This document shows positions 1-64,000 of a DNA stretch of 64,000 bases, piece after piece. The translations under genes were made by a program, and so were the position numbers. The DNA lies in the NCBI GenBank assembly GCA_965203965.1, contig CBDBDR010000017.1:278440-342439 (forward strand). Reading direction: 5' to 3'. The notes under the pieces were generated by a model. It did no database searches and was not told the origin of the DNA. It was given only the letters and a program-made list of their open reading frames with translations. Source of the stretch: Thermodesulfobacteriota bacterium (GTDB lineage: Bacteria; Desulfobacterota_D; UBA1144; Nemesobacterales; JAJCZQ01). Numbering within the stretch: position 1 is the first letter of the stretch; each line of letters opens with the position of its first letter.

Positions 1-78
1 TGATAGAGTGGTCTTTCCAACTCCGTGAGGACCTATTATAGCAATGTTGCGTATTTGCTCTGCGGCGATTTCTGACAT
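1..78 (-). CDS. N-terminal fragment (start codon at 78, continues off the left edge) of a P-loop NTPase; the fragment reads MSEIAAEQIRNIAIIGPHGVGKTTLS
   Basis: Reverse-complement translation gives a start codon followed by a GxxGxGKT Walker-A motif. Family cannot be assigned from 26 aa. Confidence 0.35.
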   Translation of the reverse strand, partial: MSEIAAEQIRNIAIIGPHGVGKTTLS

Positions 79-251
79 TTGTAACCCTGTTCTAAAGAGA
101 CCTTGCTCTTATTATAGAATTTGGAGGTGTCTGTTGTAAAGCTATTTTTTAAAATTTTGGTTAAAGCTAAGTTGTAATAGCTTTAACCAAAGTCTAAAGA
201 ACAGTACTATTTAAATCTGGAGCAGTGCGATATAAATCTGGCGATCAAAGA

Positions 252-1148
252 TTATTTCCCAAGTACCGTATCCAGATTTATGAGGGGTACTCCTTCGGCT
301 CCAGAAAATCTTGGCAATACTCCATCCCATTTCTCAGCTATTCTGAGTTGGATAAGTTCGGGGTTGTTTTTAAGTGCTTTTGCCTCTCTGCTGATTGCAT
401 CTGCCCGTGCTTTTGAGCCAACTTCAATCTCATAAGCCTCTGCGTCTGCGGCGAGTTTTCTTTCTGCAGCTCCAGCCTCAGCCTGAGTTACTCTTCTGGT
501 TTTTTCATTTTTTGCTTGTAGGGCTTCCTGTTCTGCTCTTACTTTCAACTCAATTGCCTTGTTGAATTCATCAGAAAAATCAAAATCAGTAATGGCAACA
601 TTTGCAATTCTCAGGGAGTTAGTAACTCCTTTTTCTTCGAGGGTTATGTTAATAAAGTTGTTAATAGCTTCCTGGATTTGCAGTTTTACCTCTGCCCTTT
701 TGGTTACAAGTTGTTCTGCTGTATATTGTGCAGTAATAGCTTTAACGGATTCCTGAATTGCAGGTTCAATAAGCGTTGCTGATACTATATCACGGGTGCC
801 TATTTTCTGGAATGTTAAAGGAGCAATTTCACCCACTAATGAGTATTGAACAGTAACCTGAGTGCTGACAGTTTGCAGGTCTTTTGATGCAGCTCGGGCT
901 TTTGCATTTGCTTTTGTGAGCCTTACATCTATTTGTTCAACTTTATCAATAAATGGTTTTCTAAAATGAAATCCTTCCGGCAATGGTTCAAGTTGCACGG
1001 CTCCAAGTGTTCTGATTACACCCACGTGACCGCTTTCAACGATGACAAATGCGCTTGAGATCATAAAAAACAGTACAATAATGATCATTGGGTATTTAAA
1101 GCTAAAACTTGAAAAAAGATTGTTTACCTTGCTCATAACTACCTCCAA
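252..1148 (-). CDS. SPFH/band-7 (prohibitin/HflK-C-like) membrane protein
   Basis: 298-aa ORF with an N-terminal TM segment followed by an SPFH core and a coiled-coil Ala/Glu/Lys-rich tail (…RAEQEALQAKNEKTRRVTQAEAGAAERK…). Confidence 0.8.
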   Translation of the reverse strand: MEVVMSKVNNLFSSFSFKYPMIIIVLFFMISSAFVIVESGHVGVIRTLGAVQLEPLPEGFHFRKPFIDKVEQIDVRLTKANAKARAASKDLQTVSTQVTVQYSLVGEIAPLTFQKIGTRDIVSATLIEPAIQESVKAITAQYTAEQLVTKRAEVKLQIQEAINNFINITLEEKGVTNSLRIANVAITDFDFSDEFNKAIELKVRAEQEALQAKNEKTRRVTQAEAGAAERKLAADAEAYEIEVGSKARADAISREAKALKNNPELIQLRIAEKWDGVLPRFSGAEGVPLINLDTVLGK

Positions 1149-1259
1149 TTTGCTGAATATTTAGTAAAACTCAACTGACACTGACAGTAAGAACTTAAAA
1201 CCATCCAACTTTTGCTGTGTTATATTTTTATGTAAATTATTAGTTTTATTTTTTCAAAG

Positions 1260-3269
1260 TCAATTTACAGCTATTACTTTCAAGCTAAGTCTTTTCCTCA
1301 AAGGATTAACTTTTTCAACGCTCAATGTAACTTCATCGTATTCTTTCAGATTTTTTATTGAATTATTTACGACAGGCATTTCTCTAAAAAAATCAGGTAG
1401 GTAAACAGATAGGTTTGTCTCATTTGCATAGCTGACAATTCCCTTAATACTTTGCCCAATATTGTTTTCTAAATACTTGTATAGCCAGTATCTCTGCCTG
1501 TTTTTCTGGAGAGGTCTTCTTTCTCTGAAACTTTCTGTTACGGTCGTTATTATTTCAGAAAGTTCCTTGTCATCGTAAGTCCACTCATTACCTTCCAATA
1601 TGCCTATGATTTGTCGCTGGACAACCAGATCAAAATATCTTCTTATGGGTGAAGTAACTTGCACGTATGAGTCAAGTCCGAGTGACCTATGGGGTCCGGG
1701 ATTGGTGCTAGTAATAGATGGTCTCAAATATTTGACGACTTTTATGGAATACAGAGGGTCATTTTCAGATAGCTGTTTTCCCTCCTGTGGTATCTCTTTA
1801 TGCTGAACCCTGAATATTGAAGGCACTTTATGCTCTTTTATGAATTTGGCTGCCAGTTTGTTGGTAAGGATCATAAGCTCGGTGATAATAACATGGGGTA
1901 GGGAGTTCATGTAGTTTTTATAAGTGTTTACATTGCCTTTTTTGTCAATTATGAGCTTGAGTTCAGGTAGATGTAGAATAAAGGCTCCCTTAATGAGTCT
2001 TTTTTTCCTGAGAGAGATTGCTATGTTGGCGAGTTCTCTACCTTCTTTTTCTTTAAGAAGCTCATTTGCCACCTCCATGTATGAAAGATTTTTTGAGATT
2101 GAAATTACTGATTGTATAAACCTGTATTTTTTTATTTCATAAGTTTGCTTATCAAATTCCAGTATAAGAGAAAGTGCCAGTTTTGGCTCTTCTGCAAAAA
2201 GGCTGAATTTTTTTCTTATCAGATCCTGTGGGAATATATCAATGTGTTTATCGGGTATATAGACTGTTTCGCCTTTGGTGCATGCCTCAATATCCAGACT
2301 TGAGCCTTTTTTTATGTAATGGGCAACATTGCAAATGTGAATACCAAGCTCAATTATCTCTTTTTTTATCTCAATGGATATTGCGTCGTCAATATCTTCG
2401 GTATTTTCATCATCAATTGTAAATATTTCTTTGGACGTTAGATCAACGAGATCGTCTTTTTCCAAAGATGTAGACATTATATTCTCGGCTTCATCTAAAG
2501 ATATTTTTGAGAACTTACCAATTTCTTCCAGTTTTTTCAGATCAGGATTTGCATCGGCATCCCATTCACCTAACTTGATCATAAGCTCGGTCGCGTCTTC
2601 AATTGTGCTTATTCCAAGTTGATGAACAAACGATCTCGCTTCCCTGTTTTTCTTATTACCACGGTGTTTTGTAAGAACGTAATGACTTATGAGTTCGTTA
2701 AAGTAAGTTTTGTCAAACTCTGGTTTTTTTATGGATTCAATATCATTATCTTTGATAAAATTTTTAAAATATTTCACCACCGCTGATGTTTCTTCCTTTT
2801 TTCTTTTCTCTTTTTCAATCTCCCACAACTTGTTGTTTACTTCCGACTCTGCAGAAGGAAAGTATGAGTCCTCAATCTTTTTGAAATAGATCTTGTCTTT
2901 ATTCACAGCCCAGTAAATTTTCAGTTTTTCATTGTCGTCAACAATCCCATTGCCATAATAAATCTCAATGAGATCATTAAATGATATTTTTTCCACCGAT
3001 CCGACGACGCGTTTCCATAAAACTTCCAGATCAACTTCATTGCTGATTTCATTAAGTTTATTCCTGTAACCTCTAAGTGTGGATTTTCTATCGGAATTTA
3101 TAATTATTGAGGTTTTCAGTTTAATTTGGTCGAGGTTTATACTGATTTCTCTTCCATCTTCCGATAGCACAACCATATTGTCGTCATTGGCTGAGCATAC
3201 TAAACCAAGCACCGGTTTGTTTTTTTTGGCAAATACAACTAATTCGTTGGATAAGTAAGTAACGTTCAT
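1260..3269 (-). CDS. rnr: RNB-domain 3'-5' exoribonuclease (RNase II / RNase R family)
   Basis: 669 aa. Conserved RNB catalytic motif (…VQVTSPIRRYFDLVVQRQ…) with a C-terminal S1-like region. Confidence 0.8.
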   Translation of the reverse strand: MNVTYLSNELVVFAKKNKPVLGLVCSANDDNMVVLSEDGREISINLDQIKLKTSIIINSDRKSTLRGYRNKLNEISNEVDLEVLWKRVVGSVEKISFNDLIEIYYGNGIVDDNEKLKIYWAVNKDKIYFKKIEDSYFPSAESEVNNKLWEIEKEKRKKEETSAVVKYFKNFIKDNDIESIKKPEFDKTYFNELISHYVLTKHRGNKKNREARSFVHQLGISTIEDATELMIKLGEWDADANPDLKKLEEIGKFSKISLDEAENIMSTSLEKDDLVDLTSKEIFTIDDENTEDIDDAISIEIKKEIIELGIHICNVAHYIKKGSSLDIEACTKGETVYIPDKHIDIFPQDLIRKKFSLFAEEPKLALSLILEFDKQTYEIKKYRFIQSVISISKNLSYMEVANELLKEKEGRELANIAISLRKKRLIKGAFILHLPELKLIIDKKGNVNTYKNYMNSLPHVIITELMILTNKLAAKFIKEHKVPSIFRVQHKEIPQEGKQLSENDPLYSIKVVKYLRPSITSTNPGPHRSLGLDSYVQVTSPIRRYFDLVVQRQIIGILEGNEWTYDDKELSEIITTVTESFRERRPLQKNRQRYWLYKYLENNIGQSIKGIVSYANETNLSVYLPDFFREMPVVNNSIKNLKEYDEVTLSVEKVNPLRKRLSLKVIAVN

Positions 3270-3272
3270 TAG

Positions 3273-4898
<1,626 letters not shown>

Positions 4899-4918
4899 TC
4901 AGGATTTTTGAATTATAT

Positions 4919-5530
4919 TTAATACTGAGTTTCTTTCAATATTGGCTGTGAATTCAGATAATTTGCCAGCTTTTTAGCGGCTATTGATCTGTGACTTATT
5001 TTATTTTTATCCGCAGGATCAAGTTCTGCCATGGTTTTTTGCATTTCTGGCAGGTAAAAAATTGGATCGTAACCAAAGCCATTATTTCCTCTTTTCTCAT
5101 CTATGATGACCCCTTCACAACTTCCTTCAAACAATTTGGTTGTGCCGCTGGGATTTACAAACGCAATCACGCATACAAATTTAGCTTGCCTGTTTTTTAT
5201 TGCCTTGATATTCTTCAGCAACTTGTTCACATTTTCATCATCTGTGCTGTTATTACCGGCGTATCTTGCTGAATAAATACCCGGTTCTCCGTTCAGAGCT
5301 TTGACGACCAATCCCGAGTCATCGGCGATGGTTATTTTGTTAAAAAAAGCTGAAATTATCTCAGCTTTTTTTAGTGCATTTTCTTCAAACGTACTCCCGT
5401 TTTCAATTATTTTGGGTGCTTGGTCAAAATCCAACAGAGATTTAAAGCTGAAGTAATTGCCAAGTAACTCTGAAAATTCAGCGAGCTTTCCCCTGTTTTT
5501 AGTTGCTATTATTATTTCTTTTGACTCCAT
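4919..5530 (-). CDS. rdgB: Non-canonical purine NTP pyrophosphatase (RdgB/HAM1 ITPase)
   Basis: 203 aa. IIIATKNRGKLAEF… and FGYDPIFY motifs typical of the Ham1 family. Confidence 0.9.
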   Translation of the reverse strand: MESKEIIIATKNRGKLAEFSELLGNYFSFKSLLDFDQAPKIIENGSTFEENALKKAEIISAFFNKITIADDSGLVVKALNGEPGIYSARYAGNNSTDDENVNKLLKNIKAIKNRQAKFVCVIAFVNPSGTTKLFEGSCEGVIIDEKRGNNGFGYDPIFYLPEMQKTMAELDPADKNKISHRSIAAKKLANYLNSQPILKETQY

Positions 5531-5639
5531 GATCCGTGTTTACAACTCACAAGGTATCAAAATTGTTTCAGATAACTGTATGGTTCAATCAATATCTTTA
5601 TCTTTAATTATATTATCTGCATTTTGATGTTTTTTATGT

Positions 5640-8324
5640 ATGCTAATGCCATTCGTAGAAAATAAGGAGGATGGCTTGATGGTAATGCATTGTAAAAAAC
5701 TTTTGTTTATTGTATTTAACTTTTTTGTATTTGTCCCGATAGTTTTTGCTCAGAATACAGATAACTCTGAAAATCAAATATTCAGCTTTGACCCTTTGGT
5801 GATAACGGGAAGTAGAACCATTACTGATGATTCAACTTCTCCCGTACCGGTTGACCGCATAGAAAAGGATGAACTTCTCAAAACTGGACATAATGAACTT
5901 GGCAGGGCAATACAAACGTTGATCCCTTCTTTTAATTTTTCAAGTTCCACAATAAGTGATGGAACAGACTCCGTTCGTCCTGCGACTTTGAGAGGGATGG
6001 GGCCTGACCAAGTGCTTCTGTTGATAAATGGAAAACGTCGACATGGTAGTGCACTTATACACGTAAATACTTCAGTTGGGCGTGGTACAGCGGGCTATGA
6101 CATAAACTCCATACCCATAAGTGCAATTGATCGTGTGGAAGTATTAAGAGATGGAGCTTCTGCTTTGTATGGCTCCGATGCAATAGCTGGTGTCATCAAT
6201 ATAATTTTAAAAACTGACTATGAGGGAGCAGTTTATACTTCTTATGGAGAAACTTATGAGGGAGATGGTGCTCAATTTATAACCAGATTGAACAAAGGGT
6301 TCAGTATTGGTGGGGATGGGGTGCTTCACCTTGCAGCAGAGTTTCGTGATAGGCAGAGAACCAACCGTGCTGGGTTGTCAGGAACAATACAATATCCAGA
6401 CTCTACAAGTTTCCCTCTGGATGATAATGATGACAATAACTTTGACCCAGTTTTGAATACCAATCTCATTAATGAGGGATTTAGACCGGGGACAATCGTT
6501 CTGTTGAATGATCCAGACGGTAAAGAAGCGAGTTTTAACCGCCGTAATTTCCGCATTGGGGATGCTGATGCAGAGTATGTAAGCGGTGTGTATAACTTTG
6601 AAAAACCGATCAGTATTGGCTCAGGTGCAAATATATATTCATTTGGTTCTATTTCACGGAAGGAAAGCACAAGTGGAGGTTTTTACAGAAGAGCAAACGA
6701 TGCCCGGAATCCGGGGGCAAGCTATCCGGATGGATTTCTTCCTCTGATTGAAACTACGGTATGGGATTTTTCACTGAATATGGGTGTAGATTATGAATTT
6801 GATAGTGGTCTCAAAGTTGATCTTGGAGTTACACATGGAGGAAATACCTTTAACTTCGGTGTGAAAAACTCCCATAATGCCTCATGGGTCTATCGTAAAC
6901 TCAATCCCGATACCGATTTCACGTTTGGAACCGCCGCGTTTAGAACTGGTACAGATCCTTTCTCAGAAACGGATTTTTCTGGCTCAATTCCAACCTCCGC
7001 AGACTCGGGGGAACTCGCATTATATCTCACCACAGTAAATCTGGATTTTGTAATGCCTATACAGGATTGGCTTAAACTGGCTTGGGGAGGAGAGTACAAA
7101 AGGGACAACTACAAGATAGAAGCAGGGGATCCTTATTCTTATGAGGATTATGATGGAATTACAGAAAGTGGGGCTCCAGGAGGGATACAGGTTTTTCCAG
7201 GATTTCAACCTGAAAACGAAGTAGATGAATCAAGACATGCTTTTGCTCTTTACACTGAAGCAAGTGTAACTCCTTATGAATCATTACTGATAAGTCCTGC
7301 CGTGCGTTACGAAAGATACAGTGATTTTGGTAACAGTTTGAATGGCAAGATAGCGGCAAAGTTAGACGCTTTTGAAATTATTACTTTCAGAGGTTCACTA
7401 AGCAGTGGGTTCAGGGCACCTTCAATGCAGCAGCTTTACTTCAACAACGTAAGCACTCAATTTCTTCCCGTGGGTAACGATCAGGTTCCTTTTGAGGTTG
7501 GAACTTTCAGAAACGACAGTGAAATAGCCAATGCAATTGGGATCCCTGATCTTGATGAAGAAACTTCTGTAAACTGGAGCGGTGGTTTTTTATTTAAACC
7601 CTTTTCTAATTTCTCCATTACCACGGATTTTTACTACATAACCGTAGATAATAGAATTATCCTAAGCGGTCCATTGGAGCCGGGTAATGAGGCTCTTTCA
7701 CAAACCGCGAGAGAGTTTTTTATTGCTAGAGGCATTGGAAGAGCTCAGTTTTTTATGAACGCGGCTGATACAAGGACAAAAGGTGTGGATATAATTTCCG
7801 CTTGGCAAGTCCCGTTTGTTTCCAAAGGGTCATTGAAACTCAAATTTGCTGGGACAATATCAGACACAAAGATCACTTCAGTGAACCTCCCAGTTGGACT
7901 TCCCGATTCGCTTTACACTGATCGGGATCGTTCCATTTTGGAAGAGTGGCAACCAGATAGTAAATTCACACTTTCAGGTAACTACGATATTAATAGATTT
8001 TCATTTTGGTTAGCATTTCATCGTTATGGTGAATACAGAATAACAAATGGGGGTAGACAACAGACTTACGGTGCTAAATATCTGACCGATGCACAAATGA
8101 GCATTGATCTCGGAAGGTTAGGAGCAATAAAATTCGGAGCTAATAACCTATTTGACGTGACGCCTGATAGGAACGAGATAACTATTTCAAACAGAGGCAC
8201 TATAATAGACCCAGAAGGTAACGTAATTGTGGATTCACCCGGTGTTTTCACTTACTCAAGAGGGTCTGCTCCATTTGGATTTAACGGTGGATTTTATTAT
8301 GTCGCTTTTGAGAGAAGTCTGTAA
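5640..8324 (+). CDS. TonB-dependent outer-membrane receptor. The likely true start is the internal Met near 5679 (MVMHCKK…, signal peptide).
   Basis: Signal peptide, plug-domain motifs (…VITGSRT…, …RGMGPDQVLLLINGKR…) and a long beta-barrel with a C-terminal aromatic-rich end. Confidence 0.85.
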   Translation: MLMPFVENKEDGLMVMHCKKLLFIVFNFFVFVPIVFAQNTDNSENQIFSFDPLVITGSRTITDDSTSPVPVDRIEKDELLKTGHNELGRAIQTLIPSFNFSSSTISDGTDSVRPATLRGMGPDQVLLLINGKRRHGSALIHVNTSVGRGTAGYDINSIPISAIDRVEVLRDGASALYGSDAIAGVINIILKTDYEGAVYTSYGETYEGDGAQFITRLNKGFSIGGDGVLHLAAEFRDRQRTNRAGLSGTIQYPDSTSFPLDDNDDNNFDPVLNTNLINEGFRPGTIVLLNDPDGKEASFNRRNFRIGDADAEYVSGVYNFEKPISIGSGANIYSFGSISRKESTSGGFYRRANDARNPGASYPDGFLPLIETTVWDFSLNMGVDYEFDSGLKVDLGVTHGGNTFNFGVKNSHNASWVYRKLNPDTDFTFGTAAFRTGTDPFSETDFSGSIPTSADSGELALYLTTVNLDFVMPIQDWLKLAWGGEYKRDNYKIEAGDPYSYEDYDGITESGAPGGIQVFPGFQPENEVDESRHAFALYTEASVTPYESLLISPAVRYERYSDFGNSLNGKIAAKLDAFEIITFRGSLSSGFRAPSMQQLYFNNVSTQFLPVGNDQVPFEVGTFRNDSEIANAIGIPDLDEETSVNWSGGFLFKPFSNFSITTDFYYITVDNRIILSGPLEPGNEALSQTAREFFIARGIGRAQFFMNAADTRTKGVDIISAWQVPFVSKGSLKLKFAGTISDTKITSVNLPVGLPDSLYTDRDRSILEEWQPDSKFTLSGNYDINRFSFWLAFHRYGEYRITNGGRQQTYGAKYLTDAQMSIDLGRLGAIKFGANNLFDVTPDRNEITISNRGTIIDPEGNVIVDSPGVFTYSRGSAPFGFNGGFYYVAFERSL

Positions 8325-8405
8325 AGGCAGGTAAGGTTTACGGGTCAAAATCCGCACCGTATTTCAGCCTCCACTCAAATTATTTGTTTAGGGTTATAAT
8401 AAAAA

Positions 8406-8437
8406 GGACACACGAGCTAATTGTGTGTCCTTTTAGT
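8406..8437 (+). terminator. Rho-independent terminator after the TonB-dependent receptor gene
   Basis: ggacacac-N9-gtgtgtcc stem followed by ttttagtttt. Confidence 0.5.
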
Positions 8438-8567
8438 TTTTCCTGTGGGTGGGTAAAAAAGTGCGGTGGTGAGGGTGGGTCGGTAAGAATCATATCTGCA
8501 TAATTATCTGAAAACCGTAAAATCTTTATTCTTCCTTGCGAAATTGCGTTCTGATTTCTTTAACATT

Positions 8568-9215
8568 TTATGCTTTTTCAATTTTTTTGTCGGTTCTCAA
8601 GTCAAGGAAATACCAATCATTTATCTTCTCCCATTCAAATTGATAAGAGTTATGTAAAGTCACTCTAATATTTTCTCGCCCTTTGCTGTCATACCAAAAT
8701 TCTTTCCCTTTTTCAGTTATAAATCCATCGTGTGTAGCGAAAACAGTCCCAACACCTTTTTTTGATTGTTTGATATATGGTGTACTATTAGTAATCATAT
8801 AAAATCTTCCAAGTTTAAATTGTCCTTTGGTAATAACCAATTCAAGGGCTTCAATATCAACGTAAGCATCAATTCTTCCATGGTCTTGCGCCCCTTGTTT
8901 TGCTGTCTTAAATTTTAATTCAATAGCGCATTTTATTTGGTCAACGAATTCGCAAGAAATGTCAATGTACTTTGATTTTCCTTTTATGTTGTCACATTTA
9001 GTTTCCAAATCCACTTTGAAAAGGTCTTTTTCAGCGATTGAGTATAGATTTCCAACGTTTCTTATTATTTGGGCGAAATGATGTTGAAAAGGTGCTTCTT
9101 TACTGATTTCGTGTCTGCTGTGAATAAACTGAGATTTAAAGATTTTCCACGACAAGTCTAAAACTTCATTTAGTCGTTTTGGATATTCAAATTCTATAAT
9201 CTCTTCTTCTTTCAT
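8568..9215 (-). CDS. Hypothetical protein with a possible PD-(D/E)xK-like motif (…YIDISCEFVDQIKCAIELKFK…)
   Basis: 215-aa ORF, AT-rich, with no recognisable family. Lies between the receptor terminator and the tmRNA 3' flank. Confidence 0.45.
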   Translation of the reverse strand: MKEEEIIEFEYPKRLNEVLDLSWKIFKSQFIHSRHEISKEAPFQHHFAQIIRNVGNLYSIAEKDLFKVDLETKCDNIKGKSKYIDISCEFVDQIKCAIELKFKTAKQGAQDHGRIDAYVDIEALELVITKGQFKLGRFYMITNSTPYIKQSKKGVGTVFATHDGFITEKGKEFWYDSKGRENIRVTLHNSYQFEWEKINDWYFLDLRTDKKIEKA

Positions 9216-9579
9216 TTTTTACGGCTTGTGCTATCCCCTTCACTAACAGGGACAATATGGGAGGCATCAATTAATTTAAGTTGCGAGTCACATTATAACG
9301 GAATAACTAAAATGGCACAATGGGATAAAAAACTGAAAACTGACTGACCGAGAATTTAAGTAATCTAATCAATTTTTACCTTTTTTCTGCCATAACTTTC
9401 CCTAATTATTATACTTTTTATTTTTGCAGTTTTTGACGCTTATTGCATCTAATTTCTGAACTTGCGGACATTTTAACAAAAAAATCAATGTTAAAATGTT
9501 AAAGGGGAGTTAGGAACTCGTTAAGTATCAACACTATCGCTGTTTTCGGTCATTTTTTGTAAGTGGGAAAATAATCGTT

Positions 9580-9623
9580 TGTTAAACACCGTTTAAATCC
9601 CGTTTAATCCCCATTTAAACTGT
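9580..9623. repeat. Four tandem 11-bp-phased TTTAAA-core repeats (gTTAAAcacc / gTTTAAAtcc / cgTTTAATcc / ccaTTTAAAc)
   Basis: Direct reading of the sequence shows TTAAA cores at 11-bp intervals. A related array lies at 50869-50923. Confidence 0.6.
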
Positions 9624-9708
9624 CAATAATTCCGCCAAAAGACCTCTCTAATCCGCGTTTCTCTGGGGTTTATACTGGAACTTATTTGCTCTTTGCGAGT
9701 GGGGTGGA

Positions 9709-9750
9709 AGGGAAGGGAAAAGGAAAACCCTGCCAATTTTGAGCAGGGTT
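9709..9750 (-). terminator. Rho-independent terminator of ssrA (tmRNA)
   Basis: aaccctgc-N9-gcagggtt hairpin, followed on the minus strand by a T-rich tract (tttccttttcccttccc). Confidence 0.55.
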
Positions 9751-9779
9751 CTAAAGTGGTTGCTACCGAAAGTAGCTTT

Positions 9780-10132
9780 TGGTGGAGGCGCTGGGAATCG
9801 AACCCAGGTCCGCTAAAGAGCCTCACTTAGCTTCTACATGCTTATCCTGCTTATTAAATTTCACAAGGCAAATACCAACAGGCGGGTCTAGCCTTGCAAT
9901 CCCGGTTTTAATCTCGCTGCTTTACCAACCGAGCAAAGTAAATCAGCCAGCCCGTTTTTATTACGCCTCATCAAGAACCACGGGCATGATCCCTGAGAGA
10001 CGTCACAGCATTATTTATGCTGCGAGTGCATTAATTGGTTCGGCACTTATTGTGCGCAATCAGTTTTACGAGTTAATCAGCTCGACATGCAGCTTAAGTT
10101 GTCTCGTTTACCGTCGAAGCCAATACGCCCCC
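9780..10132 (-). ncRNA. ssrA: tmRNA (SsrA), ~353 nt
   Basis: 5' end GGGGGCGUAUUGGCUUCGACGG… and 3' tRNA-like end …GGGUUCGAUUCCCAGCGCCUCCACCA. An internal reading frame ends …NALAA-UAA (candidate tag ~AEPINALAA). It sits immediately downstream of smpB. Confidence 0.9.
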
Positions 10133-10143
10133 TTGTCAAAGAT

Positions 10144-10593
10144 CTATTTTCTACCTATTTTTATTGCTTTTTCCATATCTCGCTTTGCTTCTTTTCTTTT
10201 TATGTCTTCGCGTTTGTCATGCTTTTTTTTGCCTTTTGCCAACCCTATCTCTAATTTTGCTCTTCCGTTGGTAAAATATATTTTTGTAGGTATTAAAGTA
10301 TAACCACGAGTATTTACTTTTCCTATCAGCTTGTTTATCTCCCTTCTGTGTAAAAGGAGTTTTCTCTCCCTTTTTGTATCATGGTTAAAGATATTAGCGC
10401 CGAGGTAAGGTGCAATATAGCTGTTTAATAAAAACACCTCGCCTTTGCGTACCAAACCAAAACTCTCTTTTATGCTCGCACTTCCATTACGAAGAGATTT
10501 AACTTCTGACCCTTTTAGAGCCAATCCTGCTTCAAATTTCTCTTCAAATATGTAATCCCTATGTGCAGTGGGATGTTTGCTGACTATTTTCAT
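10144..10593 (-). CDS. smpB: SsrA-binding protein SmpB
   Basis: 149 aa. Conserved SmpB features with a basic C-terminal tail (KGKKKHDKRED…). Confidence 0.9.
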   Translation of the reverse strand: MKIVSKHPTAHRDYIFEEKFEAGLALKGSEVKSLRNGSASIKESFGLVRKGEVFLLNSYIAPYLGANIFNHDTKRERKLLLHRREINKLIGKVNTRGYTLIPTKIYFTNGRAKLEIGLAKGKKKHDKREDIKRKEAKRDMEKAIKIGRK

Positions 10594-10772
10594 CTTGTTA
10601 ATATAATACCAATGCTTAATTAAACCAGCAGTTCAGTGTGTTCGTATTGGATTAACGGAATTATGGGAAAGGATATTGTTAATTCTGATCTTAATAAAAA
10701 CTTGTCACCATTGCCTGTATGGGACAAACAATGGTGACAATAAATATTTTAAAACTCTAATACTTCATTCAG

Positions 10773-12041
10773 CTATAAGATGTTAATATCAAAGTCATAT
10801 CGTAAGCCGAGACTGAAAGTATTGGAAGTATCTGCATCTTCCATTTCAAAGTCAGTCAATACCCATTCTGCAAAGACTTTAGTGCTTGGATGCAGTTGCT
10901 TGATCAAAGTCAAATTGACGCCTTGTCGACCTTGGTTTCTATCGTCATCGTGCATAAAATAGCCCGCAATAGTCGTAACCCCGCTGTTGCCAAGATCTAG
11001 GGAAGTTACCACGTCCAAAGTATAAGGGTTTAACTCTTCTCCGTTAGACTCAACGGATTCATCAATATATTGATAAGTGGCGGCGATATAGAGAGCTTCT
11101 GTCACGTTAAAACTACCACCAATACCATAGAAATCCCTCTTATCTATATCATCGAGACCTTCAAGATTTTGCCTCAAGTAGGATATACCAAGATAGGCAG
11201 GTCCGTAACGGTAGCTTATCCCTACGCTGACTGCGTCTACATTGTCGGGAGCAGTGCTTACGCCGCTATTAGTGCGGAAAACCCTATCTTCGCCGGAACC
11301 AGTTTCCAACTCCCCGTTTACCTGCATACCAGCATCTATACTGAAACCCATGAAACTGTGTGCGTATCTTACTAAGTTATCGGTACGGAAAGGACCTTCA
11401 TTGTCATAGCCAAAAGGACTTGCTCGGTGGTAGTAAATGTCGGTTACCTCGGCAATGAGGTTATAGTATGGATCCCATTGCTTACCGATGGCAACAAGCC
11501 CGAACTGGTTGCTTTTCAAGCCCACATAAGCCTGCCTCGCATCACCAAAATCACCGTTGGCTTCAATGTCAACATCCCATTCTCCTTTTATCACAGCCGT
11601 CAAGTCCTCGCTTATCTTGGTACTGGCAGATATACCGACTCGGGACAGTGCATCAGTAATATCAAGGGATGAATCATTGTCGTTTTTGTAGGTCAGTCTG
11701 GGCCAAAACCTACCATAGATGGAGACGTCAACATTATCTTTCATTTTGGACATCATGGTGTCTTCTTCCATCATGGTGTCCATAGTGTCCTCTTCCATCA
11801 TTTCCTGTTCCTGAGCATCCTTTTGCTTCTGCATCATTGTCGGTTCCATTTTTTCCACGATCTGCTGAAGCCTTATTCTTTCCTCTTGCTCTTTTTTCAG
11901 TGCCTCTTCAAGTCTCATAATGCGGTCTTCTAACTTATTCATAGGGCTAGAGGATCCTGCATTGGCAAAACTCGGAAGCAACACTCCACAAATGACAACT
12001 CCAAGGAGAATTGTCAAAGTCTTATTGATATGGTTACTCAT
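10773..12041 (-). CDS. Putative outer-membrane beta-barrel porin with an N-terminal coiled-coil, Met/Glu/Asp-rich segment
   Basis: Signal peptide (…LLPSFANA), an acidic repeat (MMEEDTMDTMMEEDTMM), then alternating-hydrophobic beta strands to the C-terminus. Confidence 0.5.
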   Translation of the reverse strand: MSNHINKTLTILLGVVICGVLLPSFANAGSSSPMNKLEDRIMRLEEALKKEQEERIRLQQIVEKMEPTMMQKQKDAQEQEMMEEDTMDTMMEEDTMMSKMKDNVDVSIYGRFWPRLTYKNDNDSSLDITDALSRVGISASTKISEDLTAVIKGEWDVDIEANGDFGDARQAYVGLKSNQFGLVAIGKQWDPYYNLIAEVTDIYYHRASPFGYDNEGPFRTDNLVRYAHSFMGFSIDAGMQVNGELETGSGEDRVFRTNSGVSTAPDNVDAVSVGISYRYGPAYLGISYLRQNLEGLDDIDKRDFYGIGGSFNVTEALYIAATYQYIDESVESNGEELNPYTLDVVTSLDLGNSGVTTIAGYFMHDDDRNQGRQGVNLTLIKQLHPSTKVFAEWVLTDFEMEDADTSNTFSLGLRYDFDINIL

Positions 12042-12239
12042 AGCTAACCTCCTTATTATTTTTGAAATTGATTTATTAAAACTGCATTAAATTAATATTA
12101 AAATACTTTTGACCCGATATTTCAAGTTATTTATTTTTTCACGCGAAATTAATGCAAGTTAATTTGTTCATTGTGTCTCTTTGTGCGTTGGCAAATTTCA
12201 TTGAAACTGAAGGTGATCTTGTATAACATAGTTTCTCAT

Positions 12240-13324
12240 ATGTTTAGAAAATCCAGACGGATCTCAATTGGAGGGGTGGATGTAGGAGGAGGAGCCGCGG
12301 TGTCAGTTCAATCAATGACAATAACTGATACGCGGGACGTTGAAGCTACTGTTGGTGAAATAAAAAGACTTGAAAATGCAGGTTGTGATATAGTGCGCGT
12401 TGCCGTTCCGGATATGGATGCATGTAAGGCAATAGGGAAGATAAAAAAGCAGATAAAAATACCCATAATATCAGATATACATTTTGATTATCGTCTTGCA
12501 CTTGAAGCCGTCAGGCAGGGTGTTGATGGCATGAGGATCAACCCTGGCAACATAGGTGCCAAATATAAAATAAAAGCCGTAGTGGATGCAGTAAAAGAAA
12601 GAGACATTCCTATCAGGATTGGTGTTAATTCCGGTTCACTTGAAAAAGATATACTCAAAAAGCACGGAAATCCTACGGCAGAGGCTTTGGTGGAAAGTGC
12701 TATCAGGCATGTTCATATTCTGGAAGATTTTGATTTTTACGACATTAAAATATCGGTCAAGTCAACCGATGTAAAAAAAATGATAAAGGCATACAGGCTG
12801 CTTGCAGAAAAGACCGAATATCCTCTTCACCTTGGGGTAACTGAAGCCGGAACACCAAAAATGGGAGTTGTAAAGTCATCAATTGGTATAGGAAGCCTTT
12901 TGGCAGATGGGATAGGTGATACGATCAGAGTTTCATTGACCGGCGACCCGGTTAACGAGGTGATAACTGGGATAAACGTCCTTAGATCTCTTGGAATGAG
13001 GAACAACGGTATTGAGCTTATATCATGTCCTGGTTGTGGTAGGCTGGAGATTGATCTTATAAAATTGGTCAATGACGTTGAGGAAAGAGTGGGTGGGATT
13101 GAACTGCCCAGACCTGTTAAGGTGGCAATCCTTGGCTGCGTGGTGAATGGTCCTGGTGAGGCATCAGAAGCTGACATAGGAATAGCGGGAGGTAAGGGTA
13201 AAGGTATGCTTTACAAAGATGGAAAACTTATACGTTCTTTTAAGGAAGAGGATATTGTGGATGAACTTGTTAAGGAGATAGAGATTTTCGCTGACTGCCC
13301 CTCAACGATTTCTGCCGAACATCA

Positions 13325-13346
<22 letters not shown>
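12240..13346 (+). CDS. ispG: 4-hydroxy-3-methylbut-2-enyl diphosphate synthase (IspG/GcpE)
   Basis: …ISIGGVDVGGGAAVSVQSMT… plus a C-terminal [4Fe-4S] cysteine region (CPGCGR…GCVVNGPGE). Start chosen at the internal Met (MFRKS…); the ORF opens at 12171. Confidence 0.9.
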
Positions 13347-13401
<55 letters not shown>

Positions 13402-13461
13402 CCAGGTAACTGAGTAGTGTATTAAAACCTGAATACATGTCAAGTTGTGCTCTAAAACATC

Positions 13462-15273
13462 TCAATTTATTTGTGATAATTCCACGGTTTCTTGAACCAT
13501 GTCCTTTAGAAGATCCAACCCCCCTTGCCAGAAATTGGGATCGTTGATGTTTACCCCTACCTTTTTAATAAGAAGTTCAGGTGGTTCACTGCCACCAGCG
13601 GATAGCATGTCAAGGTATTTGGGAACAAATGATCTTCCATCTTGCAGATATTTCTGATAAAGTGCCAGAACAAGCAGTTCACCGAATGAATAGGCATAGC
13701 AGTAAAAAGGGGAATGAATAAAATGCGGTATATACATCCACCAGATTTTGTAGTTTTCCGTTAGCTCAACCGATTTGCCAAACATAGTTTTGTTCACTTC
13801 CATCCAAAGCTCATTGATTCTTTCTTTCACAAGTTCGCCTTCTTTGCGTCTGGCTGTGTGGAGAGCATGCTCAAACTTGGTCATAACCACCTGTCTGAAA
13901 ACCGTGGCGAAAGCGTCTTCAAGTTTTCCACACATAAGAGCCAGTTTTGCTTCCCTGTTTTTCTCGTTTTTTATTAGCTTGTCAAAGACAAGCATTTCCG
14001 CAAAGACACTGGCAGTTTCCGCTGTGGTAAGTGGAGTATTTGCCTGTAAATGCCCCTGTTTTTTTGAGAGGTATTGATGAATGCCGTGTCCCAATTCATG
14101 GGCTACCGTCATAACGTCTCTCATTTTTCCAGAGTAATTAACAAGCACATAAGGGTGAGCACTGGGGACGGTGCCATGGCTGAATGCCCCGCCTCTTTTG
14201 CCTTCTCTAAGCTCTGCGTCTATCCAGTTTTTATCAAAGAACATTGTGGCTATTTTTGCCATCTTTACCGAGAAATCACCGAACGCCTCCAAGATGATTC
14301 TTTTTGCCTCATCATAATTTACCGTTTTGTCCCCTGATAATACCGGTGCATATCTGTCATAATCATACATTTTTCCCAGCTTGAGAACTGTTTTCTTCAG
14401 CTTGTAGTATTTTTCAACAATGTTGTAGTTTTTTACGCATGATTCGAGCAAAGTGGTTACAGTTTGTTCATCAATCTCATTGTCGAGATTTCTGTGTGAC
14501 ATTGCATGGGGGTATGCTCGTAAACGGTCGTTGATTGAGTGATCATTTACAATTGTGTTAAATATGTAGGTTATAACGTGAGAATTCTGGTCAAGCCCTT
14601 TTGTAAGACTCACAGAAGCGGCTTTTCTTACTTTTCTATCTGGGTCATAAAGGAGTGAGAGGATCTCTGTTTCCGTTAGATTTTGAATTTTACCCTTTAA
14701 CTTGATTTGAAATTTGATGTTATTTATTAATTCATCAAACAGCCTGATAAACGCCCTTGAACCCGTGTTGGCTTTTTCAGCAAGAATTTTTTCCTCTGCT
14801 TCAGAAAGTGTGTGGGGTTTATATTTTCTCTGGTGCTTCAAGATATGGGCATAGTCTGAAAGTTGATTGTCTTTCAGCAGTTTGTTTGCAGTTTTGTCTG
14901 AAAGCTCAACCCATTCAAGCTCAAAAAAGATCAGCGTTTTTCTTATCTCAGTAGTTTTTTCCTGAATTGATTGCAAAAAAGCACCATACTCAGGGTTTCT
15001 GGTATCGCCGGCAAAGAGCAAATAGGCAAAGGACAGCAGTTTATCAATGGATTCCGATATTGTTTCCAGTTCTTTGACTGCTTTTAACAACTTAGAACTG
15101 TTTAGTTTGTCGGATCTTATTTTATTCCTGTATTTTTTCTCAAAACGTTGAGCGTCTTGACGTGTTTTACCTATATCACGTTCTATGTTTTTGTCGTCTA
15201 ATCCTTTATAAAGGTCATTTAAGTTCCACCTTACACCTTCGGCTCCAGTTCGGTTCTTTTCTGCTCTACTCAT
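13462..15273 (-). CDS. pepF: Oligoendopeptidase F (M3B family)
   Basis: 603 aa with the HEXXH zinc motif (VAHELGHGIH). Confidence 0.85.
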   Translation of the reverse strand: MSRAEKNRTGAEGVRWNLNDLYKGLDDKNIERDIGKTRQDAQRFEKKYRNKIRSDKLNSSKLLKAVKELETISESIDKLLSFAYLLFAGDTRNPEYGAFLQSIQEKTTEIRKTLIFFELEWVELSDKTANKLLKDNQLSDYAHILKHQRKYKPHTLSEAEEKILAEKANTGSRAFIRLFDELINNIKFQIKLKGKIQNLTETEILSLLYDPDRKVRKAASVSLTKGLDQNSHVITYIFNTIVNDHSINDRLRAYPHAMSHRNLDNEIDEQTVTTLLESCVKNYNIVEKYYKLKKTVLKLGKMYDYDRYAPVLSGDKTVNYDEAKRIILEAFGDFSVKMAKIATMFFDKNWIDAELREGKRGGAFSHGTVPSAHPYVLVNYSGKMRDVMTVAHELGHGIHQYLSKKQGHLQANTPLTTAETASVFAEMLVFDKLIKNEKNREAKLALMCGKLEDAFATVFRQVVMTKFEHALHTARRKEGELVKERINELWMEVNKTMFGKSVELTENYKIWWMYIPHFIHSPFYCYAYSFGELLVLALYQKYLQDGRSFVPKYLDMLSAGGSEPPELLIKKVGVNINDPNFWQGGLDLLKDMVQETVELSQIN

Positions 15274-15282
15274 TGTCCTCTC

Positions 15283-15750
15283 TTATCCTTTCTGGTTGTT
15301 TTCCAGTTTCTGAAGTTCTCTTCTTACAATCTGGTTTATTAATTTACCGTCCGCTTTTCCCTTGAGATGTGGCATAACTAGTTTCATAACGGTTCCCAAG
15401 TCCTTGATTCCACCGACATCACTTCCCGCGATGATCTCCAGAACTTTACCGGTGATTTCATTTTCAGAAAACTGCTCAGGCATATATTTCATCAATATAT
15501 CCATTTCTTGCTTTTCTATGTCCGCAGCGTCTTTACGGTCTACTTTGATATATTCTTCTGCAGCCTCTCTTCTTTTTTTGATCTCGCTTGATACCACTTG
15601 GATAACCTGTTTGTCGTCCAGTTTATTCTTGTTTTCAATCTCCTTATTTTTTATGGATGCCTGAAGCATTCTTAGAACGTTAAGCTCAAGTGATCTCTTC
15701 TCACGTAGGGCGGATTTTAAATCTTCTGGTATTTGATCTCTTAATCCCAT
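15283..15750 (-). CDS. GatB/YqeY-domain protein
   Basis: 155 aa. …IPEDLKSALREKRSLELNVLRMLQASIKN… is typical of YqeY. Confidence 0.7.
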   Translation of the reverse strand: MGLRDQIPEDLKSALREKRSLELNVLRMLQASIKNKEIENKNKLDDKQVIQVVSSEIKKRREAAEEYIKVDRKDAADIEKQEMDILMKYMPEQFSENEITGKVLEIIAGSDVGGIKDLGTVMKLVMPHLKGKADGKLINQIVRRELQKLENNQKG

Positions 15751-15751
15751 A

Positions 15752-16282
15752 TTACTCTCCTTTGACGCTCAACTCATATATCCCATTCAGATTTCTACCC
15801 CATCCATTGTAGTCCATTCCATAACCAACAAGGAACCCCCCATCAACATCAAATACTTTGTAGTCTGCTGATATGCCAATTTCACGTCTTTCTTTTTTAT
15901 CAATTAAGGTGCACGTTTTCAAACTTTTGGGTTTATGTCTGCCAAGGTATTTCTTTAAGTAAGCGAGCGATTTTCCAGTGTCAATAATGTCTTCCACTAT
16001 TATCACTGCTCTTTCAGAAATATCAGTTGATAGATCATTGATGAGTGAAATCTCTCTTGCCGTCCTGCCTTTCGGGTAGCTTGAAATTTTAATGAAATCA
16101 ATTTCATGGTTTATTTTGATGCTTCTTGCCAGATCAGATAGAAACATGCAACTACCGTTCAAAACCCCTATCAAGATAGGATCCAGATTTCTATAATCTT
16201 TGGATATTATAGTTCCGAGTTGTCTTACTTTTTCGTTAATCTGGCTTGCGCTGAATATAGGTTTCAATGAGGCTTTATTCAT
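15752..16282 (-). CDS. hpt: Hypoxanthine(-guanine) phosphoribosyltransferase
   Basis: PRPP-binding motif VIIVEDIIDTGKSL. 176 aa. Confidence 0.85.
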   Translation of the reverse strand: MNKASLKPIFSASQINEKVRQLGTIISKDYRNLDPILIGVLNGSCMFLSDLARSIKINHEIDFIKISSYPKGRTAREISLINDLSTDISERAVIIVEDIIDTGKSLAYLKKYLGRHKPKSLKTCTLIDKKERREIGISADYKVFDVDGGFLVGYGMDYNGWGRNLNGIYELSVKGE

Positions 16283-16300
16283 AGGTTATAGGAAAACTTG

Positions 16301-16699
16301 TCAGAATTTAAAATTCGGTATCAATTCAAGAATTGAATCTCTTAAAAAATTTCGTGAATATACATTGGGGTCAACTACCCGGTCATTCCATACTAATATA
16401 TCAAGATCTATGGTTCTCGGTCTATTTTTTATTGTTGTTTTTTTTCTCCCAAGTTTTATCTCAATATCCTTTAAAATTTTATCAATACCGGTTTCATCGT
16501 GTTCAGTCTCTATAAGAAAAGCCCCATTCAGGAAATCATCCTGATTTTCGTATCCGATAGGTTTTGTGAAAATAAATTTTGAAGAATTTAAAATCTTTAA
16601 CTTCAAAGAGACTTTCTCCATCGCGAGCTTGATATTGTCTTTGGGGTTAATGTTTGAACCTGCCCCGATAACTGCGGTGTTTGTTTTAACTCTGCTCAA
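16301..16699 (-). CDS. folK: 2-amino-4-hydroxy-6-hydroxymethyldihydropteridine pyrophosphokinase (HPPK)
   Basis: 132 aa. AVIGAGSNI… and …IDLDILVW… motifs. Confidence 0.8.
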   Translation of the reverse strand: MSRVKTNTAVIGAGSNINPKDNIKLAMEKVSLKLKILNSSKFIFTKPIGYENQDDFLNGAFLIETEHDETGIDKILKDIEIKLGRKKTTIKNRPRTIDLDILVWNDRVVDPNVYSRNFLRDSILELIPNFKF

Positions 16700-17036
16700 T
16701 TGTGTGTGTTACTGAAACGGAATCTGCAAATCTTAAAGCACCCGGCTTGTCAACTCTGACTATTGCTTTTTTTATTTTTTTATCTTCCATTATAATGCTG
16801 CCAATAGAGACGACCATTTTTTCCAGAAGATTAAAACTTTCTTTTTCCACATAGTTTATGATTTTTTTGTTTAGGGATTTATAGTCAACAGTATCCTCAA
16901 TCCTGTCATTTTTTCCTGCCATTGTACCATCAAACTCCAATTCAATATTAATGTTTACGTCCTGTTTTTTCTCTTTTTCCCAGTCAAACACTCCTATAAT
17001 TGTTCTCAGCTTTAAATTTTCTATCTTTATTATCAT
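16686..17036 (-). CDS. folB: Dihydroneopterin aldolase
   Basis: 116 aa. Conserved MIIKIENLKLRTIIGVFDWEKEKKQDV… Overlaps folK by 14 nt. Confidence 0.8.
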   Translation of the reverse strand: MIIKIENLKLRTIIGVFDWEKEKKQDVNINIELEFDGTMAGKNDRIEDTVDYKSLNKKIINYVEKESFNLLEKMVVSIGSIIMEDKKIKKAIVRVDKPGALRFADSVSVTHTIEQS

Positions 17037-17038
17037 TT

Positions 17039-17749
17039 TTACAAGTGTTGACCACCATCTATAAACATGGTTTCCCCAGTGATGAACTCGTTGGTTATTA
17101 AATACCTGACGGCTTGGTTAATATAGCTTGTATTGCCAACTTTTTTCAAGGGTGTTTTCAAGGCAATTTTCTTGAGTTTTTTCATATCATCTCCTTGTGC
17201 AGGCATTATGGGACCGGGACAAATGGCATTTACCCTGATTTTTGGAGCAAGCTCTTTAGCAAGCATTAGTGTGAGTTGATGAAGTAGTTTTTTACTCAGA
17301 TTGTAAACAAAGTGTGCATTGTGGACCTTGGAAATTCTTGAATCAAGCATATTTATGATCATTCCACTTGAGATGTTTTTTGCAAAATTCTGGGAAAGAA
17401 AAAAAGGGGATTTGAAATTTATATTGAAGTCAGCGTCAAAGCTTTTCTCAGTCACATCGGCAAACCTTATTTCTCTAAATATTGAAGCGTTGTTAATAAG
17501 GATTTTAAGGCCGGGGAATTTTGTTATTACTTTACTTATTAAAGCTGAACTTGCAGAGGGGTCAGACAGATCAGCCTTGAAAATTTCACATTTAACGCCG
17601 AGTTTTTGAATATCTAATTTTGTTCTATCTGCTTCCTCACTTGACAAATTATAATGAATTGCCACGTCATACCCCATACCGGCGAGCTCCATTGAGAGTG
17701 ATCTTCCTATTCTTATAGATCCACCTGTTATAAGTGCTGCATTTGCCAT
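17039..17749 (-). CDS. Short-chain dehydrogenase/reductase, probably a pteridine reductase (FolM/PTR1-like) given its place in the operon
   Basis: Rossmann motif TGGSIRIGR plus the YxxxK catalytic motif (YNLSK). It sits directly upstream of folB-folK. Confidence 0.65.
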   Translation of the reverse strand: MANAALITGGSIRIGRSLSMELAGMGYDVAIHYNLSSEEADRTKLDIQKLGVKCEIFKADLSDPSASSALISKVITKFPGLKILINNASIFREIRFADVTEKSFDADFNINFKSPFFLSQNFAKNISSGMIINMLDSRISKVHNAHFVYNLSKKLLHQLTLMLAKELAPKIRVNAICPGPIMPAQGDDMKKLKKIALKTPLKKVGNTSYINQAVRYLITNEFITGETMFIDGGQHL

Positions 17750-17955
17750 TTTTTATTGTTACAGTTTTTCCTTATCTCGTATTATACTAATGAAGAGCAA
17801 ATCTTTGTTTTTACCAAAAGTCGTTTTACTTCCTGTATTAAAAGTATTAGTTTATCTGATAATTTTCTGGCCAGAAAATATTTGACTTACTTGATAGATT
17901 GTTTATGTTCAATGGTCAAATTAATATTTACAGAGATTGTTGAAGGGGGTTATTC

Positions 17956-18975
17956 ATGAGAGCAATAACTTTATTATTTATGGCTGTTATTTTTCCTCTA
18001 CTTGTGAACACGGTTCAAGGTGGAACACTTGAAAAGGTCAAGCAGCAGGGCAAGTTGGACTGCATTATTTCATCCGGATTGGCAGGGTTTTCCTCAACGG
18101 ATGCAAAAGGCAACTGGCAGGGTTTTGACGTAGATTTTTGTAGAGCTGTTGCTGCTGCCGTTTTGGGTAGTGGTGACAAAGTAAAATTTATTCCTTCCAC
18201 GAATGAGGAGCGTTTTACCAAGCTAAATTCCGGCGAAGGCGACATTTTGTTCCGTAACACCACTGAAACGTTCAGTCGTGATACTGATCTGAAATTAACT
18301 TTTCTACCCGTTAATTACTACGATGGTCAGGGTTTTCTAATCCGCAAAGATCTTGGTGTGAAATCCGTAATGGAATTGGAGGGAGCTTCTATATGTATTC
18401 AGACGGGAACTACCACTGAATTGAATCTGGCTGATTATTTCCGTTCCAATAATATTAAATATGAGCCGGTTAATACTAAAACCAATGAAGAAAGCATTAA
18501 GAATTATGAGAGTAAGAGGTGCGACGCATATACAACTGACACATCTGGATTGGCTGCTACGCGTGCGGTGCTGAAAAATCCTTCGGATCACATTATTCTT
18601 CCTGAGATAATTTCAAAAGAACCTCTTGCCGGTGCTGTGCGTCAAGGCGACGACCAGTGGGCAGATATAGGTAAGTGGGTTGTTAATGCAATAATAATTG
18701 CTGAAGAGTTGGGAATTAACTCAAAGAACGTATTAAAACATGCATCTGCACCGGGTAAAGATCCAAAAATTAATCGTCTTTTGGGTACTGCAGGTAATAT
18801 GGGTGCAAAACTTGGGCTTGATAAAGAATGGGCGGTTCGCGCAATTTCAGCCGTGGGTAACTATGGTGAGATATTTGATTCAAATATTGGTTCCAAAACA
18901 CCTATCAACTTAGAAAGGGGTTTAAATGCTCTCTGGAAAAACGGCGGGATATTGTATGCAGCCCCTATACGTTGA
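17956..18975 (+). CDS. Periplasmic substrate-binding protein of a polar/general L-amino-acid ABC transporter (AapJ/BztA-like)
   Basis: Signal peptide, 339 aa, SBP family 3 features. Operon with two permeases and an ATPase. Confidence 0.8.
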   Translation: MRAITLLFMAVIFPLLVNTVQGGTLEKVKQQGKLDCIISSGLAGFSSTDAKGNWQGFDVDFCRAVAAAVLGSGDKVKFIPSTNEERFTKLNSGEGDILFRNTTETFSRDTDLKLTFLPVNYYDGQGFLIRKDLGVKSVMELEGASICIQTGTTTELNLADYFRSNNIKYEPVNTKTNEESIKNYESKRCDAYTTDTSGLAATRAVLKNPSDHIILPEIISKEPLAGAVRQGDDQWADIGKWVVNAIIIAEELGINSKNVLKHASAPGKDPKINRLLGTAGNMGAKLGLDKEWAVRAISAVGNYGEIFDSNIGSKTPINLERGLNALWKNGGILYAAPIR

Positions 18976-19006
18976 TCAGGTATTGCCTCGGTAAGATGTC
19001 CTAACA

Positions 19007-20212
19007 ATGGACAAAGGAACCGAAATTTCCAATCGAACTGGATCTTCACAAAGAATCCTGTCCCGGCTGTGGAATGATGAAGCATCCAGATCGGTTATAA
19101 TCCAAATAATTGCGTTTGCACTGATATTCGGATTATTAATATACTTTATAAGAAATGTTGTTGTTAATCTTGAGGCAATAGGAAAGGGTTTCAGTTTTAA
19201 CTATTTATGGGAACCTGCAGGTTATGATATAAATCAGCGCCTGATAGAATATACCTCTCATTCCACTCACTTCCGGGCTATGGTAGTGGGGATACTCAAT
19301 ACGTTATTGGTGGCGATTAGTGGGATTATTTTGTCAACTATACTGGGTTTTTTCCTCGGTGTTTTGCGATTATCAAAAAACTGGCTGACAAGTAAATTAG
19401 CCTATGTTTATGTTGAATACGTCAGGAATGTTCCTGTGTTGCTCCATATATTTTTGGTATATGGCATCATGGTTAATACACTGCCGGTGCCAAGAGAGGC
19501 ACAAAGTCTGGGAGATATTGCTTTTCTGACTAATCGTGGTTTTTTTCTTCCAAAACCGCTTTTTGAACCTCTGTTCTGGGTGGTATCATTACTGTTTATT
19601 GCAGGTGTTGTTTTTGTTATATTGTTCCGCAGGCACGCACGTAAAATACAACATAAAACTGGAAAGCAATACCCGACTTTCTTAATATCAATGTTAGTGG
19701 TATTGGTCGTTCCGTTTGTGGCTTATTTTCTGACAGGTAGTCCAATCGCTTGGGATATACCAAAATTCAAGGGATTTAATTTTGCGGGGGGTATTGTGAT
19801 CAGACCTGAATTCATTGCGCTTTGGCTTGCTCTGTCCTTATATACCGCGTCTTTCATTAGTGAGATTGTCAGGGCAGGAATTATAGCTATTGATCGTGGA
19901 CAGACTGAGGCTTCTCTATCTCTTGGCATAAGTCGGAGCAAAACACTTGATTTGGTTATTATACCCCAGGCACTCAGGGTGATCGTGCCGCCTCTTACTT
20001 CCCAGTATCTTAACATTACCAAAAATTCATCTCTTGCTGTTGCAATCGGTTATATGGATATTGTTGCAACTATTGGTGGTATTTCACTGAATCAAACGGG
20101 CAGGGAAGTGGAGTGTATGCTTATTGTATTATCCTTATATCTGGTTTTATCCCTGTTAATATCGTCGGCTATGAATATATACAACAAACGGATTAAATTG
20201 GTTGAACGTTAG
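19007..20212 (+). CDS. ABC amino-acid permease (AapQ/BztB-like)
   Basis: Multi-TM ORF with the EAA-like permease loop (…ASLSLGISRSKTLDLVIIPQALRVIVPPL…). Confidence 0.8.
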   Translation: MDKGTEISNRTGSSQRILSRLWNDEASRSVIIQIIAFALIFGLLIYFIRNVVVNLEAIGKGFSFNYLWEPAGYDINQRLIEYTSHSTHFRAMVVGILNTLLVAISGIILSTILGFFLGVLRLSKNWLTSKLAYVYVEYVRNVPVLLHIFLVYGIMVNTLPVPREAQSLGDIAFLTNRGFFLPKPLFEPLFWVVSLLFIAGVVFVILFRRHARKIQHKTGKQYPTFLISMLVVLVVPFVAYFLTGSPIAWDIPKFKGFNFAGGIVIRPEFIALWLALSLYTASFISEIVRAGIIAIDRGQTEASLSLGISRSKTLDLVIIPQALRVIVPPLTSQYLNITKNSSLAVAIGYMDIVATIGGISLNQTGREVECMLIVLSLYLVLSLLISSAMNIYNKRIKLVER

Positions 20213-20281
20213 GAAGGTGCAGTCATAAGTAAGCAAAACTATAAAATTGGAGAACACCCTGATCTTCCACCACCACCTGGT

Positions 20282-21334
20282 GTGATAGGCCCCTACGCTT
20301 GGGTAAGGGAAAATCTTTTATCGTCTCCCGCTAATATAGTGATGACTATACTCACATGCTGGCTATTGTTTGAGATCATACCTCCTTTAATGAATTGGCT
20401 ATTTCTTGATGCTGCCTATACGGGAGAGAGTCGAGATGAGTGTCGTGCCGTCGCCAGTGGGGCATGCTGGGCTTTTATCGGAGAGCGTCTTAGCCTGTTC
20501 ACTTATGGTTTTTATCCTGTTGCTGAACGTTGGAGAGTTAATCTGTCCTTTATTCTGCTAATAATTGCCATTGTCCCAATCCTGTATGACAAGGTGCCTT
20601 ATCGTAAATATGGGTTTTATTTTGCAGCCGCTTTCCCTTTTATTGCCGGTTGGCTTTTAATTGGAGGGTTCGGACTAACGCCAGTTGAAACCGATAGATT
20701 TGGTGGTTTTATGCTGACTTTGGTCATTGGTATTACTGGTATAGCATTTTCACTTCCGATTGGAATACTGCTTGCCCTTGGCCGCCGGTCCTCAATGAGA
20801 GTTATTCGTTTATCTTCAATTTGCTTTATAGAGTTCATTCGTGGGGTACCTCTGATTGCTTTACTGTTTGTGGCTTCAACAATGCTTAACTATTTTCTTC
20901 CCCCGGGACTGACTTTTGATCTCTTGCTACGGGTGTTGATCATGGTTACGTTGTTCGCGTCGGCTTATATGGCTGAAGTTGTTCGGGGCGGATTGCAGGC
21001 AATACCCAAAGGGCAATCTGAAGCGGCAGACGCACTGGGTCTCAAATACTGGTCTACTGAACGATTGATAATTCTTCCGCAGGCATTGAAGATATCCATA
21101 CCAGGTATAGTAAACACCTTTATCGGATTATATAAGGATACAACCCTGGTAATTATTATCGGTTTATTGGATCCACTGGGTATTGGCAGAGCATCTTTGG
21201 CAGATACAAAATGGACAGGGCTTTCCAGTGAAGTTTACTTATTTGTAGCTATATTCTTTTTTATTTCCTGTTTTGGTATGTCCAGATATTCATTATATCT
21301 AGAGAATAAGCTGAAAACTGACCACAAAAAGTAA
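20282..21334 (+). CDS. ABC amino-acid permease (AapM/BztC-like)
   Basis: Multi-TM ORF with the permease loop (…[27 protein letters not shown]…). Confidence 0.8.
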
Positions 21335-21348
21335 GGAGCGCATCTGTA

Positions 21349-22134
21349 ATGAAGAGGCAAAAAAAATCAATCCAAGAAAACATGAGTTCAAACTCGGAGA
21401 GTTACGCGATTGTAATTCAGGAAATGCACAAATGGTACGGTCAGTTTCACGTCTTAAAAAATATTAATCTTAAAATTAGGCACGGCGAGAAGATCGTTGT
21501 ATGCGGCCCATCTGGTTCGGGTAAATCAACTGTGATCAGATGTATTAACCGTCTTGAGGAGTATCAAAGGGGAAAGATAGTGGTTGATGGAATAGAATTG
21601 ACCCGTGATCTGAAAAACATTGAGGTTATCCGGCGTGAAGTAGGGATGGTTTTTCAACATTTCAATCTGTTTCCGCACTTAACTGTTTTGGAAAACTGTA
21701 CTCTTGCCCCCATCTGGGTTCGCAAAATGCCTCTTGTCAAGGCAAAAGAAATAGCAATGCAGTATTTGGAGAGAGTTAAAATACCGGAGCAGGCAAATAA
21801 ATACCCCGGACAACTGTCCGGCGGTCAGCAACAACGAGTTGCAATTGCTAGAAGTCTCTGTATGAATCCCCGCATCATGCTGTTTGATGAACCTACATCC
21901 GCCTTGGATCCTGAAATGATAAAAGAAGTGCTGGAGGTAATGATTCAGCTAGCTGGTGAAGGTATCACAATGATATGTGTAACCCATGAAATGGGATTTG
22001 CGAGAAAAGTTGCCGACCGTGTCATATTTATGGATGGTGGAGAAATAATTGAGGAAAATAATCCTGAGGATTTTTTCCTCAATCCCCAGCATGAAAGAAC
22101 CAAACTGTTTCTCAGCCAGATACTGAATCATTAG
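21349..22134 (+). CDS. ABC transporter ATP-binding protein (polar amino-acid type, AapP/GlnQ-like)
   Basis: Walker [10 protein letters not shown], signature [13 protein letters not shown], Walker [11 protein letters not shown]. Confidence 0.9.
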
Positions 22135-22249
22135 TGCCGAAGCGTTGAAACTGTTTTTGCAATAATTTCTATTTATGTGTATTGCCTATTCAAATTAAAT
22201 TATTTATCATTTTTACCCTTTATTCTGCTTAAGGCAAACAAGGATTAAA

Positions 22250-24271
22250 ATGAGCACCCCGGACTTGGAAAGATCAGTTATCAGTTGTATAAGAGCATTG
22301 TCAATGGATGCGGTTCAAAAGGCAAATTCAGGTCATCCGGGCACACCTATGTCTCTTGCTCCCGTTGCATTCAAGTTGTGGGACAAGTTTATTGTGCATA
22401 ATCCCGCAAATCCAGATTGGGCAAACAGGGATCGTTTTGTTTTATCAGCCGGTCATGCTTCAATGCTGCTTTACAGTATTTTGCATATATATGGTTATGG
22501 CGTGAACCTCCAAGATATAAAAAATTTCAGACAACTGCACAGCAGATGTGCAGGTCATCCTGAACTCGGGCTTATTCCCGGGATTGAAACTACAACTGGC
22601 CCGCTTGGTCAGGGTGCTTCTGTGTCAGTAGGTATGGCTATTGCAGAAAAGTGGCTCGCGAGCTACTTTAACAAACCCGATTATGAGATCATAAATTACC
22701 ACGTATATTCCATACTCAGTGACGGGGATATTATGGAAGGTGTTACGTCCGAAGCTGCTTCTTTGGCGGGTCACCTTGGGCTTGGCAACGTTATCTGGAT
22801 ATATGACAACAACAATATCACGATTGAAGGTGATACAAAACTCGCTTTTTCAGAAGATGTTGAAAAGAGATTCCAATCATATAACTGGCACACACAACAT
22901 GTTGATGATGCAAATGATCTACAAAAACTGGAAAGTACAATAAGTCTGGCTAGAAAAGAAAAAGAGCATCCATCAATTATTATAATTGATAGTCAGATCG
23001 CTTATGGAAGTCCGAATAAGCAAGGTAAGTGTGAATCCCACGGGGCGCCGCTGGGAGAGGAAGAGGTAAGACTAGCTAAAGAGTTTTACGGATTGGATCC
23101 TGATAAGGTTTTTTACGTTGCAGATGAAGTTAAACAGTATGGAAATGAGGTTGCCAATAATGGTAGGGAATTGGAGCAACGTTGGAAAGATCTGTTTGAT
23201 GAGTATTCAGGTAAATATCCAGAACTTGCCCATGAGTTTGAACTTGTTCAAAGAGGGGAGCTTCCTGAAAATTGGGACAGTGAATTACCAGTTTTTTCGC
23301 CTGATCAGAAAAACGTACCTACCAGAAAAGCTAATAACAAAGTCATGAACGCGGTAGGAAAACGTGTGAAGTGGATGCTGGGAGGTGCTGCTGACGTTGG
23401 TTCTTCCACGAATACCTATCTGGATGGTACTAATAGCAATTCAAAAGACGAGCCCGGCGGACGGAATTTTCACTTTGGTATCAGAGAGCACGCCATGGCA
23501 GCGATTGCAAACGGTATGGCACTCAGCAAACTTCGTCCTTATGCTTCAACGTACTTTATATTTTCGGATTACTTAAAGCCGGCGCTGCGATTATCTGCAC
23601 TAATGAATCTTCCCGTTATCTATATTTTTACCCATGACAGTATTGGACTGGGTGAGGATGGTCCAACTCACCAGCCTGTTGAGCATTTACCTTCATTGCG
23701 ATCCACGCCTAACTTGGACGTTATCAGGCCTGCCGATCCTAATGAGCTCTCAGTCCTCTGGAAACACGCAATGATCACAAAGGATCATACAGTGGTTTTT
23801 GTTCTTACTCGTCAGGGTGTCCCCGTGATTGACAGACAAAAGTATTTGTCTGCCGAAGGTGCTTTGAAAGGGGGGTATGTAATAGCAGATTCAGACGGAG
23901 AGCCTGAAATAATTATTATTTCCACGGGTTCTGAGGTAAGTATTTGTCTCGGTGTCTATGAAAAACTGAAAGAAGAAGGGATAGGCTCCCGGGTGGTAAG
24001 TCTGCCTTGCTGGGATATTTTTGAAAGACAATCAAAACAATACAGAGAGAGCATATTACCTTCAAACATCACAAGGAGATTGTCTGTTGAAGCAGGCTCA
24101 ACTTTTGGTTGGGAGCGATACGTTGGTTACAACGGCAAGGGAAGGGCTTTCGGCATTGACCGCTTTGGCGAATCCGCTCCCGGTGGTGATTTAATGAAGG
24201 AATTTGGCTTCACAGTTGATAACCTTTATAAGGAAGCAAGAAAGATAATTTCTGATGGGTCAAAAGACTAA
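22250..24271 (+). CDS. tkt: Transketolase
   Basis: 673 aa. ThDP-binding GHPG…, …GDGDIMEG…, and a C-terminal transketolase domain. Confidence 0.9.
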   Translation: MSTPDLERSVISCIRALSMDAVQKANSGHPGTPMSLAPVAFKLWDKFIVHNPANPDWANRDRFVLSAGHASMLLYSILHIYGYGVNLQDIKNFRQLHSRCAGHPELGLIPGIETTTGPLGQGASVSVGMAIAEKWLASYFNKPDYEIINYHVYSILSDGDIMEGVTSEAASLAGHLGLGNVIWIYDNNNITIEGDTKLAFSEDVEKRFQSYNWHTQHVDDANDLQKLESTISLARKEKEHPSIIIIDSQIAYGSPNKQGKCESHGAPLGEEEVRLAKEFYGLDPDKVFYVADEVKQYGNEVANNGRELEQRWKDLFDEYSGKYPELAHEFELVQRGELPENWDSELPVFSPDQKNVPTRKANNKVMNAVGKRVKWMLGGAADVGSSTNTYLDGTNSNSKDEPGGRNFHFGIREHAMAAIANGMALSKLRPYASTYFIFSDYLKPALRLSALMNLPVIYIFTHDSIGLGEDGPTHQPVEHLPSLRSTPNLDVIRPADPNELSVLWKHAMITKDHTVVFVLTRQGVPVIDRQKYLSAEGALKGGYVIADSDGEPEIIIISTGSEVSICLGVYEKLKEEGIGSRVVSLPCWDIFERQSKQYRESILPSNITRRLSVEAGSTFGWERYVGYNGKGRAFGIDRFGESAPGGDLMKEFGFTVDNLYKEARKIISDGSKD

Positions 24272-25967
24272 TGCCTCTTTTTTACGTGATGGATATTGTG
24301 AGTATTTAACTATTCACAAAGATCCATTTAACGACAAGTTGTCTGATCCATTTACACTGGAACTGTCCAAGGGTATATGGTCAAAAAGCTACAAATTGTG
24401 GCAAGATAAGCCGGATGAGATTTCTAACAGGCTTGGGTGGTTAGAACTTCCAGATTTTATGACTTCCGTCACGGATTCTATTGACGAGTTTTCCCACCAA
24501 ATAGTAAGTAGTGGTTTTACTGATGTTCTTGTTATTGGTATGGGAGGGTCAAGTCTTGCATCTGAATTTTTTGAAAAGACTTTTTCATTGGAAAGAAAAC
24601 TATCTCTTACTGTAGTTGACACAACTGATCCAGAGGCAATAAGAGCTTTTGTAGGCTCTGTCAATCCTGAAAAAACCTTGATCGTTGTTTCTACAAAATC
24701 AGGGACGACGGCGGAGACAATTTCTTTAATGAGATATTTCTACCGTAAATTCTGTGAAAAACTGGGTGAAGATAGAGCAGGTGATAATTTTGTTGCAATT
24801 ACTGACCCCGGATCAGGTTTGGAAAAGATCGCAAAAATGTTGGATTTTAGAAGAATATTTCTTGGACTTCCTGATGTGGGAGGACGTTTTTCTGCACTTT
24901 CTCCTTTTGGTCTTGTTCCTGCTTCATTGATAGGTATGAACGTGAAAAAATTGCTGAAAGCAGCAAAGGGATGTGCCGAATTAACTAAATTAAATGATAT
25001 AAATAAAAACTTTCCTCTTAGACTTGGTTTGCTGATGGGATATTTTGTGGAACAAAAAATAGATAAGATGACTATTGTTGCTTCAAAGAACGCTAGATAT
25101 TTTGCCTACTGGGTGGAGCAACTTGTGGCTGAGAGCATCGGCAAAGAAGGGATTGGGATATTGCCAGTAATACAAGAAAGTATTTACGATAACGTGGAAT
25201 ACGGTGAGGACAGATTTTTCGTATTTTTGAAAATGAAAGGGGATGAAGATCTGCAAACAGAAGTGGAGTTGGCTTTAGACAAGAATATTCCAACTGTTTG
25301 CATGGAGATAGACGGCTTGTATGGTTTTGGCGATCAGCTTTTTGGTTGGGAGTTTGCAACGGCAGTATGTGGCGCAGCATTAAAAATAAATCCATTTGAC
25401 CAACCTGACGTTGAATACTCAAAAAAACATGCAAGAAATTTTGTAAATGAATACTTAAAGAGCAAATCCATGCCTGAATTGGATCCTTTGTTTGAATACG
25501 ATTGTCTCCGTTTTTTCTGCAACTCCAGTTTCAGAGATGTTAAAGGTTTTAGAGAATGGCTTTTTCAAAAAGCCAGCAAGGGTAAATACGTTGCAATTCA
25601 GGCATTTCTTACACCTTCGGATGAGAATGAAAAGATACTAAAAGATATGGTGGAGAATCTGTCTGCTAAACTCAGAGTTCCAGTAACTTTTGGTTTTGGT
25701 CCTAGGTATCTTCACTCAACTGGTCAGATGCATAAAGGTGACAGTGGAAATGGTGTTTTTATCCAACTTGTATCAAAGTCTATAAATGACGTTCCTATTC
25801 CTGATGATCCGTTTTCCGATAAGTCATCACTTGGTTTTGGGGTTTTAAAAAATGCTCAATCCCTTGGAGATTATCTTGCTTTGAAAGACAAAGGACGAGA
25901 CATTGCAAGGATAGATCTTGGTGACCATACGAGAGAAGGTTTAACAATACTTACAGGATTTATATAA
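24255..25967 (+). CDS. pgi: Glucose-6-phosphate isomerase (PGI family)
   Basis: …VLVIGMGGSSLASEFF… and PGI signature …LPDVGGRFSALSPFGLVPA… Overlaps tkt by 17 nt. Confidence 0.75.
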   Translation: MGQKTNASFLRDGYCEYLTIHKDPFNDKLSDPFTLELSKGIWSKSYKLWQDKPDEISNRLGWLELPDFMTSVTDSIDEFSHQIVSSGFTDVLVIGMGGSSLASEFFEKTFSLERKLSLTVVDTTDPEAIRAFVGSVNPEKTLIVVSTKSGTTAETISLMRYFYRKFCEKLGEDRAGDNFVAITDPGSGLEKIAKMLDFRRIFLGLPDVGGRFSALSPFGLVPASLIGMNVKKLLKAAKGCAELTKLNDINKNFPLRLGLLMGYFVEQKIDKMTIVASKNARYFAYWVEQLVAESIGKEGIGILPVIQESIYDNVEYGEDRFFVFLKMKGDEDLQTEVELALDKNIPTVCMEIDGLYGFGDQLFGWEFATAVCGAALKINPFDQPDVEYSKKHARNFVNEYLKSKSMPELDPLFEYDCLRFFCNSSFRDVKGFREWLFQKASKGKYVAIQAFLTPSDENEKILKDMVENLSAKLRVPVTFGFGPRYLHSTGQMHKGDSGNGVFIQLVSKSINDVPIPDDPFSDKSSLGFGVLKNAQSLGDYLALKDKGRDIARIDLGDHTREGLTILTGFI

Positions 25968-26020
25968 AGTCCTTTCAACTAAATTGATAGCAGTTTCACA
26001 CTCAAGTAAGCTAACCTTTC

Positions 26021-26722
26021 ATGTTGCGAAACGGCTTTGCAGAGATTAAGAGGAGAGCGGCAAATTTTGCGGTTGACTTTATAAAATCAGGAATGGTTGT
26101 AGGACTTGGCACGGGTAGCACTGCGCAGTGCGTGATCATGGAGATAGCCGAAAGGTTAGATCGGAAAGAGTTACACAGTCTCATTTTTATTCCAAGCTCG
26201 CTCAAAACAGCAAACTTTGCTTCCGATTTGGGTATTGAGTTGTCTGGTATTGATAAGGTTCAGAGAATTGACATAAATATAGATGGTGCTGATGAAGTTG
26301 ATGCAAGTGGCAACTTGATCAAAGGTGGGGGCGGTGCTCTTCTCAGGGAAAAAATCATTGCACAGAGCAGTAGGAGGAACGTTATTGTTGTTGATCAAAG
26401 TAAGATATCTACTGAATTGGGTGAAAATTGGCATCTGCCGGTTGAGGTTCTGCCATTTGGATATCGCTTAGAGATCTCATACATTGCTTCTCTGGGGGCA
26501 AAGCCTGAGATTAGAAAATGTGTTGAAGGGAAAAATTTTAAAACCGATCAAGGGAATTATATACTTGACTGTGACTTCGGTTTAATATCTGATCCACAGT
26601 GGCTTTCATCTAAATTAGAACAGAGGGCAGGTATTATAGAGCATGGGTTATTTGTTCAAACCACAAATGACCTGATTATTGGAAGACCTGATTCAGTTGA
26701 GCACAGGCATATTACTGGATAG
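26021..26722 (+). CDS. rpiA: Ribose-5-phosphate isomerase A
   Basis: Motifs GLGTGSTA and …DGADEVD…. Confidence 0.85.
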   Translation: MLRNGFAEIKRRAANFAVDFIKSGMVVGLGTGSTAQCVIMEIAERLDRKELHSLIFIPSSLKTANFASDLGIELSGIDKVQRIDINIDGADEVDASGNLIKGGGGALLREKIIAQSSRRNVIVVDQSKISTELGENWHLPVEVLPFGYRLEISYIASLGAKPEIRKCVEGKNFKTDQGNYILDCDFGLISDPQWLSSKLEQRAGIIEHGLFVQTTNDLIIGRPDSVEHRHITG

Positions 26723-27481
26723 ATGGAAATTTCAGGGATTATCGGGGTTGTAGTACTTTTTTTTACAGGCATTTTTGCTGCTTTCTTGAACGTTACGGCT
26801 GGTGGTGGTTCAAGTATTACCTTGCCCGTATTGATCTTTCTTGGTGTGGATCCAGTAATGGCTAATGGCACAAACCGTCTGGCTATAATGCTTCAAAATG
26901 CCTCTGCTTCTGCTTCTTTCAGAAATGAAAAAATTTACCAGAGTAAATACACTCTTATCTATGCCTTGCTAACTATCCCGGGGTCTATACTTGGTTCAAT
27001 ATATGCAACTGGGATTAGCAACGAGGCTTTTAAGAATGCGCTAGGTATAGTCCTAATAGGTGTTATGATCACAGTTATTCTGCCAAGGTCTAAGCAGGTT
27101 ATTGAGGGAGTTTCTCTCAGAAATAGGTTTTCTTGGCTTATATATCCCGGGTTTTTTATTCTTGGATTTTACGGGGGATTTATACAGGTTGGCATTGGTT
27201 TTATGATAATTGCTCTTATCCAACACACACTCCAAATTGATATGTTAAAAACCAATATGCACAAGACGTTTACAATTATGGTAATTAACATCCCAGCTTT
27301 GATAATATTTATTGCTACTGGCAATATGAACTGGGTTTTTGGAGTTGCACTTGCCATAGGTACTATGACAGGAGCATGGTGGGCGGCAAAGATTTCTGTG
27401 AGAAAAGGGGATGGGTTCATAAGATACTTTTTTGCACTTGGGTTAGTTGCGATATCAATGAGGCTTTTCGGGTTGATCTAG
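26723..27481 (+). CDS. TauE/SafE-family (DUF81) membrane exporter
   Basis: 252 aa, polytopic, with two internal repeats each carrying a GGGSS/GGF-type motif (…TAGGGSSITLPVLIFLGV…). Confidence 0.7.
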   Translation: MEISGIIGVVVLFFTGIFAAFLNVTAGGGSSITLPVLIFLGVDPVMANGTNRLAIMLQNASASASFRNEKIYQSKYTLIYALLTIPGSILGSIYATGISNEAFKNALGIVLIGVMITVILPRSKQVIEGVSLRNRFSWLIYPGFFILGFYGGFIQVGIGFMIIALIQHTLQIDMLKTNMHKTFTIMVINIPALIIFIATGNMNWVFGVALAIGTMTGAWWAAKISVRKGDGFIRYFFALGLVAISMRLFGLI

Positions 27482-29538
27482 CCGTCCGTAGCTGAAGAAA
27501 CTTTCCAAACCTCCTTCTGGTAATTGTTAAGGTTGTAGTATATTCCCCTGTTTTCCAAAAGTTCATGGTGAGTTCCTGTTTCCACTATACTGCCCTTGTG
27601 AATTACTATTATCCTGTCGGCATGGCGAACATTTGATAGCCTGTGAGCTATTATGAGGCGGGCTTTTTCATCCTGACTTCTTATAGATTTCTGTATGTTC
27701 TTTTCAATTTTAGCATCTATGTTTGAGGTTGCTTCATCCATGATCAGGAGAGTTGATTTCTTGTTCAGAGCCTTTATAAAGGACACCACCTGAATTTCAC
27801 CAGATGATAGCGTGCTTTTTTGGGTACTGATCTTTCTGTCTTCTCCTAAAAGGGATTTGATTTTTTCATAGTCCAATGGCTCGTCTAAAATATCTTTGCC
27901 AAAAAGGAACAAGTCTTGAAAGATCGCTGTTATGCTTGCCCTCAGAAAATTGTTGTCAACATCGTTTATGTTTACACCGTTAAAGAGAATCTCACCTCTT
28001 TGCACTTTATAGAATTTGAGAATCAAGTTCACCACTGTTGTCTTTCCCGACCCTGTAAGTCCGACCAGTGCCACCGTATCTCCGGGACATATCTTAAAAG
28101 ACACGTCTTTCAACGTCCAATCCCTGTCGTTATAGGAAAACCACACTTTCCTGAATTCTATTATTGTGGAAGAATAGGAGGGTTTTTTATTGCCACTTTT
28201 TTCGATCGGTTCATGGATCAGGTCATAGAGGTTTTCCGATGCAGCTACGGCAGATTGGAAGATATTGTATCGCTCGGATAGCTGTTGTATGGGGTTGAAC
28301 AACATTCTGACGTAATACAGGAAGGCTATGAGCCCGCCTATAGTGAGGTCGTGATTTATCACGCCGCGTCCTCCTTGCCAGAGTATCAATCCTACTCCGA
28401 GTATGCTGACGTATTCAATGAATGGTCTGAACATTGCATAAGTCCAGAGTTGTGACATATTTGCCGAGTAATTTTCTCTGTTTATGCTGTTAAATCTCTT
28501 AAAATTTTCATACTCTTTGTTGTATAGCTTTATAAGGGTTATTCCCTGAATGCTTTCCTGCACAAATGAATTGAGCTTCCCTATTGTAATGCGTATATTC
28601 CTGAACGCGGTTTTCAATCTCATCCTAAACAGCGCCGCTGCAAAAACGAGAAACAGAGTGAGGCAAAGTATTATCAGAGTCAACTTTGCATTCATTGTAA
28701 ACATGATTGAAATAATTCCTATAATGACCAGAATGTCCTTGATAAACTGAACAAGCACGGAGGTATACATTTCATTGATAGCATTTACGTCGTTTGTTAC
28801 CCTTGTGGTTATTCTTCCCACGGGGTTTTTGTCAAAAAAAGACTGAGGAAGCCGAAGGATGTAGGAGAATGCATTGTGTCTTATACTGTGCATTATCTTG
28901 TGTCCCGAATAAAACAAGGAATAGGTAAATGCTGAAGTAAAGATAAATACACCGAGCAATCCCAGAGAGATAAAAACAAAGTATTTTACAAGAAATTTGT
29001 AATTGTTAGAGCGTAAAAACTGTATCTCGTTCCGTTCCAATAATTCAAGATCATTGAGTTTGGCGTAGTATATCGTCCGTTCGGCTTTGTAAAATACGTT
29101 CTCGTTGCGGTTAAAAATGTCCAGAAATTGAGTTCTTTCTCTATTATCTATTCCAGATATATTGAAGACCATATATCTCGCATCAGTTATTGAGCCACTT
29201 TTTTCAAGGTTTGTACTATCCACCCGGTCAATTCTGGAGATATTAACAAGGTAGCTGCCGTCTTCCAACCTTATAACCTGTTCGGGATATTTGTTGATAA
29301 GTTGATCTGTATTTTTTATGCTTCCATCTGATCTGACCCAAGTGGGGTATATATAATTATCAACGGCATATTTAGTCAGATAAGGGATTGACACTTCCAA
29401 CGCTGCCGTAAGTATCATAAGAAGCAAGGAAAGTATGAAAAGTGGTCTGTGAGGTTTCACATAGCTTAGAAGCCATTTTATGATCTTGAGGTCGTATGTC
29501 CTTGTTCTCTTTTTCTCTTCAGATTGAAATGTGCTCAT
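27478..29538 (-). CDS. ABC exporter with fused transmembrane domain and nucleotide-binding domain, a large extracytoplasmic insertion (~130 aa) between TM1 and TM2, and a degenerate signature motif (LSSGE)
   Basis: Walker A GLTGSGKTT, Walker B LLIMDEATSNID, signature LSSGEIQV (non-canonical). 686 aa. Confidence 0.8.
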   Translation of the reverse strand: MSTFQSEEKKRTRTYDLKIIKWLLSYVKPHRPLFILSLLLMILTAALEVSIPYLTKYAVDNYIYPTWVRSDGSIKNTDQLINKYPEQVIRLEDGSYLVNISRIDRVDSTNLEKSGSITDARYMVFNISGIDNRERTQFLDIFNRNENVFYKAERTIYYAKLNDLELLERNEIQFLRSNNYKFLVKYFVFISLGLLGVFIFTSAFTYSLFYSGHKIMHSIRHNAFSYILRLPQSFFDKNPVGRITTRVTNDVNAINEMYTSVLVQFIKDILVIIGIISIMFTMNAKLTLIILCLTLFLVFAAALFRMRLKTAFRNIRITIGKLNSFVQESIQGITLIKLYNKEYENFKRFNSINRENYSANMSQLWTYAMFRPFIEYVSILGVGLILWQGGRGVINHDLTIGGLIAFLYYVRMLFNPIQQLSERYNIFQSAVAASENLYDLIHEPIEKSGNKKPSYSSTIIEFRKVWFSYNDRDWTLKDVSFKICPGDTVALVGLTGSGKTTVVNLILKFYKVQRGEILFNGVNINDVDNNFLRASITAIFQDLFLFGKDILDEPLDYEKIKSLLGEDRKISTQKSTLSSGEIQVVSFIKALNKKSTLLIMDEATSNIDAKIEKNIQKSIRSQDEKARLIIAHRLSNVRHADRIIVIHKGSIVETGTHHELLENRGIYYNLNNYQKEVWKVSSATDG

Positions 29539-29553
29539 TGAATTAGGCTATTA

Positions 29554-31281
29554 CTATACTGTCTGTATTTTATAGGTGCTTGAGTATATGCCGTCGGTTT
29601 TCATAAGCTCTTCATGGTTTCCGATCTCAACTACATTGCCGTTCTCAAAAACTGCGATTTTGTCAAAACTGCTTATTCTGGACGATATCCTGCTTGAGAT
29701 AACAATAAGGGTATTCCCTTTCATTATTTTGATAATGTTCTGCAAAACTAGGCTCTCTGTTTGCATATCAAGAGATGAGAGCACGTCGTCAAGTATGAGG
29801 ACTTTTGGTTTCAAGAGTATCGCCCGGGCAATTGCTATTCTCTGCCTCTGTCCCCCTGAAAGACTAAGTCCTCTTTCACCTACAACTGTGTTAAATCCTT
29901 CCGGAAATTCAATGATCTCGTTATAAATTGCTGCCATACTTGTTGCCTCTTCTATCTCCTGCTCGGTGATGTTCGGGTTCATAAATGTAATATTATTTTT
30001 TATTGAGCCGCTGAAGATAGTTGTGTTCTGTGGCACACACACTACTGATCTATTTATTATTTCTCTCGGTATTCTTGTTATATCTACCTCATCAATGAAT
30101 ATATGATTTTCCTCAGTGTCATAGACCTTCATCAACAGGTTTATAAGTGTTGTCTTTCCCGACCCGGTTCTCCCTGTAATTGCAAATGATGACCCACTTG
30201 GTATTTCAAAATTTATTTTGTTTAAAGCGGGTTGGCTTCTCTCGTTGTAAATAAACTCCAGATTATTGAACCTGATATTTCCATTTAGTGGCTGCTCGTA
30301 TGCGTTTTTTATGTTCTCCTTTTTCGGTTGAACTTCAAATATTGCATTTAGCCTGTTTATAGAAGCATTCCCTCTTTTAATTATGTCCACAGACCACCCC
30401 ATTGCCATCATAGGCCAGACTAGCATGGAGATGTAGAACAGCATAGCCGCGAATTTTCCAAGTGAGATTTCCAGATTGATCGTGCTGATACCTCCCACTA
30501 AAATGAATATTGCTGCTGAACTTCCCGCCATGAAAGTTATCAGAGGTTGATAGACCCCCCAGATCCTCACAAGATTTATATTCCTGTCCAAATAGTCAAT
30601 GCTTGCTTTTTCAAAGTCTTTAAGCTCAGGTTTTTCCCTGTTGAATGCTTTTACAACTTTTATCCCAGATATTGATTGTCTTGCACTTTCAGTAAGTTCA
30701 GAAAATGAATCCTGAGTTTTTTGAAACCTTTTTTCAATCTGGTTTCCGAACTTATACATGAAAAACCCGAGTAAAGGGAAAGGAATAAATGCGTAGAGAG
30801 TTAGCTCTGGTGAAACGAAAAGCATTGCTATGAATATAAAGCAGAAGAGAAAAATTCCATCGTATGCAACAAGTACACCCAAACCACATGAGAATTTCAG
30901 AGTTTCAATGTCACTGACGGTATGTGCCATCAGATCCCCGACTTTACGGGAAGAGAAGAAATCAAAATTCAGACTTTGTATATGTTTGAAGAAATCGTTT
31001 CTGAGAGAATTTTCTATTTTTCTTGCTGATCCCATTATGAAATATCTCCAGCCAAGTCTGAAAACCGCCATGAAAAATCCCAGTCCGAGTATGTAGAGGC
31101 TATATCTTGTTATAAGGGCAGTATCCAGTTGATCCGGCTCTGTAAGGGTGTCAATTATCCACTGGATGATCTTTGGAACGGCAAGCTGGGCAATATCAAC
31201 AAGAGACAGGCATACAACACCAGCCAGAAAAGAGTATTTGTATTGAAATAGAAGGGATTTGATACTTTTTTTCTTGAACAA
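29554..31281 (-). CDS. ABC exporter (fused transmembrane and nucleotide-binding domains), the partner half of a heterodimeric exporter. Its Walker B has DD instead of DE.
   Basis: Walker A GRTGSGKTT, signature LSGGQRQRIAIARA, Walker B VLILDDVLSSLD. 575 aa. Confidence 0.8.
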   Translation of the reverse strand: MFKKKSIKSLLFQYKYSFLAGVVCLSLVDIAQLAVPKIIQWIIDTLTEPDQLDTALITRYSLYILGLGFFMAVFRLGWRYFIMGSARKIENSLRNDFFKHIQSLNFDFFSSRKVGDLMAHTVSDIETLKFSCGLGVLVAYDGIFLFCFIFIAMLFVSPELTLYAFIPFPLLGFFMYKFGNQIEKRFQKTQDSFSELTESARQSISGIKVVKAFNREKPELKDFEKASIDYLDRNINLVRIWGVYQPLITFMAGSSAAIFILVGGISTINLEISLGKFAAMLFYISMLVWPMMAMGWSVDIIKRGNASINRLNAIFEVQPKKENIKNAYEQPLNGNIRFNNLEFIYNERSQPALNKINFEIPSGSSFAITGRTGSGKTTLINLLMKVYDTEENHIFIDEVDITRIPREIINRSVVCVPQNTTIFSGSIKNNITFMNPNITEQEIEEATSMAAIYNEIIEFPEGFNTVVGERGLSLSGGQRQRIAIARAILLKPKVLILDDVLSSLDMQTESLVLQNIIKIMKGNTLIVISSRISSRISSFDKIAVFENGNVVEIGNHEELMKTDGIYSSTYKIQTV

Positions 31282-31441
31282 AAAAAACGACCTTTGGAAA
31301 TCGGGATTTTGAACTTTGTCAGGGTATAATATACCCGTGTAATTGTTAATTGATTTGCTACGATGTTAAATGGTAATAAATATAATGTTGCAGAAAATGT
31401 AAAAACAAAGAAATCCTTCTCTGCTTTCAACTAAAAATTTA

Positions 31442-31470
31442 TTGAAAATGATCAGTAAATCTGGTATTAT
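31442..31470 (+). promoter_or_regulatory. Sigma70-like promoter for gltA (-35 TTGAAA, 17-bp spacer, -10 TATTAT)
   Basis: Read directly from the sequence; a strong AAGGAGG RBS sits upstream of the gltA ATG. Confidence 0.35.
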
Positions 31471-31533
31471 CCATAAGCAGTTTTAGTTAGATATTATTAA
31501 AACCTATTCGTAACCACTCCAAGGAGGTTTTTT

Positions 31534-32826
31534 ATGGAAAAGAAAAAGGACACACTTACTATAACAGACAATAGAAACGGTAAGGTTTACGAAATTCCAA
31601 TAGAAAATGAAACTATTAGGGCAACGGACCTGAGGCAGATCAAACTGAAAGACGAAGATTTTGGAATGATGAGCTACGACCCTGCTTTTGGTAACACGGC
31701 ATCTTGTAAAAGCAAAGTTACTTTCATTGATGGTGAAAAAGGTATCTTACGCTACAGGGGCTATTCAATTGATGAGCTTGCTAAAAAAAGTTCTTTTCTT
31801 GAGGTTTCATACTTACTGCTTTATGGGGAGCTACCTACAAAAAAGCAGCTTGATGGTTTTACGCATGACATAATCCATCACACATACCTACATGAAAATA
31901 TTAAAAAGTTAGTTGATAGTTTCAGATATGATGCGCACCCGATGGGAATGCTCATGGGCACTGTTGCCGCACTTTCAACTTTCTATCCTGAAGCAAAAAA
32001 TATTTTTGACACTGAAAACAATGAACTTCAGATAAAACGGTTGATAGCAAAACTGCCAACCATCGCAGCGTTTTCCTACAGGCATATAATGGGACTCCCT
32101 TACATATACCCTGATAACGATCTCAGCTATACCGGGAATTTTCTCAATATGATGTTTAGAATGGCAGAGTTGAAATATGAACCAAACAAAGCTATTGAGA
32201 AAGCCATTGACGTTTTATTTATACTCCATGCAGATCATGAACAAAATTGCAGTGCAAGCGCAATGAGAAGTGTGGGAAGTTCTCAACCCGATCCCTATAC
32301 GTCAACCGCATCCGCTATAGGTGCTTTATACGGCCCATTGCATGGTGGTGCGAATGAAGCCGTTCTTCAAATGCTTCAGGAAATAGGATCAAAGGACAAG
32401 ATCCCCGAATATATTGAACGGGCTAAACGCGGTGAATTTAGACTTATGGGTTTTGGTCACAGGGTTTATAAAGCCTATGATCCAAGAGCCAAGATAATAA
32501 AAGATGCAGCACACGAGGTATTTGAAGAGACGGGGAAAAACCCTCTTCTTGAAATTGCACTTGAGCTTGAAAGAATAGCTCTTGAAGATGACTACTTCGT
32601 AAAACGCCGCTTATATCCAAATGTAGATTTCTATTCTGGGTTGATATATCAGAGTATGGGCCTGCCAACAAGCATGTTTACAGTGCTTTTTGCGATTGGA
32701 AGAACTCCCGGTTGGCTTGCACAATGGAAGGAGATGTTAGAAGACCCAGAAACAAGGATTGCAAGACCGCGGCAGGTTTATCTCGGATATGATCTAAGAG
32801 ATTATTCACCAAAATCCAAAAGATAG
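31534..32826 (+). CDS. gltA: Citrate synthase (type II)
   Basis: 430 aa. …GFGHRVYKAYDPRA… and other citrate synthase signatures. Confidence 0.9.
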   Translation: MEKKKDTLTITDNRNGKVYEIPIENETIRATDLRQIKLKDEDFGMMSYDPAFGNTASCKSKVTFIDGEKGILRYRGYSIDELAKKSSFLEVSYLLLYGELPTKKQLDGFTHDIIHHTYLHENIKKLVDSFRYDAHPMGMLMGTVAALSTFYPEAKNIFDTENNELQIKRLIAKLPTIAAFSYRHIMGLPYIYPDNDLSYTGNFLNMMFRMAELKYEPNKAIEKAIDVLFILHADHEQNCSASAMRSVGSSQPDPYTSTASAIGALYGPLHGGANEAVLQMLQEIGSKDKIPEYIERAKRGEFRLMGFGHRVYKAYDPRAKIIKDAAHEVFEETGKNPLLEIALELERIALEDDYFVKRRLYPNVDFYSGLIYQSMGLPTSMFTVLFAIGRTPGWLAQWKEMLEDPETRIARPRQVYLGYDLRDYSPKSKR

Positions 32827-32843
32827 AAAAGACAGTTTTAATA

Positions 32844-32880
32844 AAGATAAGCAGGGTTTTGTTGATCCCCTGCTTATCTT
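32844..32880. terminator. Perfect 13-bp-stem hairpin (aagataagcaggg-N11-ccctgcttatctt). A bidirectional terminator between gltA and the GC-rich RM island.
   Basis: Read directly. A/T-rich flanks on both sides. Confidence 0.5.
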
Positions 32881-32906
32881 TGGGGATTTATATATGAAAA
32901 TCTCAT

Positions 32907-33092
32907 TCAGGTGCCAGAATCTTTTACGACATTCATGGGTGAAAGTGCAACCCTGACCAGTTCACCGGGTGTAGGTACTGATCCATCCGGGTTTCGAATC
33001 ATGACAATCTCTTCCTTTTCCACCTTTAACGGTTGATAACTATGTGACTTGACCCGAACAGTCGGACGGTCATCAAGGTTTCGCTGTGTCAT
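32907..33092 (-). CDS. Small (61 aa) GC-rich ORF tightly coupled downstream of the Type IIG RM gene; function unknown
   Basis: AAAGGAG RBS 7 nt before its ATG and only 16 nt after the RM stop. Same GC-rich composition as the RM gene. Confidence 0.4.
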   Translation of the reverse strand: MTQRNLDDRPTVRVKSHSYQPLKVEKEEIVMIRNPDGSVPTPGELVRVALSPMNVVKDSGT

Positions 33093-33108
33093 GTCTCATC
33101 TCCTTTCG

Positions 33109-36100
33109 TTAAACATCATTTTCCGCAGTATTTAGCGTCATCGTGATTGTCTTCATGATTTGGTCAGTCTCGGACAGGATTTTGAGGATGCTTTGATAAT
33201 GCTTCACATCCTCGAAGCTGAGAACGCGACCTTTGCGGTATTTGAGCCATTTCTGGGCGGGCTGATAGCCGCCAATGTAGAAATCCCATGATACGGCGGG
33301 CGCGTCGGCAAAATACTGGCTGTCATTGATCCAGACGCAGCCATCCTCGAAACGGAACTTGCCCACCTCGTTGTCACCGTCGCCCGTGAACGGGTAGGGG
33401 GTCGCACCGATTGAGGCAGGTTCCATCAGGTGGAGCTTGCGTAACTCCGCGCCCTTGGCGGACACGTCCCAGAATTCGTCTGGGGTGGTCGGCCACGGGA
33501 TGCGGGGGAAGTCGATTTTCAGGAACTCGGCATAGGTATCGCGATAAGCGGGACAATGCAGCACGCCATAGATGTAATCGAACACCTGCATCTCGTCGGG
33601 TTTGCCATCTTCGGGATGATCAGCCAGTTTTTGAATCTTCTTGTAAAGCTTTGGATCGAAATTCACCCGCTGAGTCTGATCGAGATCTTGTTCGTCGGGG
33701 TAGAGGTAGAGGGGGGCAAAGATTGATCCAGTTGTTGCCTCTCCGCACTTCACATCTGATACATACGTTGAGCAGTAGAAATGATTAACGCCCTTTTTGT
33801 TGCTTCGCGCTGTGATGAGTGAAATATTTGGATGTAACATATGTTTAGAAACATCCATTCTAGGCCATGAAACCAACGCAGGATGCAGAGCGACTTTCCT
33901 GTTATCAAAAGGCCGAAACGCATAGGGAACGATATAATCAAGGATGTTTCCACATGGAATGCGCTGTCTCTCTGCATCAAGCTTCCAATCTCTAGTGTCC
34001 CCCGCTGGAAATTTTTTGGAAGTCTGGGAAAAGAATTTCCTGCGAATAGTTTCTGTCGAGATGCTTTCGTCGCAAATTTCTGAAATTCTCTCCTGAATTT
34101 CTGCGTTGCTTTCTCCCACGGCAACAGGGTCACGAGATGTTTGTATCCCCGTAGTATTCAAAGGGAAAATCTCTACAATTGAGAAACCATTTTGATATGC
34201 AGGAGGAGCACTTACCCCTTTCCCGTTGAAGGTGAAATATGGCTCCGACGGATTCAATTTTTCTGATGAAATGCTGATGCGGTTAAGTGACTGAAGACGC
34301 TCATATTTAAGTTCACAACTTCCCCAAAGTTCAGAGAATGTGACTTCAGAGTTTCTGATCTGAGGTTGAGGCTTCTTCTTGATTGCTATGACTATCGAAA
34401 CACCCTGTTGGATATCGAATACGTTTTCATCCTTGATGCCATTTGGCGAAATTTCACCATGTTTGGAATTTCCATGTAAATCAACGACATGAATTTTGTC
34501 GAACGTCTGCATAAGGTGCCATCTCATTCCTCGAAAAGTCGGGTTGTCGAGGTAGCCATGGTTGGTGATGAAGCCAAGAATGCCTTCGCCGTTCTTTGCG
34601 ATCAGGCTCTCCGACAGGCGGATGAACTTGACGTAGTCATCATGCAAGGAGTGCTTTCGCTCTCCAAAGTGTTTGCCATCAACGTATTTGTAGTCCTCGA
34701 TCAGATTGCTGATCCAATCGCCCATGTTCTGCGAAATCCCAGAGTATGGTGGATTCCCGATCACGCACATGATGGGCATGTCGCGCTTGATTGTGTTCGC
34801 GCCCTTGGCCTCGCGGGATAGCCATTGCGTGAAAGGCAGGGTTTGGTTGGCAGGCTCGCCTTCCTCAAGGCTGTTGGTCAGATAGACTGACAGGCGCGGT
34901 GGGTTTCCCGTGGGCTTATAACCTAGCTCGGTCAGGATCATGTCGAGTTTCATATGGCACATGGCATAGGACGCCATGAGAAGCTCGAAGCCGTGCAGGC
35001 GGGGAATCAGATCGTCCTCGATGTATTTCGACCACATCGCGGGTGCGATGTCCTGAATCTTGGGTGCGATTTGCTTGATCACCTCGGCCAAAAACGTGCC
35101 TGTTCCTGTGGCAGGATCGAGGATTTGAACGCGGTGAACATCCTTCTTGATCGCGACGGGTTTGCCCTTCCTGTCGGTCTTGCCTGTGTCCCAGTCGATG
35201 GTCACTTTCGACGTGTCAGCCAGTCCATCGGGCAGGCTGAATTCCGTCTGCAAGACCTCGTCCACGGCGCGCACGATGAAATTCACAACGGGTTCGGGTG
35301 TGTACCAAACCCCTCGTGCCTTGCGTTTATCGGGGTTATAGGCAGCGAGGAATGTCTCGTAGAAATGAAGGAAGGGATCGTTCCGGCCCGTCAGCTTACC
35401 AAACCCCTCCATCAGCTTTGCCACATCACAGGCTTGGAACACGCGCGCAAGATCATCGATGATCCACGCGATGCGGTCGTCGAGATCATAACCAGCTATG
35501 TAGCTGAATAGCGAGCGCAGAAACGGGTTGGACTTGGGTAGCAGCTCCAATGCCTCCTGGCGGCTGAATGTGTCCAGACTGGTGTCGTGGAGCCGAGCTG
35601 CAAACATCCCATAGGCGATAGTTTCAGCATAAATGTCGGCGAAATCTTCTGCCTCGATGTTGTGGATCAGGTTTTCCCTGAACGCCTCATATTGTCCTAC
35701 AAGTTCTTCTGCATCGTCAGCCAGGGTATTTTGCAGCACATCCTTGATCAGAATGGCTTTACCTGCCATTCGTTCGGCCAGTTCACGGGGGCTGGTGATC
35801 GTTTGGGGCCTCTGGGCAACAAAATCCCGCAGTAGATTTTCGAGTGTCGTGTATTGATCCGGCTTCGGTTGAATGCCCGGAGTGAGGTCGGCGATGCGTA
35901 CCGAGGCGGTCAGTTCGCCGTCACGGTAAAAATCCCAATCAAGGCAGTTGGTATAGATCAGATTGGGTAGTGCAGCGCGGTAGCGTTCCTGTTGTGCCTT
36001 GTTGCTGCCTTTGAGGCCACGAATTCCAACGGGAATATCTTTGGCCTCAACGTGGCCGATCACAATATCACCCTGCGACACGATAAAATCAGGCGCACCA

Positions 36101-36258
36101 CATTCGATCTTTTTGGGTTCGTTCAGGGCTGTCACATCATCCGAAATCGAGGACAACAGATTTTGCAAGGTGGCGCGGTATGAGTGTTCCGTTGCATTGC
36201 CCGTATTATAAATGCTGGTGACTTCTACCAGATACCCTTGAATATTCAATGCCTGCAA
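33109..36258 (-). CDS. Single-chain Type IIG/IIL restriction-modification enzyme (MmeI family): N-terminal PD-(D/E)xK nuclease, gamma-class N6-adenine methyltransferase, target-recognition domain
   Basis: N-terminus …APDFIVSQGDIVIGHVEAKD… (D…EAK). Methyltransferase motif X GVWYTPEPVV, motif I DPATGTGTFL, motif IV GNPPYSG. 1049 aa. GC-rich relative to the genome. Confidence 0.75.
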   Translation of the reverse strand: MQALNIQGYLVEVTSIYNTGNATEHSYRATLQNLLSSISDDVTALNEPKKIECGAPDFIVSQGDIVIGHVEAKDIPVGIRGLKGSNKAQQERYRAALPNLIYTNCLDWDFYRDGELTASVRIADLTPGIQPKPDQYTTLENLLRDFVAQRPQTITSPRELAERMAGKAILIKDVLQNTLADDAEELVGQYEAFRENLIHNIEAEDFADIYAETIAYGMFAARLHDTSLDTFSRQEALELLPKSNPFLRSLFSYIAGYDLDDRIAWIIDDLARVFQACDVAKLMEGFGKLTGRNDPFLHFYETFLAAYNPDKRKARGVWYTPEPVVNFIVRAVDEVLQTEFSLPDGLADTSKVTIDWDTGKTDRKGKPVAIKKDVHRVQILDPATGTGTFLAEVIKQIAPKIQDIAPAMWSKYIEDDLIPRLHGFELLMASYAMCHMKLDMILTELGYKPTGNPPRLSVYLTNSLEEGEPANQTLPFTQWLSREAKGANTIKRDMPIMCVIGNPPYSGISQNMGDWISNLIEDYKYVDGKHFGERKHSLHDDYVKFIRLSESLIAKNGEGILGFITNHGYLDNPTFRGMRWHLMQTFDKIHVVDLHGNSKHGEISPNGIKDENVFDIQQGVSIVIAIKKKPQPQIRNSEVTFSELWGSCELKYERLQSLNRISISSEKLNPSEPYFTFNGKGVSAPPAYQNGFSIVEIFPLNTTGIQTSRDPVAVGESNAEIQERISEICDESISTETIRRKFFSQTSKKFPAGDTRDWKLDAERQRIPCGNILDYIVPYAFRPFDNRKVALHPALVSWPRMDVSKHMLHPNISLITARSNKKGVNHFYCSTYVSDVKCGEATTGSIFAPLYLYPDEQDLDQTQRVNFDPKLYKKIQKLADHPEDGKPDEMQVFDYIYGVLHCPAYRDTYAEFLKIDFPRIPWPTTPDEFWDVSAKGAELRKLHLMEPASIGATPYPFTGDGDNEVGKFRFEDGCVWINDSQYFADAPAVSWDFYIGGYQPAQKWLKYRKGRVLSFEDVKHYQSILKILSETDQIMKTITMTLNTAENDV

Positions 36259-37088
36259 AATCGCGCCCCGCTGCGTTTGTTGCCATCTGTGAACGGATGA
36301 TCCTTGACGATAAAGTACAGAAGATGCGCTGCCTTTTCTTCCAAACTTGGATAAACGTCTTTTCTAAAAGCGGATTGAAACACACCGCCGACGATACCCG
36401 TCACACTCCCGCTTTCTCGCTCCTGCCCGAAAATTTCCGTAGCTTCTTTTTTTCTCACGAATTCTTTTTTTAACACCACCAAAGCCGCTTTGAGATTTTC
36501 CGCCGTAAATGTTATCTGCTTCCTACTTGCCGCCGATTTTGGTAAACTGCCTTTATCATAAGCGTCTAGTGAAAACCAAGTACCCGCAAAAATACTGACA
36601 AGCTCCAAAATGTCCTTTGCTTTGACTTCATCGCTTGCGGGCAGCAAATCTCGTACGTTGGACACTGCTTGCATAAATTTTTTGTAGTTCTTCCCGGCGC
36701 GCTTTTTGTTGATCGAGTAGCCAAGGAGCAAGTGTTGTTTGAGTGTTTGGGTCGCCCAGATACGGAATTGCGTGGCTTGTTTAGAATTTACACGGTAGCC
36801 CGCAGAGAGTATAGCGTCTAAATTGTAATATTCTATTTGACGAGTTACTTGCCTCTTCCCTTCTTTTTGAACTGTTTCCAAAACGGAAACGGTTGATTTT
36901 CTGTTGAGTTCACCTGTCCGATAAATGTTTTTCAAATGCTTTGATATAGCAGGCCTCTGGACGTCAAATAAATCGGCGATTTGTTGTAAAGTCCCCCAGA
37001 TTGTATCCTTTTCAATATCCCCGCGAAACGCTATTTCTCCGTTTTCGGTTTGATACAAAACAATGTTCGGCTTAGTTTTCATGCTCAA
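36246..37088 (-). CDS. RhuM/Fic-DOC-family protein. The ORF ends only 8 aa after the Fic motif HPFTDGNKR, so it is probably C-terminally truncated.
   Basis: Fic motif HPFTDGNKRSG at the extreme C-terminus. The ORF overlaps the RM gene start by 13 nt. Confidence 0.55.
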   Translation of the reverse strand: MSMKTKPNIVLYQTENGEIAFRGDIEKDTIWGTLQQIADLFDVQRPAISKHLKNIYRTGELNRKSTVSVLETVQKEGKRQVTRQIEYYNLDAILSAGYRVNSKQATQFRIWATQTLKQHLLLGYSINKKRAGKNYKKFMQAVSNVRDLLPASDEVKAKDILELVSIFAGTWFSLDAYDKGSLPKSAASRKQITFTAENLKAALVVLKKEFVRKKEATEIFGQERESGSVTGIVGGVFQSAFRKDVYPSLEEKAAHLLYFIVKDHPFTDGNKRSGARFCRH

Positions 37089-37338
37089 CCCCGCTCAAAT
37101 TCTTCAAAATTCGCTTATTTAATTCCGCTTCTTCCTTGATCTGTTCCTCAAACTCATCTTTTATATCTTCTTCTCTAAATATATCCCTAAAACTCGCACC
37201 CTCTGCACTACTACCTATGGGTGATGTAAATACTTTGTTCTTATTAAACGGAGGATCTAAGTCAATACAGTCAGAGTTTATTCCTTCTAATACTTCAAGA
37301 TTGTCATGACAGAATATAGTTCTATTACTTACATTCAT
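37072..37338 (-). pseudogene. N-terminal fragment (88 aa) of a beta-class amino-methyltransferase (N4-C/N6-A) with a DPPF motif
   Basis: …IFCHDNLEVLEGINSDCIDLDPPFN… matches methyltransferase N-termini of the PF01555 type. Full-length enzymes are more than 250 aa. Confidence 0.5.
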
Positions 37339-37339
37339 C

Positions 37340-37364
37340 TAATAATTTCAGTAATTTGGTTCAT
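37340..37364. repeat. 25-bp exact direct repeat (taataatttcagtaatttggttcat), copy 1. On the minus strand it encodes MNQITEII, matching a piece of the IS1595 transposase C-terminal region.
   Basis: Identical 25-mer at 41936-41960, inside the IS1595 transposase fragment ORF. Confidence 0.7.
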
Positions 37365-37402
37365 CATTCTCACCGCACTATTGTATATAATTCCTTGTTT
37401 TT

Positions 37403-37753
37403 TTAAGTGCTTGAAAACTGTTTGCTTATAATACTGTTGTAGTAAAAGTCAATTGTATGCTCTATTGATTTCAAGAACAGATCAATGATTTCTTTCTGAC
37501 CTTCTTCTGATTTTATAAAGTTTGATACGTCTGTTTCTTTTTTTAGTCTGAGATTCAGAACTTCGGAGAATGATTCTGTAATGGTTTGCCGATCATCTTC
37601 AAGCATTGTTTCTATCAATGCCTGATCTTGGACGTCATATTTTTTGTTTGCAATTGCAGTTGAGAGGTTGTCTATAAATTCAGGAACTACCAGTTTAGGA
37701 TGGCTTTCTTTTACAATGGACTCAAAGGTTTTTATGAGGTCTTGAGAGTACAT
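37403..37753 (-). CDS. Hypothetical acidic protein (116 aa)
   Basis: ORF only; no recognisable motifs. Confidence 0.35.
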   Translation of the reverse strand: MYSQDLIKTFESIVKESHPKLVVPEFIDNLSTAIANKKYDVQDQALIETMLEDDRQTITESFSEVLNLRLKKETDVSNFIKSEEGQKEIIDLFLKSIEHTIDFYYNSIISKQFSST

Positions 37754-37795
37754 ATTATTGAATTTCTTATTCTATAATTCAGTCTATAAAGAACT

Positions 37796-38821
37796 TCAGT
37801 TTTTAAAGCCGTCAATATTTTCCAGAAGAGCAGTGATAAGTTTGATCGTGTTTTTTATATCTTCTTTGTATGCAATGGAACTTGGGCTATGCAAATATCT
37901 GGTGGGTACTGATATTACTGCGGCACGGCTTCCCTTTCCTGTTACCTGCATTGCGGTGGCGTTCGTTCCACCTGCCTTTTTGACCGTGATCTGGGTTGGT
38001 ATATCTTTCTTTTCTGCAAGTTCATTTATATCAAAAGAAAATTTTCTATCTGCCACCAAATACCTATCGGACAGCCTTATTTCGGGTCCTTTACCAACAT
38101 TTGCAAGAGATTTGTCTGCAGGTATACCCGGGACGTCCATTGCCACGGTGCCTTCCAGAGCAACAACAAAATCAGGTTCAACAACAGGGGTTATAAGCCT
38201 TGCCCCTCTTAATCCCGTTTCTTCCTGAACCGTTGCCGTAACAAAAAGATCACATTTTATATTAGGGTTTTTACTCAATGCTTCAATTATGATGAACAAG
38301 CCCATTCTATCATCCAATGCCTTTGAAATTACCGCGTCTTCAGTTTCTGTGAACTTGGTGTCAAATGATGCAAAATCTCCAACTTTGACCAAACTCTTAA
38401 CTTTTTCAGCCGATAATCCAACGTCAACCACGCAGTCCTCAATTTCCGGAACTTCTTTGTTATTGCTGCCTTTGCTTACGTGGGGAGGAATAGCTGCTAC
38501 CATACCGACAAGCTGGGTTTTACCCCACACTACTAACCTTTGAGCGTAATAAACCCGTGGATCTATGCCACCGAGAGGGGTCAATCTTATAAAACCGTTG
38601 TCATCTATATGGTGAACCATAAATCCGACTTCATCCGTATGAGCGTCAAGGACGACCCTGGGACCCTGTCCTTTTATATGTGCAATGATATTTCCCATTG
38701 CATCCTTGGAAATATCTTTTGTGAACTTTTTCAATTCATCAGTAACAACGTCACTTATGAGGTCTTCTCCGCCTGGCATGCCCGGGGTGTTGCATAATAT
38801 TTTCAACAACTCTATGTTCAT
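37796..38821 (-). CDS. M42-family metallo-aminopeptidase (FrvX/CelM-like)
   Basis: 341 aa with M42 family features (…VLDAHTDEVGFMV…, …DDRMGLFIIIEAL…). Confidence 0.85.
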   Translation of the reverse strand: MNIELLKILCNTPGMPGGEDLISDVVTDELKKFTKDISKDAMGNIIAHIKGQGPRVVLDAHTDEVGFMVHHIDDNGFIRLTPLGGIDPRVYYAQRLVVWGKTQLVGMVAAIPPHVSKGSNNKEVPEIEDCVVDVGLSAEKVKSLVKVGDFASFDTKFTETEDAVISKALDDRMGLFIIIEALSKNPNIKCDLFVTATVQEETGLRGARLITPVVEPDFVVALEGTVAMDVPGIPADKSLANVGKGPEIRLSDRYLVADRKFSFDINELAEKKDIPTQITVKKAGGTNATAMQVTGKGSRAAVISVPTRYLHSPSSIAYKEDIKNTIKLITALLENIDGFKN

Positions 38822-38902
38822 AGTTTTTTGATTATAGTCTAAAACCCATTATTTTCCAGATTTTAATTGATTTGATGGGCTGAAAATTCTAATATTTACA
38901 TT

Positions 38903-40261
38903 ATGGATGAGAAACTATATCCCGCTAACAATCCTCCCCTGTTTGTCCAGCCAGAGTCTACCAAACCCCTTGCCGAAAGACTGAGGCCACAAAGACTGGA
39001 AGACGTCGTTGGTCAAGATCATTTATTGGGAGAACAAGGGATGATAAAAAAGATGATAGAAGCAGGTGCACTTCAACCCATGATTTTCTGGGGCCCTCCA
39101 GGGACTGGCAAAACGACCCTTGCCCAGATCATAGCAGATAAGATCAATGCCATTGTATACTCTATAAATGCAATATCCTCAGGTGTTAAAGACCTACGGG
39201 AAGTAATTGAAAAGGCAAAAGAGTCTATACTGACGGGTAAAAAAACAGTTTTATTTGTGGATGAAATTCACAGGTTCAACAAAGCACAGCAGTCAGCTCT
39301 TTTGAAAAGCGTGGAAGATGGAACGGTTGTGCTTATCGGTACCACCACTGAAAACCCTTCTTTTGAAGTTATTGCTCCTCTTTTGTCACGGTCTCAGGTC
39401 TACACTTTAAATTCACTCAATGAAGATGACCTGAATGAAATTTTGAGACGTGCTTTGGAAAACATCCCAACCCTTGATACAAAGAACAAAGGTTCTCATC
39501 TAAAAATTAATATAGATAACAAAGCCAGAAGTGAGTTGATCAGGTTGGCAGGTGGGGATGCGAGAGTTATGCTTAACGCTCTGGAAACTGCAATTCATAC
39601 CACTTCTCCCGTTAATAATGGAATAACAATAGATATAAACACGGTAAAGCAAGCATACCAGACCAGCAGATACAGGTATGATCAATCTGGGGAAGATCAT
39701 TACAACACCATTTCAGCTTTTATCAAGAGTGTGAGGGGCAGTGATCCCGATGCTTCAGTTTACTATCTGGCAAAGATGATAGAAGCAGGTGAAGATGTTA
39801 AGTTCATTGCAAGGAGACTTATAATACTTGCTTCGGAAGATATAGGGAACGCGGAGCCTTATGCACTTACTCTGTCAACAAGTTGCTTTACAGCTGTAAA
39901 TTACGTTGGTTTACCGGAAGCGGGGTTGATACTTGCACAGACTGCAACCTATCTTGCAAGTTGTCCAAAGAGCAATGCCTCTTACTTAGCACTTGGTAAA
40001 GCAGTTGAAGATGTTAGGTCAAAGCCAAATCTTGAAGTGCCAATGCATTTGAGAAATGCACCGACAAAACTTATGAAGGAACTTGGATACGGTAAAAACT
40101 ACAAATATTCACATAACTATGATGAGCATTTTGTAGATCAGGACTTTCTGCCTAAAGGATTGAGGGATAAAATATATTACAAACCAAATGAAATAGGGCG
40201 TGAAGTCTCGCTCAAAAAATACCTTGAAACCAAGTGGAAAAAGAGGCAAAAAAAGGATTAA
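38903..40261 (+). CDS. rarA: Replication-associated recombination protein A (AAA+ ATPase RarA/MgsA)
   Basis: Walker [14 protein letters not shown], Walker [13 protein letters not shown]-terminal MgsA domains. Confidence 0.9.
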
Positions 40262-40641
40262 TCTTTTCTTTCTATCAATTCCACCTTGTAACCATCTGGG
40301 TCTTCAAAGAACGCAATAACGGTGTTTCCGTGCTTCATTGGGCCAGGAGGTCTTGTCAGCCTACCACCGAGTTTTTCTATTTTTTCGCAAGCCAGATATA
40401 TATCTTCAACCCCAAAAGCTATGTGTCCATAGCCATTACCCAGATCATATTTGGAAGTATCCCAGTTATGTGTCAACTCTAAAAATGGTTCAGTATCGTC
40501 CCCGTAACCCAGAAATGCGAGGCTGAATTTTCCATCGGGATACTGTGTAGTCCTATGATGTTTGAGTCCCAATGATTCCGTGTAGAATTTTATTGATCTT
40601 TCAAGATCACCGACCCGTATCATTGTATGAAGGTATTTCAT
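40258..40641 (-). CDS. gloA: Lactoylglutathione lyase (glyoxalase I)
   Basis: 127 aa. [27 protein letters not shown]… is classic GloA. Confidence 0.85.
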
Positions 40642-41017
40642 TTTTAGGCTCCTACTCTAAAGTTTGGGGGTTATATACCTACTTACCCGAACTGATATAA
40701 CTACTTATACTATGATTAAGTTTTATCTTTTGTTGGTTTGTAGTTTATATTGGGGATTGTTTTATCAGTAGGTTGTAAGTCATTTTGAGGTAGATTTCTC
40801 TTTTGAGTATCCGTTTTCTTTTTAGCGAATGTAGCATCTACGACTTCTTCCATAGTTGCTCTTATCGGTGGTATGATTTTTTGTTTTCTACCCATTTTTG
40901 ATATTTACCTGTTTTAACGTCTTTACCTACTTTGCACTAACGTTTATTATACCTACTGATTTATACACTTATGTATTAAGAGCTAAGAAATACGTATTTT
41001 ATAACAAATAAAGTTAC

Positions 41018-41305
41018 TTATACTGACATTAGTATAGTTGGAATTAATATTACTCTCGCTATCCATTTTATGGTGTTAATACCACCATATAACTTATTTA
41101 ACTTTTTTGTATCTTTCCTTACTTTTTTCATATCCTTTCTTACTTCACCTATATCTTCTCTCATATCATTTCTTAATTCGGTGAATTGAGTATTCATCAA
41201 GTTAATGATATCTGTATTTGTAGGTATATCTTGCATAAAAACTAAACTCCTTTCTAATGTAGTTTTTTTCTCACTGGTAATATCATATTCACCATCCATA
41301 TTCAC
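41018..41305 (-). CDS. Small coiled-coil protein with a C-terminal TM segment (XhlA-like/phage-associated)
   Basis: 95 aa. Lys/Arg/Asp-rich coiled-coil …ELRNDMREDIGEVRKDMKKVRKD… and C-terminal hydrophobic helix IKWIARVILIPTILMSV. Confidence 0.3.
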   Translation of the reverse strand: MNMDGEYDITSEKKTTLERSLVFMQDIPTNTDIINLMNTQFTELRNDMREDIGEVRKDMKKVRKDTKKLNKLYGGINTIKWIARVILIPTILMSV

Positions 41306-41466
41306 ATTTATACATTAGTTTTTAGCAAGAATTTAGCAACCCTGACTTTGGGACTTCCTAGTAAGTGGGTATGAATGAATTTCACCTCACACTTTTACCC
41401 ATTGTTAGGGTTGCTACTTTTTTTACTGTGATTGTTTAATATATAAGTAAATCATAAAAAACTACT

Positions 41467-41661
41467 ATGAAAGTCAGAGAAATAATAAAATTAATAAAAG
41501 ATGATGGGTGGTATCTAGATAAACACAAAGCAACAAGTCATAGGCAATTCAAACATCCATCTAAGCCAGGTAAAGTAACAGTAGCTGGAAATTTAGGAAA
41601 GGAATTAAAGAAAGGAACAGAACATAGTATAATTAAACAAGCAGGAATACAATTACATTAA
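41467..41661 (+). CDS. hicA: HicA-family toxin (mRNA interferase) of a type II toxin-antitoxin system
   Basis: 64 aa. …LIKDDGWYLDKHKATSHRQFKHPSKPGKVTVAG… (YcfA/HicA signature). Confidence 0.8.
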   Translation: MKVREIIKLIKDDGWYLDKHKATSHRQFKHPSKPGKVTVAGNLGKELKKGTEHSIIKQAGIQLH

Positions 41662-41670
41662 AAACGGAGG

Positions 41671-41892
41671 TTGATAACAATGAAAAACAAATATCTTATT
41701 ATAATTGAAAAAACAGGCAATGGTTATAGTGCTTATGCTCCTGATCTTCCAGGATGTATAGCTGCTGCGGACACCCTTGAAGAAACCAGACAACTTATGT
41801 CTGAAGCCATTGAATTTCATATAGAGGGACTAAAAGAAGATAACTATGCCGTACCTCAACCAATAAGTGTTGCCGGATATGTTACCTGCTAA
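41671..41892 (+). CDS. hicB: HicB-family antitoxin (UPF0150)
   Basis: 73 aa. …YLIIIEKTGNGYSAYAPDLPGCIAAADTLEE…. Confidence 0.7.
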   Translation: MITMKNKYLIIIEKTGNGYSAYAPDLPGCIAAADTLEETRQLMSEAIEFHIEGLKEDNYAVPQPISVAGYVTC

Positions 41893-42290
41893 CCCACCAA
41901 TTCTTTATAACTTAGTTTTTTTCCGAGCAAGTCGTTAATAATTTCAGTAATTTGGTTCATAGTATCCAGAGGTCTCAAATTATGCCGACCCACGTACTCA
42001 TCAATATATCTTTGTAGATGCTTAACCGACATTTTATGATACACACCAATATAACCTCTTTTTAACATACTCCAGAAAGACTCAATACCATTAGTATGAG
42101 CTTTATCGTTTATATACTCACCAACGCTATGATTTACCGCAGTATGATCAAACCCCTTTTTACTCAACCCTTTATATCCCCTATGCTGAATTGCTTTTAT
42201 CAAGTAGTTTATAGTAAATTCTTTAGCAAGAAATATTTTTGTGTAATTGGGTATATAACCCCCCTTAATATACAATGTTAGTTCATTCAA
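41889..42290 (-). mobile_element. C-terminal fragment of an IS1595-family (ISXO2-like) transposase; an IS remnant with no N-terminal half
   Basis: …HTNGIESFWSMLKRGYIGVYHKMSVKHLQRYIDEY… matches the DDE_Tnp_IS1595 C-terminal region. Full transposases are ~300 aa. Confidence 0.6.
41936..41960. repeat. 25-bp exact direct repeat, copy 2 (identical to 37340-37364)
   Basis: Exact match read from the sequence. Confidence 0.7.
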
Positions 42291-42304
42291 TCGTGTAAAG
42301 AGAT

Positions 42305-43321
42305 ATGAAAGTAGGTGTTACCGGAGCAACTGGTTTTATAGGTGGAAAATTATTAAGAAGATTGCTGGGTGAAGGTCACGAGGTTAAATGTCTTGTAAGA
42401 GACCCGCAAAAAGCTAAATCTATTCAAGAACTTGGAGTAGAGTTATACGTAGGAGATTTAGCTGACCCAGAAAGTTTAGATGATTTTCCGCGGGATTGTG
42501 AATACGTCTACCATGTTGCCGCATTTGTATCTGACTGGGGCAGCAAACATGATTTTTATAAAAGCAACGTTCAAGCCACCAGATCCTTACTTGAGGCTTC
42601 TGAAAATCATAATGTGAAGAGGTTTATTTTCGTTAGTTCATCCACCGTTATCTGGAACGTGAGCTTCTGGAGAATGCACAATCTTGAAAACATAGATGAG
42701 ACGTATCCATACCCACGAGAATACACTGACTCATATAACGAATCCAAAAGTATGGCAGAAAAGCTGGTGCTTTGTTTTCACCGTAAAAGCAAACTGGAAA
42801 CGGTTGTAATAAGACCTTCAAATGTATGGGGGGCAGGTGATACAGTAATTTTGCCAAGAATTATCAAGGTGGCAAAAAAGGGAGTTTTGATACCTATGGG
42901 TTCCAGAGAAAACATCATAACGCCCTGCCACGTTAATAATCTTATTGAGAGCCTTATTTCAGTAACAACAAGCGATAACGTGGCGGGAAAGATTTATTTC
43001 ATCAATGACGGAAATAAAGTTAAATACTACGATTTTTTGCGGGATCAAATGAGTGCAGCCGGAATAAGTTGGGATCCCAAATACGCAATACCATATAAAC
43101 TGGGATACCTTGTTGCCTTGCTCTTGGAGCTAACTTACAAGTCCATTCGTTCAAAAACCCCACCCGTTCTGACAAGATTTGCCGTTGCGGCGCTATCTGG
43201 CACGCGGATCTACAGTATTTCAAATGCGGAGAGGGATTTCGGTTATAAAAGCGTTATTAGCTATTCGGAAGGAATGGAAAAACTCAGAGAATGGGTTGCC
43301 AATAAAGGTTTAGGAGATTAG
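42305..43321 (+). CDS. NAD-dependent epimerase/dehydratase (SDR superfamily)
   Basis: N-terminal GATGFIGGKLLRRL and a YxxxK motif (YNESK). Confidence 0.8.
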   Translation: MKVGVTGATGFIGGKLLRRLLGEGHEVKCLVRDPQKAKSIQELGVELYVGDLADPESLDDFPRDCEYVYHVAAFVSDWGSKHDFYKSNVQATRSLLEASENHNVKRFIFVSSSTVIWNVSFWRMHNLENIDETYPYPREYTDSYNESKSMAEKLVLCFHRKSKLETVVIRPSNVWGAGDTVILPRIIKVAKKGVLIPMGSRENIITPCHVNNLIESLISVTTSDNVAGKIYFINDGNKVKYYDFLRDQMSAAGISWDPKYAIPYKLGYLVALLLELTYKSIRSKTPPVLTRFAVAALSGTRIYSISNAERDFGYKSVISYSEGMEKLREWVANKGLGD

Positions 43322-44014
43322 GTGAGTAGAGACACTGCTGTCCGAGTGGGTGGATTGACCAAGTTTTACGGTTCCTCAAAGGTTTTGAACAATGTAGATT
43401 TGGAGTTGAAAAAGGGGGAATTTGCGACTTTTTTTGGTCCAAACGGTGCCGGTAAAACAACTTTAATAAAGATACTCTCAACTTTGGTAAGCCCCGATAA
43501 AGGAGAGGTCTATATAAACGGATGCAATTTGAAAAAAGAGCCAAGGGAAATAAGAAAAGTGGTCGGGGTTGTTTCCCACGAGCATTTTTTGTATCACAAC
43601 CTTACGGTGGCGGAAAACATGAGATTTTTTGGTGAACTTTACGGGATTTGCGATCTGTCTGAAAAAATAACCTTTAATCTTCAAAAATTAGGTATTTACT
43701 CTAAAAAGAAAGAGTTTGTGAGAAATCTTTCAAATGGAATGAAACAGAGGGTAGCAATAGCACGGTCTGTACTGCATGAACCTCTGGTTTTATTATTTGA
43801 CGAACCATTTGTGGGGTTGGATAAAGAGGGTATTTCTCTACTTATGGATATTTTTAAAGAATTCAAGCAGGATAACAAAACCGTAATTATTACAACGCAT
43901 AACGCAAGACTCGGGTTAAAAAACTGCGACACGGTTTTTATGTTAAATAAAGGCAGTGTGGAGTATACAAAACCCGCGAATGAAGTTGCAGTGGGTGATG
44001 TTGAAGGTAAATAA
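43322..44014 (+). CDS. ccmA: Heme exporter ATP-binding protein CcmA
   Basis: ABC ATPase (GPNGAGKTT, LSNGMKQRVAIAR) immediately upstream of ccmB/ccmC. Confidence 0.8.
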   Translation: MSRDTAVRVGGLTKFYGSSKVLNNVDLELKKGEFATFFGPNGAGKTTLIKILSTLVSPDKGEVYINGCNLKKEPREIRKVVGVVSHEHFLYHNLTVAENMRFFGELYGICDLSEKITFNLQKLGIYSKKKEFVRNLSNGMKQRVAIARSVLHEPLVLLFDEPFVGLDKEGISLLMDIFKEFKQDNKTVIITTHNARLGLKNCDTVFMLNKGSVEYTKPANEVAVGDVEGK

Positions 44015-44184
44015 TAGAGAAAGGTAGGGAGTAGCAAAGGATTGGCGATCAAGATTAATCCATACCAAACAAGCGACCCAGAACGTGCTTTCAAATCTGC
44101 ATTGCACTTTTAAAAATAAAAGCTAAATTAAATGTCATATATTTTACTTTAAACCCCTTTGTTTCTTTCACTTTTGTATAAAGC

Positions 44185-44856
44185 ATGAACAGTATTAAAA
44201 CCATTCTATGGAAAGATGTTATATGCGAGTTGCGAACAAGAGAGATGCTTTTCTCAATGGGAGCATTCTCGGTTGTGATAACTGTGCTTTTTAGCTTCAG
44301 TCTGACGGTAACAAGAGAAAATGCCGTTTTTATTGTTCCTTCTCTGTTATGGGTATCAACGATATTTGTTGGCACTTTAGGTTTGGGCAGAGCGTTTGCA
44401 ATGGAAAAAGAAAACAGCGCCTTTACGGGTATTCTGTTAAGTCCTGTTGACAGGAGTTTGTTGTATTTTGCAAAAGTTTTAAGCAATTTTCTGTATGTTT
44501 TTATAATACAGCTACTTCTGACCTTATTCTTTGTTCTATTTTTCAATATGGAGATCAAGGGTAGCTTTTTGAACTTGCTTATTGCATTCATTCTTGGAGG
44601 TATAGGTTTTTCATCGCTGGGAACACTTTTTTCCACAATGTCCGTAAACACTCGTCTGAGAGAAGTAATTCTCCCAATTATACTATTTCCCTTGCTTCTT
44701 CCCCTTCTAGTGAATGCTATAAATATAACCTCAGTTGTATTAGCAGGCGGTGCTTTTGGCGAAGTGATCCCTTCTATAAAAATATTGATCTGTTTTGATA
44801 TAATCTTTCTTGCTGCAAGTGCACTTGTTTATGAATACGTAGTGGAGGAAACATAG
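44185..44856 (+). CDS. ccmB: Heme exporter protein CcmB
   Basis: 223-aa polytopic membrane protein between ccmA and ccmC. Confidence 0.75.
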   Translation: MNSIKTILWKDVICELRTREMLFSMGAFSVVITVLFSFSLTVTRENAVFIVPSLLWVSTIFVGTLGLGRAFAMEKENSAFTGILLSPVDRSLLYFAKVLSNFLYVFIIQLLLTLFFVLFFNMEIKGSFLNLLIAFILGGIGFSSLGTLFSTMSVNTRLREVILPIILFPLLLPLLVNAINITSVVLAGGAFGEVIPSIKILICFDIIFLAASALVYEYVVEET

Positions 44857-44861
44857 ATCAG

Positions 44862-45527
44862 ATGGTGAGAATAACTCTGTATATATTGGCTTTGATACTT
44901 ATGCTCGCATCCACTTATGCGGCGTTTCTGTATGCTCCGACTGAATTAGTAATGGGAGATATACAGAGAATATTCTATTTTCATCTTGGCTCGGTTTGGG
45001 TGGCAACAATTGCTTTTACGATCGTGTTTATCTCAAGCATTGCCTATTTGGTAAACAGGGAACGGAAATGGGATATTATGGCTTATTCGTCTGCCGAAAT
45101 AGGTGTTTTGTTTATCACAATAACGATAGTAACGGGGAGCATCTGGGCAAAGCCTATATGGGGCACTTGGTGGACGTGGGATCCTCAACTTACCGCGACT
45201 TTTATATTGTGGATACTATACGTTGTTTACCTGCTGATACGTGCAAATTCAGATTATGATGAAAAAAGGGCTAAATACTCAGCTGTTTTTGCCATTATTG
45301 CGTTCATAGACCTTCCTCTGGTTTATATATCAGCAAGGGTAATGAAAGGTATTTCCCCGGTTGTATTTGGTCCCGGAGGGGGTGGGATTGAACCTAAAAT
45401 GATGCACACGCTCTTATTGACCTTGCTGGCTTTTACATTCTTATTTCTTGTTTTAATAGTAGAGCGGGTAAGAATAGAAAATATGAGATACAGAATTGAC
45501 TTATTGCGTAACAAGGAGGTTTCGTAA
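44862..45527 (+). CDS. ccmC: Heme exporter protein CcmC
   Basis: WWD-domain motif (WGTWWTWDPQLT) with flanking His residues. Confidence 0.85.
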   Translation: MVRITLYILALILMLASTYAAFLYAPTELVMGDIQRIFYFHLGSVWVATIAFTIVFISSIAYLVNRERKWDIMAYSSAEIGVLFITITIVTGSIWAKPIWGTWWTWDPQLTATFILWILYVVYLLIRANSDYDEKRAKYSAVFAIIAFIDLPLVYISARVMKGISPVVFGPGGGGIEPKMMHTLLLTLLAFTFLFLVLIVERVRIENMRYRIDLLRNKEVS

Positions 45528-45643
45528 TGGCATATCTTTTCTGGGGTCATGTAATAACTTGGATAATGGTAATTTTTTACGTGGTTTATTTGAAAATTAA
45601 GACAAAAAAACTTGAGCGTGAATTAGAAGATATTCAGGGATGA
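45527..45643 (+). CDS. ccmD: Heme exporter protein CcmD (38 aa, single TM). Not in the supplied ORF track; found by hand.
   Basis: ATG overlaps the ccmC stop (taATGg). Translation MAYLFWGHVITWIMVIFYVVYLKIKTKKLERELEDIQG. The size and position are typical of CcmD. Confidence 0.6.
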   Translation: MAYLFWGHVITWIMVIFYVVYLKIKTKKLERELEDIQG

Positions 45644-45655
45644 CAATATAAAGTA

Positions 45656-46075
45656 ATGTTAAAGAACCAGTTGAAATTTATTGTTGCGATCGTGATCATA
45701 GTGGGTGCTTTAAGCTACCTTGTATTTGCAGGCGTCAAGGAAACTATGGTTTATTACCTGACCGTAAGCGAGCTTGAATCAAAAACCCCTTCTATTTACG
45801 GTACAAGGGTAAGGGTTTCCGGTGTGGTAGTTCCGAACACGATTGAAAAGGGGATAGACGGCAGCATCAAGTTCCAGATAGCCGGTGGTAACCGTAGCAT
45901 CAACGTTTTTTACGACGGTATAATTCCGGACATTTTTAGAGATGAAGTTGAGGCGGTTGTGGAAGGGAAATATTTCAGCAACGGGGAGTTTCAAGCGGAC
46001 GTGCTTCTGGCAAAATGCCCGACAAAGTATGAGTCGGACGATCAGTTTTACGATCCGAGCAGGAAAAGCAACTGA
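45656..46075 (+). CDS. ccmE: Cytochrome c-type biogenesis heme chaperone CcmE, CXXXY variant
   Basis: N-terminal TM anchor and OB-fold. The heme-binding region reads …LLAKCPTKYES… (Cys in place of the canonical His of HXXXY). Confidence 0.8.
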   Translation: MLKNQLKFIVAIVIIVGALSYLVFAGVKETMVYYLTVSELESKTPSIYGTRVRVSGVVVPNTIEKGIDGSIKFQIAGGNRSINVFYDGIIPDIFRDEVEAVVEGKYFSNGEFQADVLLAKCPTKYESDDQFYDPSRKSN

Positions 46076-48051
46076 TGTGGCAAATAGGCAATGCCGCCCT
46101 TTATTTTGCTTTTTTCCTTTCTCTTTACACTGTTGTAGCATCACTTATAGGTATTCGGTTTAAGAACGGTAATATAATTGAAAGTGGCAAGAACTCCGCC
46201 TTATCAATTTTTATCCTCCTTTTTATATCCTGCGGTGCGCTTGTCTATGAACTGATAGATCTAAATTTTTCATTAAGATACGTTGTTCTGAATACAAGCA
46301 CGGATCTCCCGATAATATACAGATTTACGGCACTCTGGGCAGGTCAGGCAGGCTCGCTTTTACTCTGGGGATTTATTCTATCGGCTTATTCGGCTATAGC
46401 TGTTTTTAAGTTTGGCAAAAGAGGCTCGCTGTTTAATTCCCACTTTGCCGTGGTGGCATTTTCTATCCTCGCGTTCTTTTTATATTTGGTCACCTTTGTT
46501 GAAAATCCTTTTCAAAAAGCTCCTTTCACTCTTGATGAAGGAAGGGGACTTAATCCCATATTGCAGAACGGCTATATGGCTATTCATCCAGTTACCCTTT
46601 ATCTGGGTTACGTTGGATTAACAATTCCTTTTGCTTTTGGTATGGCAGCTCTAATGAGCGGAAAACTTGATGATACGTGGATAAGGAACTCAAGAAAGTG
46701 GACACTTTTTGCTTGGACGTTTCTCAGCATTGGTCTGGTACTTGGTGCAAGATGGGCATATCTTGAACTTGGATGGGGAGGTTACTGGGCGTGGGATCCC
46801 GTTGAGAATGCAGCTTTTATGCCGTGGTTATCCGCAACTGCTTTCCTGCACTCCGTTATGATACAGGAGAGAAGGGGAATGCTGAAGAAGTGGAACATGG
46901 TATTGCTTATAATTACGTTTTTTTTGACCTTGTTTGGAACTTTTATTACACGGAGCGGTATAATCTCGTCAGTTCATTCCTTTGCACAGTCTGATATAGG
47001 TCTCCCGTTTCTTTGCTTTATAGCATTTGTGCTTATTTTTTCATTTGCAGCTTTTACCTACAGACTGAAAGACCTTGATAGTGAAGAGAGTTTTGACTCT
47101 ATTCTTTCAAGAGAAAGTGCCTTTATATTCAACAACCTTCTGTTTCTCGGTGCTGCTTTTACGGTGTTTATTGGAACTCTGTTCCCAATTATTTCTGAGG
47201 CATTGGCAGGGGAGAAGATCCTTGTGGGGCCACCATACTTCAACAAGGTCAACGTGCCAATAGGACTTGTTCTCATATTCTTAATGGGAATTGGTCCGCT
47301 TATCCCTTGGAGGAAAGCATCATCGGATAGCTTGAAGAAAAACTTCTTGTTGCCGATCATAGCAGGAGTGTCAACGGGTGTGATCTTGTTTGTTTTAAAT
47401 ATTAGGGACGTGGTTGCGTTGGCTACGTTCAGTATTTGTGGTTTTGTTGTTTGCACCGTTGTGGTTGAGTTTTATAAAGGAGTTTCGGTAAGAATGAGCA
47501 GAAAAGAGAACGTGTTTACCGCATTTACAAAGCTGATCTCTAAAAATAAAAGAAGGTATGGAGGATATATAGTGCATATTGGTATTGTCTTGATAGTGAT
47601 AGGCATAACCTCATCATCAACCTTCAACGAGGAAAGGAAAGTAATTTTAAGCATAGATGAGAAGACTGAAGTCGGAAAGTATGAGTTGCAGTTCAAAGGT
47701 ATTGAGACTTATAATAACGATGCAAAAAATGGCACAAGGGCAAATCTGGAACTAAGCCATGGAGGTAACAGGATTGGAATGCTTTACCCTGAAAAAAATA
47801 TCTACAAATATGAAGGTAACAGGGAAATAAATCAGGAAACTGAAGTTGCACTGCGGTCAACGCTCACCGATGACCTTTATGTAATACTGTCTGATGTCAA
47901 CAACGATGGCAGCGTAACTATACGTGTTTTTATAAACCCGATGGTAAGTTGGATATGGGCTGGTGGAATGGTCGTGTTACTTGGTGCGATCACGACAATG
48001 CTTCCCGGCTTAAAAAGGAAAAGGGGAAATGTCTTGAAGCAGGGTGCTTGA
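46075..48051 (+). CDS. ccmF: Cytochrome c-type biogenesis protein CcmF (heme lyase subunit)
   Basis: 658-aa polytopic protein with a WWD-like region (…GWGGYWAWDPVENAAFMPW…). ATG overlaps the ccmE stop. Confidence 0.85.
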   Translation: MWQIGNAALYFAFFLSLYTVVASLIGIRFKNGNIIESGKNSALSIFILLFISCGALVYELIDLNFSLRYVVLNTSTDLPIIYRFTALWAGQAGSLLLWGFILSAYSAIAVFKFGKRGSLFNSHFAVVAFSILAFFLYLVTFVENPFQKAPFTLDEGRGLNPILQNGYMAIHPVTLYLGYVGLTIPFAFGMAALMSGKLDDTWIRNSRKWTLFAWTFLSIGLVLGARWAYLELGWGGYWAWDPVENAAFMPWLSATAFLHSVMIQERRGMLKKWNMVLLIITFFLTLFGTFITRSGIISSVHSFAQSDIGLPFLCFIAFVLIFSFAAFTYRLKDLDSEESFDSILSRESAFIFNNLLFLGAAFTVFIGTLFPIISEALAGEKILVGPPYFNKVNVPIGLVLIFLMGIGPLIPWRKASSDSLKKNFLLPIIAGVSTGVILFVLNIRDVVALATFSICGFVVCTVVVEFYKGVSVRMSRKENVFTAFTKLISKNKRRYGGYIVHIGIVLIVIGITSSSTFNEERKVILSIDEKTEVGKYELQFKGIETYNNDAKNGTRANLELSHGGNRIGMLYPEKNIYKYEGNREINQETEVALRSTLTDDLYVILSDVNNDGSVTIRVFINPMVSWIWAGGMVVLLGAITTMLPGLKRKRGNVLKQGA

Positions 48052-48080
48052 ACGCAGGGTGTTTAAACAAAGGGGGCTTT

Positions 48081-48374
48081 ATGTATACGATCGTAATATC
48101 GCTGATGTCCATTGTGATTTCACTTTACGTTATCCTACCTCTTGTAAGGGGTGGTATTTCACGCAGAGAAGATATATCGGTGGATGGTAAAGATAGTAAA
48201 AGGCTTTCCGAGTTGTTGAATAAAAAGGAAGTTATCATGAATGAGATCGCAGACGTTGATTTTGATCATGGACTGGGCAAGTTGAACCACGGAGACTACA
48301 AAGAAATAAAAAGTAGATATATGCAAAAGGCAGCAGAGATATTAAAGCAGATTGAAAAGATCAAAAAAGTGTAA
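48081..48374 (+). CDS. Small membrane protein (97 aa) downstream of ccmF; function unknown
   Basis: N-terminal TM helix (MYTIVISLMSIVISLYVILPLV) followed by a charged helical tail. No CXXC motif, so it is not CcmH/CcmG. Confidence 0.35.
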   Translation: MYTIVISLMSIVISLYVILPLVRGGISRREDISVDGKDSKRLSELLNKKEVIMNEIADVDFDHGLGKLNHGDYKEIKSRYMQKAAEILKQIEKIKKV

Positions 48375-48418
48375 TTTCACATAGAAATTAAACCCCGGTT
48401 CAATTTGAACTGAACATA

Positions 48419-49678
48419 ATGACAAAAAAAATATTCATAAACGGTATTCTGCTCTTACTTGCTTCATTTTTGCCTGTAAATGCCTATGCAGATGAATTGA
48501 GCGGCAAAAAGTTATTTGAGGAGAGACGTTGTTCAAGGTGTCACACTATAGGCAAGGGAATATTCGTTGGTCCAGACCTATATGGTGTAAGCGATAGATA
48601 CAGTGAACAGGAGATCATGGACTGGATCACTGGGCCGGAGACAATTTACCAAAAATTTGGTAGATCACCTGTAAACAAAGGTTACCCACCTATGCCCAAT
48701 TTGAATGTCTCGGTGGATGAGGCATCTAAAATAACCGAGTTTTTAATTGGCAATCAAATCGAGAAAGACAATAAAACGAGTGGAACGATAAAGGGCAAAG
48801 TCATCAATAAAACAGTGGGTGGGGGAGTTGAGGGTGTTGATGTGTATCTCAGGTTGTTCATGGGCGATAGGAAAATGGACGAAAAGCTGTCTATTTCCGA
48901 CAAAACAGGCGGGTTCATATTTGAAAACCTACCTTGGAACAGAAGCTACGGCATAGTAATAAGATCGGATGGCATTGAATACGAGACTGCAAGAATGGTT
49001 TTTCCATCGGACAAGACAGTGATTGACCTTGATCTACCGATCTTTAATGCAGGAAATGATGATTCAAATATAGTAATAAATGTCAATCATTACGTTATGG
49101 ATATTGAAGATGAACATATTGCCGTTGCCGAGATATATGAGTTTGAGAATGCAGGCGATACCATTTTCACGGGATTGAAGCAGGATCAACGAGACGACTT
49201 CAAAGGGACAATTAAGTTAAACGTGCCGAAAGAGGCAGAAGATCTGGCATTCAGGGAAGGTATCAGCCAAGAAAATTCCGTAAGAAAGGGTGAAGTGGTC
49301 TATGATACTGCCAGTTTTTCTCCAGGGAACAAAAGGTTAGTGTTTACCTATAAGCTGCCTTTGAAACTTGGAAGGAATCAGATGAAAAAAACCTTTTACT
49401 ATGATACAAGGTCTGCAGTTGTATTGGTGTCTGGATCAGAGAAAGTGCAAATAAGTGGTATGGAAGAGATGAAACCTATTTCATTCGGTGATCAGACCTA
49501 CCGTAGATGGTTTATCAGGGATATAAAACCAAGAGAAAACAACATAACAATAAGTTACTTCAACACCCACCTGCAATTTAAGAGAGTAGAGCTTTATCCA
49601 GTGATAATATTTGCACTCATAATTCTGTTGTTCTATCTATTCAGCCTGAGAGGTAAGAGGAAAAAGACGGACATATAA
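48419..49678 (+). CDS. Membrane-anchored mono-heme c-type cytochrome with a large beta-rich middle domain
   Basis: Signal peptide, one CxxCH (CSRCHTIG), C-terminal TM helix (LYPVIIFALIILLFYLF), 419 aa. Located next to the ccm operon. Confidence 0.7.
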   Translation: MTKKIFINGILLLLASFLPVNAYADELSGKKLFEERRCSRCHTIGKGIFVGPDLYGVSDRYSEQEIMDWITGPETIYQKFGRSPVNKGYPPMPNLNVSVDEASKITEFLIGNQIEKDNKTSGTIKGKVINKTVGGGVEGVDVYLRLFMGDRKMDEKLSISDKTGGFIFENLPWNRSYGIVIRSDGIEYETARMVFPSDKTVIDLDLPIFNAGNDDSNIVINVNHYVMDIEDEHIAVAEIYEFENAGDTIFTGLKQDQRDDFKGTIKLNVPKEAEDLAFREGISQENSVRKGEVVYDTASFSPGNKRLVFTYKLPLKLGRNQMKKTFYYDTRSAVVLVSGSEKVQISGMEEMKPISFGDQTYRRWFIRDIKPRENNITISYFNTHLQFKRVELYPVIIFALIILLFYLFSLRGKRKKTDI

Positions 49679-49712
49679 CGAAGGAAAGACTTTTTACGCT
49701 CAGTTTATTGTG

Positions 49713-50438
49713 TTAAATATCCCCGAGGCAGAATTGAATTATGGAAACAGAGGCTATTGATGCCGTTTCAGTCCTTAATGTTCTTGGACCCAGACTGACT
49801 ATTTTTATCCCCTGATCTTCTGACGCTTTTATCTCATCTTTTGAAAAACCACCTTCCGGTCCAATTATTAAACTTACAGTTGTGATCTTTTTATCAAAAG
49901 ATCCCAGAACTTTTTTCAGTTCAATATCACCGTTTTGTTTATCAAAAAGCAGGTTTAAGGCTTTTCTCGGCAGGTTATTGATAGTATCATCGTAACTTTT
50001 TGGTTCATTGATCTTGACTGGCAAACCTCTTCCTGACTGCTTGCATGATTCCATTGCGATCTTTATCCATCTTTTCATTTTATCCGTATGGCGGACAACC
50101 GTTCTTTCCGTGTATATCGGGGTAATGGATTTTACTCCAAGTTCACAACATTTCTGAACTATAATATCCATTTTGTTTCCTTTGATAATGGATTGAAACA
50201 AGTTGATATCCAAGTTGGATTCATTCTCTAATTTGAAAGAGTTATAAATTTCAACAGTTAATTTTTTACTTAAAATAATTTTGATAATTGCCTGATATAT
50301 AATGGAATTTTCATCAAATAATTCTATTTTCTGTCCTTCTTTAAACCTCAATACTTTTACAATGTGTCTATGGTTCTCTCCTGAGAGATCTACCAGTTTT
50401 CCCTTCACTTGTTTGCTTGATACTAAAAATTTAGGCAT
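49713..50438 (-). CDS. rsmE: 16S rRNA (uracil1498-N3)-methyltransferase RsmE
   Basis: 241 aa. N-terminal PUA-like region (MPKFLVSS…ENHRHIVKVLRFKEGQ) and a SPOUT C-terminus (…LIIGPEGGFS…). Confidence 0.85.
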   Translation of the reverse strand: MPKFLVSSKQVKGKLVDLSGENHRHIVKVLRFKEGQKIELFDENSIIYQAIIKIILSKKLTVEIYNSFKLENESNLDINLFQSIIKGNKMDIIVQKCCELGVKSITPIYTERTVVRHTDKMKRWIKIAMESCKQSGRGLPVKINEPKSYDDTINNLPRKALNLLFDKQNGDIELKKVLGSFDKKITTVSLIIGPEGGFSKDEIKASEDQGIKIVSLGPRTLRTETASIASVSIIQFCLGDI

Positions 50439-50581
50439 CTGGAATTTAGAGCATTTTAACTTTTGATACTGTAGTTAAAGCTGTTTGTTAGTATTACTTT
50501 AACTATTTTTCTTATTGTTTTAACTCATCAGAAAAAATTCGTGAGGAAAATTCCCCTCCTATGGAGGGGTGGCAGGCAGAG

Positions 50582-50615
50582 CCTGACGGGGTGGTATAAG
50601 AAAACAACACAAGCA
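50582..50615 (+). repeat. 35-nt element copy 1 (cctgacggggtggtataagaaaacaacacaagca), preceded by the ccccTCC-tat-GGAgggg hairpin
   Basis: Near-identical copy at 50815-50849 in the same orientation. Confidence 0.55.
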
Positions 50616-50814
50616 CTATGTTGAGTTTTTTGGAGGTAGTGGGCAGTGTTGCTCAACAAATTTTTGAACATTTTCAATAGATGCCGGTGTATTTCTGTTC
50701 TCTTTGTCTTCTTAAATTTGTTTGCCATTTTGTATTGTGGAGTGTCTAAGGATATTTAAGAATGTTTAAAGTAGTATTAAAAATGTCTAGTTTCTAAAAA
50801 CTACCCTGTCATTT

Positions 50815-50849
50815 CCTGACGGGGTGGTAAGAGAGAAACAACACAAGCA
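50815..50849 (+). repeat. 35-nt element copy 2 (cctgacggggtggtaagagagaaacaacacaagca)
   Basis: See copy 1. Both lie in a 590-bp gene-free region. Confidence 0.55.
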
Positions 50850-50868
50850 GAATATCTACAAATTGACA

Positions 50869-50923
50869 CTTTAAATGGGGTTTAAACGGCATTTAAACAG
50901 CATTTAAATATAGTTTAACTCAA
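50869..50923. repeat. Five tandem 11-bp-phased TTTAAA-core repeats (cTTTAAAtggg / gTTTAAAcggc / aTTTAAAcagc / aTTTAAAtata / gTTTAActcaa)
   Basis: Read directly from the sequence. Related to the array at 9580-9623. Confidence 0.6.
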
Positions 50924-51026
50924 TAGTTGATTTTTAAGTTTTTGATCTAAAATTTATAATAATATCAGTAAATAAAGAACATAAGTTATAGTTATTTATT
51001 CATTTTTACTTTCAAGCCATTGAGGT

Positions 51027-52574
51027 TTAAGAGGCATAATATTTCAGCATTTCGGATACAAGTCCTTCAATAGTGTGCTTTGATGCTGTGATCTCGGGTT
51101 TAAATCCATTGGAGATCAGCGTGTCGGAAGTTATTGGGCCTATGGAAGCACAGTTTGTGTTGTGCAGATATTTAGAGTTTTTGTCTAGGATCTTTAGCAT
51201 GTTGATCACAGTTGATGAACTTGTGAAAGCAATAAGGTCAATTCCACCTGATCTCAATTTGTCTATGAACTCTTTTTTTAATGAAGGTTTTATTTTTGGT
51301 ATTACAGTTTCATAGCAACTTGCGATAGTAACTTTACCTTTCATCTCTTTCAAAGTTTTGGGCAATGTGTCTCTTGCAACTTTTGCTCTTGGTATTAAAA
51401 ATCGCCGTCCCTTTATTTCACTTGGTTTAAGGCTCTCAATTATGCCTTCTGCAGTGTAGTTGTGGGGGATAATATCGGCTGATAATCCGTAGCTTTTTAG
51501 TTCAGAACCAGTTTTTTCTCCAATTACCACTATTTTCTTTTCGGAAAATATCCTTGAATCCAGACCTTTACTGAATATCCTTGAAAAAAAGTATTTAACA
51601 CCGTTGACGCTGGTAAATATCACGTAGTCAAACTTGCTTATAGATTTTATGGTCTTGTCAACTTGTTCCCATGAACTTGTCGGAATTGTCTCTATCGTTG
51701 GAAACTCAATTACATTGGCACCATAGGAACTTAGCAGGTCATAGAATGCCGAAGACTGATCTTCAGCTCTTGTAATAACTATGTTCTTTCCAAAGAGAGG
51801 CTTCTTTTCATACCAACTCACTTGCTTTTTCAGATTTACTATTTTTCCCACTAATATAATTGCTGGAGATTTTATAGCAGGGTCCGAGCGTATAAGTCCC
51901 GCTATACTGTCAATCGTGCCTTTAACTGATCTTTGCGTTGGTATTGTCCCCTGTGAGATCACCATCGCAGGTGTGTTTTTGGGTATTTTTTCCTCTATTA
52001 GCTTTTTCATAATGAGGTGGATGTTTTTCAGGGACATTAAAAAGATCAGGGTTTCTTGTTCTGATATTGCTTTCCAGTTCAGCTTGGGATCTGATTTAAA
52101 TGGATTTTCATGCCCTGTGATCACAGTAAAAGAGGAGTTGTATTCTCTATGAGTAAGTGGCACACCTGAATAAGCTGGAACAGAACTGACGGAACTGACG
52201 CCGGGAACTATCTCTATCACTATATTGGCTTTAACCAGTGCTTCTGCTTCTTCTCCCCCGCGACCGAATATGAAGGGGTCTCCTCCCTTTAACCTCACTA
52301 CGGTTTTCTTTCTTCTGGCATGGTATATGAGTTTTTTATTTATCTCATTCTGAGTGCTTTCTTTCTGACCGGGGGTTTTTCCCACGTAGATCAGTTTTGC
52401 CGACTTTTTACAGAAATTTAACAGTCTTTTGTTTATAAGCGCATCGTATATGACAACGTCAGCGTATCGTAGTATTTTCTTGCCCTTTAAGGTCAGCAGT
52501 TCAGGATCACCGGGTCCGGCGCCCACGAGATAAACGACTGGCTCCATTATGTTTGAAAAAGAAACCGCAGGCAC
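51027..52574 (-). CDS. Uroporphyrinogen-III C-methyltransferase / uroporphyrinogen-III synthase fusion (CobA-HemD)
   Basis: N-terminal SUMT motifs (VGAGPGDPELLTLKG, VVRLKGGDPFIFGRGGEE) and a C-terminal HEM4-like half. 515 aa. Confidence 0.85.
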   Translation of the reverse strand: MPAVSFSNIMEPVVYLVGAGPGDPELLTLKGKKILRYADVVIYDALINKRLLNFCKKSAKLIYVGKTPGQKESTQNEINKKLIYHARRKKTVVRLKGGDPFIFGRGGEEAEALVKANIVIEIVPGVSSVSSVPAYSGVPLTHREYNSSFTVITGHENPFKSDPKLNWKAISEQETLIFLMSLKNIHLIMKKLIEEKIPKNTPAMVISQGTIPTQRSVKGTIDSIAGLIRSDPAIKSPAIILVGKIVNLKKQVSWYEKKPLFGKNIVITRAEDQSSAFYDLLSSYGANVIEFPTIETIPTSSWEQVDKTIKSISKFDYVIFTSVNGVKYFFSRIFSKGLDSRIFSEKKIVVIGEKTGSELKSYGLSADIIPHNYTAEGIIESLKPSEIKGRRFLIPRAKVARDTLPKTLKEMKGKVTIASCYETVIPKIKPSLKKEFIDKLRSGGIDLIAFTSSSTVINMLKILDKNSKYLHNTNCASIGPITSDTLISNGFKPEITASKHTIEGLVSEMLKYYAS

Positions 52575-52722
52575 GCCCCGTTGTCAAGTATGGTAAATTG
52601 CCGAGATGATCTATGACGTTTCAGGTTCTAACAAAATATGGGTTCAGAAAAAATAATACAGTAATAAAGTTTCTACAAATTTTCTCTTGACACACGGTTA
52701 TTTGTGCTTAAATTCTGGAATA

Positions 52723-53310
52723 ATGCAAAAGAAACTCGGTGATATTGCTACTGTTCAAATGGGATTTCCCTTTCGTTCACGTATTGAACCAGACGAGGAT
52801 GGAAATGTCTCTATTATTCAAATGAGCAATTTAGGAGAAAATAGTTTGAAGGCTCATACGGATCTGCTCAAGGTTTACCTAAAGAATATATCTCATAAGC
52901 ACTTAGTGAAACAAAAAGATTTGATCTTTCGTTCAAGGGGAAAAACAATAAATGCAGTGATAATTGATAAAGAAATTGAGCGAGCAGTCGTAGCGGCACC
53001 GTTAATTAGAATAAGAGTTACGGAAAAGGACGTTATTCCGGAATATCTTCTCTGGTTCATGAATCAGCCATTATCTCAAGCATTTTTGCACGGCAGAGCC
53101 ACCGGAACTTCAATGCCTATGATCGGTAAGTCAACTCTTGAAGATCTGCGGATTACTATCCCTGATCTTGAAACTCAAAGGCAAATCGTAATACTTGCTC
53201 ATTTATCGGACAAAGAGCAAAAACTAATGAAACGGTTGGCTAAGGCAAATGGTAGTTTAGTTCAAAAAACTTTGAAACAGTTGGTAACAGATCCTAAGAA
53301 GTCTTATTAG
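52723..53310 (+). CDS. hsdS: Type I RM specificity subunit, half-size (single target-recognition domain plus conserved region)
   Basis: ~195 aa with one target-recognition domain and the conserved helical region …LETQRQIVILAHLSDKEQKLMKRL… It is immediately upstream of hsdM. Confidence 0.7.
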   Translation: MQKKLGDIATVQMGFPFRSRIEPDEDGNVSIIQMSNLGENSLKAHTDLLKVYLKNISHKHLVKQKDLIFRSRGKTINAVIIDKEIERAVVAAPLIRIRVTEKDVIPEYLLWFMNQPLSQAFLHGRATGTSMPMIGKSTLEDLRITIPDLETQRQIVILAHLSDKEQKLMKRLAKANGSLVQKTLKQLVTDPKKSY

Positions 53311-53322
53311 AGGAGCAGAGAA

Positions 53323-54837
53323 ATGACAAATGGGACAATAGATCAAAAAAACATAGACAATGCTGCATGGTCTGCCTGCAACACTTTTCGTGGAGTGATG
53401 GACGCGTCCGTTTACAAGGACTACATACTCGTGATGTTGTTTCTCAAATATGTTTCGGATGTTTGGAAGAGCCATTATGAGAAATACAAAAAGCAATACG
53501 GAGACCACAAAGAGCGCATCAACCGCCTTCTTAAAAATGAGCGGTTTGTTTTGCCTAAAGACAGCAGTTTTTACAACCTGTATGAGAATCGTTCTGCTTC
53601 AAATATCGGTGAACTTATAAACATTGCGTTGACCGCATTTGAAGACGAAAACAAAGAGAAACTGGAGGGTGTTTTCCGCAACATTGACTTCAATAGCGAA
53701 ACAAATTTCGGCAAAACAAAAGACCGCAATCGCCGTCTTAAAACACTACTTGAAGATTTGAACAAACCAGAGTTGGATATGAGTCCAGATAATGTTACAG
53801 AAGACATTATCGGCAATACATACATCTATCTGATAGAGCGTTTTGCGTCCGATGCTGGCAAAAAAGCGGGAGAGTTCTACACACCTCACAAGGTTTCGGA
53901 GTTGGTAGCAAAGTTATGCGACCCCAAGCCCGGAGCACGCATTTGCGACCCTACTTGTGGTTCTGGAGGGCTTCTAATTGAAGCCGCGCGCGAAGTGGGT
54001 GGCGATGATTACTCTCTTTGTGGGATGGAAGTCAACGGAGGTACTTGGGCGCTTTGTCGGATGAATATGTTCCTTCACGGGATGGATTCAGCACGAATTG
54101 AATGGTGCAATACATTAACAGCCCCCGGACTCGTGGAAACCGACCGCCTGATGAGGTTTGACAATATTGTCGCAAATCCACCTTTCTCGTTGGATAAGTG
54201 GGGAGCGGAAGAAGCGGGAAACGACATTTACAAGCGTTTTTGGCGAGGAATTCCTCCCAAGTCTAAGGGGGATTACGCTTTCATCAGTCACATGGTGGAG
54301 GCAGCTCTGGAAAAGAAAGGGCGCATTGCGGTTGTTGTCCCACATGGTGTTTTATTCAGGGGCGCGGCAGAGGGGCGTATCCGTCGCCATTTAATAGAAG
54401 AAAATCTGCTGGATGCCGTCATCGGCTTACCGGGTAATCTTTTTCCAACCACGTCCATTCCGGTTGCTATCTTGGTGTTTGACCGTTCACGCGAGACAGG
54501 TGGTGCAAATGAGAAACTCAAGGATGTGTTGTTCATTGATGCAAGCCGTGAGTATGAGTCCGGAAAAAATCAGAACAAGCTACTGGACAAGCATATAGAA
54601 AAGATCGTTGACACATATAAAAAGCGTAAAAGTGTTGACAAATATGCGCATTTGGCAAAACCAGAAGAGATTGAAGAAAACGATTTCAACCTGAACATCC
54701 CGCGTTATGTGGACACCTTTGAGGAAGAAGAGGAGATAGATATAGACGCGGTGCAGCGAGAAATAGATCAACTGGAAAAAGAACTGTCCAAAGTGCGGAT
54801 GGAGATGGCGAAAAAAATGAAGGAGATTAAAAGATGA
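53323..54837 (+). CDS. hsdM: Type I RM N6-adenine DNA methyltransferase subunit
   Basis: N-terminal HsdM domain, motif I (DPTCGSGGLL), motif IV (NPPF). Confidence 0.9.
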   Translation: MTNGTIDQKNIDNAAWSACNTFRGVMDASVYKDYILVMLFLKYVSDVWKSHYEKYKKQYGDHKERINRLLKNERFVLPKDSSFYNLYENRSASNIGELINIALTAFEDENKEKLEGVFRNIDFNSETNFGKTKDRNRRLKTLLEDLNKPELDMSPDNVTEDIIGNTYIYLIERFASDAGKKAGEFYTPHKVSELVAKLCDPKPGARICDPTCGSGGLLIEAAREVGGDDYSLCGMEVNGGTWALCRMNMFLHGMDSARIEWCNTLTAPGLVETDRLMRFDNIVANPPFSLDKWGAEEAGNDIYKRFWRGIPPKSKGDYAFISHMVEAALEKKGRIAVVVPHGVLFRGAAEGRIRRHLIEENLLDAVIGLPGNLFPTTSIPVAILVFDRSRETGGANEKLKDVLFIDASREYESGKNQNKLLDKHIEKIVDTYKKRKSVDKYAHLAKPEEIEENDFNLNIPRYVDTFEEEEEIDIDAVQREIDQLEKELSKVRMEMAKKMKEIKR

Positions 54838-55055
54838 GCAAGATGCCAACAAATAAACATCATCAAACATTTGAGGATGCTTGTCGCCGTACGGAAAACG
54901 GCGCCGAATTTTGGTCTGCACGCGAACTTTTGTCCATTCTCGATTATGGAAGTTGGGATAAATTCAAGGCAGTCATTCATAAGTCTATAAGTGCTTGTGA
55001 GAATTCGGGCATGGTTTCCTCAGACCATTTTTCCCAGATGGGAAAAATGGTCTGA
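54834..55055 (+). pseudogene. DinD-like (DNA-damage-inducible protein D family) N-terminal fragment, 73 aa
   Basis: …HHQTFEDACRRTENGAEFWSARELLSILDYGSWDKFKAVIHKSISACENSG… resembles DinD N-termini. ATGA overlap with the hsdM stop; truncated. Confidence 0.4.
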
Positions 55056-55175
55056 AGGGTTCGGGTCGGAGGTAATGGCTAAACAGGAGAGAAAGGAACA
55101 GGCATTGTTGAAAAGGATAAAAAGGGCATAAAATAGGTATTTTTTGCCTATATCTACAACGACATATACACAAAA

Positions 55176-55745
55176 TTGAATTTTATGTACACATTAAGCA
55201 AACATATACATAATTTTGAGAGCATTCACCCGTTCCCTGACGGCAATGGTCGCATTGGTCGCGTGCTGAACGTGCTGTATCTGACGCACAAGGGGCTTTT
55301 AGACGCTCCCATCCTTTATTTGAGCCGAGCGATCAACCGCACAAAGCCAGACTACTACCGCTTATTGCAAGCCGTGCGTGAAGAGGGCGCATGGGAAGAA
55401 TGGATCATCTACATACTGAGTGCCGTTACAGAAACGGCAAAATCAACCTTGCAACTTGTATCGGGTATTCGGGAACTGATGGCTGAACACAAAAAACTTA
55501 TACGAGATGAACTGCCGAAAATCTACTCTCAGGACTTGTTGAATAATCTGTTTCGCAACCCCTATACGCGTATTGACTACGTGGCGAAAGACCTAACGGT
55601 TGACCGCAGAACAGCACGCAAGTATCTCAAACAATTAACTGAAAAGGGGATTGTGGAGGAAGTAAAGGCGGGGAGGAACAACTACTACATAAACAAAAAA
55701 CTGGTTGACCTGTTTGTCAGTGTCTCGGTGGAAGGGGATCAGTGA
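55176..55745 (+). pseudogene. Fic-family protein lacking the N-terminal half (begins just before the HPFPDGNGRIGR motif)
   Basis: Canonical Fic motif HPFPDGNGRIGR at residues 18-29, followed by a C-terminal wHTH-like region. A functional Fic fold needs ~100 aa upstream of the motif. Confidence 0.55.
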
Positions 55746-57895
55746 TGAGTAGGAAAGGGGAAAAGGAACGAGCGTTGCCCGATGGGTGGCAGGAAGTGAG
55801 GCTGGGGGACATAATGGAATTCAAAAATGGATTGAATACAGAGAAAGGAAACTATGGTAAGGGTGTAAAATTTGTGAACGTAATGGATGTTTTCAAGTTT
55901 AACTATCTTTATGAACATAATGTTGTTGGCTCTGTTCAAGTTAGTGAAAAAAACAGAATTGAATATTCAGTTAAATATGGGGATATCTTGTTTAATAGGA
56001 CATCTGAAATACTTAATGAGATTGCTATGTCATCTGTATATCTCGATGAGAAAAAAATAATCTTTGGAGGTTTTGTTATTAGAGGACGCCAAAAAATTAC
56101 TGCTCTTACTCCTCGATTTTCTATTTGTTGTCTTCAATCCAATAAAGTACGAAAAGAATTAATAAGACGAGGGCAAGGTGCCGTCCGAGCGAACATTGGA
56201 CAAAAAGATCTAGCGAAAATTCCTGTTGTTATTCCACCGCTCCCCGAACAAAAAGCCATCACCTCTTTACTGGAAACATGGGACACGGCGATTGAGAAAA
56301 CTGAAGCATTGATTGAGGCAAAGGAAAAGCGGTTCAAGTGGTTGCTGAAAACACTCATCAGCAATCAGCAAGACAATCCTGAATGGCGGGAAGTGAGGTT
56401 GGGGGATGTTACGAAGGTTATTGTAGGCCAGTCTCCAAAAGGGATTTTCTATAATACAGAGGGTGAGGGCATGCCCTTCTATCAAGGTAAATCTGAATTT
56501 GGGAAAATCTACATTAACAATCCTAATATGTGGACTACTCAAACAACTAAAACGGCAGAGAAAGGCGATATTCTTATGTCCATTAGAGCTCCTGTTGGGT
56601 CAATTAACCGTACAAATAACAAAATTTGCATTGGCCGAGGGCTTGCTAGTATTAGGGTTCATAGCATCAAACGAACGTTCTTATTTTTTTACTTGCAGTT
56701 TATCAAAAGCCAAATAATAGGAAATGGTGGCTCTATATTCAATTCGATTACTAAGCGTCAAGTTGAACAAATTCCAATTCTTTGCCCCCCAGTTTCTGAA
56801 CAAAAAGCCATTGCTGCTGTACTAAACACGGTACAACGTGAAATTGATCTACTGGAACAACTCACCCAACAATACCGCACACAAAAGCGCGTGCTGATGC
56901 AGAGATTATTGACAGGAGAATGGAGGACAAAGATGAATCGTTATATTCTGAGAATGGGCACTTACGAGTGTCCTAAAACAGTAATTAAAAAAGAAAGATT
57001 TGAACAATTAAAGGAAGCGAGAAATATCTTGTCAAAAGCATTGGTTTTTGAGGGGAATTACGAGATTATAGTGCATAATTACCTTGAGTTGGAAAAAGAA
57101 TTGATGGGAATTACTATTGAAGATATTGGTAGAACTTATTATAGTTATGATGATTTCTTCAATTATACACTTTCTTCTAATATCAGAGTATCAAACCTTC
57201 TGAATTCGGCAAAATTTTACATTGATACACTTTCGCAAACTCTCGAGAACTGCTTTCAAAATGAGGAAGTTTCTCCTGATATAAAACAAATAATCAAAGA
57301 GGATGAGGGCAACTCGCTTCTTGAATTTGTTTATGAACTAAGGAACTATCTTCAGCATGTTGATTTGCCAGTGCATAACACCTTAATAAATAGAAGATGG
57401 ACAGATGACAATCTTATGGAATATTCCACGCATATCTTTTCTTCAAAGAAATATCTTTCAGAGGATGAAAAGTCAGAATCAATACTTAAAAAAATGGAAG
57501 AACAAAAAATAATGAAAGAAGAAGAAATAAACCTAAACCTTACCATTAGACACTATGTAGAATTCATCAGTAAAATGCATATTCAAACGAGATCTAAGAT
57601 AGAAAAAAGAGTTAATGAGGCAAGAGATTGCATAGAATCTACGATTAAGGAATATTTAGACGAACATAGGATTAAGGAAAAGGAATATTTAGATGAAGAT
57701 GGGAAGTTTATAGGTTTTTTACATGCTTTCCATTTCAACCATAGTGAAATAGAAGAGAAAATTCCTTTGTTTCTGGATTACGACGATGTTCGTCTTAATC
57801 TAATACGTAAGAACAACAAAGAACTGGTTAATCTACATAAACGATATGTTACAACACGAGTTGATTCAGTAAATAAGAAGGAAATATCTAAATAA
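55742..57895 (+). CDS. hsdS: Type I RM specificity subunit HsdS (two target-recognition domains, aa ~1-395) fused in-frame to a ~320-aa Lys/Glu-rich C-terminal domain with an Rx4H (HEPN-like) motif; a candidate Abi_2-like abortive-infection domain
   Basis: Conserved HsdS central and C-terminal regions (…YRTQKRVLMQRLLTGEWRTK). There is no stop where the downstream repeat copies of this region carry their TGA, and the frame continues into MNRYIL… The motif ELRNYLQH sits at 57341-57358. Confidence 0.7.
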   Translation: MMSRKGEKERALPDGWQEVRLGDIMEFKNGLNTEKGNYGKGVKFVNVMDVFKFNYLYEHNVVGSVQVSEKNRIEYSVKYGDILFNRTSEILNEIAMSSVYLDEKKIIFGGFVIRGRQKITALTPRFSICCLQSNKVRKELIRRGQGAVRANIGQKDLAKIPVVIPPLPEQKAITSLLETWDTAIEKTEALIEAKEKRFKWLLKTLISNQQDNPEWREVRLGDVTKVIVGQSPKGIFYNTEGEGMPFYQGKSEFGKIYINNPNMWTTQTTKTAEKGDILMSIRAPVGSINRTNNKICIGRGLASIRVHSIKRTFLFFYLQFIKSQIIGNGGSIFNSITKRQVEQIPILCPPVSEQKAIAAVLNTVQREIDLLEQLTQQYRTQKRVLMQRLLTGEWRTKMNRYILRMGTYECPKTVIKKERFEQLKEARNILSKALVFEGNYEIIVHNYLELEKELMGITIEDIGRTYYSYDDFFNYTLSSNIRVSNLLNSAKFYIDTLSQTLENCFQNEEVSPDIKQIIKEDEGNSLLEFVYELRNYLQHVDLPVHNTLINRRWTDDNLMEYSTHIFSSKKYLSEDEKSESILKKMEEQKIMKEEEINLNLTIRHYVEFISKMHIQTRSKIEKRVNEARDCIESTIKEYLDEHRIKEKEYLDEDGKFIGFLHAFHFNHSEIEEKIPLFLDYDDVRLNLIRKNNKELVNLHKRYVTTRVDSVNKKEISK

Positions 57896-58030
57896 TAAAT
57901 GACTTCATCTCAATTATTATAAGATTGAACAAAATTGTTTGATCTTATAAATTCTTGAGGTCTATGAAAAGCCTTGGAATTAACAAGACCACAGGCTACC
58001 GAATTGGCTCAACGGCTCAAAAAGAAATAA

Positions 58031-58355
58031 ACTTGCTCAAACAATTATCTGAACAATACCGCACTCAAAAACGCGGGCTGATGCAGAAGTTGCTGACTGG
58101 AGAATGGAGGGTAAAGATATGATTACAAAAATCACGATGAACAATGTTACCAGTTTTAAAGAGAAAACCAGATTCATCTTTAACCGCTTGGGTTATGAAT
58201 TTTCTAATGCGGTTCAAACGCCCATTAAAGGCAGAGTTAGCCCTTCTACGTAAGGTCAAAGTTCTGGTTGGATCAGTGCGTCTTCTTTCTGCCATTATGG
58301 GTTTTACCTTTGAGCTTCATCCAAGCCACAAAACGTGGTAATGTAGTATAATTTT
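58031..58355 (+). repeat. Direct repeat R1 core (325 bp): an hsdS 3'-end copy (…QYRTQKRGLMQKLLTGEWRVKI*) plus a 45-codon 5' stub of an AAA_15/RloA-like ATPase gene (MITKITMNNVTSFKEKTRFIF…)
   Basis: ~93% identical to 59816-60140. A further homologous stretch (58440-58700 vs 60230-60480) extends each copy to ~650 bp. Confidence 0.8.
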
Positions 58356-58794
58356 CATTTACTAATAGTATAGTTTTTTCTGTATAATAATTTTCAGCAA
58401 TTCAGTATAGAAATAACGTTTTCTACATGATGAAACAAAGTTTGATCATTTGGAATTATACTGTTCCATGATCAGGTCTATAAAGAGTTTTACAATGGGT
58501 GAAGCCATTCCTCAGACTCAGTCGGCGGAGTTGTATTGGCGGTTACGAGAGCCAAGCGGGCAAAACCACGCTGGCGTATCGTACGAAAATGTTCAATACA
58601 TTGAACAAAATTGTTTGATCTGATAAATTCTTGAGGTCTATGAAAAGCCTTGGAATTAACAAGACCACAGGCTACTGAACTGGCTCAACAGCTCAAAAAG
58701 AAATAGACTTGCTCAAACAATTAGCAGAACGATACCGCACTCAAAAGCGCGGGCTGATGCAGAAGTTGCTGACTGGGGAGTGGAGAGTGAAGAG

Positions 58795-59742
58795 ATGAGC
58801 ACATCTTTTAAAATATTAAGCATAGATGGTGGAGGAGTGCGAGGAATTCTTCCCGCCAAGATACTGAAGCTCATGGAAGCCGAGCTCGGCATAGACGTAC
58901 ATGAAACCTTTGATCTCATTGTTGGCACTAGCACTGGTAGTATCATAGCTGGGGCAATCGCCGTAAAGTACAAATTGGCTAAATTAGTAAGTGATTACAA
59001 TGAAAATGCTCCGAAAGTTTTCAAGAAAAGATGGAATTTCATGGGGCTTTACAGATCTAAATACAGTTCAGCCTTCCTTGAAAGTTTTCTTCGTAAAATA
59101 TTTGGTGAGGTTACATTGGGAGAAATAGAAAAACCGCTCATTCTTAATGCTACAAATATCAGCGATGGTAATCTTCATGTTTTCAAGTCATCGTATCAAA
59201 AAAAACAACGAGAGGGGGAAGAGGAGCAGGTTTATAACAGGGATGGAGGAGTACCTTTGTACAAAGCAACTCTAGCCTCTTGTTCGGCACCAATTTATTT
59301 TGATCCGGTGAAGATAATATTTGATCCGGTGGATAAAGAAGAAAAACTTATTTGTGACGGGGGTATTTGGGCTAATAATCCTTCCTTGGTTGGATACAGT
59401 GACGCTATCAGGAATTTCAAGAATGTTGGAACCGATAATGTCAAGATCTTGTCTTTGGGAACTGGACAAACCAAGCAAATTTACCAACCAGCAAAAGCAT
59501 GGGGATACTTAACGGGATGGAAACATACGAAATTGATAGACTTCTCCATATCATGTCAGACAGAGTTTCCTAAAAATGTTTTGGAACTTATTGATTTAGA
59601 TAAAATTCTCAGGATCAACCCTTCTATTGATAATTACGAGATTGACAATTACCAAAGCATCCCAAAGTTAATGGAACTGGCTAAAAAGGAATTCAATAGT
59701 AGCAGTGAAAAAATTTCAAATTTTCTTAACATAAGAAGATAG
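58795..59742 (+). CDS. Patatin-like phospholipase (PNPLA family)
   Basis: Oxyanion hole SIDGGGVRGI, nucleophile elbow GTSTG (GxSxG), catalytic Asp motif CDGGIWANNP. ~316 aa. The start codon (GTG) overlaps the last hsdS 3'-end copy (copy B). Confidence 0.8.
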   Translation: MSTSFKILSIDGGGVRGILPAKILKLMEAELGIDVHETFDLIVGTSTGSIIAGAIAVKYKLAKLVSDYNENAPKVFKKRWNFMGLYRSKYSSAFLESFLRKIFGEVTLGEIEKPLILNATNISDGNLHVFKSSYQKKQREGEEEQVYNRDGGVPLYKATLASCSAPIYFDPVKIIFDPVDKEEKLICDGGIWANNPSLVGYSDAIRNFKNVGTDNVKILSLGTGQTKQIYQPAKAWGYLTGWKHTKLIDFSISCQTEFPKNVLELIDLDKILRINPSIDNYEIDNYQSIPKLMELAKKEFNSSSEKISNFLNIRR

Positions 59743-59815
59743 GAGACAAAAATTACAGTTTACGAGGAAAAATTTGTTCTCTTTTCTGATAGGTATTCCT
59801 GTCAAAAAGAAATGG

Positions 59816-60140
59816 ACTTGCTCAAACAATTAGCAGAACGATACCGCACTCAAAAACGCGGTTTGATGCAGAGGTTGTTGACTGGAGAATGGAGGGTGAA
59901 GATATGATCACAAAGATCACGATGAACAACATCACCAGTTTTAAAGAGAAAAGCAGATTCATCTTTAACCGCTTGGGTTATGAATTTTCTAATGAGGTTC
60001 AAACGCCCATTAAAGGCAGAGTTAGCCCTTCTACGTAAGGTTAAAGTTCTGGTTAGATCAGTGCGTCTTCTTTCTGCCATTATGCGTCTTACCTTTGAGC
60101 TTCATCCAAGCCACAAAACGTGGTAATGTAGTATAATTTT
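59816..60140 (+). repeat. Direct repeat R2 core (325 bp), copy of R1: hsdS 3' end (…LLTGEWRVKI*) plus the ATPase 5' stub
   Basis: See R1. Together R1 and R2 bracket the patatin gene. Confidence 0.8.
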
Positions 60141-60408
60141 TTCCACCCAATATGGAGAAAAAACTGTATAGAAATTTTTACTGATTGTTGTATAAAAATA
60201 GAATTATAAGGCTGAATTTTCGGCATTATATTGCTCCATGATCAGGTCTATAAAGAGTTTTACAATGAGTGAAGCCATTCCTCAGACTCAGTCGGCGGAG
60301 TTGTATTGGCGGTTACGAAAGCCAAGCAGGCAAGACCACGCTGGCGTACCGTACGAAAATGTTCAGTACATTGAACAAAATTGTTTCATCTGATAAACTT
60401 TCACATCT

Positions 60409-60687
60409 ATGAAAAGCCTGGAATTAACAAGACCACAGGCTACCGAACTGGCTCAACGGCTCAAAAAGCCTTGCCGGTTTATTCAGTCCATATCGGGGGC
60501 GAAGCAGAAAAGAAAAGTCGCTTTGCTGATATTGGGTGAGGTGCAGAAGTTTCCACACTGGTCAGCGATTGTAAAATATCTTTGGGATGAAGATAGTCGC
60601 ATGAAAAGAATGGTGGCGGCAAAGTGCCTGTTTCGTTTCCCAGATTGGACGTTTTTTGCAAAATATTCAAAACTGCTCAGCAGTTGA
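60409..60687 (+). pseudogene. Degenerate copy of the DUF4143 AAA ATPase gene (61018-62223) with two large internal deletions; the Walker A region is lost
   Basis: N-terminus MKSLELTRPQATELAQRLKKPCRFIQSISGAKQ matches the intact gene, then jumps to …KRKVALLILGEVQKFPHW…SRMKRMV…FPDWTFFAKYSKLL. Confidence 0.6.
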
Positions 60688-60726
60688 TCGTTTCCTGTCA
60701 ACGCCTGCGGAACATTGGTTAAATTG

Positions 60727-60897
60727 ATGCCTGATTTTCTATTTGACGAAAAAAGCCTCTCCCAGATCCCAGCTTTACAGCAGTTGATCAATCCAGTGCA
60801 ACAATTGGTTTTTGGGATGAATGGAAGAAAGAAAAGGATGGACAAAGGAATAAAAGAATCTATTGAAACATTAAGAAAACAGAGTAAATCTCAATGA
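60727..60897 (+). pseudogene. Duplicated 5' fragment of hsdR (first ~21 codons, MPDFLFDEKSLSQIPALQQLI) followed by unrelated sequence
   Basis: Near-identical to the hsdR start at 62223 (MPDFLSDEKCLSQIPALQQLI). The preceding ~60 nt also match the 3' end of the intact ATPase gene. Confidence 0.5.
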
Positions 60898-60946
60898 AAA
60901 TAACACTAAAACAGGGGAAGCAAGCACTGCTTTTAAATAACAAAAA

Positions 60947-60986
60947 TGTTCAATACATTGAACATTTTTGTTCAATGTATTGAACA
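60947..60986. promoter_or_regulatory. Two tandem operator-like palindromes (TGTTCAAT-ac-ATTGAACA and TGTTCAAT-gt-ATTGAACA, centres 22 bp apart) 32 bp upstream of the ATPase gene
   Basis: Perfect 8-bp inverted arms. Single copies or remnants precede each ATPase 5' fragment (58595-58612, 60362-60379, partial at 57927-57945). Confidence 0.4.
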
Positions 60987-61017
60987 AAATTGTTCAGTCT
61001 GATAATCTTTTTAGGCG

Positions 61018-62223
61018 ATGAAAAGTCCGAAATTCATAAGACCTCAAGCCACCGAATTATTGCGACGACTCAAAGAGCCTCGCCGGTTTATTCAATCCAT
61101 ATCGGGGGCGAGGCAGATCGGCAAAACAACCCTTGCCCTACAAGTGGCAGAGCAAAGCCGATTGCCTTATCACTTTGCAAGTGCTGATAGGCCGACGCTT
61201 CGCGCCGGTGATGGATGGATCGTGTCGCAATGGAAGGAGGCGCGACATCTGGCGGAACAATCAAAAAGGAAAGGCGCTTTGCTGATATTGGATGAGGTGC
61301 ATAAGGTTCCACACTGGCCAGCGACTGTAAAAGGTCTTTGGGATGAAGATACTCGCATGAAAAGAATGGTGAAGGTGGTGCTGCTCGGTTCAGCACCGCT
61401 GTTGATCGGGCGAGGACTTACGGAAAGCCTCGCCGGGCGTTTTGAAACCGTGTATCTGCCACATTGGAGTTTTCCCGAGATGCGAGATGCCTTCGGATGG
61501 GATTTGCAACAATATCTTTTTTACGGTGCCTATCCGGGAGCCTCACCCTTCATAAAACAGCCGGCGCGCTGGTCGCGCTACATAAAGAACTCTCTTATAG
61601 AAACAACCATTTCCCGCGATGTGCTTTTATTTTCCCCTGTGGACAAACCGGCTTTGCTTAGGCAATTGTTCGAGATGGGTTGTTCCTATTCGGGGCAGGT
61701 ACTCTCTTACAGAAAACTTGCAGGACTGCTTCAGGATAAAGGTAACGTTACCACCCTTGCGCATTACCTTGACTTGCTCGCCGGAGTCGGCACGGTTGCC
61801 GGGTTGCAAAAATATGCGGGTAGCTTCGGGGCACGCCGGCGTTCCATACCCAAACTTCAAGTCTTCAACACTGCCCTGATCACCGCGCAATCTGGGATGA
61901 CCTGGCAGGAGGTGTTCAAAGATGGACGACTGCTGGGGCGGCTTACGGAGTCGGCCGTGGGAGCTCATCTGCTCAATGCAGCCACTGGCGGGGAGTGTGA
62001 ATTATTCTATTGGCGAGATAACAATCGCGAAGTAGATTTTGTTTTGCGCAGAGGAAAGAAGCTTGTTGCCATAGAAGTAAAAAGCGGTAAAATGCCTGTT
62101 TCGTTTCCCGGATTGGATGCTTTTTCCAAAATATTCAAAACTGCTCAGCAGTTGATTGTTGGTGAAGGCGGAATTCCCATTGATCGTTTCCTGTCAACAC
62201 CTGCGGAACATTGGTTAAATTGA
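61018..62223 (+). CDS. AAA+ ATPase of the AAA_14/DUF4143 family
   Basis: Walker A SGARQIGKTTLA, Walker B LLILDEVHK, C-terminal DUF4143-like region. Strongly GC-rich compared with its surroundings. Its stop overlaps the hsdR ATG. Confidence 0.8.
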   Translation: MKSPKFIRPQATELLRRLKEPRRFIQSISGARQIGKTTLALQVAEQSRLPYHFASADRPTLRAGDGWIVSQWKEARHLAEQSKRKGALLILDEVHKVPHWPATVKGLWDEDTRMKRMVKVVLLGSAPLLIGRGLTESLAGRFETVYLPHWSFPEMRDAFGWDLQQYLFYGAYPGASPFIKQPARWSRYIKNSLIETTISRDVLLFSPVDKPALLRQLFEMGCSYSGQVLSYRKLAGLLQDKGNVTTLAHYLDLLAGVGTVAGLQKYAGSFGARRRSIPKLQVFNTALITAQSGMTWQEVFKDGRLLGRLTESAVGAHLLNAATGGECELFYWRDNNREVDFVLRRGKKLVAIEVKSGKMPVSFPGLDAFSKIFKTAQQLIVGEGGIPIDRFLSTPAEHWLN

Positions 62224-64000
62224 TGCCTGATTTTCTATCTGACGAAAAATGCCTCTCCCAGATCCCAGCTTTACAGCAACTGATAAATCTGGGCTATGAG
62301 TATCTGCCACCTGAACAGGCGTTTCAGGAACGCAATAGCAAATACGGCAATGTTTTGCTGGAAAACATACTGCGAGACCAACTCAAAAAAATAAACCGCA
62401 TTAATTATAGAGGCAGAGAATACCTTTTCAGTGAGGAGAACATTCAGTCTGCCATTGAGAAGATCAAAAACATTCCATATGACGGTTTGATAAAAACAAA
62501 TGAAAAGATCTACGATCTTTTGACGCTTGGCACGTCGCTTAAGCAGACCATTGAGGGCGATTCCAAAAGTCACACACTTCGCTATATTGACTGGGAAAAT
62601 ACGAATGCAAATGTTTTTCACGCCACTGCGGAGTTTTCGGTTGAACGTTCCCGGAGTTCTGAAACTGTAAGACCGGACATTGTGCTGTTTGTAAACGGCA
62701 TTCCTCTTGTTGTGATTGAGTGCAAAACGTCCGGAGTTGCCGTGGATGAAGGCGTTTCTCAGATGATCCGCAATCAGGGAGAGGATCATATTCCTCGCCT
62801 TTTTACTTATGTGCAGTTGGTAATGGCTGTAAATAAGAATGAGGCAAAATACGCGACCGCCGGAACTTCAAAGAAATTCTGGAGCGTCTGGAAAGAGTTA
62901 GAAGATCACGAAGATGAAACAAAAACCATTGTGGATCAACCGCTTTCAGATGAGAACAAGAATGTTCTTTTTTCTTCCAATGAATTTGCTTATGCCCGTG
63001 CGCATTTTGATAAAATTGAGAGCCAAGGTGGACGTCTTGTTACGGAACAAGATAAAGCAGTTCATAGCCTGTGCCGTCCTGAGCGCCTGCTTGAGATCGT
63101 TTACGGGTTTACAATTTTTGATAGTAAAACAAAAAAAATTGCCAGATACCAACAGTTCTTTCTTGTTCGCTCGGCAATTAAAAACATCAAAACAAAAAAC
63201 AGTGAGGGTGTGAGAAAAGGTGGGATCGTGTGGCACACGCAAGGTTCTGGTAAATCCATAACAATGGTTATGCTCACGCGAGCCCTTGTGATGGATCCGG
63301 AACTGAAAAACACGCGGATCATTCTTGTTACAGACCGCAAAGATCTGGACGAACAACTCGGCAACACCTTTGCTGCTTGCGGTTTGAACAAAGAACGCGC
63401 CACTTCGGGACGTGATCTGGTCAAGCATATAAAACGCAAGACGGACATTATCACCACGTTGATAAACAAATTTGAAACGGCATCTGCTGCCGAAAAATAC
63501 GTAGATGATTCACCTGATATTATCGCTCTTGTGGACGAGAGCCACCGCACAAATTTCGGGGAATTGTCCGCAAATATGAGGAGGATGCTTCCAAAGGCAT
63601 GCTTTATAGGTTTTACCGGCACTCCGTTGCTAAAAAAAGAGAAAAACAGTTTTGCGCGCTTTGGGGAGTTGATTGAGCCGTCTTATCCGGTCAGAGCAGC
63701 CATAGATGACAAACAGGTTGTCCCTCTGATCTACGAGGGTCGGCATGTGGAGATAAAACAGGATAAAGAAGCCATTGATAAATGGTTTGCCCGTCATACT
63801 GAGGGGCTTTCCGATAAACAGAAAACTGATCTAAAGAAAAAATATTCACGTGCTGCAAAACTGAACAATTCCGATAGGGTCATCTATATGACGGCTTTTG
63901 ACATTAGCGAGCATTTTCGCGCCAATTGGAAAGAGACGGGAGAGATGGGATTTAAGGCTCAACTTGTGGCTCTGAACAAGGCAACTGCTCTTAAATATCA
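62223..64000 (+). CDS. hsdR: Type I restriction enzyme R subunit HsdR, N-terminal ~592 codons; continues beyond the window
   Basis: The reading frame is open to the window end. HsdR N-terminal nuclease region (…IVLFVNGIPLVVIECKTSG…) and SF2 helicase motifs (TQGSGKS, VDESHR). Absent from the ORF track because there is no stop in the window. Confidence 0.85.
   Translation, partial: MPDFLSDEKCLSQIPALQQLINLGYEYLPPEQAFQERNSKYGNVLLENILRDQLKKINRINYRGREYLFSEENIQSAIEKIKNIPYDGLIKTNEKIYDLLTLGTSLKQTIEGDSKSHTLRYIDWENTNANVFHATAEFSVERSRSSETVRPDIVLFVNGIPLVVIECKTSGVAVDEGVSQMIRNQGEDHIPRLFTYVQLVMAVNKNEAKYATAGTSKKFWSVWKELEDHEDETKTIVDQPLSDENKNVLFSSNEFAYARAHFDKIESQGGRLVTEQDKAVHSLCRPERLLEIVYGFTIFDSKTKKIARYQQFFLVRSAIKNIKTKNSEGVRKGGIVWHTQGSGKSITMVMLTRALVMDPELKNTRIILVTDRKDLDEQLGNTFAACGLNKERATSGRDLVKHIKRKTDIITTLINKFETASAAEKYVDDSPDIIALVDESHRTNFGELSANMRRMLPKACFIGFTGTPLLKKEKNSFARFGELIEPSYPVRAAIDDKQVVPLIYEGRHVEIKQDKEAIDKWFARHTEGLSDKQKTDLKKKYSRAAKLNNSDRVIYMTAFDISEHFRANWKETGEMGFKAQLVALNKATALKY

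Follow-up and report, generated by a model that had tools for sequence, protein, structure and literature searches.

Two short blocks of TTTAAA hexamers, phased at one helical turn, occupy distant non-coding sites in the window (the whole 64,000-nucleotide stretch of Thermodesulfobacteriota DNA analysed here), which raises the question of where such arrays come from and whether a protein reads them. The repeats and their phasing had been pointed out in a preliminary description of this DNA, and both were recovered in our analysis, with an exact 11-bp register running over four units at one site and five at the other. The core-to-core distance is 11 bp at every step of both arrays, and each array is preceded by a short non-repeat head, so that head and units form a module:

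9581–9627, minus strand: site 1 module; head ATTGACA followed by G (9627–9620), then four 11-bp units
50862–50923, plus strand: site 2 module; head ATTGACA followed by C (50862–50869), then five 11-bp units

Read on the minus strand from 9627 down to 9581, site 1 is ATTGACAG TTTAAATGGGG ATTAAACGGG ATTTAAACGGT GTTTAAC; read on the plus strand from 50862 to 50923, site 2 is ATTGACAC (50862–50869) TTTAAATGGGG TTTAAACGGC ATTTAAACAGC ATTTAAATATA GTTTAAC. In plus-strand coordinates the cores of site 1 are GTTAAA (9581–9586), TTTAAA (9592–9597), TTTAAT (9603–9608) and TTTAAA (9614–9619), followed by the head at 9621–9627, and those of site 2 are TTTAAA at 50870, 50881, 50892 and 50903 and TTTAAC at 50914. 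The unit can be written as TTTAAA-YGGSR on one strand and as TTAAA(C/T)NC(C/T) on the other. Since the core is palindromic and 11 equals 2 modulo 3, TAA is present in all three frames of both strands in each array, as can be read off the sequence.

The arrays are not a chance pattern

There are just 40 TTTAAA hexamers in the 64 kb and, with one mismatch allowed per core and spacings of 8–15 bp, sites 1 and 2 are the sole chains of four or more units in the window. No chain of at least four units arose in 300 second-order Markov simulations of the window, and chains of at least three units appeared at a rate of 0.12 per window. The simulations and the motif statistics together rule out a chance origin, and with it the concern, raised in the preliminary description, that similar arrays might be common by chance in an AT-rich genome. 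A weak third array (three ATTAAA cores at 11-bp spacing, 12074–12106) lies 33–65 bp upstream of the start of a porin gene; a 99%-identical strain (L144) has an interrupted chain at this place, which makes a chance occurrence probable.

Tandem Repeats Finder also reports both sites as period-11 arrays, the other period-11 row being a two-copy repeat only. As these calls describe ordinary period-11 repeats (78–85% matches), they would suit a neutral minisatellite: an 11-bp unit expanded by slippage in AT-rich acquired DNA and then duplicated, with slippage and conversion among the units keeping the cores alike, and with neither a binder nor a function. Slippage, however, needs no period of exactly one helical turn, and heterogeneous spacers around a preserved 6-bp core are unlike young slippage products. 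On the evidence here and below, we consider a neutral minisatellite a somewhat unlikely origin.

The two sites are evidently copies of one module

Aligned in inverted orientation, sites 1 and 2 are identical at 40 of 46 positions without a gap (BLAST E = 1e-10), and the pair is the longest inverted repeat in the window. A 28-nt consensus of the head and two units matches just these two sites in the window, the expected number of matches being 0. The identity extends over the head ATTGACA, which is not part of the repeat, and over spacers one and two (TGGGG in both; CGGGA versus CGGCA), an extent that convergence on a repeat consensus cannot explain, and as judged by this alignment the two sites are homologous copies of one module. 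The likeness ends at the module edges, beyond which the flanking sequences are unrelated. That the blocks resemble each other was already part of the preliminary description; the alignment bears this out and carries the resemblance into the head. The inserted or strain-variable location of the copies and the difference in unit number between 98%-identical strains, both documented below, are likewise additions to that description.

Just two of the eight aligned cores differ between the sites, by one base each (2 of 48 positions), as compared to 4 of 15 spacer bases. A near-invariant core accompanied by varying spacers is the usual signature of a contacted core, and the copying of a non-repeat head together with the array speaks against the minisatellite origin. 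Relative to their upstream genes the two arrays are oppositely oriented, and their distances to neighbouring features differ.

Site 2 lies in an insertion that varies between strains

As the preliminary description correctly had it, site 1 lies in the 3′ flank of the tmRNA gene near an orphan ORF, and site 2 in the gap on the rsmE side. The features around site 2 are:

49713–50438, minus strand: rsmE
50439–51026: 588-bp non-coding stretch carrying site 2, between rsmE and cobA/hemD
50543–50616, minus strand: small-RNA-like unit a; repeat copy a at 50582–50616, then hairpins, with a terminator-like stem at 50553–50569
50795–50850, minus strand: small-RNA-like unit b, 12 bp from the site 2 head; repeat copy b at 50815–50850, hairpin at 50804–50824 and a U run
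51027–52574, minus strand: cobA/hemD

By the labels of its nearest homologues, the organism is an uncultured Thermodesulfobacteriota- or Dadabacteria-like bacterium. In two relatives with 63–66% RsmE identity, the gap between cobA/hemD and rsmE measures 16–17 bp (L267 2293–2308; L268 5984–6000). Strain L266, with 98% RsmE identity, has the additional DNA, at ~500 bp (5495–5997) versus 588 bp in the window. Judging from these comparisons, the 588-bp stretch is an insertion that splits an ancestral cobA/hemD-rsmE junction.

The flanks of the L266 array are ~99% identical to those in the window, and its array region is 20 bp shorter: one whole unit is lost, a further 9 bp are lost (removing the head), and three spacer substitutions have accumulated, with all four remaining TTTAAA cores intact. 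Since the head is missing in L266, ATTGACA is either dispensable or the L266 copy is decaying. Conservation of the cores between strains can also stem from slippage or conversion among units, without selection. The difference in unit number between 98%-identical strains is consistent with a minisatellite, as is the location of both copies in DNA that is absent from relatives or variable in the population.

The two small-RNA-like units share a 34-nt direct repeat (CTGACGGGGTGGTA..AAACAACACAAGCA), with a hairpin and a U run after each copy, and their fold z-scores are -2.8 and -3.1. L266, the 98% strain, has a rearranged direct repeat of ~75 bp; the 34-nt repeat is absent from viral contigs, and the non-coding stretches of sites 1 and 2 both lack a match in the phage and plasmid collections.

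To the right of cobA/hemD lies a variable defence-type island (52687–62300) with hsdS-like genes, hsdM (type I restriction-modification), Fic, patatin and AAA ATPases. It contains many repeated hsdS-like segments and inverted repeats (e.g. TGTTCAATACATTGAACAAAATTGTT), which are suggestive of a specificity-subunit shuffling locus, and its arrangement differs in the 98% strain L266. Elsewhere in the window, two adjacent small ORFs of 64 and 73 aa (41467–41892) resemble, by eye, a HicA toxin and a HicB antitoxin.

Site 1 lies in a heterogeneous tmRNA flank

The features around site 1 are:

8568–9215, minus strand: orphan ORF of 215 aa, on the same strand as the site 1 module and downstream of it, its start 365 bp beyond the array
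9333–9668: 336-bp stretch around site 1, bracketed by contig ends (9332, 9669)
9780–10132, minus strand: tmRNA gene, its 3′ end 152 bp from the site 1 head; terminator hairpin at 9724–9752

The 3′ flank of the tmRNA gene is a classical integration hot spot, and a relative with the same tmRNA tag peptide carries wholly different DNA beyond the tmRNA gene. Independent metagenome assemblies of the same species end exactly at 9332 and 9669, on either side of site 1. The left break (9332/9333) falls at an A6 run and a two-copy 7-bp repeat, AAAACTG, on the strength of which we downgraded the breaks as boundaries of a mobile segment. They prove population heterogeneity only, which strain alleles, indels or an alternative segment could cause.

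Searches of Pfam, PHROG and PDB returned nothing for the orphan ORF, yet genes in unrelated genomes share 84–85% nucleotide identity with it, over the coding region alone, and its closest named homologue comes from an uncultured Tenacibaculum (87% identity, 98% coverage). The contigs fetched with its homologues span 30–52% GC and at least five different neighbourhoods, and many of them break beside the gene; given these many neighbourhoods and breaks, the ORF appears to behave as a promiscuous, horizontally transferred single-gene unit. One homologue, at 62%, bears the name ‘Restriction endonuclease’, and a D...E-x-K-like motif can be read by eye. An association between array and orphan ORF was rejected, as in the fetched contigs the homologues occur in at least five contexts without arrays.

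RNA, promoter, integration, replication and curvature

Searched against Rfam, the arrays returned nothing at the gathering threshold nor at E values up to 10, and the fold of the array RNA is not significant (z = -0.35 and -1.0 for site 1, about -2.2 for site 2). A known RNA is thereby ruled out, and the same two results favour a role at the DNA level.

A promoter scan found no sigma-70-like promoter beside site 2 and none sensibly placed at site 1. The head contains TTGACA, and we rejected it as a -35 box: there is no -10 element at 16–18 bp, the scan is negative, and TTGACA is not enriched near similar arrays elsewhere, where it lies within ~40 bp of just 3 of 93 arrays. A weak -10-like TATTCT without a -35 lies 10 nt past the last unit of site 2, at a spacing that is 9 bp shorter in L266.

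An integrated element at the tmRNA gene was also rejected, as the window contains no duplicate of the tmRNA 3′ end and its surveys returned no integrase. The ORF lists and the 25 most frequent of 72 Pfam families in the window include no candidate binder, integrase, transposase or response regulator, and no excision-factor gene was recognised among 48 small ORFs (inspected by eye, with Pfam and PHROG searches on a few). Neither array has an IHF consensus nearby, and site 2 is at no RNA gene, unlike the att-site setting of an array for a recombination directionality factor (RDF). No terminal inverted repeats or target-site duplications flank the modules or the 588-bp insertion; with neither such repeats, nor a transposase, nor a match in the phage and plasmid collections, the modules do not have the makings of a transposon or MITE end.

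The inverted arrangement of the copies does not reflect the symmetry of a replication origin or terminus, which we rejected on finding no origin- or terminus-like switch in GC skew between them. Replication iterons are 17–22 bp repeats that stand beside a rep gene, with an AT-rich unwinding element and DnaA boxes. The suggestion in the preliminary description that the arrays might be iterons found no support: their units measure 11 bp, and neither the ORF lists nor the 25 most frequent of 72 Pfam families in the window include a rep gene.

The same description held that phased A/T blocks of this kind bend DNA, a claim that survives only in part. T3A3 blocks are a classical low-curvature arrangement, distinct from the phased A-tracts of intrinsically curved DNA, and in a wedge model the control (TTTAAA-N5)5 is curved by 15 degrees as compared to 35 degrees for (AAATTT-N5)5. 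The real arrays fall at the 92nd and 98th percentiles of the window, high without being extreme, and for these reasons the bending argument holds weakly and any intrinsic bend is modest. The likely property of the arrays is flexibility at the TpA steps.

Comparison with known binding arrays

A short conserved core with variable spacers, repeated four or five times in an exact one-turn register, is how sites are built for proteins of which one monomer or dimer binds at each turn of the helix and which polymerise on one face of the DNA. Several well-described systems use short direct repeats at this spacing. Phage P2 Cox binds at least six copies of TTAAA(G/C)NC(A/C), 10–11 bases apart, forming filaments and bending the DNA. 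The operators of phage 186 Apl, five of them at attP and seven at the switch, are 6-bp direct repeats spaced by 10–11 bp, of which three adjacent ones are needed for binding. ParR of plasmid R1 binds two sets of five 11-bp repeats in parC, one ParR dimer per repeat; the sets, 39 bp apart, lie on either side of the par promoter, with parM and parR following directly. ArcA binds two to five direct repeats at 11 bp centre to centre.

Our arrays resemble those of the Cox/Apl/Xis class (including the X1-X1.5-X2 sites of lambda Xis) in having direct repeats with an AT-rich core of ~6 bp and one-turn spacing: RDF arrays comprise at least three direct repeats at 10–11 bp, and here there are four and five at exactly 11 bp. 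In the Cox and Apl systems one element carries arrays of 5–7 operators in two places, attP and the switch, on which the protein forms cooperative filaments that bend the DNA. Two of the nine window units match the P2 Cox-box consensus in full, and most match TTAAA and the C at position 8; the window cores are far more regular than the degenerate boxes of the Cox footprint at P2 attP. Unlike Cox and Apl arrays, those of the window are 41 kb apart with housekeeping genes between them, and the window surveys turned up neither an integrase or excision-factor gene nor a duplicated att core or a nearby IHF site. On account of the similar core, the two arrays at separate loci and the position of one of them beside the tmRNA gene, the Cox/Apl class is the nearest mechanistic model, and by analogy our arrays most likely work like such arrays; as no att core, integrase or factor gene was found in the window, we do not file them as members.

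The likeness to parC lies in the sets of 11-bp direct repeats. Unlike the parC sets, those in the window are 41 kb apart on a chromosome, and no parM or parR was seen in the ORF lists or among the 25 most frequent of 72 Pfam families, which sets the arrays apart from type II centromeres of the ParR/parC type.

The half-sites of the OmpR/PhoB family are commonly TTAA-containing hexamers with 5-bp spacers, such as (T/G)GTTTA-N5 for PhoP and YTTAAK-N5 for PmrA, with TTAA-N7-TTAA for CtrA. The window arrays share with the multi-repeat sites of ArcA and the Pho boxes an 11-bp centre-to-centre distance between direct repeats in which the hexamer is conserved and the spacer varies, and this family binds two to five such repeats. 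The modules might then be response-regulator sites that switch adjacent small transcripts on or off, the targets being the small-RNA-like units 12 bp from the head at site 2 and the orphan ORF or an antisense transcript at site 1. The geometry at site 2, where the last unit ends 10 nt before the TATTCT without a -35, is that of a PhoB-dependent promoter, and the downstream units fold as hairpin-plus-U-run RNAs. However, the promoter scan is empty at site 2, the distance to the -10-like element is not kept in L266, and at site 1 this orientation leads into the tmRNA gene from its 3′ end. Unlike OmpR/PhoB sites, moreover, the arrays have no defined promoter register, they lie in inserted DNA and not upstream of conserved regulon genes, and no regulator gene is found among the 25 most frequent of 72 Pfam families in the window; the weak third array, the one upstream of the porin gene, is lost in the 99% strain. 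We regard a response-regulator site as improbable.

Similar arrays in phages and metagenomes

A collection of species representatives, which evidently does not include the genome of the window, yielded one unrelated match only. A scan of viral contigs for four TTTAAA cores at 11 bp and a metagenome scan with the consensus of the window units each returned at least 120 matches. Setting aside simple tandem repeats and two ORF-poor, eukaryote-like repeat families left 96 non-redundant arrays among the matches listed. The set-aside families are multi-copy and array-bearing: family A (L146, L148, L169 and others) and family B (L147, L156, L174, L177 and others), the latter with six 11-bp units that begin ~20 bp inside the point at which the flanks of its copies diverge, as subterminal repeats of DNA transposons do.

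Among the matches listed, the pattern YRSYR follows TTTAAA in 29% of 293 spacers as compared to ~6% expected, in a set that was partly selected with a Y-GG pattern. Its recurrence in unrelated phage and bacterial contigs is, with that selection in mind, a point against the minisatellite origin. Among the matches listed, 4–6-unit arrays with spacers of the YRSYR type are common both in Mu-like phage contigs and in chromosomal contigs of a Bacteroidota-like kind (examples are viral L007, L013, L039, L067, L068 and L090, and metagenome L150, L176, L188 and L223). Unit number varies among related metagenome contigs, with five units in L150 and six in L186, which fits the minisatellite reading.

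Mu-like phages carry several arrays per genome, with neighbours that include MuA, a putative MuB-like protein, Mu F, gp36, capsid and tail genes. We rejected the idea of a common neighbouring protein family: just the Mu-like phage genes recur, and no single DNA-binding family does. In none of 60 metagenome loci does a gene for tRNA or tmRNA lie closer than 300 bp to the array, and similar arrays, as a class, are for this reason not att-site elements.

The phage and bacterial arrays typically fill short intercistronic gaps. Among the matches listed, 23 of 64 begin exactly where the preceding gene stops, their first TTTAAA providing its TAA, and such arrays commonly run up to the following ATG, in phage as in bacterial contigs. 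Together with the TAA in three frames of both strands, this could point to a role at the level of RNA or translation, in which the array would serve as an AU-rich intercistronic spacer, a six-frame stop cassette or part of a small RNA. Neither array of the window abuts a coding region, however (the distances are 100–430 bp), their orientation to the upstream genes differs between the sites, and the fold and Rfam results above are negative; such a role is highly improbable for the window modules.

One Mu-like family has a five-unit TTTAAA array between its last gene (a Mu F-like minor head or DNA pilot gene) and a set of AATGAGC-like repeats (L007 8843–9110, L032, L037, L043, L108, L114, L115, L022, L048). 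The right end of the family can be placed at ...GAAATGAACRACCCCTTACA, because the sequence diverges directly after this end in different contigs, and the AATGAGC-like repeats lie in the last 250 bp. No match to the family with the right-end array was found among GenBank phages.

An array ~250 bp inside a right end that terminates ...CCCCTTACA invites the thought that the window modules are relics of a similar arrangement: the end or subterminal binding cluster of a transposable or integrative element, with the inverted copies as solo ends, the head (which contains TGACA) at or near the terminus, and the repeats as transposase or integrase-arm sites. Two homologous inverted copies in inserted or variable DNA, one of them beside the tmRNA gene, would agree with this. 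On the other side, the true end-binding repeats of the Mu-like family are a different motif, the AATGAGC-like one; 41 kb of housekeeping genes separate the copies in the window; and the head is turned outward at site 1, to the edge of the variable stretch, but inward at site 2, to the interior of the insertion. Terminal inverted repeats and target duplications are lacking around both the modules and the 588-bp insertion, no second copy of the att core was found in the window, and its ORF lists and 25 most frequent of 72 Pfam families include no transposase or integrase. A relic end thus seems quite improbable.

The outside arrays share with the window modules the core, the 11-bp period, the 4–6 units, the YRSYR-type spacer and the variable copy number; unlike the window modules, they fill intercistronic gaps, often supply the stop codon and have no head motif. 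They match in grammar and differ in context, and are a lead, not an explanation. We see a slim chance that the window modules belong to an undescribed, widespread class of (TTTAAA-YRSYR)n arrays, either read by a common factor or spreading as tiny mobile modules; this same class may then span Mu-like phage genomes, with several arrays per genome that typically start at a stop codon, and Bacteroidota-like chromosomes.

A tentative model

We tentatively favour, at somewhat less than an even chance, the reading that the modules are operator-type arrays for a DNA-binding protein that is encoded elsewhere in the genome or has been lost. The preliminary description had proposed a multi-site binding platform, and this remains the best-supported reading by architecture and analogy; no binder, promoter or partner gene was found. 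In outline, the module would be a cis element of ~50–60 bp consisting of the head ATTGACA and four or five 11-bp direct repeats with the G-rich spacer YGGSR. A small winged-helix or ribbon-helix-helix protein would contact the TTTAAA core once per helical turn, and binding may be cooperative, head to tail and along one face of the DNA, which it would bend or wrap with the help of the flexible TpA steps. By analogy, the best candidates for such a binder are Cox/Apl/Xis-like excision factors, OmpR/PhoB-type regulators and ParR-like proteins. The module would have come in together with laterally acquired non-coding DNA or moved about inside it, one copy reaching the tmRNA 3′ flank and the other the insertion that splits the cobA/hemD-rsmE junction.

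Since neither an integrase nor an excision factor turned up in the window, nor an att duplication, a promoter or a gene for a regulator, the operator-type arrays have a serious rival in a relic or a neutral minisatellite; that no partner gene or promoter was found counts in favour of the minisatellite.

Implications

The modules possibly have no present function; if they are relics, they are ordinary genomic debris at an integration hot spot. They document fast array turnover, one unit having been gained or lost between 98% strains, and show that copying between loci can take in a short non-coding module together with inserted DNA. Most deserving of separate study is the wider presence of this repeat grammar in Mu-like phages. 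If the arrays are bound, a 55-bp bait would be a simple handle for finding the protein, and if it is true that a protein reads them, they would be the mark of a trans-acting regulator or architectural factor in this uncultured Thermodesulfobacteriota- or Dadabacteria-like lineage.

Follow-up and report, generated by a model that had tools for sequence, protein, structure and literature searches.

The restriction-modification (RM) enzyme reported here is best compared with DrdV, a Type IIL enzyme of Deinococcus (structures 7LO5 and 7LVV) whose mechanism has been described (bioRxiv 10.1101/2021.01.06.425610), and with the Type ISP enzymes LlaBIII and LlaGI, in which a RecA-like SF2 ATPase separates the nuclease from the methyltransferase. 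The window enzyme is only ~20% identical to DrdV, and the cleavage distance and the need for several sites may differ; unlike DrdV, it belongs to a mainly alphaproteobacterial clade with an apparently modular, swapped target-recognition domain (TRD). Its methyltransferase and TRD are homologous to those of LlaBIII and LlaGI (1e-30 to 1e-49), with which it has Type_ISP_C in common, but it is ~500 aa shorter and lacks the SF2/RecA ATPase-translocase module, and its cleavage mechanism is therefore expected to differ from that of Type ISP enzymes. Neither MmeI (5HR4) nor BpuSI (3S1S) matches at the sequence level, the MmeI Pfam domains are not recovered, and the TRD is of another family. A second gene at the locus shares with RhuM/Fic-Doc proteins of the PDC-S23 type the RhuM domain, the Fic motif HPFxDGNKR and 59-71% identity to full-length homologs, but it lacks the last ~53 residues and ends in an IS1595 tail.

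The locus lies in a window (the whole 64,000-nucleotide stretch of DNA analysed) from an uncultured bacterium of ~39% GC. We consider it highly probable that it is a strain-variable defence cassette of ~4.2 kb, flanked by the gltA terminator on one side and an old methyltransferase/IS scar on the other, with a DrdV-like RM gene inside. Its features are collected in Table 1. The only RNA genes of the window are tmRNA and one tRNA.

Table 1. Features of the cassette and its flanks (positions in the window; domains are given in aa of the 1049-aa ORF)
Feature	Position	Strand	Details
gltA terminator hairpin	32843..32881	+	arms 32843-32856 / 32868-32881, 14 nt, 100% complementary, 11-nt loop
Strain-variable cassette	32877..37092	.	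flank identity to sister-strain contig L088; GC 0.489 vs 0.393 outside
61-aa ORF, unannotated small-protein family	32907..33092	-	starts 16 nt past the RM stop; AAAGGAG Shine-Dalgarno
Predicted DrdV-like Type IIL RM gene	33109..36258	-	ORF of 1049 aa
Conserved C-terminal part of Type_ISP_C	33109..33678	-	aa 861-1049; median homolog identity 75%
Variable target-recognition segment	33679..34458	-	aa 601-860; AT-rich, apparently swapped between alleles
Gamma-class N6-adenine methyltransferase domain	34459..35268	-	aa 331-600; DPATGTGTF, NPPY; Pfam N6_Mtase and Eco57I
Helical connector	35269..35868	-	aa 131-330; all-helical in the model
N-terminal PD-(D/E)XK nuclease domain	35869..36258	-	aa 1-130; D57, E71, K73
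8-codon IS1595-family transposase tail	36246..36274	-	SGARFCRH and stop; in-frame fusion to the truncated Fic gene; stop overlaps RM start
RhuM/Fic-Doc gene, PADLOC PDC-S23 type, truncated	36275..37082	-	Pfam RhuM 1.4e-23, Fic 5.6e-9
88-aa N-terminal beta-class (DPPF) methyltransferase remnant	37072..37338	-	PADLOC MTase_II 1.6e-4, positions 7-77 of 399
25-nt IS1595 transposase scrap	37340..37364	-	8 codons, MNQITEII; conserved flank; 25/25 nt identical to 41936-41960

Results

The limits of the cassette are set by a contig of a sister strain (L088), which matches the window at 99.1% identity up to 32881 and at 98.9% from 37093, and which carries at this site 1.9 kb of decayed HsdS/DUF559 remnants instead. 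On the left, identity stops at ~32877-32881, within the 3' arm of the gltA hairpin, a terminator that the first-pass annotation had rightly placed ahead of the island and that is a perfect 14-nt inverted repeat; on the right the edge is 37092/37093. The cassette is thus absent from a close strain, and its composition is deviant, with GC and GC3 both more than 3 sd off (GC3 0.59 vs 0.39). These observations support the earlier proposal that the segment is foreign DNA, acquired horizontally. The gltA-proximal end of the cassette (gltA, small ORF and 3' end of the RM gene) recurs in several independent samples. No repeats, direct or inverted, were found in a sequence search of the cassette ends, and because none bound the cassette we reject insertion by an integrase or as a simple transposon. 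The cassette contains no integrase and no complete transposase either, IS1595 being represented only by an 8-codon tail. Exchange of the cassette may instead have proceeded through homology of its flanks.

The same comparison redraws the right side of the island, which had been proposed to extend over 32900-37340. Its ORFs are real and all on the minus strand, but the DPPF methyltransferase fragment does not belong to it, since identity to L088 resumes at 37093. The fragment is part of the conserved flank and is also found in L088, where it reads IDLIYLDPPF, the window copy lacking IYL. That a truncated DPPF methyltransferase adjoins the island was nevertheless correct, as was the 8-codon IS1595 remnant next to it, all 25 nt of which are found within an IS1595 fragment further along the window (ORF 41889-42290, a 133-aa C-terminal piece of transposase; Pfam DDE_Tnp_IS1595 6e-20). 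Comparison with the sister strain and among the flank remnants also supports the view that the cassette entered an older site scarred by RM and IS elements.

GC is raised over the cassette, as had been noticed, from a mean of 0.393 outside (sd 0.044, maximum 0.545). The described jump from ~38% to well above 50% does not hold uniformly: in 400-bp windows GC is 0.50-0.58 at 33.0-33.8 kb and 0.52-0.57 at 34.6-36.2 kb, with a trough of 0.43-0.45 at 33.6-34.6 kb and values of 0.43-0.48 over RhuM/Fic (36.0-37.0 kb). This is a patchy mosaic (0.43-0.58), for which "GC-rich island" is an oversimplified name. The RM gene has a GC3 of 0.589, compared with 0.386 +/- 0.061 in the 41 other ORFs, and inside the gene GC3 is 0.40-0.42 in the TRD part and 0.55-0.76 in the remainder (0.66-0.76 in conserved parts). 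RhuM/Fic (0.437) and the small ORF (0.473) are therefore raised only mildly. Amelioration toward the host does not explain the mid-gene trough, because an allele with the same TRD on a contig of 55% GC (L001) shows the same trough, and there it is deeper.

The RM gene is intact; its product aligns end to end with 50 homologs and keeps every invariant catalytic residue. The likely start is a TTG at 36249, giving 1046 aa with MNIQ first, as in the homologs; the database entry (P0001) also has 1046 aa. The nuclease, WYTPEP, DPATGTGTF and NPPY motifs read from the sequence at first pass are present and are also invariant in the 50 homologs (P56-D57...E71-A72-K73, WYTPE 318-322, DPATG-GTF 381-389, NPPY 502-505). 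Likewise, the proposed layout of a single Type IIG/IIL chain, in which a PD-ExK nuclease at the N-terminus is followed by a gamma-class methyltransferase and, at the C-terminus, a TRD, is borne out by a PADLOC REase_MTase_IIG match of 1.9e-283. An intact ORF for a single-protein RM enzyme of predicted Type IIG/IIL activity is thus supported. Pfam Type_ISP_C (PF18135) covers aa 696-1036 (9.8e-78), the methyltransferase domain aligns with those of DrdV, LlaBIII and LlaGI, and the connector has a median identity to homologs of 86% and a weak HsdM-N-like match to 3khk. The full-length AlphaFold model is poor (pLDDT 60.7, pTM 0.40), with residues 133-340 all-helical at low to moderate confidence, and the nuclease domain was therefore re-modelled separately.

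By profile search, DrdV (7lo5) is the top PDB match (4.4e-51, residues 378-947), with LlaBIII and LlaGI next. Foldseek on the full model places DrdV first at 1.7e-27 and MmeI (5hr4) 40th at 4.9e-4, a ranking that rests partly on sequence because the model is poor. The nuclease domain has its best matches in DrdV and BpuSI, and at the sequence level the first 370 residues have no match other than their own-family PADLOC model. The predicted architecture is accordingly laid out as in a DrdV-like Type IIL enzyme: an N-terminal PD-(D/E)XK endonuclease domain, a helical connector free of any ATPase or translocase, a gamma-class N6A methyltransferase and then a TRD of Type ISP/DrdV type. A Pfam search for helicase and ATPase families in the protein gave no match.

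Two other affiliations have to be weighed against this one. The first-pass annotation took the enzyme for a Type IIL member of the MmeI family, with which it does share domain order and size class, and both a weak MmeI_Mtase match (E 4.6e-4) and the presence of 5hr4 in the Foldseek list (4.9e-4) could be read that way. We find this very unlikely: the MmeI_Mtase match scores 19.9 bits against a Pfam cutoff of 27, the MmeI_N, MmeI_hel, MmeI_TRD and MmeI_C models are all without a Pfam match, the 5HR4 sequence is unmatched by phmmer or profile search at E<=1, the TRD falls in the Type_ISP_C family (~1e-77), and the Foldseek E-values of DrdV and MmeI lie more than 20 orders of magnitude apart, in favour of DrdV. 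MmeI-family membership is thereby contradicted. The enzyme could also be thought a Type ISP protein like LlaGI or LlaBIII, translocating with ATP and cleaving on collision, given that phmmer matches its methyltransferase-TRD to LlaBIII (2e-33) and LlaGI (1e-30), that Pfam names the C-terminal domain Type_ISP_C, and that NCBI annotates several homologs as "type ISP restriction/modification enzyme". That it is one is extremely improbable, as it counts 1049 aa against 1578 in the LlaBIII chain (4xqk) and 1406 in a nuclease-deleted LlaGI chain (5ffj), has between its nuclease and methyltransferase a helical connector (aa 131-330) and no RecA-like SF2 ATPase, and carries a nuclease domain closest to those of DrdV and BpuSI. 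The NCBI name is misleading, because the translocase is absent. Judged by sequence and model, the enzyme is most closely related to DrdV and to the Type ISP methyltransferase-TRD lineage, and its type is that of DrdV, not of the MmeI family.

Upstream of the RM gene lies the RhuM/Fic ORF (36246-37088, minus strand), whose homology halts at residue 273 of ~328 (PDC-S23 match 6e-95, positions 1-272 of 327). It ends after HPFTDGNKRSGA, its last 5 residues coming from the IS1595 tail. Alignment with full-length homologs, nearly all of which among those listed have 316-342 aa, confirms the abrupt end after the Fic motif that had been noticed at first, ~53 C-terminal residues being missing. With its RhuM domain and Fic motif present but not the complete Fic fold of a full-length protein (N-domain plus Fic, ~325 aa), the window copy is probably a pseudogene. 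Two further genomes have the IS1595 tail ahead of the RM gene: the 29 nt of the tail are identical in L111 and nearly so in L026, and the upstream frame there is the IS1595 C-terminus, ending in GKRLRYVDLIADNGLSSGAQFCRH and a stop. The RM copy would have been linked to the last 8 transposase codons before its arrival, and the tail would have recombined into RhuM/Fic at a 9-nt S-G-A microhomology, deleting the Fic C-terminus. As a consequence of that recombination the RM start codon would now overlap the stop of the truncated ORF, which makes translational coupling of the RM gene to it possible. A conserved three-gene system is rejected, because in the 80 genomic RM loci scanned RhuM/Fic never neighbours the RM gene (0/80) and the small ORF does so once (1/80, in L026).

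This junction bears on whether the enzyme is made at all. The gene could be silent or decaying, a methyltransferase-only or unexpressed passenger whose native promoter and ATG were taken by the IS1595/Fic rearrangement. Indeed, its start is TTG where homologs have ATG, and on the minus strand upstream of it we found no clear Shine-Dalgarno sequence and no promoter-like site of its own; moreover, the L026 copy, with the same junction, is a frameshifted pseudogene, and another relative (P0010) has lost the nuclease domain. We nevertheless regard a silent gene as unlikely, for the 1049-codon ORF is intact with all invariant catalytic residues, several independent samples contain the gltA-proximal cassette end, and the overlapping stop and start permit coupled translation.

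The TRD segment (aa 601-860) has a median identity to homologs of 33%, against 86-87% in connector and methyltransferase, and only three relatives (P0002-P0004) reach 80-88% there. From these alignments, the segment appears as an exchanged module. The 80 related loci are nearly all in Alphaproteobacteria, at 52-76% identity, and copies are also found on plasmids. A genome of 66% GC from the same sample as L088 carries the same gene as a low-GC (53%) island. The gene family would thus circulate mainly among Alphaproteobacteria and plasmids.

The 61-aa ORF at the other end of the RM gene has no match in Pfam or NCBIfam, on plasmids or on viral contigs. The family search gave 33 representative clusters at E<=1e-3, of 53-88 aa except two (106 and 1107 aa); the members of ~55-65 aa have the consensus VRVKPHSYQPSKAELEE..IRK.DGS.PTPEELAR..LRPV.VVEDPDA, and several loci come from sponge-microbiome metagenomes. 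It had been suggested that the small ORF is coupled to the enzyme. As a general partner it fails: its one homolog beside a related RM gene, detected only by the more sensitive phmmer, is the degenerate copy after the RM stop in L026. As a recurrent follower of several kinds of RM system it stands, with members directly 3' of three unrelated ones: an SfiI-like REase (L098), another Type II REase (L103/L104) and an 872-aa N6_Mtase/Eco57I-domain protein (L107).

Discussion

The cassette is probably an ordinary mobile defence cassette, and its enzyme may act as DrdV does. By this analogy, one molecule would bind an asymmetric target, with an adenine flipped into the NPPY site, and methylate one strand at a slow rate, by which the host would be protected. 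When several unmethylated sites are bound together, as on incoming phage DNA, the molecules would pair through their connectors and exchange nuclease domains, so that both strands are cleaved a set, short distance away from the site. Typical of DrdV would be stimulation in trans and cleavage ~10/8 nt from the site.

The 61-aa gene would travel at the 3' end of the cassette. We propose, as a tentative and rather doubtful reading, that it represents an undescribed family of small proteins functionally accompanying restriction enzymes of unrelated types. One role of the protein could be to temper restriction at the time of establishment in a new host; another could be to mark where a mobile unit carrying RM genes ends.

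Besides moving the enzyme from the MmeI family to the DrdV/Type-ISP lineage, our analysis makes of this locus a clean natural case of a defence "slot" with differing contents in 99%-identical strains. The IS1595 tail accompanies the RM gene in genomes of 39%, ~60% and 66% GC, including L111 from ERZ25068762, the metagenome of the sister strain. The RM gene itself offers a clean example of what appears to be modular TRD exchange in the Type IIL family, seen as a compositional trough inside the gene, and the window enzyme and its three same-TRD relatives are candidates for a new Type IIL specificity. The small-protein family trailing RM genes is the sole element of the locus that might lead to something new.

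A strain-variable cassette beside gltA

The limits of the cassette come from a 49.7-kb sister-strain contig (L088, sample ERZ25068762), found by exact-protein look-up with gltA. It is 99.1% identical to window positions 23534-32881 and 98.9% identical to 37093-42000, with 1.9 kb of unlike DNA between the matching blocks, so that the variable cassette spans approximately 32877-37092. The alternative cassette (L088 9349-11296) encodes a 401-aa HsdS-TRD/DUF559 fusion, in which a Type I HsdS recognition domain is joined to a DUF559 (Vsr-like) endonuclease domain, and, after it, another HsdS fragment. The arrangement resembles a Type I system that has decayed, and neither HsdM nor HsdR was found near it. 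A search for repeats flanking the cassette found none, which leads us to infer exchange by way of its homologous flanks. Its gltA-proximal end (gltA, the small ORF and the RM 3' end where the contig extends that far) was recovered from several independent samples, and its RhuM/Fic end only from sample SRR23871865.

Of the four minus-strand ORFs within 32.9-37.4 kb, the one bearing a DPPF motif is located in the conserved flank, outside the variable cassette. Its match to a Type II methyltransferase model of 399 positions is weak (1.6e-4), and it has lost IYL from the IDLIYLDPPF read in the sister strain. The same conserved flank holds 25 nt (MNQITEII) identical to part of the IS1595 transposase fragment at 42 kb, and the first-pass annotation was correct in describing an old site scarred by RM and IS elements. 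Around this IS1595 fragment and the adjoining HicA/HicB pair the DNA is rich in AT, with 29-31% GC at 40.8-41.6 kb, and is conserved in the sister strain. The 116-aa ORF between the methyltransferase remnant and an M42 peptidase gene has no family match and a near-identical 116-aa copy in the sister strain.

That annotation had also proposed a GC-rich island. The raised composition is real, with a GC3 of 0.589 in the RM gene versus 0.386 +/- 0.061 in 41 other ORFs, but 400-bp windows draw a patchy mosaic and not a uniform island (outside the cassette: mean 0.393, sd 0.044, max 0.545). Values of 0.49-0.545 are also reached at 53801-54600 and 61001-62200, within ORFs of 504 and 401 aa. The two protein sequences are recorded from the 1.5-Mb source contig, and the 504-aa protein has relatives at least 90% identical on the sister-strain contig.

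Features and composition of the window (window positions)
Feature	Position	Strand	Remark
tmRNA gene	9780-10132	-	tag peptide AEPINALAA
tRNA-Met gene	13325-13401
gltA	31534-32826	+
Hairpin at gltA end	32843-32881		perfect, 14 bp
Small ORF	32907-33092	-	61 aa
RM ORF	33109-36258	-	1049 aa
IS1595 C-terminus remnant	36246-36274		SGARFCRH and stop
RhuM/Fic ORF	36246-37088	-	280 aa, ATG at 37082
DPPF ORF	37072-37338	-	88 aa
IS1595 identity	37340-37364		25 nt
116-aa ORF	37403-37753	-
HicA/HicB toxin-antitoxin pair	41467-41661, 41671-41892	+, +
IS1595 (ISXO2-like) transposase C-terminal fragment	41889-42290	-	133 aa
504-aa ORF	53323-54837
401-aa ORF	61018-62223
GC 0.50-0.58	33.0-33.8 kb		400-bp windows
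GC 0.43-0.45	33.6-34.6 kb		400-bp windows
GC 0.52-0.57	34.6-36.2 kb		400-bp windows
GC 0.43-0.48	36.0-37.0 kb		400-bp windows

A DrdV-like enzyme with an exchangeable recognition module

PADLOC places the RM enzyme in REase_MTase_IIG (1.9e-283), and Pfam finds Type_ISP_C at aa 696-1036 (9.8e-78) together with N6_Mtase and Eco57I. The name 'type ISP' given to its NCBI homologs does not fit, because the enzyme has no ATPase domain. Membership of the MmeI family, as first annotated, has to be rejected: MmeI_Mtase, the sole MmeI Pfam model matching, scores 19.9 bits under a 27-bit cutoff, and MmeI is unmatched at E<=1 in PDB searches with either the single sequence or a 50-sequence profile. The PDB sequences matched are LlaBIII, 7lo5 and LlaGI, and the profile puts 7lo5 on top (4.4e-51). 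This entry is the structure of DrdV, a Type IIL enzyme of 1029 residues made up of nuclease, helical connector, methyltransferase and TRD (bioRxiv 10.1101/2021.01.06.425610). Foldseek with a full-length, weak model (pLDDT 60.7) ranks DrdV 1 (1.7e-27) and MmeI 40, and P56-D57, E71-A72-K73, DPATG-GTF and NPPY are invariant across 50 homologs. From sequence and model we conclude that this is a predicted new DrdV-like Type IIL enzyme, which probably works similarly to the MmeI family despite not belonging to it. By analogy with DrdV, it would slowly methylate one strand at single sites, and on binding several unmethylated sites it would cleave rapidly, at a fixed distance.

The enzyme has more than 8000 homologs. 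Its 80 related genomic loci, with enzymes 52-76% identical, are nearly all from Alphaproteobacteria, with a few other Pseudomonadota and one sponge cyanobacterium; plasmid copies occur in Paracoccus, Agrobacterium and Pseudomonas. Median identity to 49 homologs is 63% in the nuclease, 86% in the connector, 87% in the methyltransferase and 75% in the C-terminus, and only 33% in the TRD (aa 601-860), a segment common only to P0002-P0004 (80-88% identity) and, judged by eye, P0010. The TRD coincides with a GC trough (GC3 0.40-0.42). An allele with the same TRD, L001, on a contig of 55% GC, has an even deeper trough (0.24-0.46); the segment is therefore an inherited AT-rich specificity module and not a product of amelioration toward the host. 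The gene itself forms a 53%-GC island in a 66%-GC contig (L111) from the sample of the sister strain, and is therefore foreign in hosts at both composition extremes.

Related RM genes decay in differing ways. The copy at L026 6001-9183 is frameshifted after 866 codons and has transposase remnants on its flanks, and P0010 (Roseinatronobacter monicus, 923 aa) begins past the nuclease domain and may be a methyltransferase-only derivative.

The junction upstream of the RM gene

Homology to L026 and L111 sets in 14-16 nt before the RM gene begins, where their upstream frame is the C-terminus of an IS1595-family transposase (ending in GKRLRYVDLIADNGLSSGAQFCRH and stop), of which the window retains just eight codons. 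The RhuM/Fic homologs listed are nearly all 316-342 aa long; the window copy aligns through HPFTDGNKRSGA and thereafter reads into the IS1595 tail, the join lying within a 9-nt AGCGGGGCG (S-G-A) microhomology. Homologs of the RM enzyme start with ATG and MNIQ, and the RM gene of the window with a TTG at 36249 that overlaps the TGA of the truncated RhuM/Fic ORF. No promoter of its own was seen for the RM gene, and the overlap makes it possible that its translation is coupled to the truncated ORF.

The L111 gene (5987-9165; ERZ25068762 ctg152695, 1.7 Mb) belongs to a second organism and is another allele (P0045), with an identical IS1595-tail junction and another TRD. Its protein is recorded twice on the contig, at 280 kb and 1697 kb, which may be the assembly overlap of a circular contig. 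In L035 (5265-5903) a separate IS1595 transposase fragment stops some 100 nt short of another gene of this RM family, on its upstream side, a hint that IS1595 elements have become associated repeatedly with genes of the family.

A small-protein family after RM genes

The 61-aa ORF starts 16 nt past the RM stop, preceded by AAAGGAG. Among the 80 related genomic loci, 79 gave no such ORF beside their RM gene. The exception is L026, whose copy is degenerate and shows 89% nucleotide identity over the RM stop and first 14 codons. An exhaustive HMMER search gathered 33 representative clusters with a clear consensus, of 53-88 aa except for two longer proteins (106 and 1107 aa), and neither Pfam nor NCBIfam has a model for the family. 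Loci from metagenomes place homologs immediately 3' of unrelated RM genes and on their strand: in L098/L099 after an SfiI-like REase with an N6_N4 methyltransferase (15-nt spacer; L098 4986-5165), in L103/L104 after another Type II REase (PDLC03562) with a methyltransferase (L103 3697-3876, L104 4986-5165), and in L107 (3047-3247) after an 872-aa N6_Mtase/Eco57I-domain protein whose stop codon is overlapped. Upstream of the homologs in L102 and L106 lie transposase-like ORFs (IS66 and IS110) along with unknown ORFs; L102 shares the small ORF and 110-nt leader of L103/L104, and no REase was detected upstream of it. The Aplysina aerophoba sponge metagenome (PMC5099237, PMC5649159) is the source of four of these contigs (MKWU01). 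The recurrent position after RM genes, judged from gene order in few independent loci, is suggestive.

Taken as a whole, the cassette is an ordinary defence cassette, acquired horizontally and lodged in a slot that varies between strains, and the small-protein family is its only lead toward something new.

What the first reader, a model, noticed from the sequence alone, without database searches (positions are those of the whole stretch)
33780..34560. Compositional mosaic inside the Type IIG RM gene at the target-recognition region
Within the otherwise GC-rich RM ORF, this ~780-bp stretch is conspicuously more AT-rich. It encodes roughly residues 566-826, the segment between the NPPY methyltransferase core and the C-terminal region, where MmeI-family enzymes carry their target-recognition domain. 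A foreign-composition target-recognition segment inside a conserved scaffold is what domain swapping by recombination would produce. It implies a recently changed recognition specificity.
Basis: partly seen in the sequence, partly recalled or inferred. Interest (0 to 1): 0.5.

Follow-up and report, generated by a model that had tools for sequence, protein, structure and literature searches.

The report
Swapped recognition domain in restriction enzyme
The AT-rich stretch is the DNA-recognition module of a single-chain restriction-modification enzyme. It has been exchanged between gene lineages by recombination, but AT-richness there is a trait of the whole family, so it does not show a recent change in this genome.

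Summary
Window 33780-34560 has GC 0.43 against 0.53 for the rest of the ORF 33109-36258(-). Third-codon-position GC (GC3) is 0.41 against 0.65 (p~2e-11). The best-fit low-GC3 tract is 33718-34497 (residues 588-847).

The stretch is the hypervariable target-recognition module of a Type IIG enzyme. Its nearest solved relatives are DrdV and LlaBIII, not MmeI. Homolog identity falls from about 90% to about 30% across it.

Synonymous divergence (dS) shows real cassette exchange:
- The tract at residues ~530-865 is closest to L081 and L083 (dS 0.38 and 0.53), whose scaffolds are at dS 1-3.
- The scaffold is closest to L140-L142 (dS 0.6-0.9), which carry unrelated recognition domains.

Composition alone does not diagnose this. 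The recognition domain has lower GC3 than its scaffold in 73 of 76 family loci. The same cassette is equally AT-rich inside three other GC-rich scaffolds.

"Recent" is not shown. What does look recent is arrival of the whole GC-rich gene, with a RhuM/Fic gene, in a strain-variable 4.2-kb island (32876-37092). The host has 40% GC and is probably a Dadabacteria relative.

Verdict: a known kind of event, well documented here, of moderate-to-low interest.

The parts
33109..36258 (-). Intact 1049-aa single-chain Type IIG restriction-modification gene. Order of parts: N-terminal PD..EXK nuclease, helical connector, gamma-class N6-adenine methyltransferase, recognition domain, conserved C-terminal region.
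   Evidence: ORF. Pfam Type_ISP_C 1e-77, N6_Mtase, Eco57I. PADLOC REase_MTase_IIG PDLC03610 E 1.9e-283. Solved-structure hits LlaBIII 2e-33 and DrdV 2e-31. Foldseek top hit DrdV, E 2.5e-25.
33664..34671 (-). Exchanged specificity cassette, residues ~530-865. The 3' breakpoint is sharp at residues 864-874. The 5' breakpoint lies at 528-537 by informative sites, but could be as far upstream as residue ~427-460 (window up to ~34980) by pairwise mismatch density.
   Evidence: Two-breakpoint maximum chi2 of 287-368, reached by 0 of 200 permutations. dS to L081 is 0.38 here against 3.1 and 1.05 in the flanks. dS to L083 is 0.53 against 1.98 and 1.42.
33718..34497 (-). Low-GC3 core (residues 588-847), which is the hypervariable part of the family alignment.
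   Evidence: GC3 0.39 against 0.66, chi2 57.5. Family identity 0.23-0.40 over residues 621-860. Family mean GC3 0.48-0.56 over residues 631-840.
34648..34650 (-). Codon S537. It aligns with DrdV K488, a base-contacting lysine of the methyltransferase domain. It is Ser in every homolog with this recognition-domain type and Trp in the six other-type homologs displayed; fewer than 10% of the 119 homologs share Ser.
   Evidence: Alignment to 7lo5. DrdV contacts K486/K488 (bioRxiv 10.1101/2021.01.06.425610). Covariation with recognition-domain type.
33727..33741 (-). Residues E840-G844, aligned with the DrdV recognition-domain base contacts D803 and K807. They lie inside the exchanged tract.
   Evidence: HMMER alignment and DrdV paper. 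The mapping is my inference from that alignment.
34744..34755 (-). NPPY catalytic motif IV (residues 502-505).
   Evidence: Translation. Invariant in alignment A1.
36040..36093 (-). PD-X13-EAK nuclease motif (P56 D57 ... E71 A72 K73).
   Evidence: Translation. P56, E71, A72 and K73 are invariant and D57 is nearly invariant (at least 90%) in 56 homologs; A1 numbering is one lower than mine.
33112..33636 (-). Conserved C-terminal region (residues 875-1049). GC3 is 0.67-0.82. It is scaffold-like, with L140-L142 as nearest relatives.
35659..36246 (-). N-terminal nuclease block (residues 5-200), with a third, separate history. Its nearest relative is L025.
   Evidence: dS 0.71 to L025 against 1.5-2.3 to L140-L142. 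For residues 201-530 the order reverses, 0.73-0.91 against 1.33.
32876..37092 (.). Strain-variable 4.2-kb island carrying the RM gene and a RhuM/Fic gene. It lies between the gltA terminator and a methyltransferase-remnant ORF.
   Evidence: Sister-strain contig L084 is 99% identical to 25534-32875 and 37093-41092 but carries a different 1.95-kb cargo. Independent assemblies L085 and L088 confirm the gltA-to-RM junction.
36246..37088 (-). RhuM + Fic/DOC gene immediately upstream of the RM gene, overlapping its start by 13 nt.
   Evidence: Pfam Virulence_RhuM 1e-23, Fic 6e-9. PADLOC PDC-S23 6e-95. Absent from 88 other RM-homolog loci.

Best explanation
The AT-rich stretch is the specificity module of a DrdV-like Type IIG enzyme. 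The module comprises a base-contacting loop of the methyltransferase domain plus the variable half of the recognition domain. In this family the module behaves as an exchangeable cassette. Homologous recombination in the highly conserved flanks (about 90% amino-acid identity) replaces about 1 kb, and with it probably the recognised sequence for both cleavage and methylation.

The window gene is such a recombinant:
- The connector, methyltransferase and C-terminus come from an L140-like lineage.
- The recognition cassette comes from an L081/L083-like lineage.
- The N-terminal nuclease block comes from an L025-like lineage.

The low GC of the cassette is an intrinsic, family-wide property of the hypervariable region. 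It is not a mark of a recent event in this genome. The whole mosaic gene was then acquired horizontally into a defence hot spot of a 40%-GC genome, probably a Dadabacteria relative.

Shown: the compositional dip, the collapse of identity, the discordant dS and nearest neighbours, the breakpoints, the strain-variable island. Inferred: that specificity changed, the direction and date of the exchange, and the crossover mechanism.
For: 1. Discordant history. Against L081, dS is 3.09 (residues 201-530), 0.38 (537-865) and 1.05 (875-1045). Against L083 it is 1.98, 0.53 and 1.42. Against L140 it is 0.73, saturated, and 0.60. The three carriers of this recognition-domain type have mutually saturated scaffolds, but their recognition domains are at dS 0.38-0.86.
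2. Control. L082 has the same recognition-domain type with dS 1.46 there, similar to its scaffold (1.38 and 1.21). The cassette therefore does not have an intrinsically low dS.
3. Breakpoints fall at residues 528-537 and 864-874; 0 of 200 permutations reach the observed chi2.
4. Family-wide modularity. There are at least 27 recognition-domain types among the 120 closest homologs. Of 98 pairs with scaffolds at least 93% identical, 34 have recognition domains under 45% identical.
5. The tract contains the positions aligned with all four DrdV base-contact residues named in the preprint passages read here (K486, K488, D803, K807). S537 covaries with recognition-domain type.
6. The dip is family-wide. 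It occurs in 73 of 76 loci. GC3 correlates with conservation along the gene (Spearman 0.79). The window profile correlates with the family mean profile (r 0.74). The same cassette has GC3 0.23-0.49 in L081-L083.
7. Island. A sister strain lacks the gene at the same locus. Scaffold GC3 is ~0.70 against host 0.36-0.41. The named gltA relatives, all at about 80% identity, are labelled Candidatus Dadabacteria, whereas the RM homologs are mostly alphaproteobacterial.
Against: - Only three DNA comparators carry this recognition-domain type, and all are short metagenomic contigs.
- dS values above ~1 are saturated and imprecise.
- Inside the cassette, L140-type sequences are essentially unalignable. 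The informative-site contrast there is therefore trivial, and the real signal comes from the flanks and from pairwise dS.
- The 5' breakpoint is poorly resolved (residues 427-537).
- No recognition sequence is known for any member, so the change of specificity is inferred.
- The cause of the family-wide low GC3 is unexplained.
Confidence: 0.8

Rival explanations
1. The compositional dip marks a recent import of a foreign recognition domain into this particular gene or genome, so the recognition specificity of this strain changed recently.
For: The dip is real. The recognition domain and the scaffold have different histories. The dip here is deeper than in 91% of family members.
Against: The dip occurs in 73 of 76 homologs regardless of host. 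The same cassette is equally AT-rich in three other scaffolds. The closest recognition-domain relative is at dS 0.38 and the closest scaffold relative at dS 0.6-0.9, so no recent donor or pre-swap ancestor is seen. Contigs from the same host population (L085, L088) carry the same allele as far as they reach. No silent cassette or paralog lies in the window.
Confidence: 0.12
2. No recombination. The segment diverged in place under diversifying or relaxed selection, and AT-biased mutation lowered its GC.
For: GC3 tracks amino-acid variability along the gene across the family (Spearman 0.79). The recognition domain is AT-richer than its scaffold even in low-GC hosts (L067, L022). Both observations fit an intrinsic mutational or selective bias.
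Against: Divergence in place predicts a cassette dS at least as high as the scaffold dS for every pair. Instead it is 3-8 times lower against L081 and L083. Nearest neighbours differ between segments. Recognition domains fall into discrete types on near-identical scaffolds. This idea may still explain the composition, but it does not explain the mosaic.
Confidence: 0.05
3. Partial amelioration. After transfer into a 40%-GC host, the least constrained segment drifted towards host composition faster than the conserved flanks.
For: Cassette GC3 (0.39-0.41) matches host genes (0.36-0.41).
Against: The same cassette has GC3 0.23-0.49 in L081-L083, which sit in GC-richer contexts (L082 flanks are 0.58). 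Synonymous sites in the flanks of the window gene show no comparable shift (GC3 ~0.70).
Confidence: 0.03

Closest known systems
DrdV (Type IIL single-chain RM enzyme, PDB 7LO5/7LVV)
   Same: Same length class (1029 against 1049 aa) and same domain order: nuclease, connector, gamma N6A methyltransferase, recognition domain. Sequence match E 1.8e-31 over residues 376-957. Best Foldseek hit. The base-contacting positions align inside the exchanged tract.
   Different: About 18-19% identity only. The recognition sequence and cleavage geometry of the window enzyme are unknown. The structural model is poor (pLDDT 66.6).
LlaGI / LlaBIII pair (Type ISP)
   Same: Homologous methyltransferase and recognition domain (4xqk, E 2e-33). 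The natural-variation pattern is the same: more than 95% identity over the upstream domains, less than 50% over the methyltransferase C-terminus and recognition domain, and the last ~100 aa similar again (PMC3553950).
   Different: Type ISP enzymes carry an SF2 helicase-like ATPase and cut by translocation and collision. The window protein has no such domain.
MmeI family (Type IIL)
   Same: Same architecture and the same logic. One recognition domain serves both cleavage and methylation, so specificity can change in one step (PMC4833311).
   Different: Not a sequence-level member. MmeI_Mtase scores 19.9, below its cutoff of 27. There are no other MmeI domain hits and no 5HR4 hit. The MmeI specificity changes described in the paper read here were mapped to, and engineered by interchanging, specific TRD amino acids, whereas here the whole cassette is replaced.
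Allelic recognition-domain substitution in Type IIG genes of C. jejuni and S. thermophilus (Furuta et al. 2010, PMC2853133), and HsdS recognition-domain shuffling in Type I systems
   Same: Conserved flanks with a replaced recognition domain between close relatives. RM genes sit as strain-variable substitutions at a fixed locus.
   Different: Those cases are within a species. Here the cassette is shared between scaffolds that are saturated at synonymous sites, and the gene sits in a different phylum from most of its relatives.

Membership tests
Type IIG/IIL single-chain RM enzyme (DrdV-like; PADLOC REase_MTase_IIG) | N-terminal PD-(D/E)XK nuclease in the same polypeptide | tested here: met
   P56-D57...E71-A72-K73 is present. 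P56, E71, A72 and K73 are invariant and D57 nearly invariant (at least 90%) in 56 homologs. There is no Pfam nuclease hit, so this rests on the motif plus the full-length PADLOC profile match to residues 6-515.
Type IIG/IIL single-chain RM enzyme (DrdV-like; PADLOC REase_MTase_IIG) | Gamma-class N6-adenine methyltransferase with AdoMet motif I and NPPY motif IV | tested here: met
   DPATGTGTF around residue 384 and NPPY at 502-505. Pfam N6_Mtase 5e-11 and Eco57I 2e-8.
Type IIG/IIL single-chain RM enzyme (DrdV-like; PADLOC REase_MTase_IIG) | C-terminal target-recognition domain shared by both activities | tested here: met
   Pfam Type_ISP_C at 696-1036, E 9.8e-78. Aligned with the recognition domains of LlaBIII and DrdV.
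Type IIG/IIL single-chain RM enzyme (DrdV-like; PADLOC REase_MTase_IIG) | Site-specific cleavage at a fixed distance and one-strand methylation | not testable with these tools
   Needs biochemistry or a methylome.
MmeI family in the strict sense | Matches to the MmeI-specific domain models or the MmeI structure | tested here: not met
   MmeI_Mtase scores 19.9 bits, below the gathering score of 27. No other MmeI_* Pfam hits. MmeI is not among solved-structure sequence hits at E<=0.01, nor among the Foldseek matches listed, the best 50 of 199.
Type ISP (LlaGI/LlaBIII), the name NCBI gives to homologs | SF2 helicase-like ATPase between the nuclease and the methyltransferase | tested here: not met
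   No helicase or ATPase domain in Pfam, NCBIfam or PADLOC. The protein is 1049 aa against ~1570. Only the methyltransferase and recognition-domain part aligns with 4xqk (residues 895-1457).
Recognition-domain cassette exchange (allelic substitution by recombination) | Conserved flanks with a diverged centre among close homologs | tested here: met
   Identity ~0.9 in the flanks against 0.23-0.40 over residues 621-860. At least 27 recognition-domain types. 34 of 98 near-identical scaffold pairs have unrelated recognition domains.
Recognition-domain cassette exchange (allelic substitution by recombination) | Discordant ancestry of the cassette and the flanks at synonymous sites | tested here: met
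   dS matrices. Nearest-neighbour switch. Breakpoint test with 0 of 200 permutations.
Recognition-domain cassette exchange (allelic substitution by recombination) | The exchange is recent or occurred in this host lineage | tested here: inconclusive
   The nearest cassette is at dS 0.38 and the nearest scaffold at dS 0.6-0.9. Population contigs L085 and L088 reach only ~50-75 nt into the tract. No closer recognition domain was found in JGI metagenomes or plasmids.
Recognition-domain cassette exchange (allelic substitution by recombination) | Different recognition sequence after the exchange | not testable with these tools
   No recognition motif is known for any member. The only support is the alignment of DrdV contact residues inside the tract.

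The most novel reading that the evidence does not exclude
In this widespread Type IIG family, recognition cassettes may form a pool that is exchanged across scaffolds and phyla. Their synonymous composition is decoupled from the host: r is 0.34 with host GC, against 0.64-0.68 for scaffolds. They are AT-richer than their scaffolds in 73 of 76 loci, including two of the lowest-GC hosts sampled (L022, L067).

One testable cause is GC-biased gene conversion confined to the conserved recombination arms, with cassettes too divergent to form heteroduplex relaxing towards AT. If so, the GC3 profile of such genes would be a sequence-only footprint that marks where specificity cassettes begin and end.
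Probability: 0.3. Interest if true: 0.5.

Novelty: new member of a known kind. Interest (0 to 1): 0.3.

Why it matters
The locus gives a clean natural example, defined by its breakpoints, of how single-chain RM enzymes change specificity. They replace a ~1-kb cassette that carries both the recognition domain and the base-contacting loop of the methyltransferase domain. The boundaries (residues ~530 and ~865) are a ready-made design for engineering chimeric enzymes in a family with at least 27 natural cassette types on an almost invariant scaffold.

It also carries a warning for sequence-only scans. A compositional dip inside such genes flags the variable module, not the age of a transfer. The biology itself, recognition-domain swapping and RM genes in variable defence islands, is already established.

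Tried and rejected
- A protein search with the recognition domain alone returned only proteins under 500 aa at 30-40% identity. It could not find full-length enzymes with the same recognition domain.
- A scan of JGI metagenome contigs with the recognition domain and tblastn against plasmids found nothing above 37% and 44% identity over the full segment (short fragments reached 52-71%). No closer donor is available.
- The look-up of encoding contigs failed for P0001 (the window's own protein) and P0010 (Roseinatronobacter monicus). DNA of the only named carrier of this recognition-domain type was therefore not examined.
- A phase-variable shufflon with silent cassettes was considered and rejected. 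No paralogous fragment or repeat of the gene exists elsewhere in the window.
- Assembly chimerism at the gltA-RM junction was considered and rejected. Independent assemblies from other samples span it (L085 at 100%, L088 at 99.1%).
- A run of eight consecutive codons with one difference each, at GNPPYSGI against all comparators, is simply saturated synonymous change in an invariant motif.
- The AlphaFold model was poor (pLDDT 66.6, pTM 0.38). It was used only to confirm that DrdV is the top structural match, not for domain boundaries.
- Linkage of the RhuM/Fic gene to this RM family was tested and not found.
Full report
**Observation**

The gene is on the minus strand, 33109..36258, 1049 aa.
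- GC of that stretch is 0.426. The rest of the gene is 0.531, and the window outside the island is 0.393.
- The contrast lies at synonymous sites. GC3 is about 0.55-0.75 up to residue ~560, 0.35-0.45 from ~570 to ~860, and 0.67-0.82 afterwards.
- A two-change-point fit gives residues 588-847, window 33718-34497.

One correction of perspective is needed. Neighbouring host genes have GC3 0.36-0.41. Relative to the genome, the GC-rich flanks are the odd part, not the dip.

**What the gene is**

- Pfam finds Type_ISP_C (696-1036, E 1e-77), N6_Mtase and Eco57I. MmeI_Mtase is below its threshold at 19.9 against 27.
- PADLOC's Type IIG model PDLC03610 matches at E 1.9e-283.
- The closest solved structures by sequence are LlaBIII (4xqk, 2e-33), DrdV (7lo5, 1.8e-31) and LlaGI (5ffj). 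MmeI is not hit.
- A low-confidence AlphaFold model (pLDDT 66.6) still retrieves DrdV first (E 2.5e-25).
- The protein has a PD..EAK nuclease motif (P56 D57, E71 A72 K73), motif I (DPATGTGTF) and NPPY (502-505). These are invariant or nearly invariant in 56 homologs. It has no helicase domain.

It is therefore a DrdV-like Type IIG/IIL single-chain enzyme with a methyltransferase and recognition domain of the Type ISP kind. It is neither an MmeI-family member in the strict sense nor a true Type ISP enzyme.

**Does identity collapse over the segment?**

Yes. Among the 119 closest database homologs, mean identity to the query is 0.8-0.96 over residues 200-600. It falls to 0.23-0.40 over 621-860 and recovers to 0.7-0.88 afterwards.
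- P0002, P0003, P0004 and P0010 share this recognition-domain type at 67-90% identity across the two blocks that span the segment (residues 566-700 and 701-826). P0008 shares it at 53-64%.
- Across the 120 homologs there are at least 27 recognition-domain types.
- Of 98 pairs whose scaffolds are at least 93% identical, 34 have recognition domains under 45% identical.

**Is it a recombinant?**

Protein identities hide the signal, because the scaffold is under strong purifying selection. DNA shows it. I obtained DNA for P0002, P0003 and P0004 (L081-L083), which have the same recognition-domain type. I also obtained DNA for P0005, P0007 and P0019 (L140-L142), which have other types.

Synonymous divergence (dS) of the window gene from each comparator:

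| Comparator | residues 201-530 | residues 537-865 | residues 875-1045 |
|---|---|---|---|
| L081 | 3.09 | 0.38 | 1.05 |
| L083 | 1.98 | 0.53 | 1.42 |
| L140 | 0.73 | saturated | 0.60 |

- The cassette's nearest relatives sit on distant scaffolds, and the scaffold's nearest relatives carry unrelated cassettes.
- The window gene, L081 and L083 have mutually saturated scaffolds, but their recognition domains are at dS 0.38-0.86. This cassette has therefore moved at least twice.
- L082 carries the same recognition-domain type with dS 1.46 there, equal to its scaffold. The cassette is thus not intrinsically slow-evolving.
- Informative-site analysis places breakpoints at residues 528-537 and 864-874 (window ~33641-33669 and 34649-34672). 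None of 200 permutations reaches the observed chi2.
- The 5' boundary is less certain. Pairwise mismatch density allows residues 427-460.
- The exchanged tract is wider than the low-GC3 core by ~50 codons on the 5' side and ~20 on the 3' side. Crossovers in the conserved arms would produce this.

**Functional content of the tract**

According to the DrdV preprint, the methyltransferase domain is residues 295-635 and the recognition domain 636-1029. Base-specific contacts come from K486 and K488 (methyltransferase domain) and from D803 and K807 (recognition domain).
- In the HMMER alignment these positions correspond to K535, S537, E840 and G844 of the window protein. All four lie inside the exchanged tract.
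- Position 537 is Ser in every homolog with this recognition-domain type and Trp in the six other-type homologs displayed. Fewer than 10% of the 119 homologs share Ser.

It is my inference that the cassette is the complete specificity module. No recognition sequence is known for any member.

**Is composition evidence for the swap or for its recency?**

No.
- In 76 family loci from GTDB genomes with adequate flanks, mean GC3 is 0.70 (N-terminal scaffold), 0.52 (recognition domain) and 0.71 (C-terminal scaffold). The recognition domain is lower in 73 of 76. The window gene is at the 91st percentile for depth of the dip.
- Along the gene, family mean GC3 correlates with conservation (Spearman 0.79). 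The window's GC3 profile correlates with the family mean profile (r 0.74).
- Scaffold GC3 tracks host GC (r 0.64-0.68). Recognition-domain GC3 tracks it only weakly (r 0.34).
- The recognition domain remains AT-richer than its scaffold in two of the lowest-GC hosts sampled (L067, L022).
- The same cassette has GC3 0.23-0.49 in L081-L083. This excludes amelioration in the present host.

The cause of this family-wide bias is unresolved. Candidates are relaxed selection with AT-biased mutation, or GC-biased gene conversion confined to the recombining arms.

**Recency**

- The nearest cassette is at dS 0.38 and the nearest scaffold at dS 0.6-0.9.
- No closer recognition domain exists in JGI metagenomes or plasmids.
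- No silent cassette lies in the window.
- Which lineage was the recipient cannot be decided.

"Recently changed specificity" is therefore not shown.

**Genomic context**

- A sister-strain contig (L084) is 99% identical to window 25534-32875 and 37093-41092. In place of 32876-37092 it carries a different 1.95-kb cargo, a gene with Methylase_S and DUF559 domains.
- The left junction is immediately after the gltA terminator hairpin. The right junction lies at the 3' end of an 88-aa methyltransferase-remnant ORF.
- Independent assemblies (L085 at 100%, L088 at 99.1%) span the gltA-RM junction. This excludes a chimeric assembly.
- The named gltA relatives, all at about 80% identity, are labelled Candidatus Dadabacteria. 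The tmRNA is the one-piece type.
- The RM homologs are overwhelmingly alphaproteobacterial. They often sit next to mobilisation, resolvase/ParDE or integrase genes or on plasmids.

The recent event that is visible is the acquisition of the whole, already mosaic, GC-rich gene by a low-GC genome at a defence hot spot.

**Comparison with what is known**

- LlaGI and LlaBIII show the same pattern: more than 95% identity upstream, less than 50% over the recognition domain, and the last ~100 aa similar again (PMC3553950).
- Allelic recognition-domain diversity in Type IIG genes and RM substitutions at fixed loci were described by Furuta et al. (PMC2853133).
- The logic that one recognition domain serves both activities is set out for MmeI (PMC4833311).

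This is a new, well-resolved member of a known kind.

Noticed in passing
window 35659-36246 (residues 5-200 of the RM gene): The N-terminal nuclease block has a third, separate ancestry. Its nearest relative is L025 (dS 0.71) against 1.5-2.3 to L140-L142, which are nearest for residues 201-530. GC3 here is also lower (0.53-0.58) than in the methyltransferase part. The gene is therefore a mosaic of at least three sources.
   Followed up: partly
window 37072-37338 (-); L084 9279-9539: An 88-aa ORF encodes only the N-terminus of a DNA methyltransferase (..IDLDPPFNKN..). It is conserved in the sister strain (86 aa, with IDLIYLDPPF). It sits exactly at the right border of the variable island and looks like a remnant of an older RM system at this hot spot. 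It has no Pfam hit.
   Followed up: partly
L084 7343-9296: The sister strain carries a 401-aa gene with Methylase_S (Type I specificity) and DUF559 domains at the locus where the window has the RM and RhuM/Fic genes. This is allelic substitution of defence cargo between gltA and the M42 peptidase gene.
   Followed up: partly
window 36246-37088 (-): A RhuM + Fic/DOC gene (PADLOC candidate PDC-S23, E 6e-95) overlaps the RM start by 13 nt. Its composition is intermediate (GC3 0.46). It is absent next to RM homologs in 88 other loci, so its pairing with the RM gene is specific to this island.
   Followed up: partly
window 53323-62223: A second RM or defence cluster lies in the same window: Type I HsdM (53323-54837), an unusually long 717-aa HsdS-like protein (55742-57895), and an AAA_14/DUF4143 ATPase (61018-62223). 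Local GC is raised to 0.44-0.47.
   Followed up: no
window 9780-10132 (-) and 13328-13401 (-): A one-piece tmRNA and a tRNA. Together with the Dadabacteria-like gltA, they indicate that the host is not an alphaproteobacterium, unlike most carriers of the RM family.
   Followed up: no
family loci L001-L080: Recognition-domain GC3 is lower than scaffold GC3 in 73 of 76 genomes and correlates only weakly with host GC (r 0.34, against 0.64-0.68 for scaffolds). The bias persists in low-GC hosts (L022, L067). Its cause is unexplained.
   Followed up: partly
L082, L140, L143: Homologs sit beside a Mob_Pre relaxase (L082), resolvase plus ParDE plus KlcB (L140), and a phage-type integrase (L143). The family travels on plasmids and integrative elements.
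   Followed up: no

Follow-up and report, generated by a model that had tools for sequence, protein, structure and literature searches.

Results

The ccm gene cluster

The window (the whole stretch of 64,000 nucleotides that was analysed) contains a cytochrome c maturation (Ccm) gene cluster, and the coordinates of its genes and motifs are collected in Table 1. All eight ORFs of the cluster are intact. The genes ccmC, ccmD, ccmE, and ccmF are consecutive, each stop codon overlapping or adjoining the start codon of the next gene; for instance, the stop codon of ccmC is overlapped by the ATG of ccmD. In addition, the identical gene order recurs on independent contigs. The start of ccmB lies later in the gene calls of sister contigs, which gives a protein of 199 aa there.

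Table 1. Genes and motifs of the ccm cluster (positions are those of the window)
Feature	Position	Strand	Description	Support
ccmA	43322..44014	+	ATPase subunit of the haem-release ABC complex	Pfam ABC_tran 3.4e-34; heads the conserved cluster
ccmB	44185..44856	+	Membrane subunit	Pfam PF03379 CcmB 5.7e-23; synteny retained in loci L001-L003
ccmC	44862..45527	+	WWD-family haem-handling protein	Pfam PF01578 8.6e-35
CcmC P-His1	44982..44984		His41 in FYFHLG	
CcmC WWD motif	45159..45185		WGTWWTWDP, residues 100-108	
CcmC GISPVVFG	45348..45371		Loop with Ser165	
CcmC Ser165	45354..45356		Site of P-His2	
ccmD	45527..45643	+	Single-helix membrane protein, 38 aa	TIGR04391 CcmD_alt_fam 7.5e-07
ccmE	45656..46075	+	Cys-type haem chaperone, 139 aa	Pfam PF03100 1.1e-25
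CcmE LLAKCPTKYES	46004..46036		Haem-attachment region	
CPTKY haem-binding motif	46016..46030	+	Cys121 at 46016-46018, Tyr125 at 46028-46030	
ccmF	46075..48051	+	Haem lyase, single 658-aa CcmF	Pfam CcmF_C 3.3e-72, Cytochrom_C_asm 7.3e-38
CcmF WWD motif	46774..46809		WGGYWAWDPVEN	
p97	48081..48374	+	Accessory membrane protein, 97 aa	97-aa gene also called on L001-L003
Cytochrome c gene	48419..49678	+	Membrane-anchored, monohaem, 419 aa	
Cytochrome c haem motif	48530..48544		CSRCH	
Cytochrome c Met-ligand region	48683..48697		YPPMP	

The first-pass annotation of this DNA had described a compact ccmABCDEF cluster. All of these genes were identified using Pfam and NCBIfam, but the cluster extends further, because ccmF is followed by a probable CcmI-N-terminal-like gene (p97) and a cytochrome c gene, which are conserved together with ccmF. 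The NCBIfam match of ccmD reached 29 bits, above the cut-off of 24 (TIGR04391). The scores of CcmB, CcmC, CcmE, and CcmF lay under the NCBIfam equivalog cut-offs (for ccmC, 120.6 bits against 186 for TIGR01191), and ccmA scored 129.8 bits, also under its cut-off of 131.6 (TIGR01189).

CcmE carries Cys instead of His at the haem-binding position

The ccmE ORF runs from an ATG start to a TGA stop, and its sequence includes ADVLLAKCPTKYESDDQFY. The ORF encodes a CcmE haem chaperone with Cys in place of the usual His. The match to PF03100 scored 90.2 bits (cut-off 24.6) and joined residues 31-127 to profile positions 1-98 of 99. In the AF2 model (pLDDT 84.6), a transmembrane helix (residues 2-30) is followed by an OB-fold (33-119) and a flexible tail from residue 120. 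Cys121 and Tyr125 come directly after the strand 111-119, and pLDDT falls to 55 over residues 121-130. Furthermore, a Foldseek search against the PDB placed 8ce8_E, 1sr3, 1lm0, and 1j6q on top, with 2kct at rank 16.

The first-pass annotation had read CXXXY instead of HXXXY in the haem-attachment region and had called for an alignment with references of both types. This alignment bore out the reading. Using phmmer against solved CcmE structures, LLAKCPTKY was placed over VLAKHDENY of Escherichia coli (8ce8_E and 1sr3_A; His130...Tyr134) and over LMTKCP of Desulfovibrio vulgaris (2kct_A), so that Cys121, whose codon is TGC, lies in the column of E. coli His130 and of the D. vulgaris Cys (2KCT). 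MAFFT with the CcmE of Cupriavidus and Pseudomonas gave the same column. A His conserved at the ligand site, the refuting outcome named in the first-pass annotation, is impossible here, since the protein lacks histidine altogether and Cys121 is its only cysteine. In addition, LAKCPTKY was present in 120 of the 120 homologues among those listed (59-100% identity), and in an alignment of 25 sequences residues L117-S127 were invariant, against a mean column identity of 75%. Thus, the Cys is not there by chance.

CcmC has Ser at the P-His2 site

CcmC of the window retains the WWD motif and P-His1 (E. coli H60), which corresponds to His41 and aligns to YLHV; this column holds His in 148 of the 150 nearest CcmC representatives. 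However, the site of P-His2 (E. coli H184) is occupied by Ser165. Both in the alignment with E. coli CcmC (7f02_C) and in MAFFT, VMKGISPVV aligns to WWNTLHQG and WWRTIHP. Ser was found at this site in all 18 complete CcmCs from loci with the ccmABCDEF Cys-type gene order, and GISPVVFG is invariant among CcmCs of only 54-73% overall identity. P-His2 is kept as His in 127 of the 150 nearest representatives and also in a haloarchaeal CcmC.

In the literature, P-His2 counts as a feature shared by every WWD-family protein, and we found no literature description of a CcmC with Ser at this site. In E. coli, the CcmC mutant H184A formed neither holo-CcmE nor cytochrome c (PMC9616876). Thus, the haem-holding step of the window's CcmC would not be identical to that of the model system, and the haem in the CcmC-CcmE complex would be ligated differently from that in E. 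coli.

No conserved replacement His was found in CcmC, CcmD, or the CcmE tail. His182 (in KMMH, 17 residues past Ser165), the only His of CcmC besides His41, was considered as a relocated P-His2, but this position is H, V, N, I, or D across the clade. His8 of CcmD is Ser in L004. Tyr132 in the CcmE tail, considered as a compensating ligand, does not vary among the 25 closest homologues but is missing in L005, L017, L018, and L021. The loss of P-His2 is also no general correlate of a Cys-type CcmE, since all 11 complete CcmCs of the tabulated ccmE-first Cys-type loci keep the His; outside this sample, L090, which has the ccmE-first order, has Ser. Nor is the loss strictly tied to the absence of CcmH: L083 and L087 are without CcmH and yet keep the His, and there is only a tendency.

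CcmF and the two genes behind it

Besides its WWD motif, CcmF keeps the four conserved His, two periplasmic and two transmembrane (MAIHPV, SSVHSF, AFLHSV, and YIVHIG). The alignment with Thermus CcmF (6zmq_A, 7.9e-110) covers the motif and these His.

The p97 protein has an N-terminal transmembrane helix ending in PLVR, followed by the cytoplasmic motif ADVDFDHGLGKLNHGDYKEIK. The ORF at the same position in L004 shares 33% identity with p97. The direct homology search with p97 returned only a near-identical copy, and the window's p97 itself had no direct family match in Pfam or NCBIfam (including TIGR03142). The p97 family was therefore assembled via synteny and local profiles, and its members come after ccmF or ccmH in at least 25 Cys-type loci. 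Three relatives matched TIGR03142 (cytochro_ccmI) with 28.7, 21.9, and 16.4 bits, all below the cut-off of 29.3 (best E value 1.3e-6). In hhalign, the p97 family matched the CcmI N-terminal profile with a probability of 64% (E 6.8e-5). The second transmembrane helix and the periplasmic TPR domain of full-length CcmI were not found in p97, whose 97 aa include a single N-terminal hydrophobic helix. These profile matches suggest that p97 is probably a CcmI-N-terminal-like module. Some p97 relatives carry a C-terminal zinc ribbon.

In the 419-aa protein encoded next, beta-sandwich domains and, at the C-terminus, a transmembrane helix come after the cytochrome c domain. It may be either a substrate of the Ccm system or a conserved accessory protein.

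Absence of CcmH, CcmG, and CcdA from the window

Homologues of CcmH, CcmG, and CcdA were not found in the 64-kb window using a motif scan, Pfam on about 48 ORFs, and purpose-built profiles. The same window contains no WCxxC motif and no ORF of the thioredoxin-fold or DsbD/CcdA type. Within this span, the earlier statement that the cluster is without ccmG and ccmH therefore holds. In addition, no CcmH-like or Trx-like ORF was found in any of the 18 loci of the ccmABCDEF Cys-type order (flanks of up to 10 kb covered). The first-pass annotation had also considered that a CXXXY CcmE fits the missing ccmH. This stands only in part: no ccmH is present in the window, but CcmH confirmed by Pfam occurs in many Cys-type loci, and according to a 2011 review, about one third of the Cys-type bacteria have CcmH (PMC3601427).

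Spread of Cys-type CcmE and its two architectures

CXXXY had been described in the first-pass annotation as known from a minority of lineages. Such CcmEs are indeed documented in archaea and Desulfovibrio-type bacteria (PMC9084895, PMC3601427, PMC3884852), and the 2011 review also lists Chloroflexi and Firmicutes (PMC3601427). However, the type is not rare, since a single metagenome scan gave at least 561 stretches with a Cys-type CcmE. It is also found on Bacillaceae plasmids. The motif had further been taken as a taxonomic clue. The closest named relatives of the window are Candidatus Dadabacteria / Thermodesulfobacteriota (homologues at 60-75% identity), and therefore the hint was right. 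Among the sampled Cys-type CcmEs, CPTKY occurred 24 times and CPSKY 63 times; in the 2011 review, CPSKY is given for 25 of 36 (PMC3601427).

By gene order and conserved residues, the Cys-type Ccm loci split into at least two architectures. In one, the order is ccmE-F-H-...-A-B-C-D, CcmH is present, and P-His2 of CcmC is kept. In the other, to which the window belongs, the order is ccmABCDEF, the loci contain no CcmH, and P-His2 of CcmC is absent.

Discussion

The CcmE described here is a further member of the already known System I*, the Ccm variant with a Cys-type CcmE reported since 2006 (Allen 2006; Goddard 2010; Gupta 2022; PMC3601427). We propose, with a probability of about 0.88, that it serves cytochrome c maturation by System I* in a Dadabacteria-like bacterium of the Thermodesulfobacteriota. 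System I* was originally defined as being without CcmH, although the 2011 review reports that this is not universal (PMC3601427).

The nearest described system is that of Desulfovibrio, which belongs to the same phylum in the NCBI taxonomy. Both CcmEs have Cys for His in K-C-P-x-K-Y at the end of the OB-fold, with Tyr four residues past the Cys. Both systems have CcmD and, with p97 as the probable counterpart in the window, a CcmI-type helper, and both clusters are without CcmH. In E. coli carrying the Desulfovibrio operon, holocytochrome c was reportedly made without CcmH or CcmG, and the Desulfovibrio CcmI is described as boosting maturation while being dispensable (both PMC3601427). However, the window CcmE is only about 29% identical to 2KCT, and its motif is CPTKY instead of the majority form CPSKY. 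The CcmABCEF system of Methanosarcina acetivorans is likewise without CcmH and depends on the Cys of a CXXXY CcmE to attach haem (PMC9084895). Nevertheless, archaea are without CcmD and CcmI and the CcmF of Methanosarcina is split over two genes (PMC9084895), whereas the window has CcmD, a probable CcmI-like gene, and a single CcmF.

Compared with the canonical System I of E. coli, Pseudomonas, and Cupriavidus, the window shares the CcmA-F families and folds, the ccmABCDEF order, the WWD motifs, P-His1 of CcmC, and the four His of CcmF. It differs in that Cys121 replaces His130 and HXXXY is absent from CcmE, CcmC has Ser for P-His2/H184, the probable CcmI is a 97-aa N-terminal-like module without TPR repeats, and ccmF is followed by p97 and the cytochrome c gene, not by ccmG/ccmH as in L008 and L009. 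Most other Cys-type loci differ from the window in having the ccmE-F-...-A-B-C-D order. Those with CcmH (for example, on Cytobacillus firmus plasmid p1, Metabacillus plasmid pB218, and many metagenome contigs) resemble the window in the K-C-P-[ST]-K-Y motif of CcmE and in p97-like and related periplasmic beta-sandwich proteins after the lyase genes. Unlike the window, they encode a CcmH, confirmed by Pfam, that carries Cys-rich motifs (for example, MCxCGC...C), often have a TlpA/Trx gene, follow the order ccmE-F-H-...-A-B-C-D, and have a CcmC that keeps P-His2 as W-W-R-x-x-H-P. Furthermore, their periplasmic protein is without a haem motif, whereas that of the window is fused to a cytochrome c domain.

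From these comparisons, the following pathway can be proposed. Haem would be held on the periplasmic side by the WWD loop and His41 of CcmC, as the conservation of both motifs suggests. The membrane-anchored CcmE would then dock on CcmC, and the thiol of Cys121 in its tail would capture the haem in place of His130. The position of this Cys is seen directly in the alignments, and a haem vinyl would most likely be bound through a thioether, with Tyr125 serving as an axial ligand, by analogy with Desulfovibrio desulfuricans and Methanosarcina. By homology, CcmAB and CcmD would release holo-CcmE using ATP. CcmF, with its WWD motif and four His, would take over the haem and attach it to the CXXCH of the apocytochrome without a CcmH partner (whose absence applies to the window), and the adjoining CcmI-N-terminal-like protein would probably help it. 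The 419-aa cytochrome c from the gene downstream of p97 would be a likely client of this pathway.

Several other explanations should be considered. If the alignment were an artefact, the true ligand would be a His elsewhere and the Cys would lie outside the motif. We found nothing in support of this; the amino-acid composition of CcmE refutes it, and three independent alignments (phmmer with four PDB chains, MAFFT, and the Pfam profile from end to end) give one column, so this explanation can practically be set aside. The cluster could also be a decaying, non-functional remnant, with the Cys of CcmE and the Ser of CcmC as degenerative changes. E. coli CcmE H130C binds haem but cannot hand it on (PMC9084895), E. 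coli CcmC H184A is dead (PMC9616876), and four Ccm proteins score below their equivalog cut-offs, all of which would fit a remnant. However, no ORF of the cluster is broken, CcmC and CcmF retain their WWD motifs and lack just one of their six canonical His, and the cytochrome c gene is positioned for co-transcription with the cluster. Furthermore, the CcmE motif (LLAKCPTKYES, 120 of 120 listed homologues) and the CcmC loop do not vary, the latter among CcmCs of just 54-73% overall identity, and such invariance is a mark of purifying selection. Decay is thus highly improbable.

Two further explanations concern the partners and the chemistry of the proposed pathway, and they carry more weight. 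Genes for CcmH, a CcmG/ResA-like thioredoxin, and CcdA/DsbD might lie in other parts of the genome, and their products might act together with the cluster. The genome spans at least about 1.5 Mb (the longest contig has 1,507,946 bases), of which the window shows 64 kb, Pfam-confirmed CcmH is common in Cys-type loci, in line with the third given in the 2011 review, and Trx/TlpA and DsbD_TM genes adjoin ccm in L090, L007, and L093. On the other hand, the 18 loci of the same order, with flanks of up to 10 kb, showed no CcmH-like or Trx-like ORF, and CcmH, where present, directly follows ccmF, in the slot held here by p97. We therefore consider distant partners possible but doubtful. The other explanation is that Cys121 acts only as a reversible thiolate axial ligand, with the haem bound non-covalently and no thioether intermediate. 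Even for Desulfovibrio, reports disagree on whether the Cys-haem link is covalent: the D. vulgaris CcmE (2KCT) reportedly binds ferric haem non-covalently via the conserved Cys (PMC3884852), unlike the D. desulfuricans CcmE, for which covalent binding is reported (PMC3601427). A thioether would be hard to break, according to the 2011 review (PMC3601427), and the sixth site freed by the missing P-His2 would suit a CcmE residue as ligand. However, the Methanosarcina CcmE gave a haem-stained band on denaturing gels that depended on C120, the residue required for haem attachment (PMC9084895), and the usual axial ligand Tyr125 is also invariant in the CcmEs related to that of the window. A purely thiolate-bound haem is thus rather unlikely.

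Within the System I* reading, the Dadabacteria-type ccmABCDEF clusters may form a distinct sub-variant, in which CcmC would work with a single axial His. We give this proposal, which is drawn from the protein alignments, about even odds. More speculatively, a CcmE residue (Cys121 or Tyr125) could fill the sixth coordination site in the CcmC-CcmE complex.

Taken as a System I* member, this uncultured lineage with a small genome joins the users of the Cys-based pathway and extends its known range, which is large, as the metagenome scan suggests. Loci of the window type lack two parts regarded as 'essential', CcmH and P-His2 of CcmC. If the cluster is active, either a Cys-type CcmE can be loaded without P-His2 ligation, or CcmE itself provides the sixth ligand through the thiolate of Cys121 or through Tyr125. 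If the sub-variant is real, it would be a natural experiment on the handover of haem from CcmC to CcmE. How haem is ligated and transferred among CcmC, CcmE, and CcmF, and what role CcmH plays, are questions of the field that natural systems without these two parts could address.

Cys-Type CcmE and Its Ligand Position

The first-pass annotation had placed a Cys at the heme-ligand position of CcmE, and alignment with HXXXY and CXXXY reference proteins confirmed this. In phmmer alignments with solved CcmE chains, E. coli VLAKHDENY (8ce8_E, 1sr3_A) paired with LLAKCPTKY, so that Cys121 corresponded to His130 and Tyr125 to Tyr134, and in Desulfovibrio vulgaris CcmE (2kct_A) KCP lay opposite the KCP of our protein. 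MAFFT, run with CcmE from Cupriavidus and Pseudomonas, put Cys121 in the same column. In addition, the protein (C-terminal sequence ...EFQADVLLAKCPTKYESDDQFYDPSRKSN) contains one Cys, Cys121, and no His. Therefore, a conserved His at the ligand position is excluded by composition alone.

The protein matched Pfam PF03100 over profile positions 1-98 of 99 (1.1e-25, 90.2 bits; gathering score 24.6), and several NCBIfam CcmE models also matched, with scores under their equivalog cut-offs. An AlphaFold2 model built from 25 homologues (pLDDT 84.6) predicted a membrane helix (residues 2-30) and an OB-type barrel (33-119), followed from the Cys onward by a tail of low confidence. Its best solved-structure matches were CcmE structures (8ce8_E, 1sr3, 1lm0, and 1j6q); 2kct ranked 16th. 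Furthermore, LAKCPTKY was present in all 120 listed CcmE homologues (identity 59-100%), and residues 117-127 were invariant in a 25-sequence alignment with a mean column identity of 75%. By family, fold, ligand position, and conservation, this is a CcmE whose Cys motif is real, rightly placed, and under selection.

Features of the ccm locus
Feature	Position	Strand	Description
ccmA	43322-44014	+	Pfam ABC_tran; NCBIfam ccmA
ccmB	44185-44856	+	Pfam CcmB
ccmC	44862-45527	+	Pfam Cytochrom_C_asm
GISPVVFG	45348-45371	+	CcmC residues 163-170; Ser165 at 45354-45356
ccmD	45527-45643	+	TIGR04391, score over cut-off
ccmE	45656-46075	+	ATG to TGA, 139 aa; Pfam CcmE
CPTKY motif	46016-46030	+	In CcmE; begins with Cys121 (TGC, 46016-46018)
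ccmF	46075-48051	+	Pfam CcmF_C
p97	48081-48374	+	97 aa, single helix; first gene after ccmF
419-aa cytochrome c protein	48419-49678	+	Second gene after ccmF; membrane-anchored, monoheme

The ccm Cluster and Its Surroundings

The ccmE gene sits in a co-directional cluster, ccmA-B-C-D-E-F, which is complete as first annotated, all six genes being identified by Pfam or NCBIfam profiles. CcmF matched Thermus CcmF (6zmq_A) at 7.9e-110, and its WWD motif and four conserved His are all retained. The same eight genes were found on identical or near-identical contigs. The cluster had also been described as lacking obvious ccmG and ccmH, and both are absent within the 64-kb window: no ORF of at least 50 aa carried LRCxxC or WCxxC, no CcmH, thioredoxin-fold, or DsbD/CcdA protein turned up when about 48 ORFs were scanned with Pfam, and profiles from canonical and divergent CcmH and CcmG/TlpA proteins gave no match.

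The GC content of the window is 0.40. The motif had been taken as a taxonomic clue to the organism, and the nearest named CcmE relatives are annotated as Candidatus Dadabacteria or Thermodesulfobacteriota, the former being a class within the latter phylum in the NCBI taxonomy.

Several differences in layout were seen among related loci. In the window, ccmD is plain, with 38 aa; in several Dadabacteria-type loci, namely L004 (a Dadabacteria MAG locus), L011, L016, L019, and L020, the CcmD helix forms the C-terminus of a longer ORF (about 220 aa) whose N-terminus is lipoprotein-like, and L004 (8419-9959) has an additional 240-aa membrane protein between ccmC and this ORF. The ccmA-ccmB gap is 170 bp in the window (44015-44184), and in the sister contig L001, whose CcmE is identical, this region is about 500 bases longer (7917-8448) and holds two small gene calls (99 and 70 aa).

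A fused TP_methylase (uroporphyrinogen-III methyltransferase) and HEM4 (uroporphyrinogen-III synthase) gene lies at 51027-52574 (-), and L001, L002 (another sister contig), and L004 share its synteny with the ccm cluster. Desulfovibrio, with its sirohaem-dependent heme route, is known to have such a CobA/HemD fusion; the window showed no ahb genes. In addition, defense and mobile-type genes flank the cluster (33109-37088, 41467-41892, and 52687-57895): a Type ISP restriction-modification enzyme, a RhuM/Fic protein, a HicA/HicB pair, and Type I RM specificity and methylase genes with Fic fragments.

Two Architectures of Cys-Type Loci

A Cys-type motif scan of metagenomes gave at least 561 confirmed stretches, from which 80 loci were kept, and all loci were annotated with phmmer and local profiles. 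We found two architectures among them.

Gene organization in the two groups of Cys-type loci
Character	Group 1	Group 2
Members	Window, L001-L005, L010-L023, L025, L052	L007, L024, L045, L049, L055, L062, L066, L077 and others
Gene order	ccmA-B-C-D-E-F-p97-cytochrome c	ccmE-F-(CcmH)-(p97-like)-(periplasmic protein)-A-B-C-D
CcmE motif	KCPTKY	Mostly KCPSKY
CcmH-like gene	None	Usually present

In the CcmH-like proteins of group 2, Cys-rich motifs (MCxCGC...C) replace LRCxxC, and the three examples checked, including L024 and L062, passed the Pfam CcmH (PF03918) threshold at 55-68 bits. CcmH absence characterizes group 1 and does not define Cys-type systems, in agreement with the 2011 review (PMC3601427).

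The CcmH-family ORF after ccmF has four to six Cys, in motifs like MCxCGCxxxxxxCxCG, in L024, L034, L036, L045, L047, L049, L055, L058, L062, L066, L073, L077, L080, and L088. Two Bacillaceae megaplasmids, Cytobacillus firmus p1 (L007, NZ_CP107028.1) and Metabacillus pB218 (L093), carry a complete Cys-type cluster in the order ccmE (KCPSKY)-F-H-hyp-hyp-A-B-C-(D)-TlpA, in which a C-x8-C motif of CcmH replaces LRCxxC. A cytochrome c oxidase assembly gene adjoins ccm on both, and quinol/cytochrome oxidase genes adjoin it on L007. On a Natronorubrum bangense plasmid (L092, 3655-4110), the CcmE of a haloarchaeon lacks both HXXXY and CXXXY (tail LTVRAHEGEHPDDHP); its neighbors are ccdA, ccmAB, and hemE/H/G. 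The abstract of Allen et al. 2006 reportedly mentions a "third form", which this protein matches.

Accessory Genes after ccmF

The 97-aa protein p97 shares 33% identity with the same-position ORF of a Dadabacteria MAG. Its family has an N-terminal helix ending P-L-[LFV]-R, the motif ...D[IL][ED]FD[HYF]xxGK[LI]sxxDY..., and in some members a C-terminal zinc ribbon. In many Cys-type loci, of both groups, a member of this family follows ccmF or ccmH. Three members matched TIGR03142, the NCBIfam CcmI N-terminal domain (best 1.3e-6, 28.7 bits; cut-off 29.3), p97 of the window itself having no direct match, and a profile-profile comparison with two CcmI N-termini gave 64% probability. These borderline scores suggest that p97 may be a CcmI-N-terminal-like module, which would agree with the CcmI helper reported in Desulfovibrio System I*.

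In the 419-aa protein, a class-I cytochrome c domain (CSRCH...YPPMP; Pfam 2.5e-07) is fused to beta-sandwich domains, and the protein also has a signal/anchor helix and, at the C-terminus, a membrane helix. Its gene lies immediately downstream of the ccm genes and is conserved there. Elsewhere, both in further Cys-type loci and on Bacillaceae plasmids, the beta-sandwich part occupies this position without heme; some versions end in a p97-like motif.

CcmC without the Second Periplasmic His

CcmC has two periplasmic axial heme ligands, P-His1 and P-His2 (E. coli H60 and H184). Compared with E. coli CcmC (7f02_C), the CcmC of the window keeps P-His1 (His41) and the WWD motif, and H184 (WWNTLHQG) is replaced by Ser165 (VMKGISPVV). 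This column was confirmed by MAFFT with Pseudomonas, Cupriavidus, Cytobacillus, Metabacillus, Natronorubrum, and metagenomic CcmCs, and the context is recognizable ([TG]-[IL]-H-P versus G-I-S-P). GISPVVFG was invariant in 18 of 18 complete group-1 CcmCs (identity 54-100%), and all 11 group-2 CcmCs kept P-His2. The CcmC of L092 also retains P-His2.

Among the best 150 cluster representatives of 6448 CcmC relatives, the P-His1 column was His in 148; the P-His2 column was His in 127 and Ser in 5, and most others look truncated. One Ser representative (L090) comes from a ccmE-F-p97-...-A-B-C locus, also without CcmH. No conserved replacement His was found; H182, the sole other His of the window protein, was rejected, as it is not conserved in the clade.

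With CcmC H184A, E. coli makes no holo-CcmE, and cytochrome c is at 0% (PMC9616876); a 2023 review ascribes the two periplasmic His to all three members of the WWD family (PMC10663686). The 2011 review lists no known CcmC variants (PMC3601427). Our limited literature search found no description of a CcmC without P-His2, which is absence of evidence and leaves novelty unproven.

Relation to System I* and Proposed Mechanism

As the first-pass annotation had stated, the His-to-Cys replacement in CcmE (CXXXY) has been described for archaea and some bacteria (PMC3601427, PMC9084895); it was named System I*. Cys-type CcmE occurs in Delta-proteobacteria, Chloroflexi, and Firmicutes, mostly with CPSKY, and CcmH is present in about one-third of Cys-type bacteria (PMC3601427). 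According to that review, neither CcmH nor CcmG was needed for the Desulfovibrio operon to mature cytochrome c in E. coli, the CcmE of this operon bound heme covalently, and CcmI boosted maturation and was not required. Another review reports an OB fold for D. vulgaris CcmE (2KCT) and ferric heme bound non-covalently via Cys (PMC3884852). In Methanosarcina, C120 of CXXXY is needed for heme attachment, and CcmABCEF suffices (PMC9084895). This literature therefore supports the earlier interpretation, with qualifications, and the CcmE adds another member to an already known kind.

From the protein families and the Desulfovibrio and Methanosarcina work, a route can be proposed. CcmC would present heme via the WWD loop and His41, and Cys121 of CcmE would capture it, a thioether being the probable link and Tyr125 a likely axial ligand. 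Holo-CcmE would be released by CcmAB and CcmD, and CcmF would pass the heme to CXXCH without CcmH, probably helped by the CcmI-like protein. More speculatively, a CcmE residue might take the coordination site vacated by P-His2. We give roughly even odds (about 0.5) that the single-His CcmC is a functional, previously undescribed sub-variant, and it is this part of the locus that is worth pursuing.
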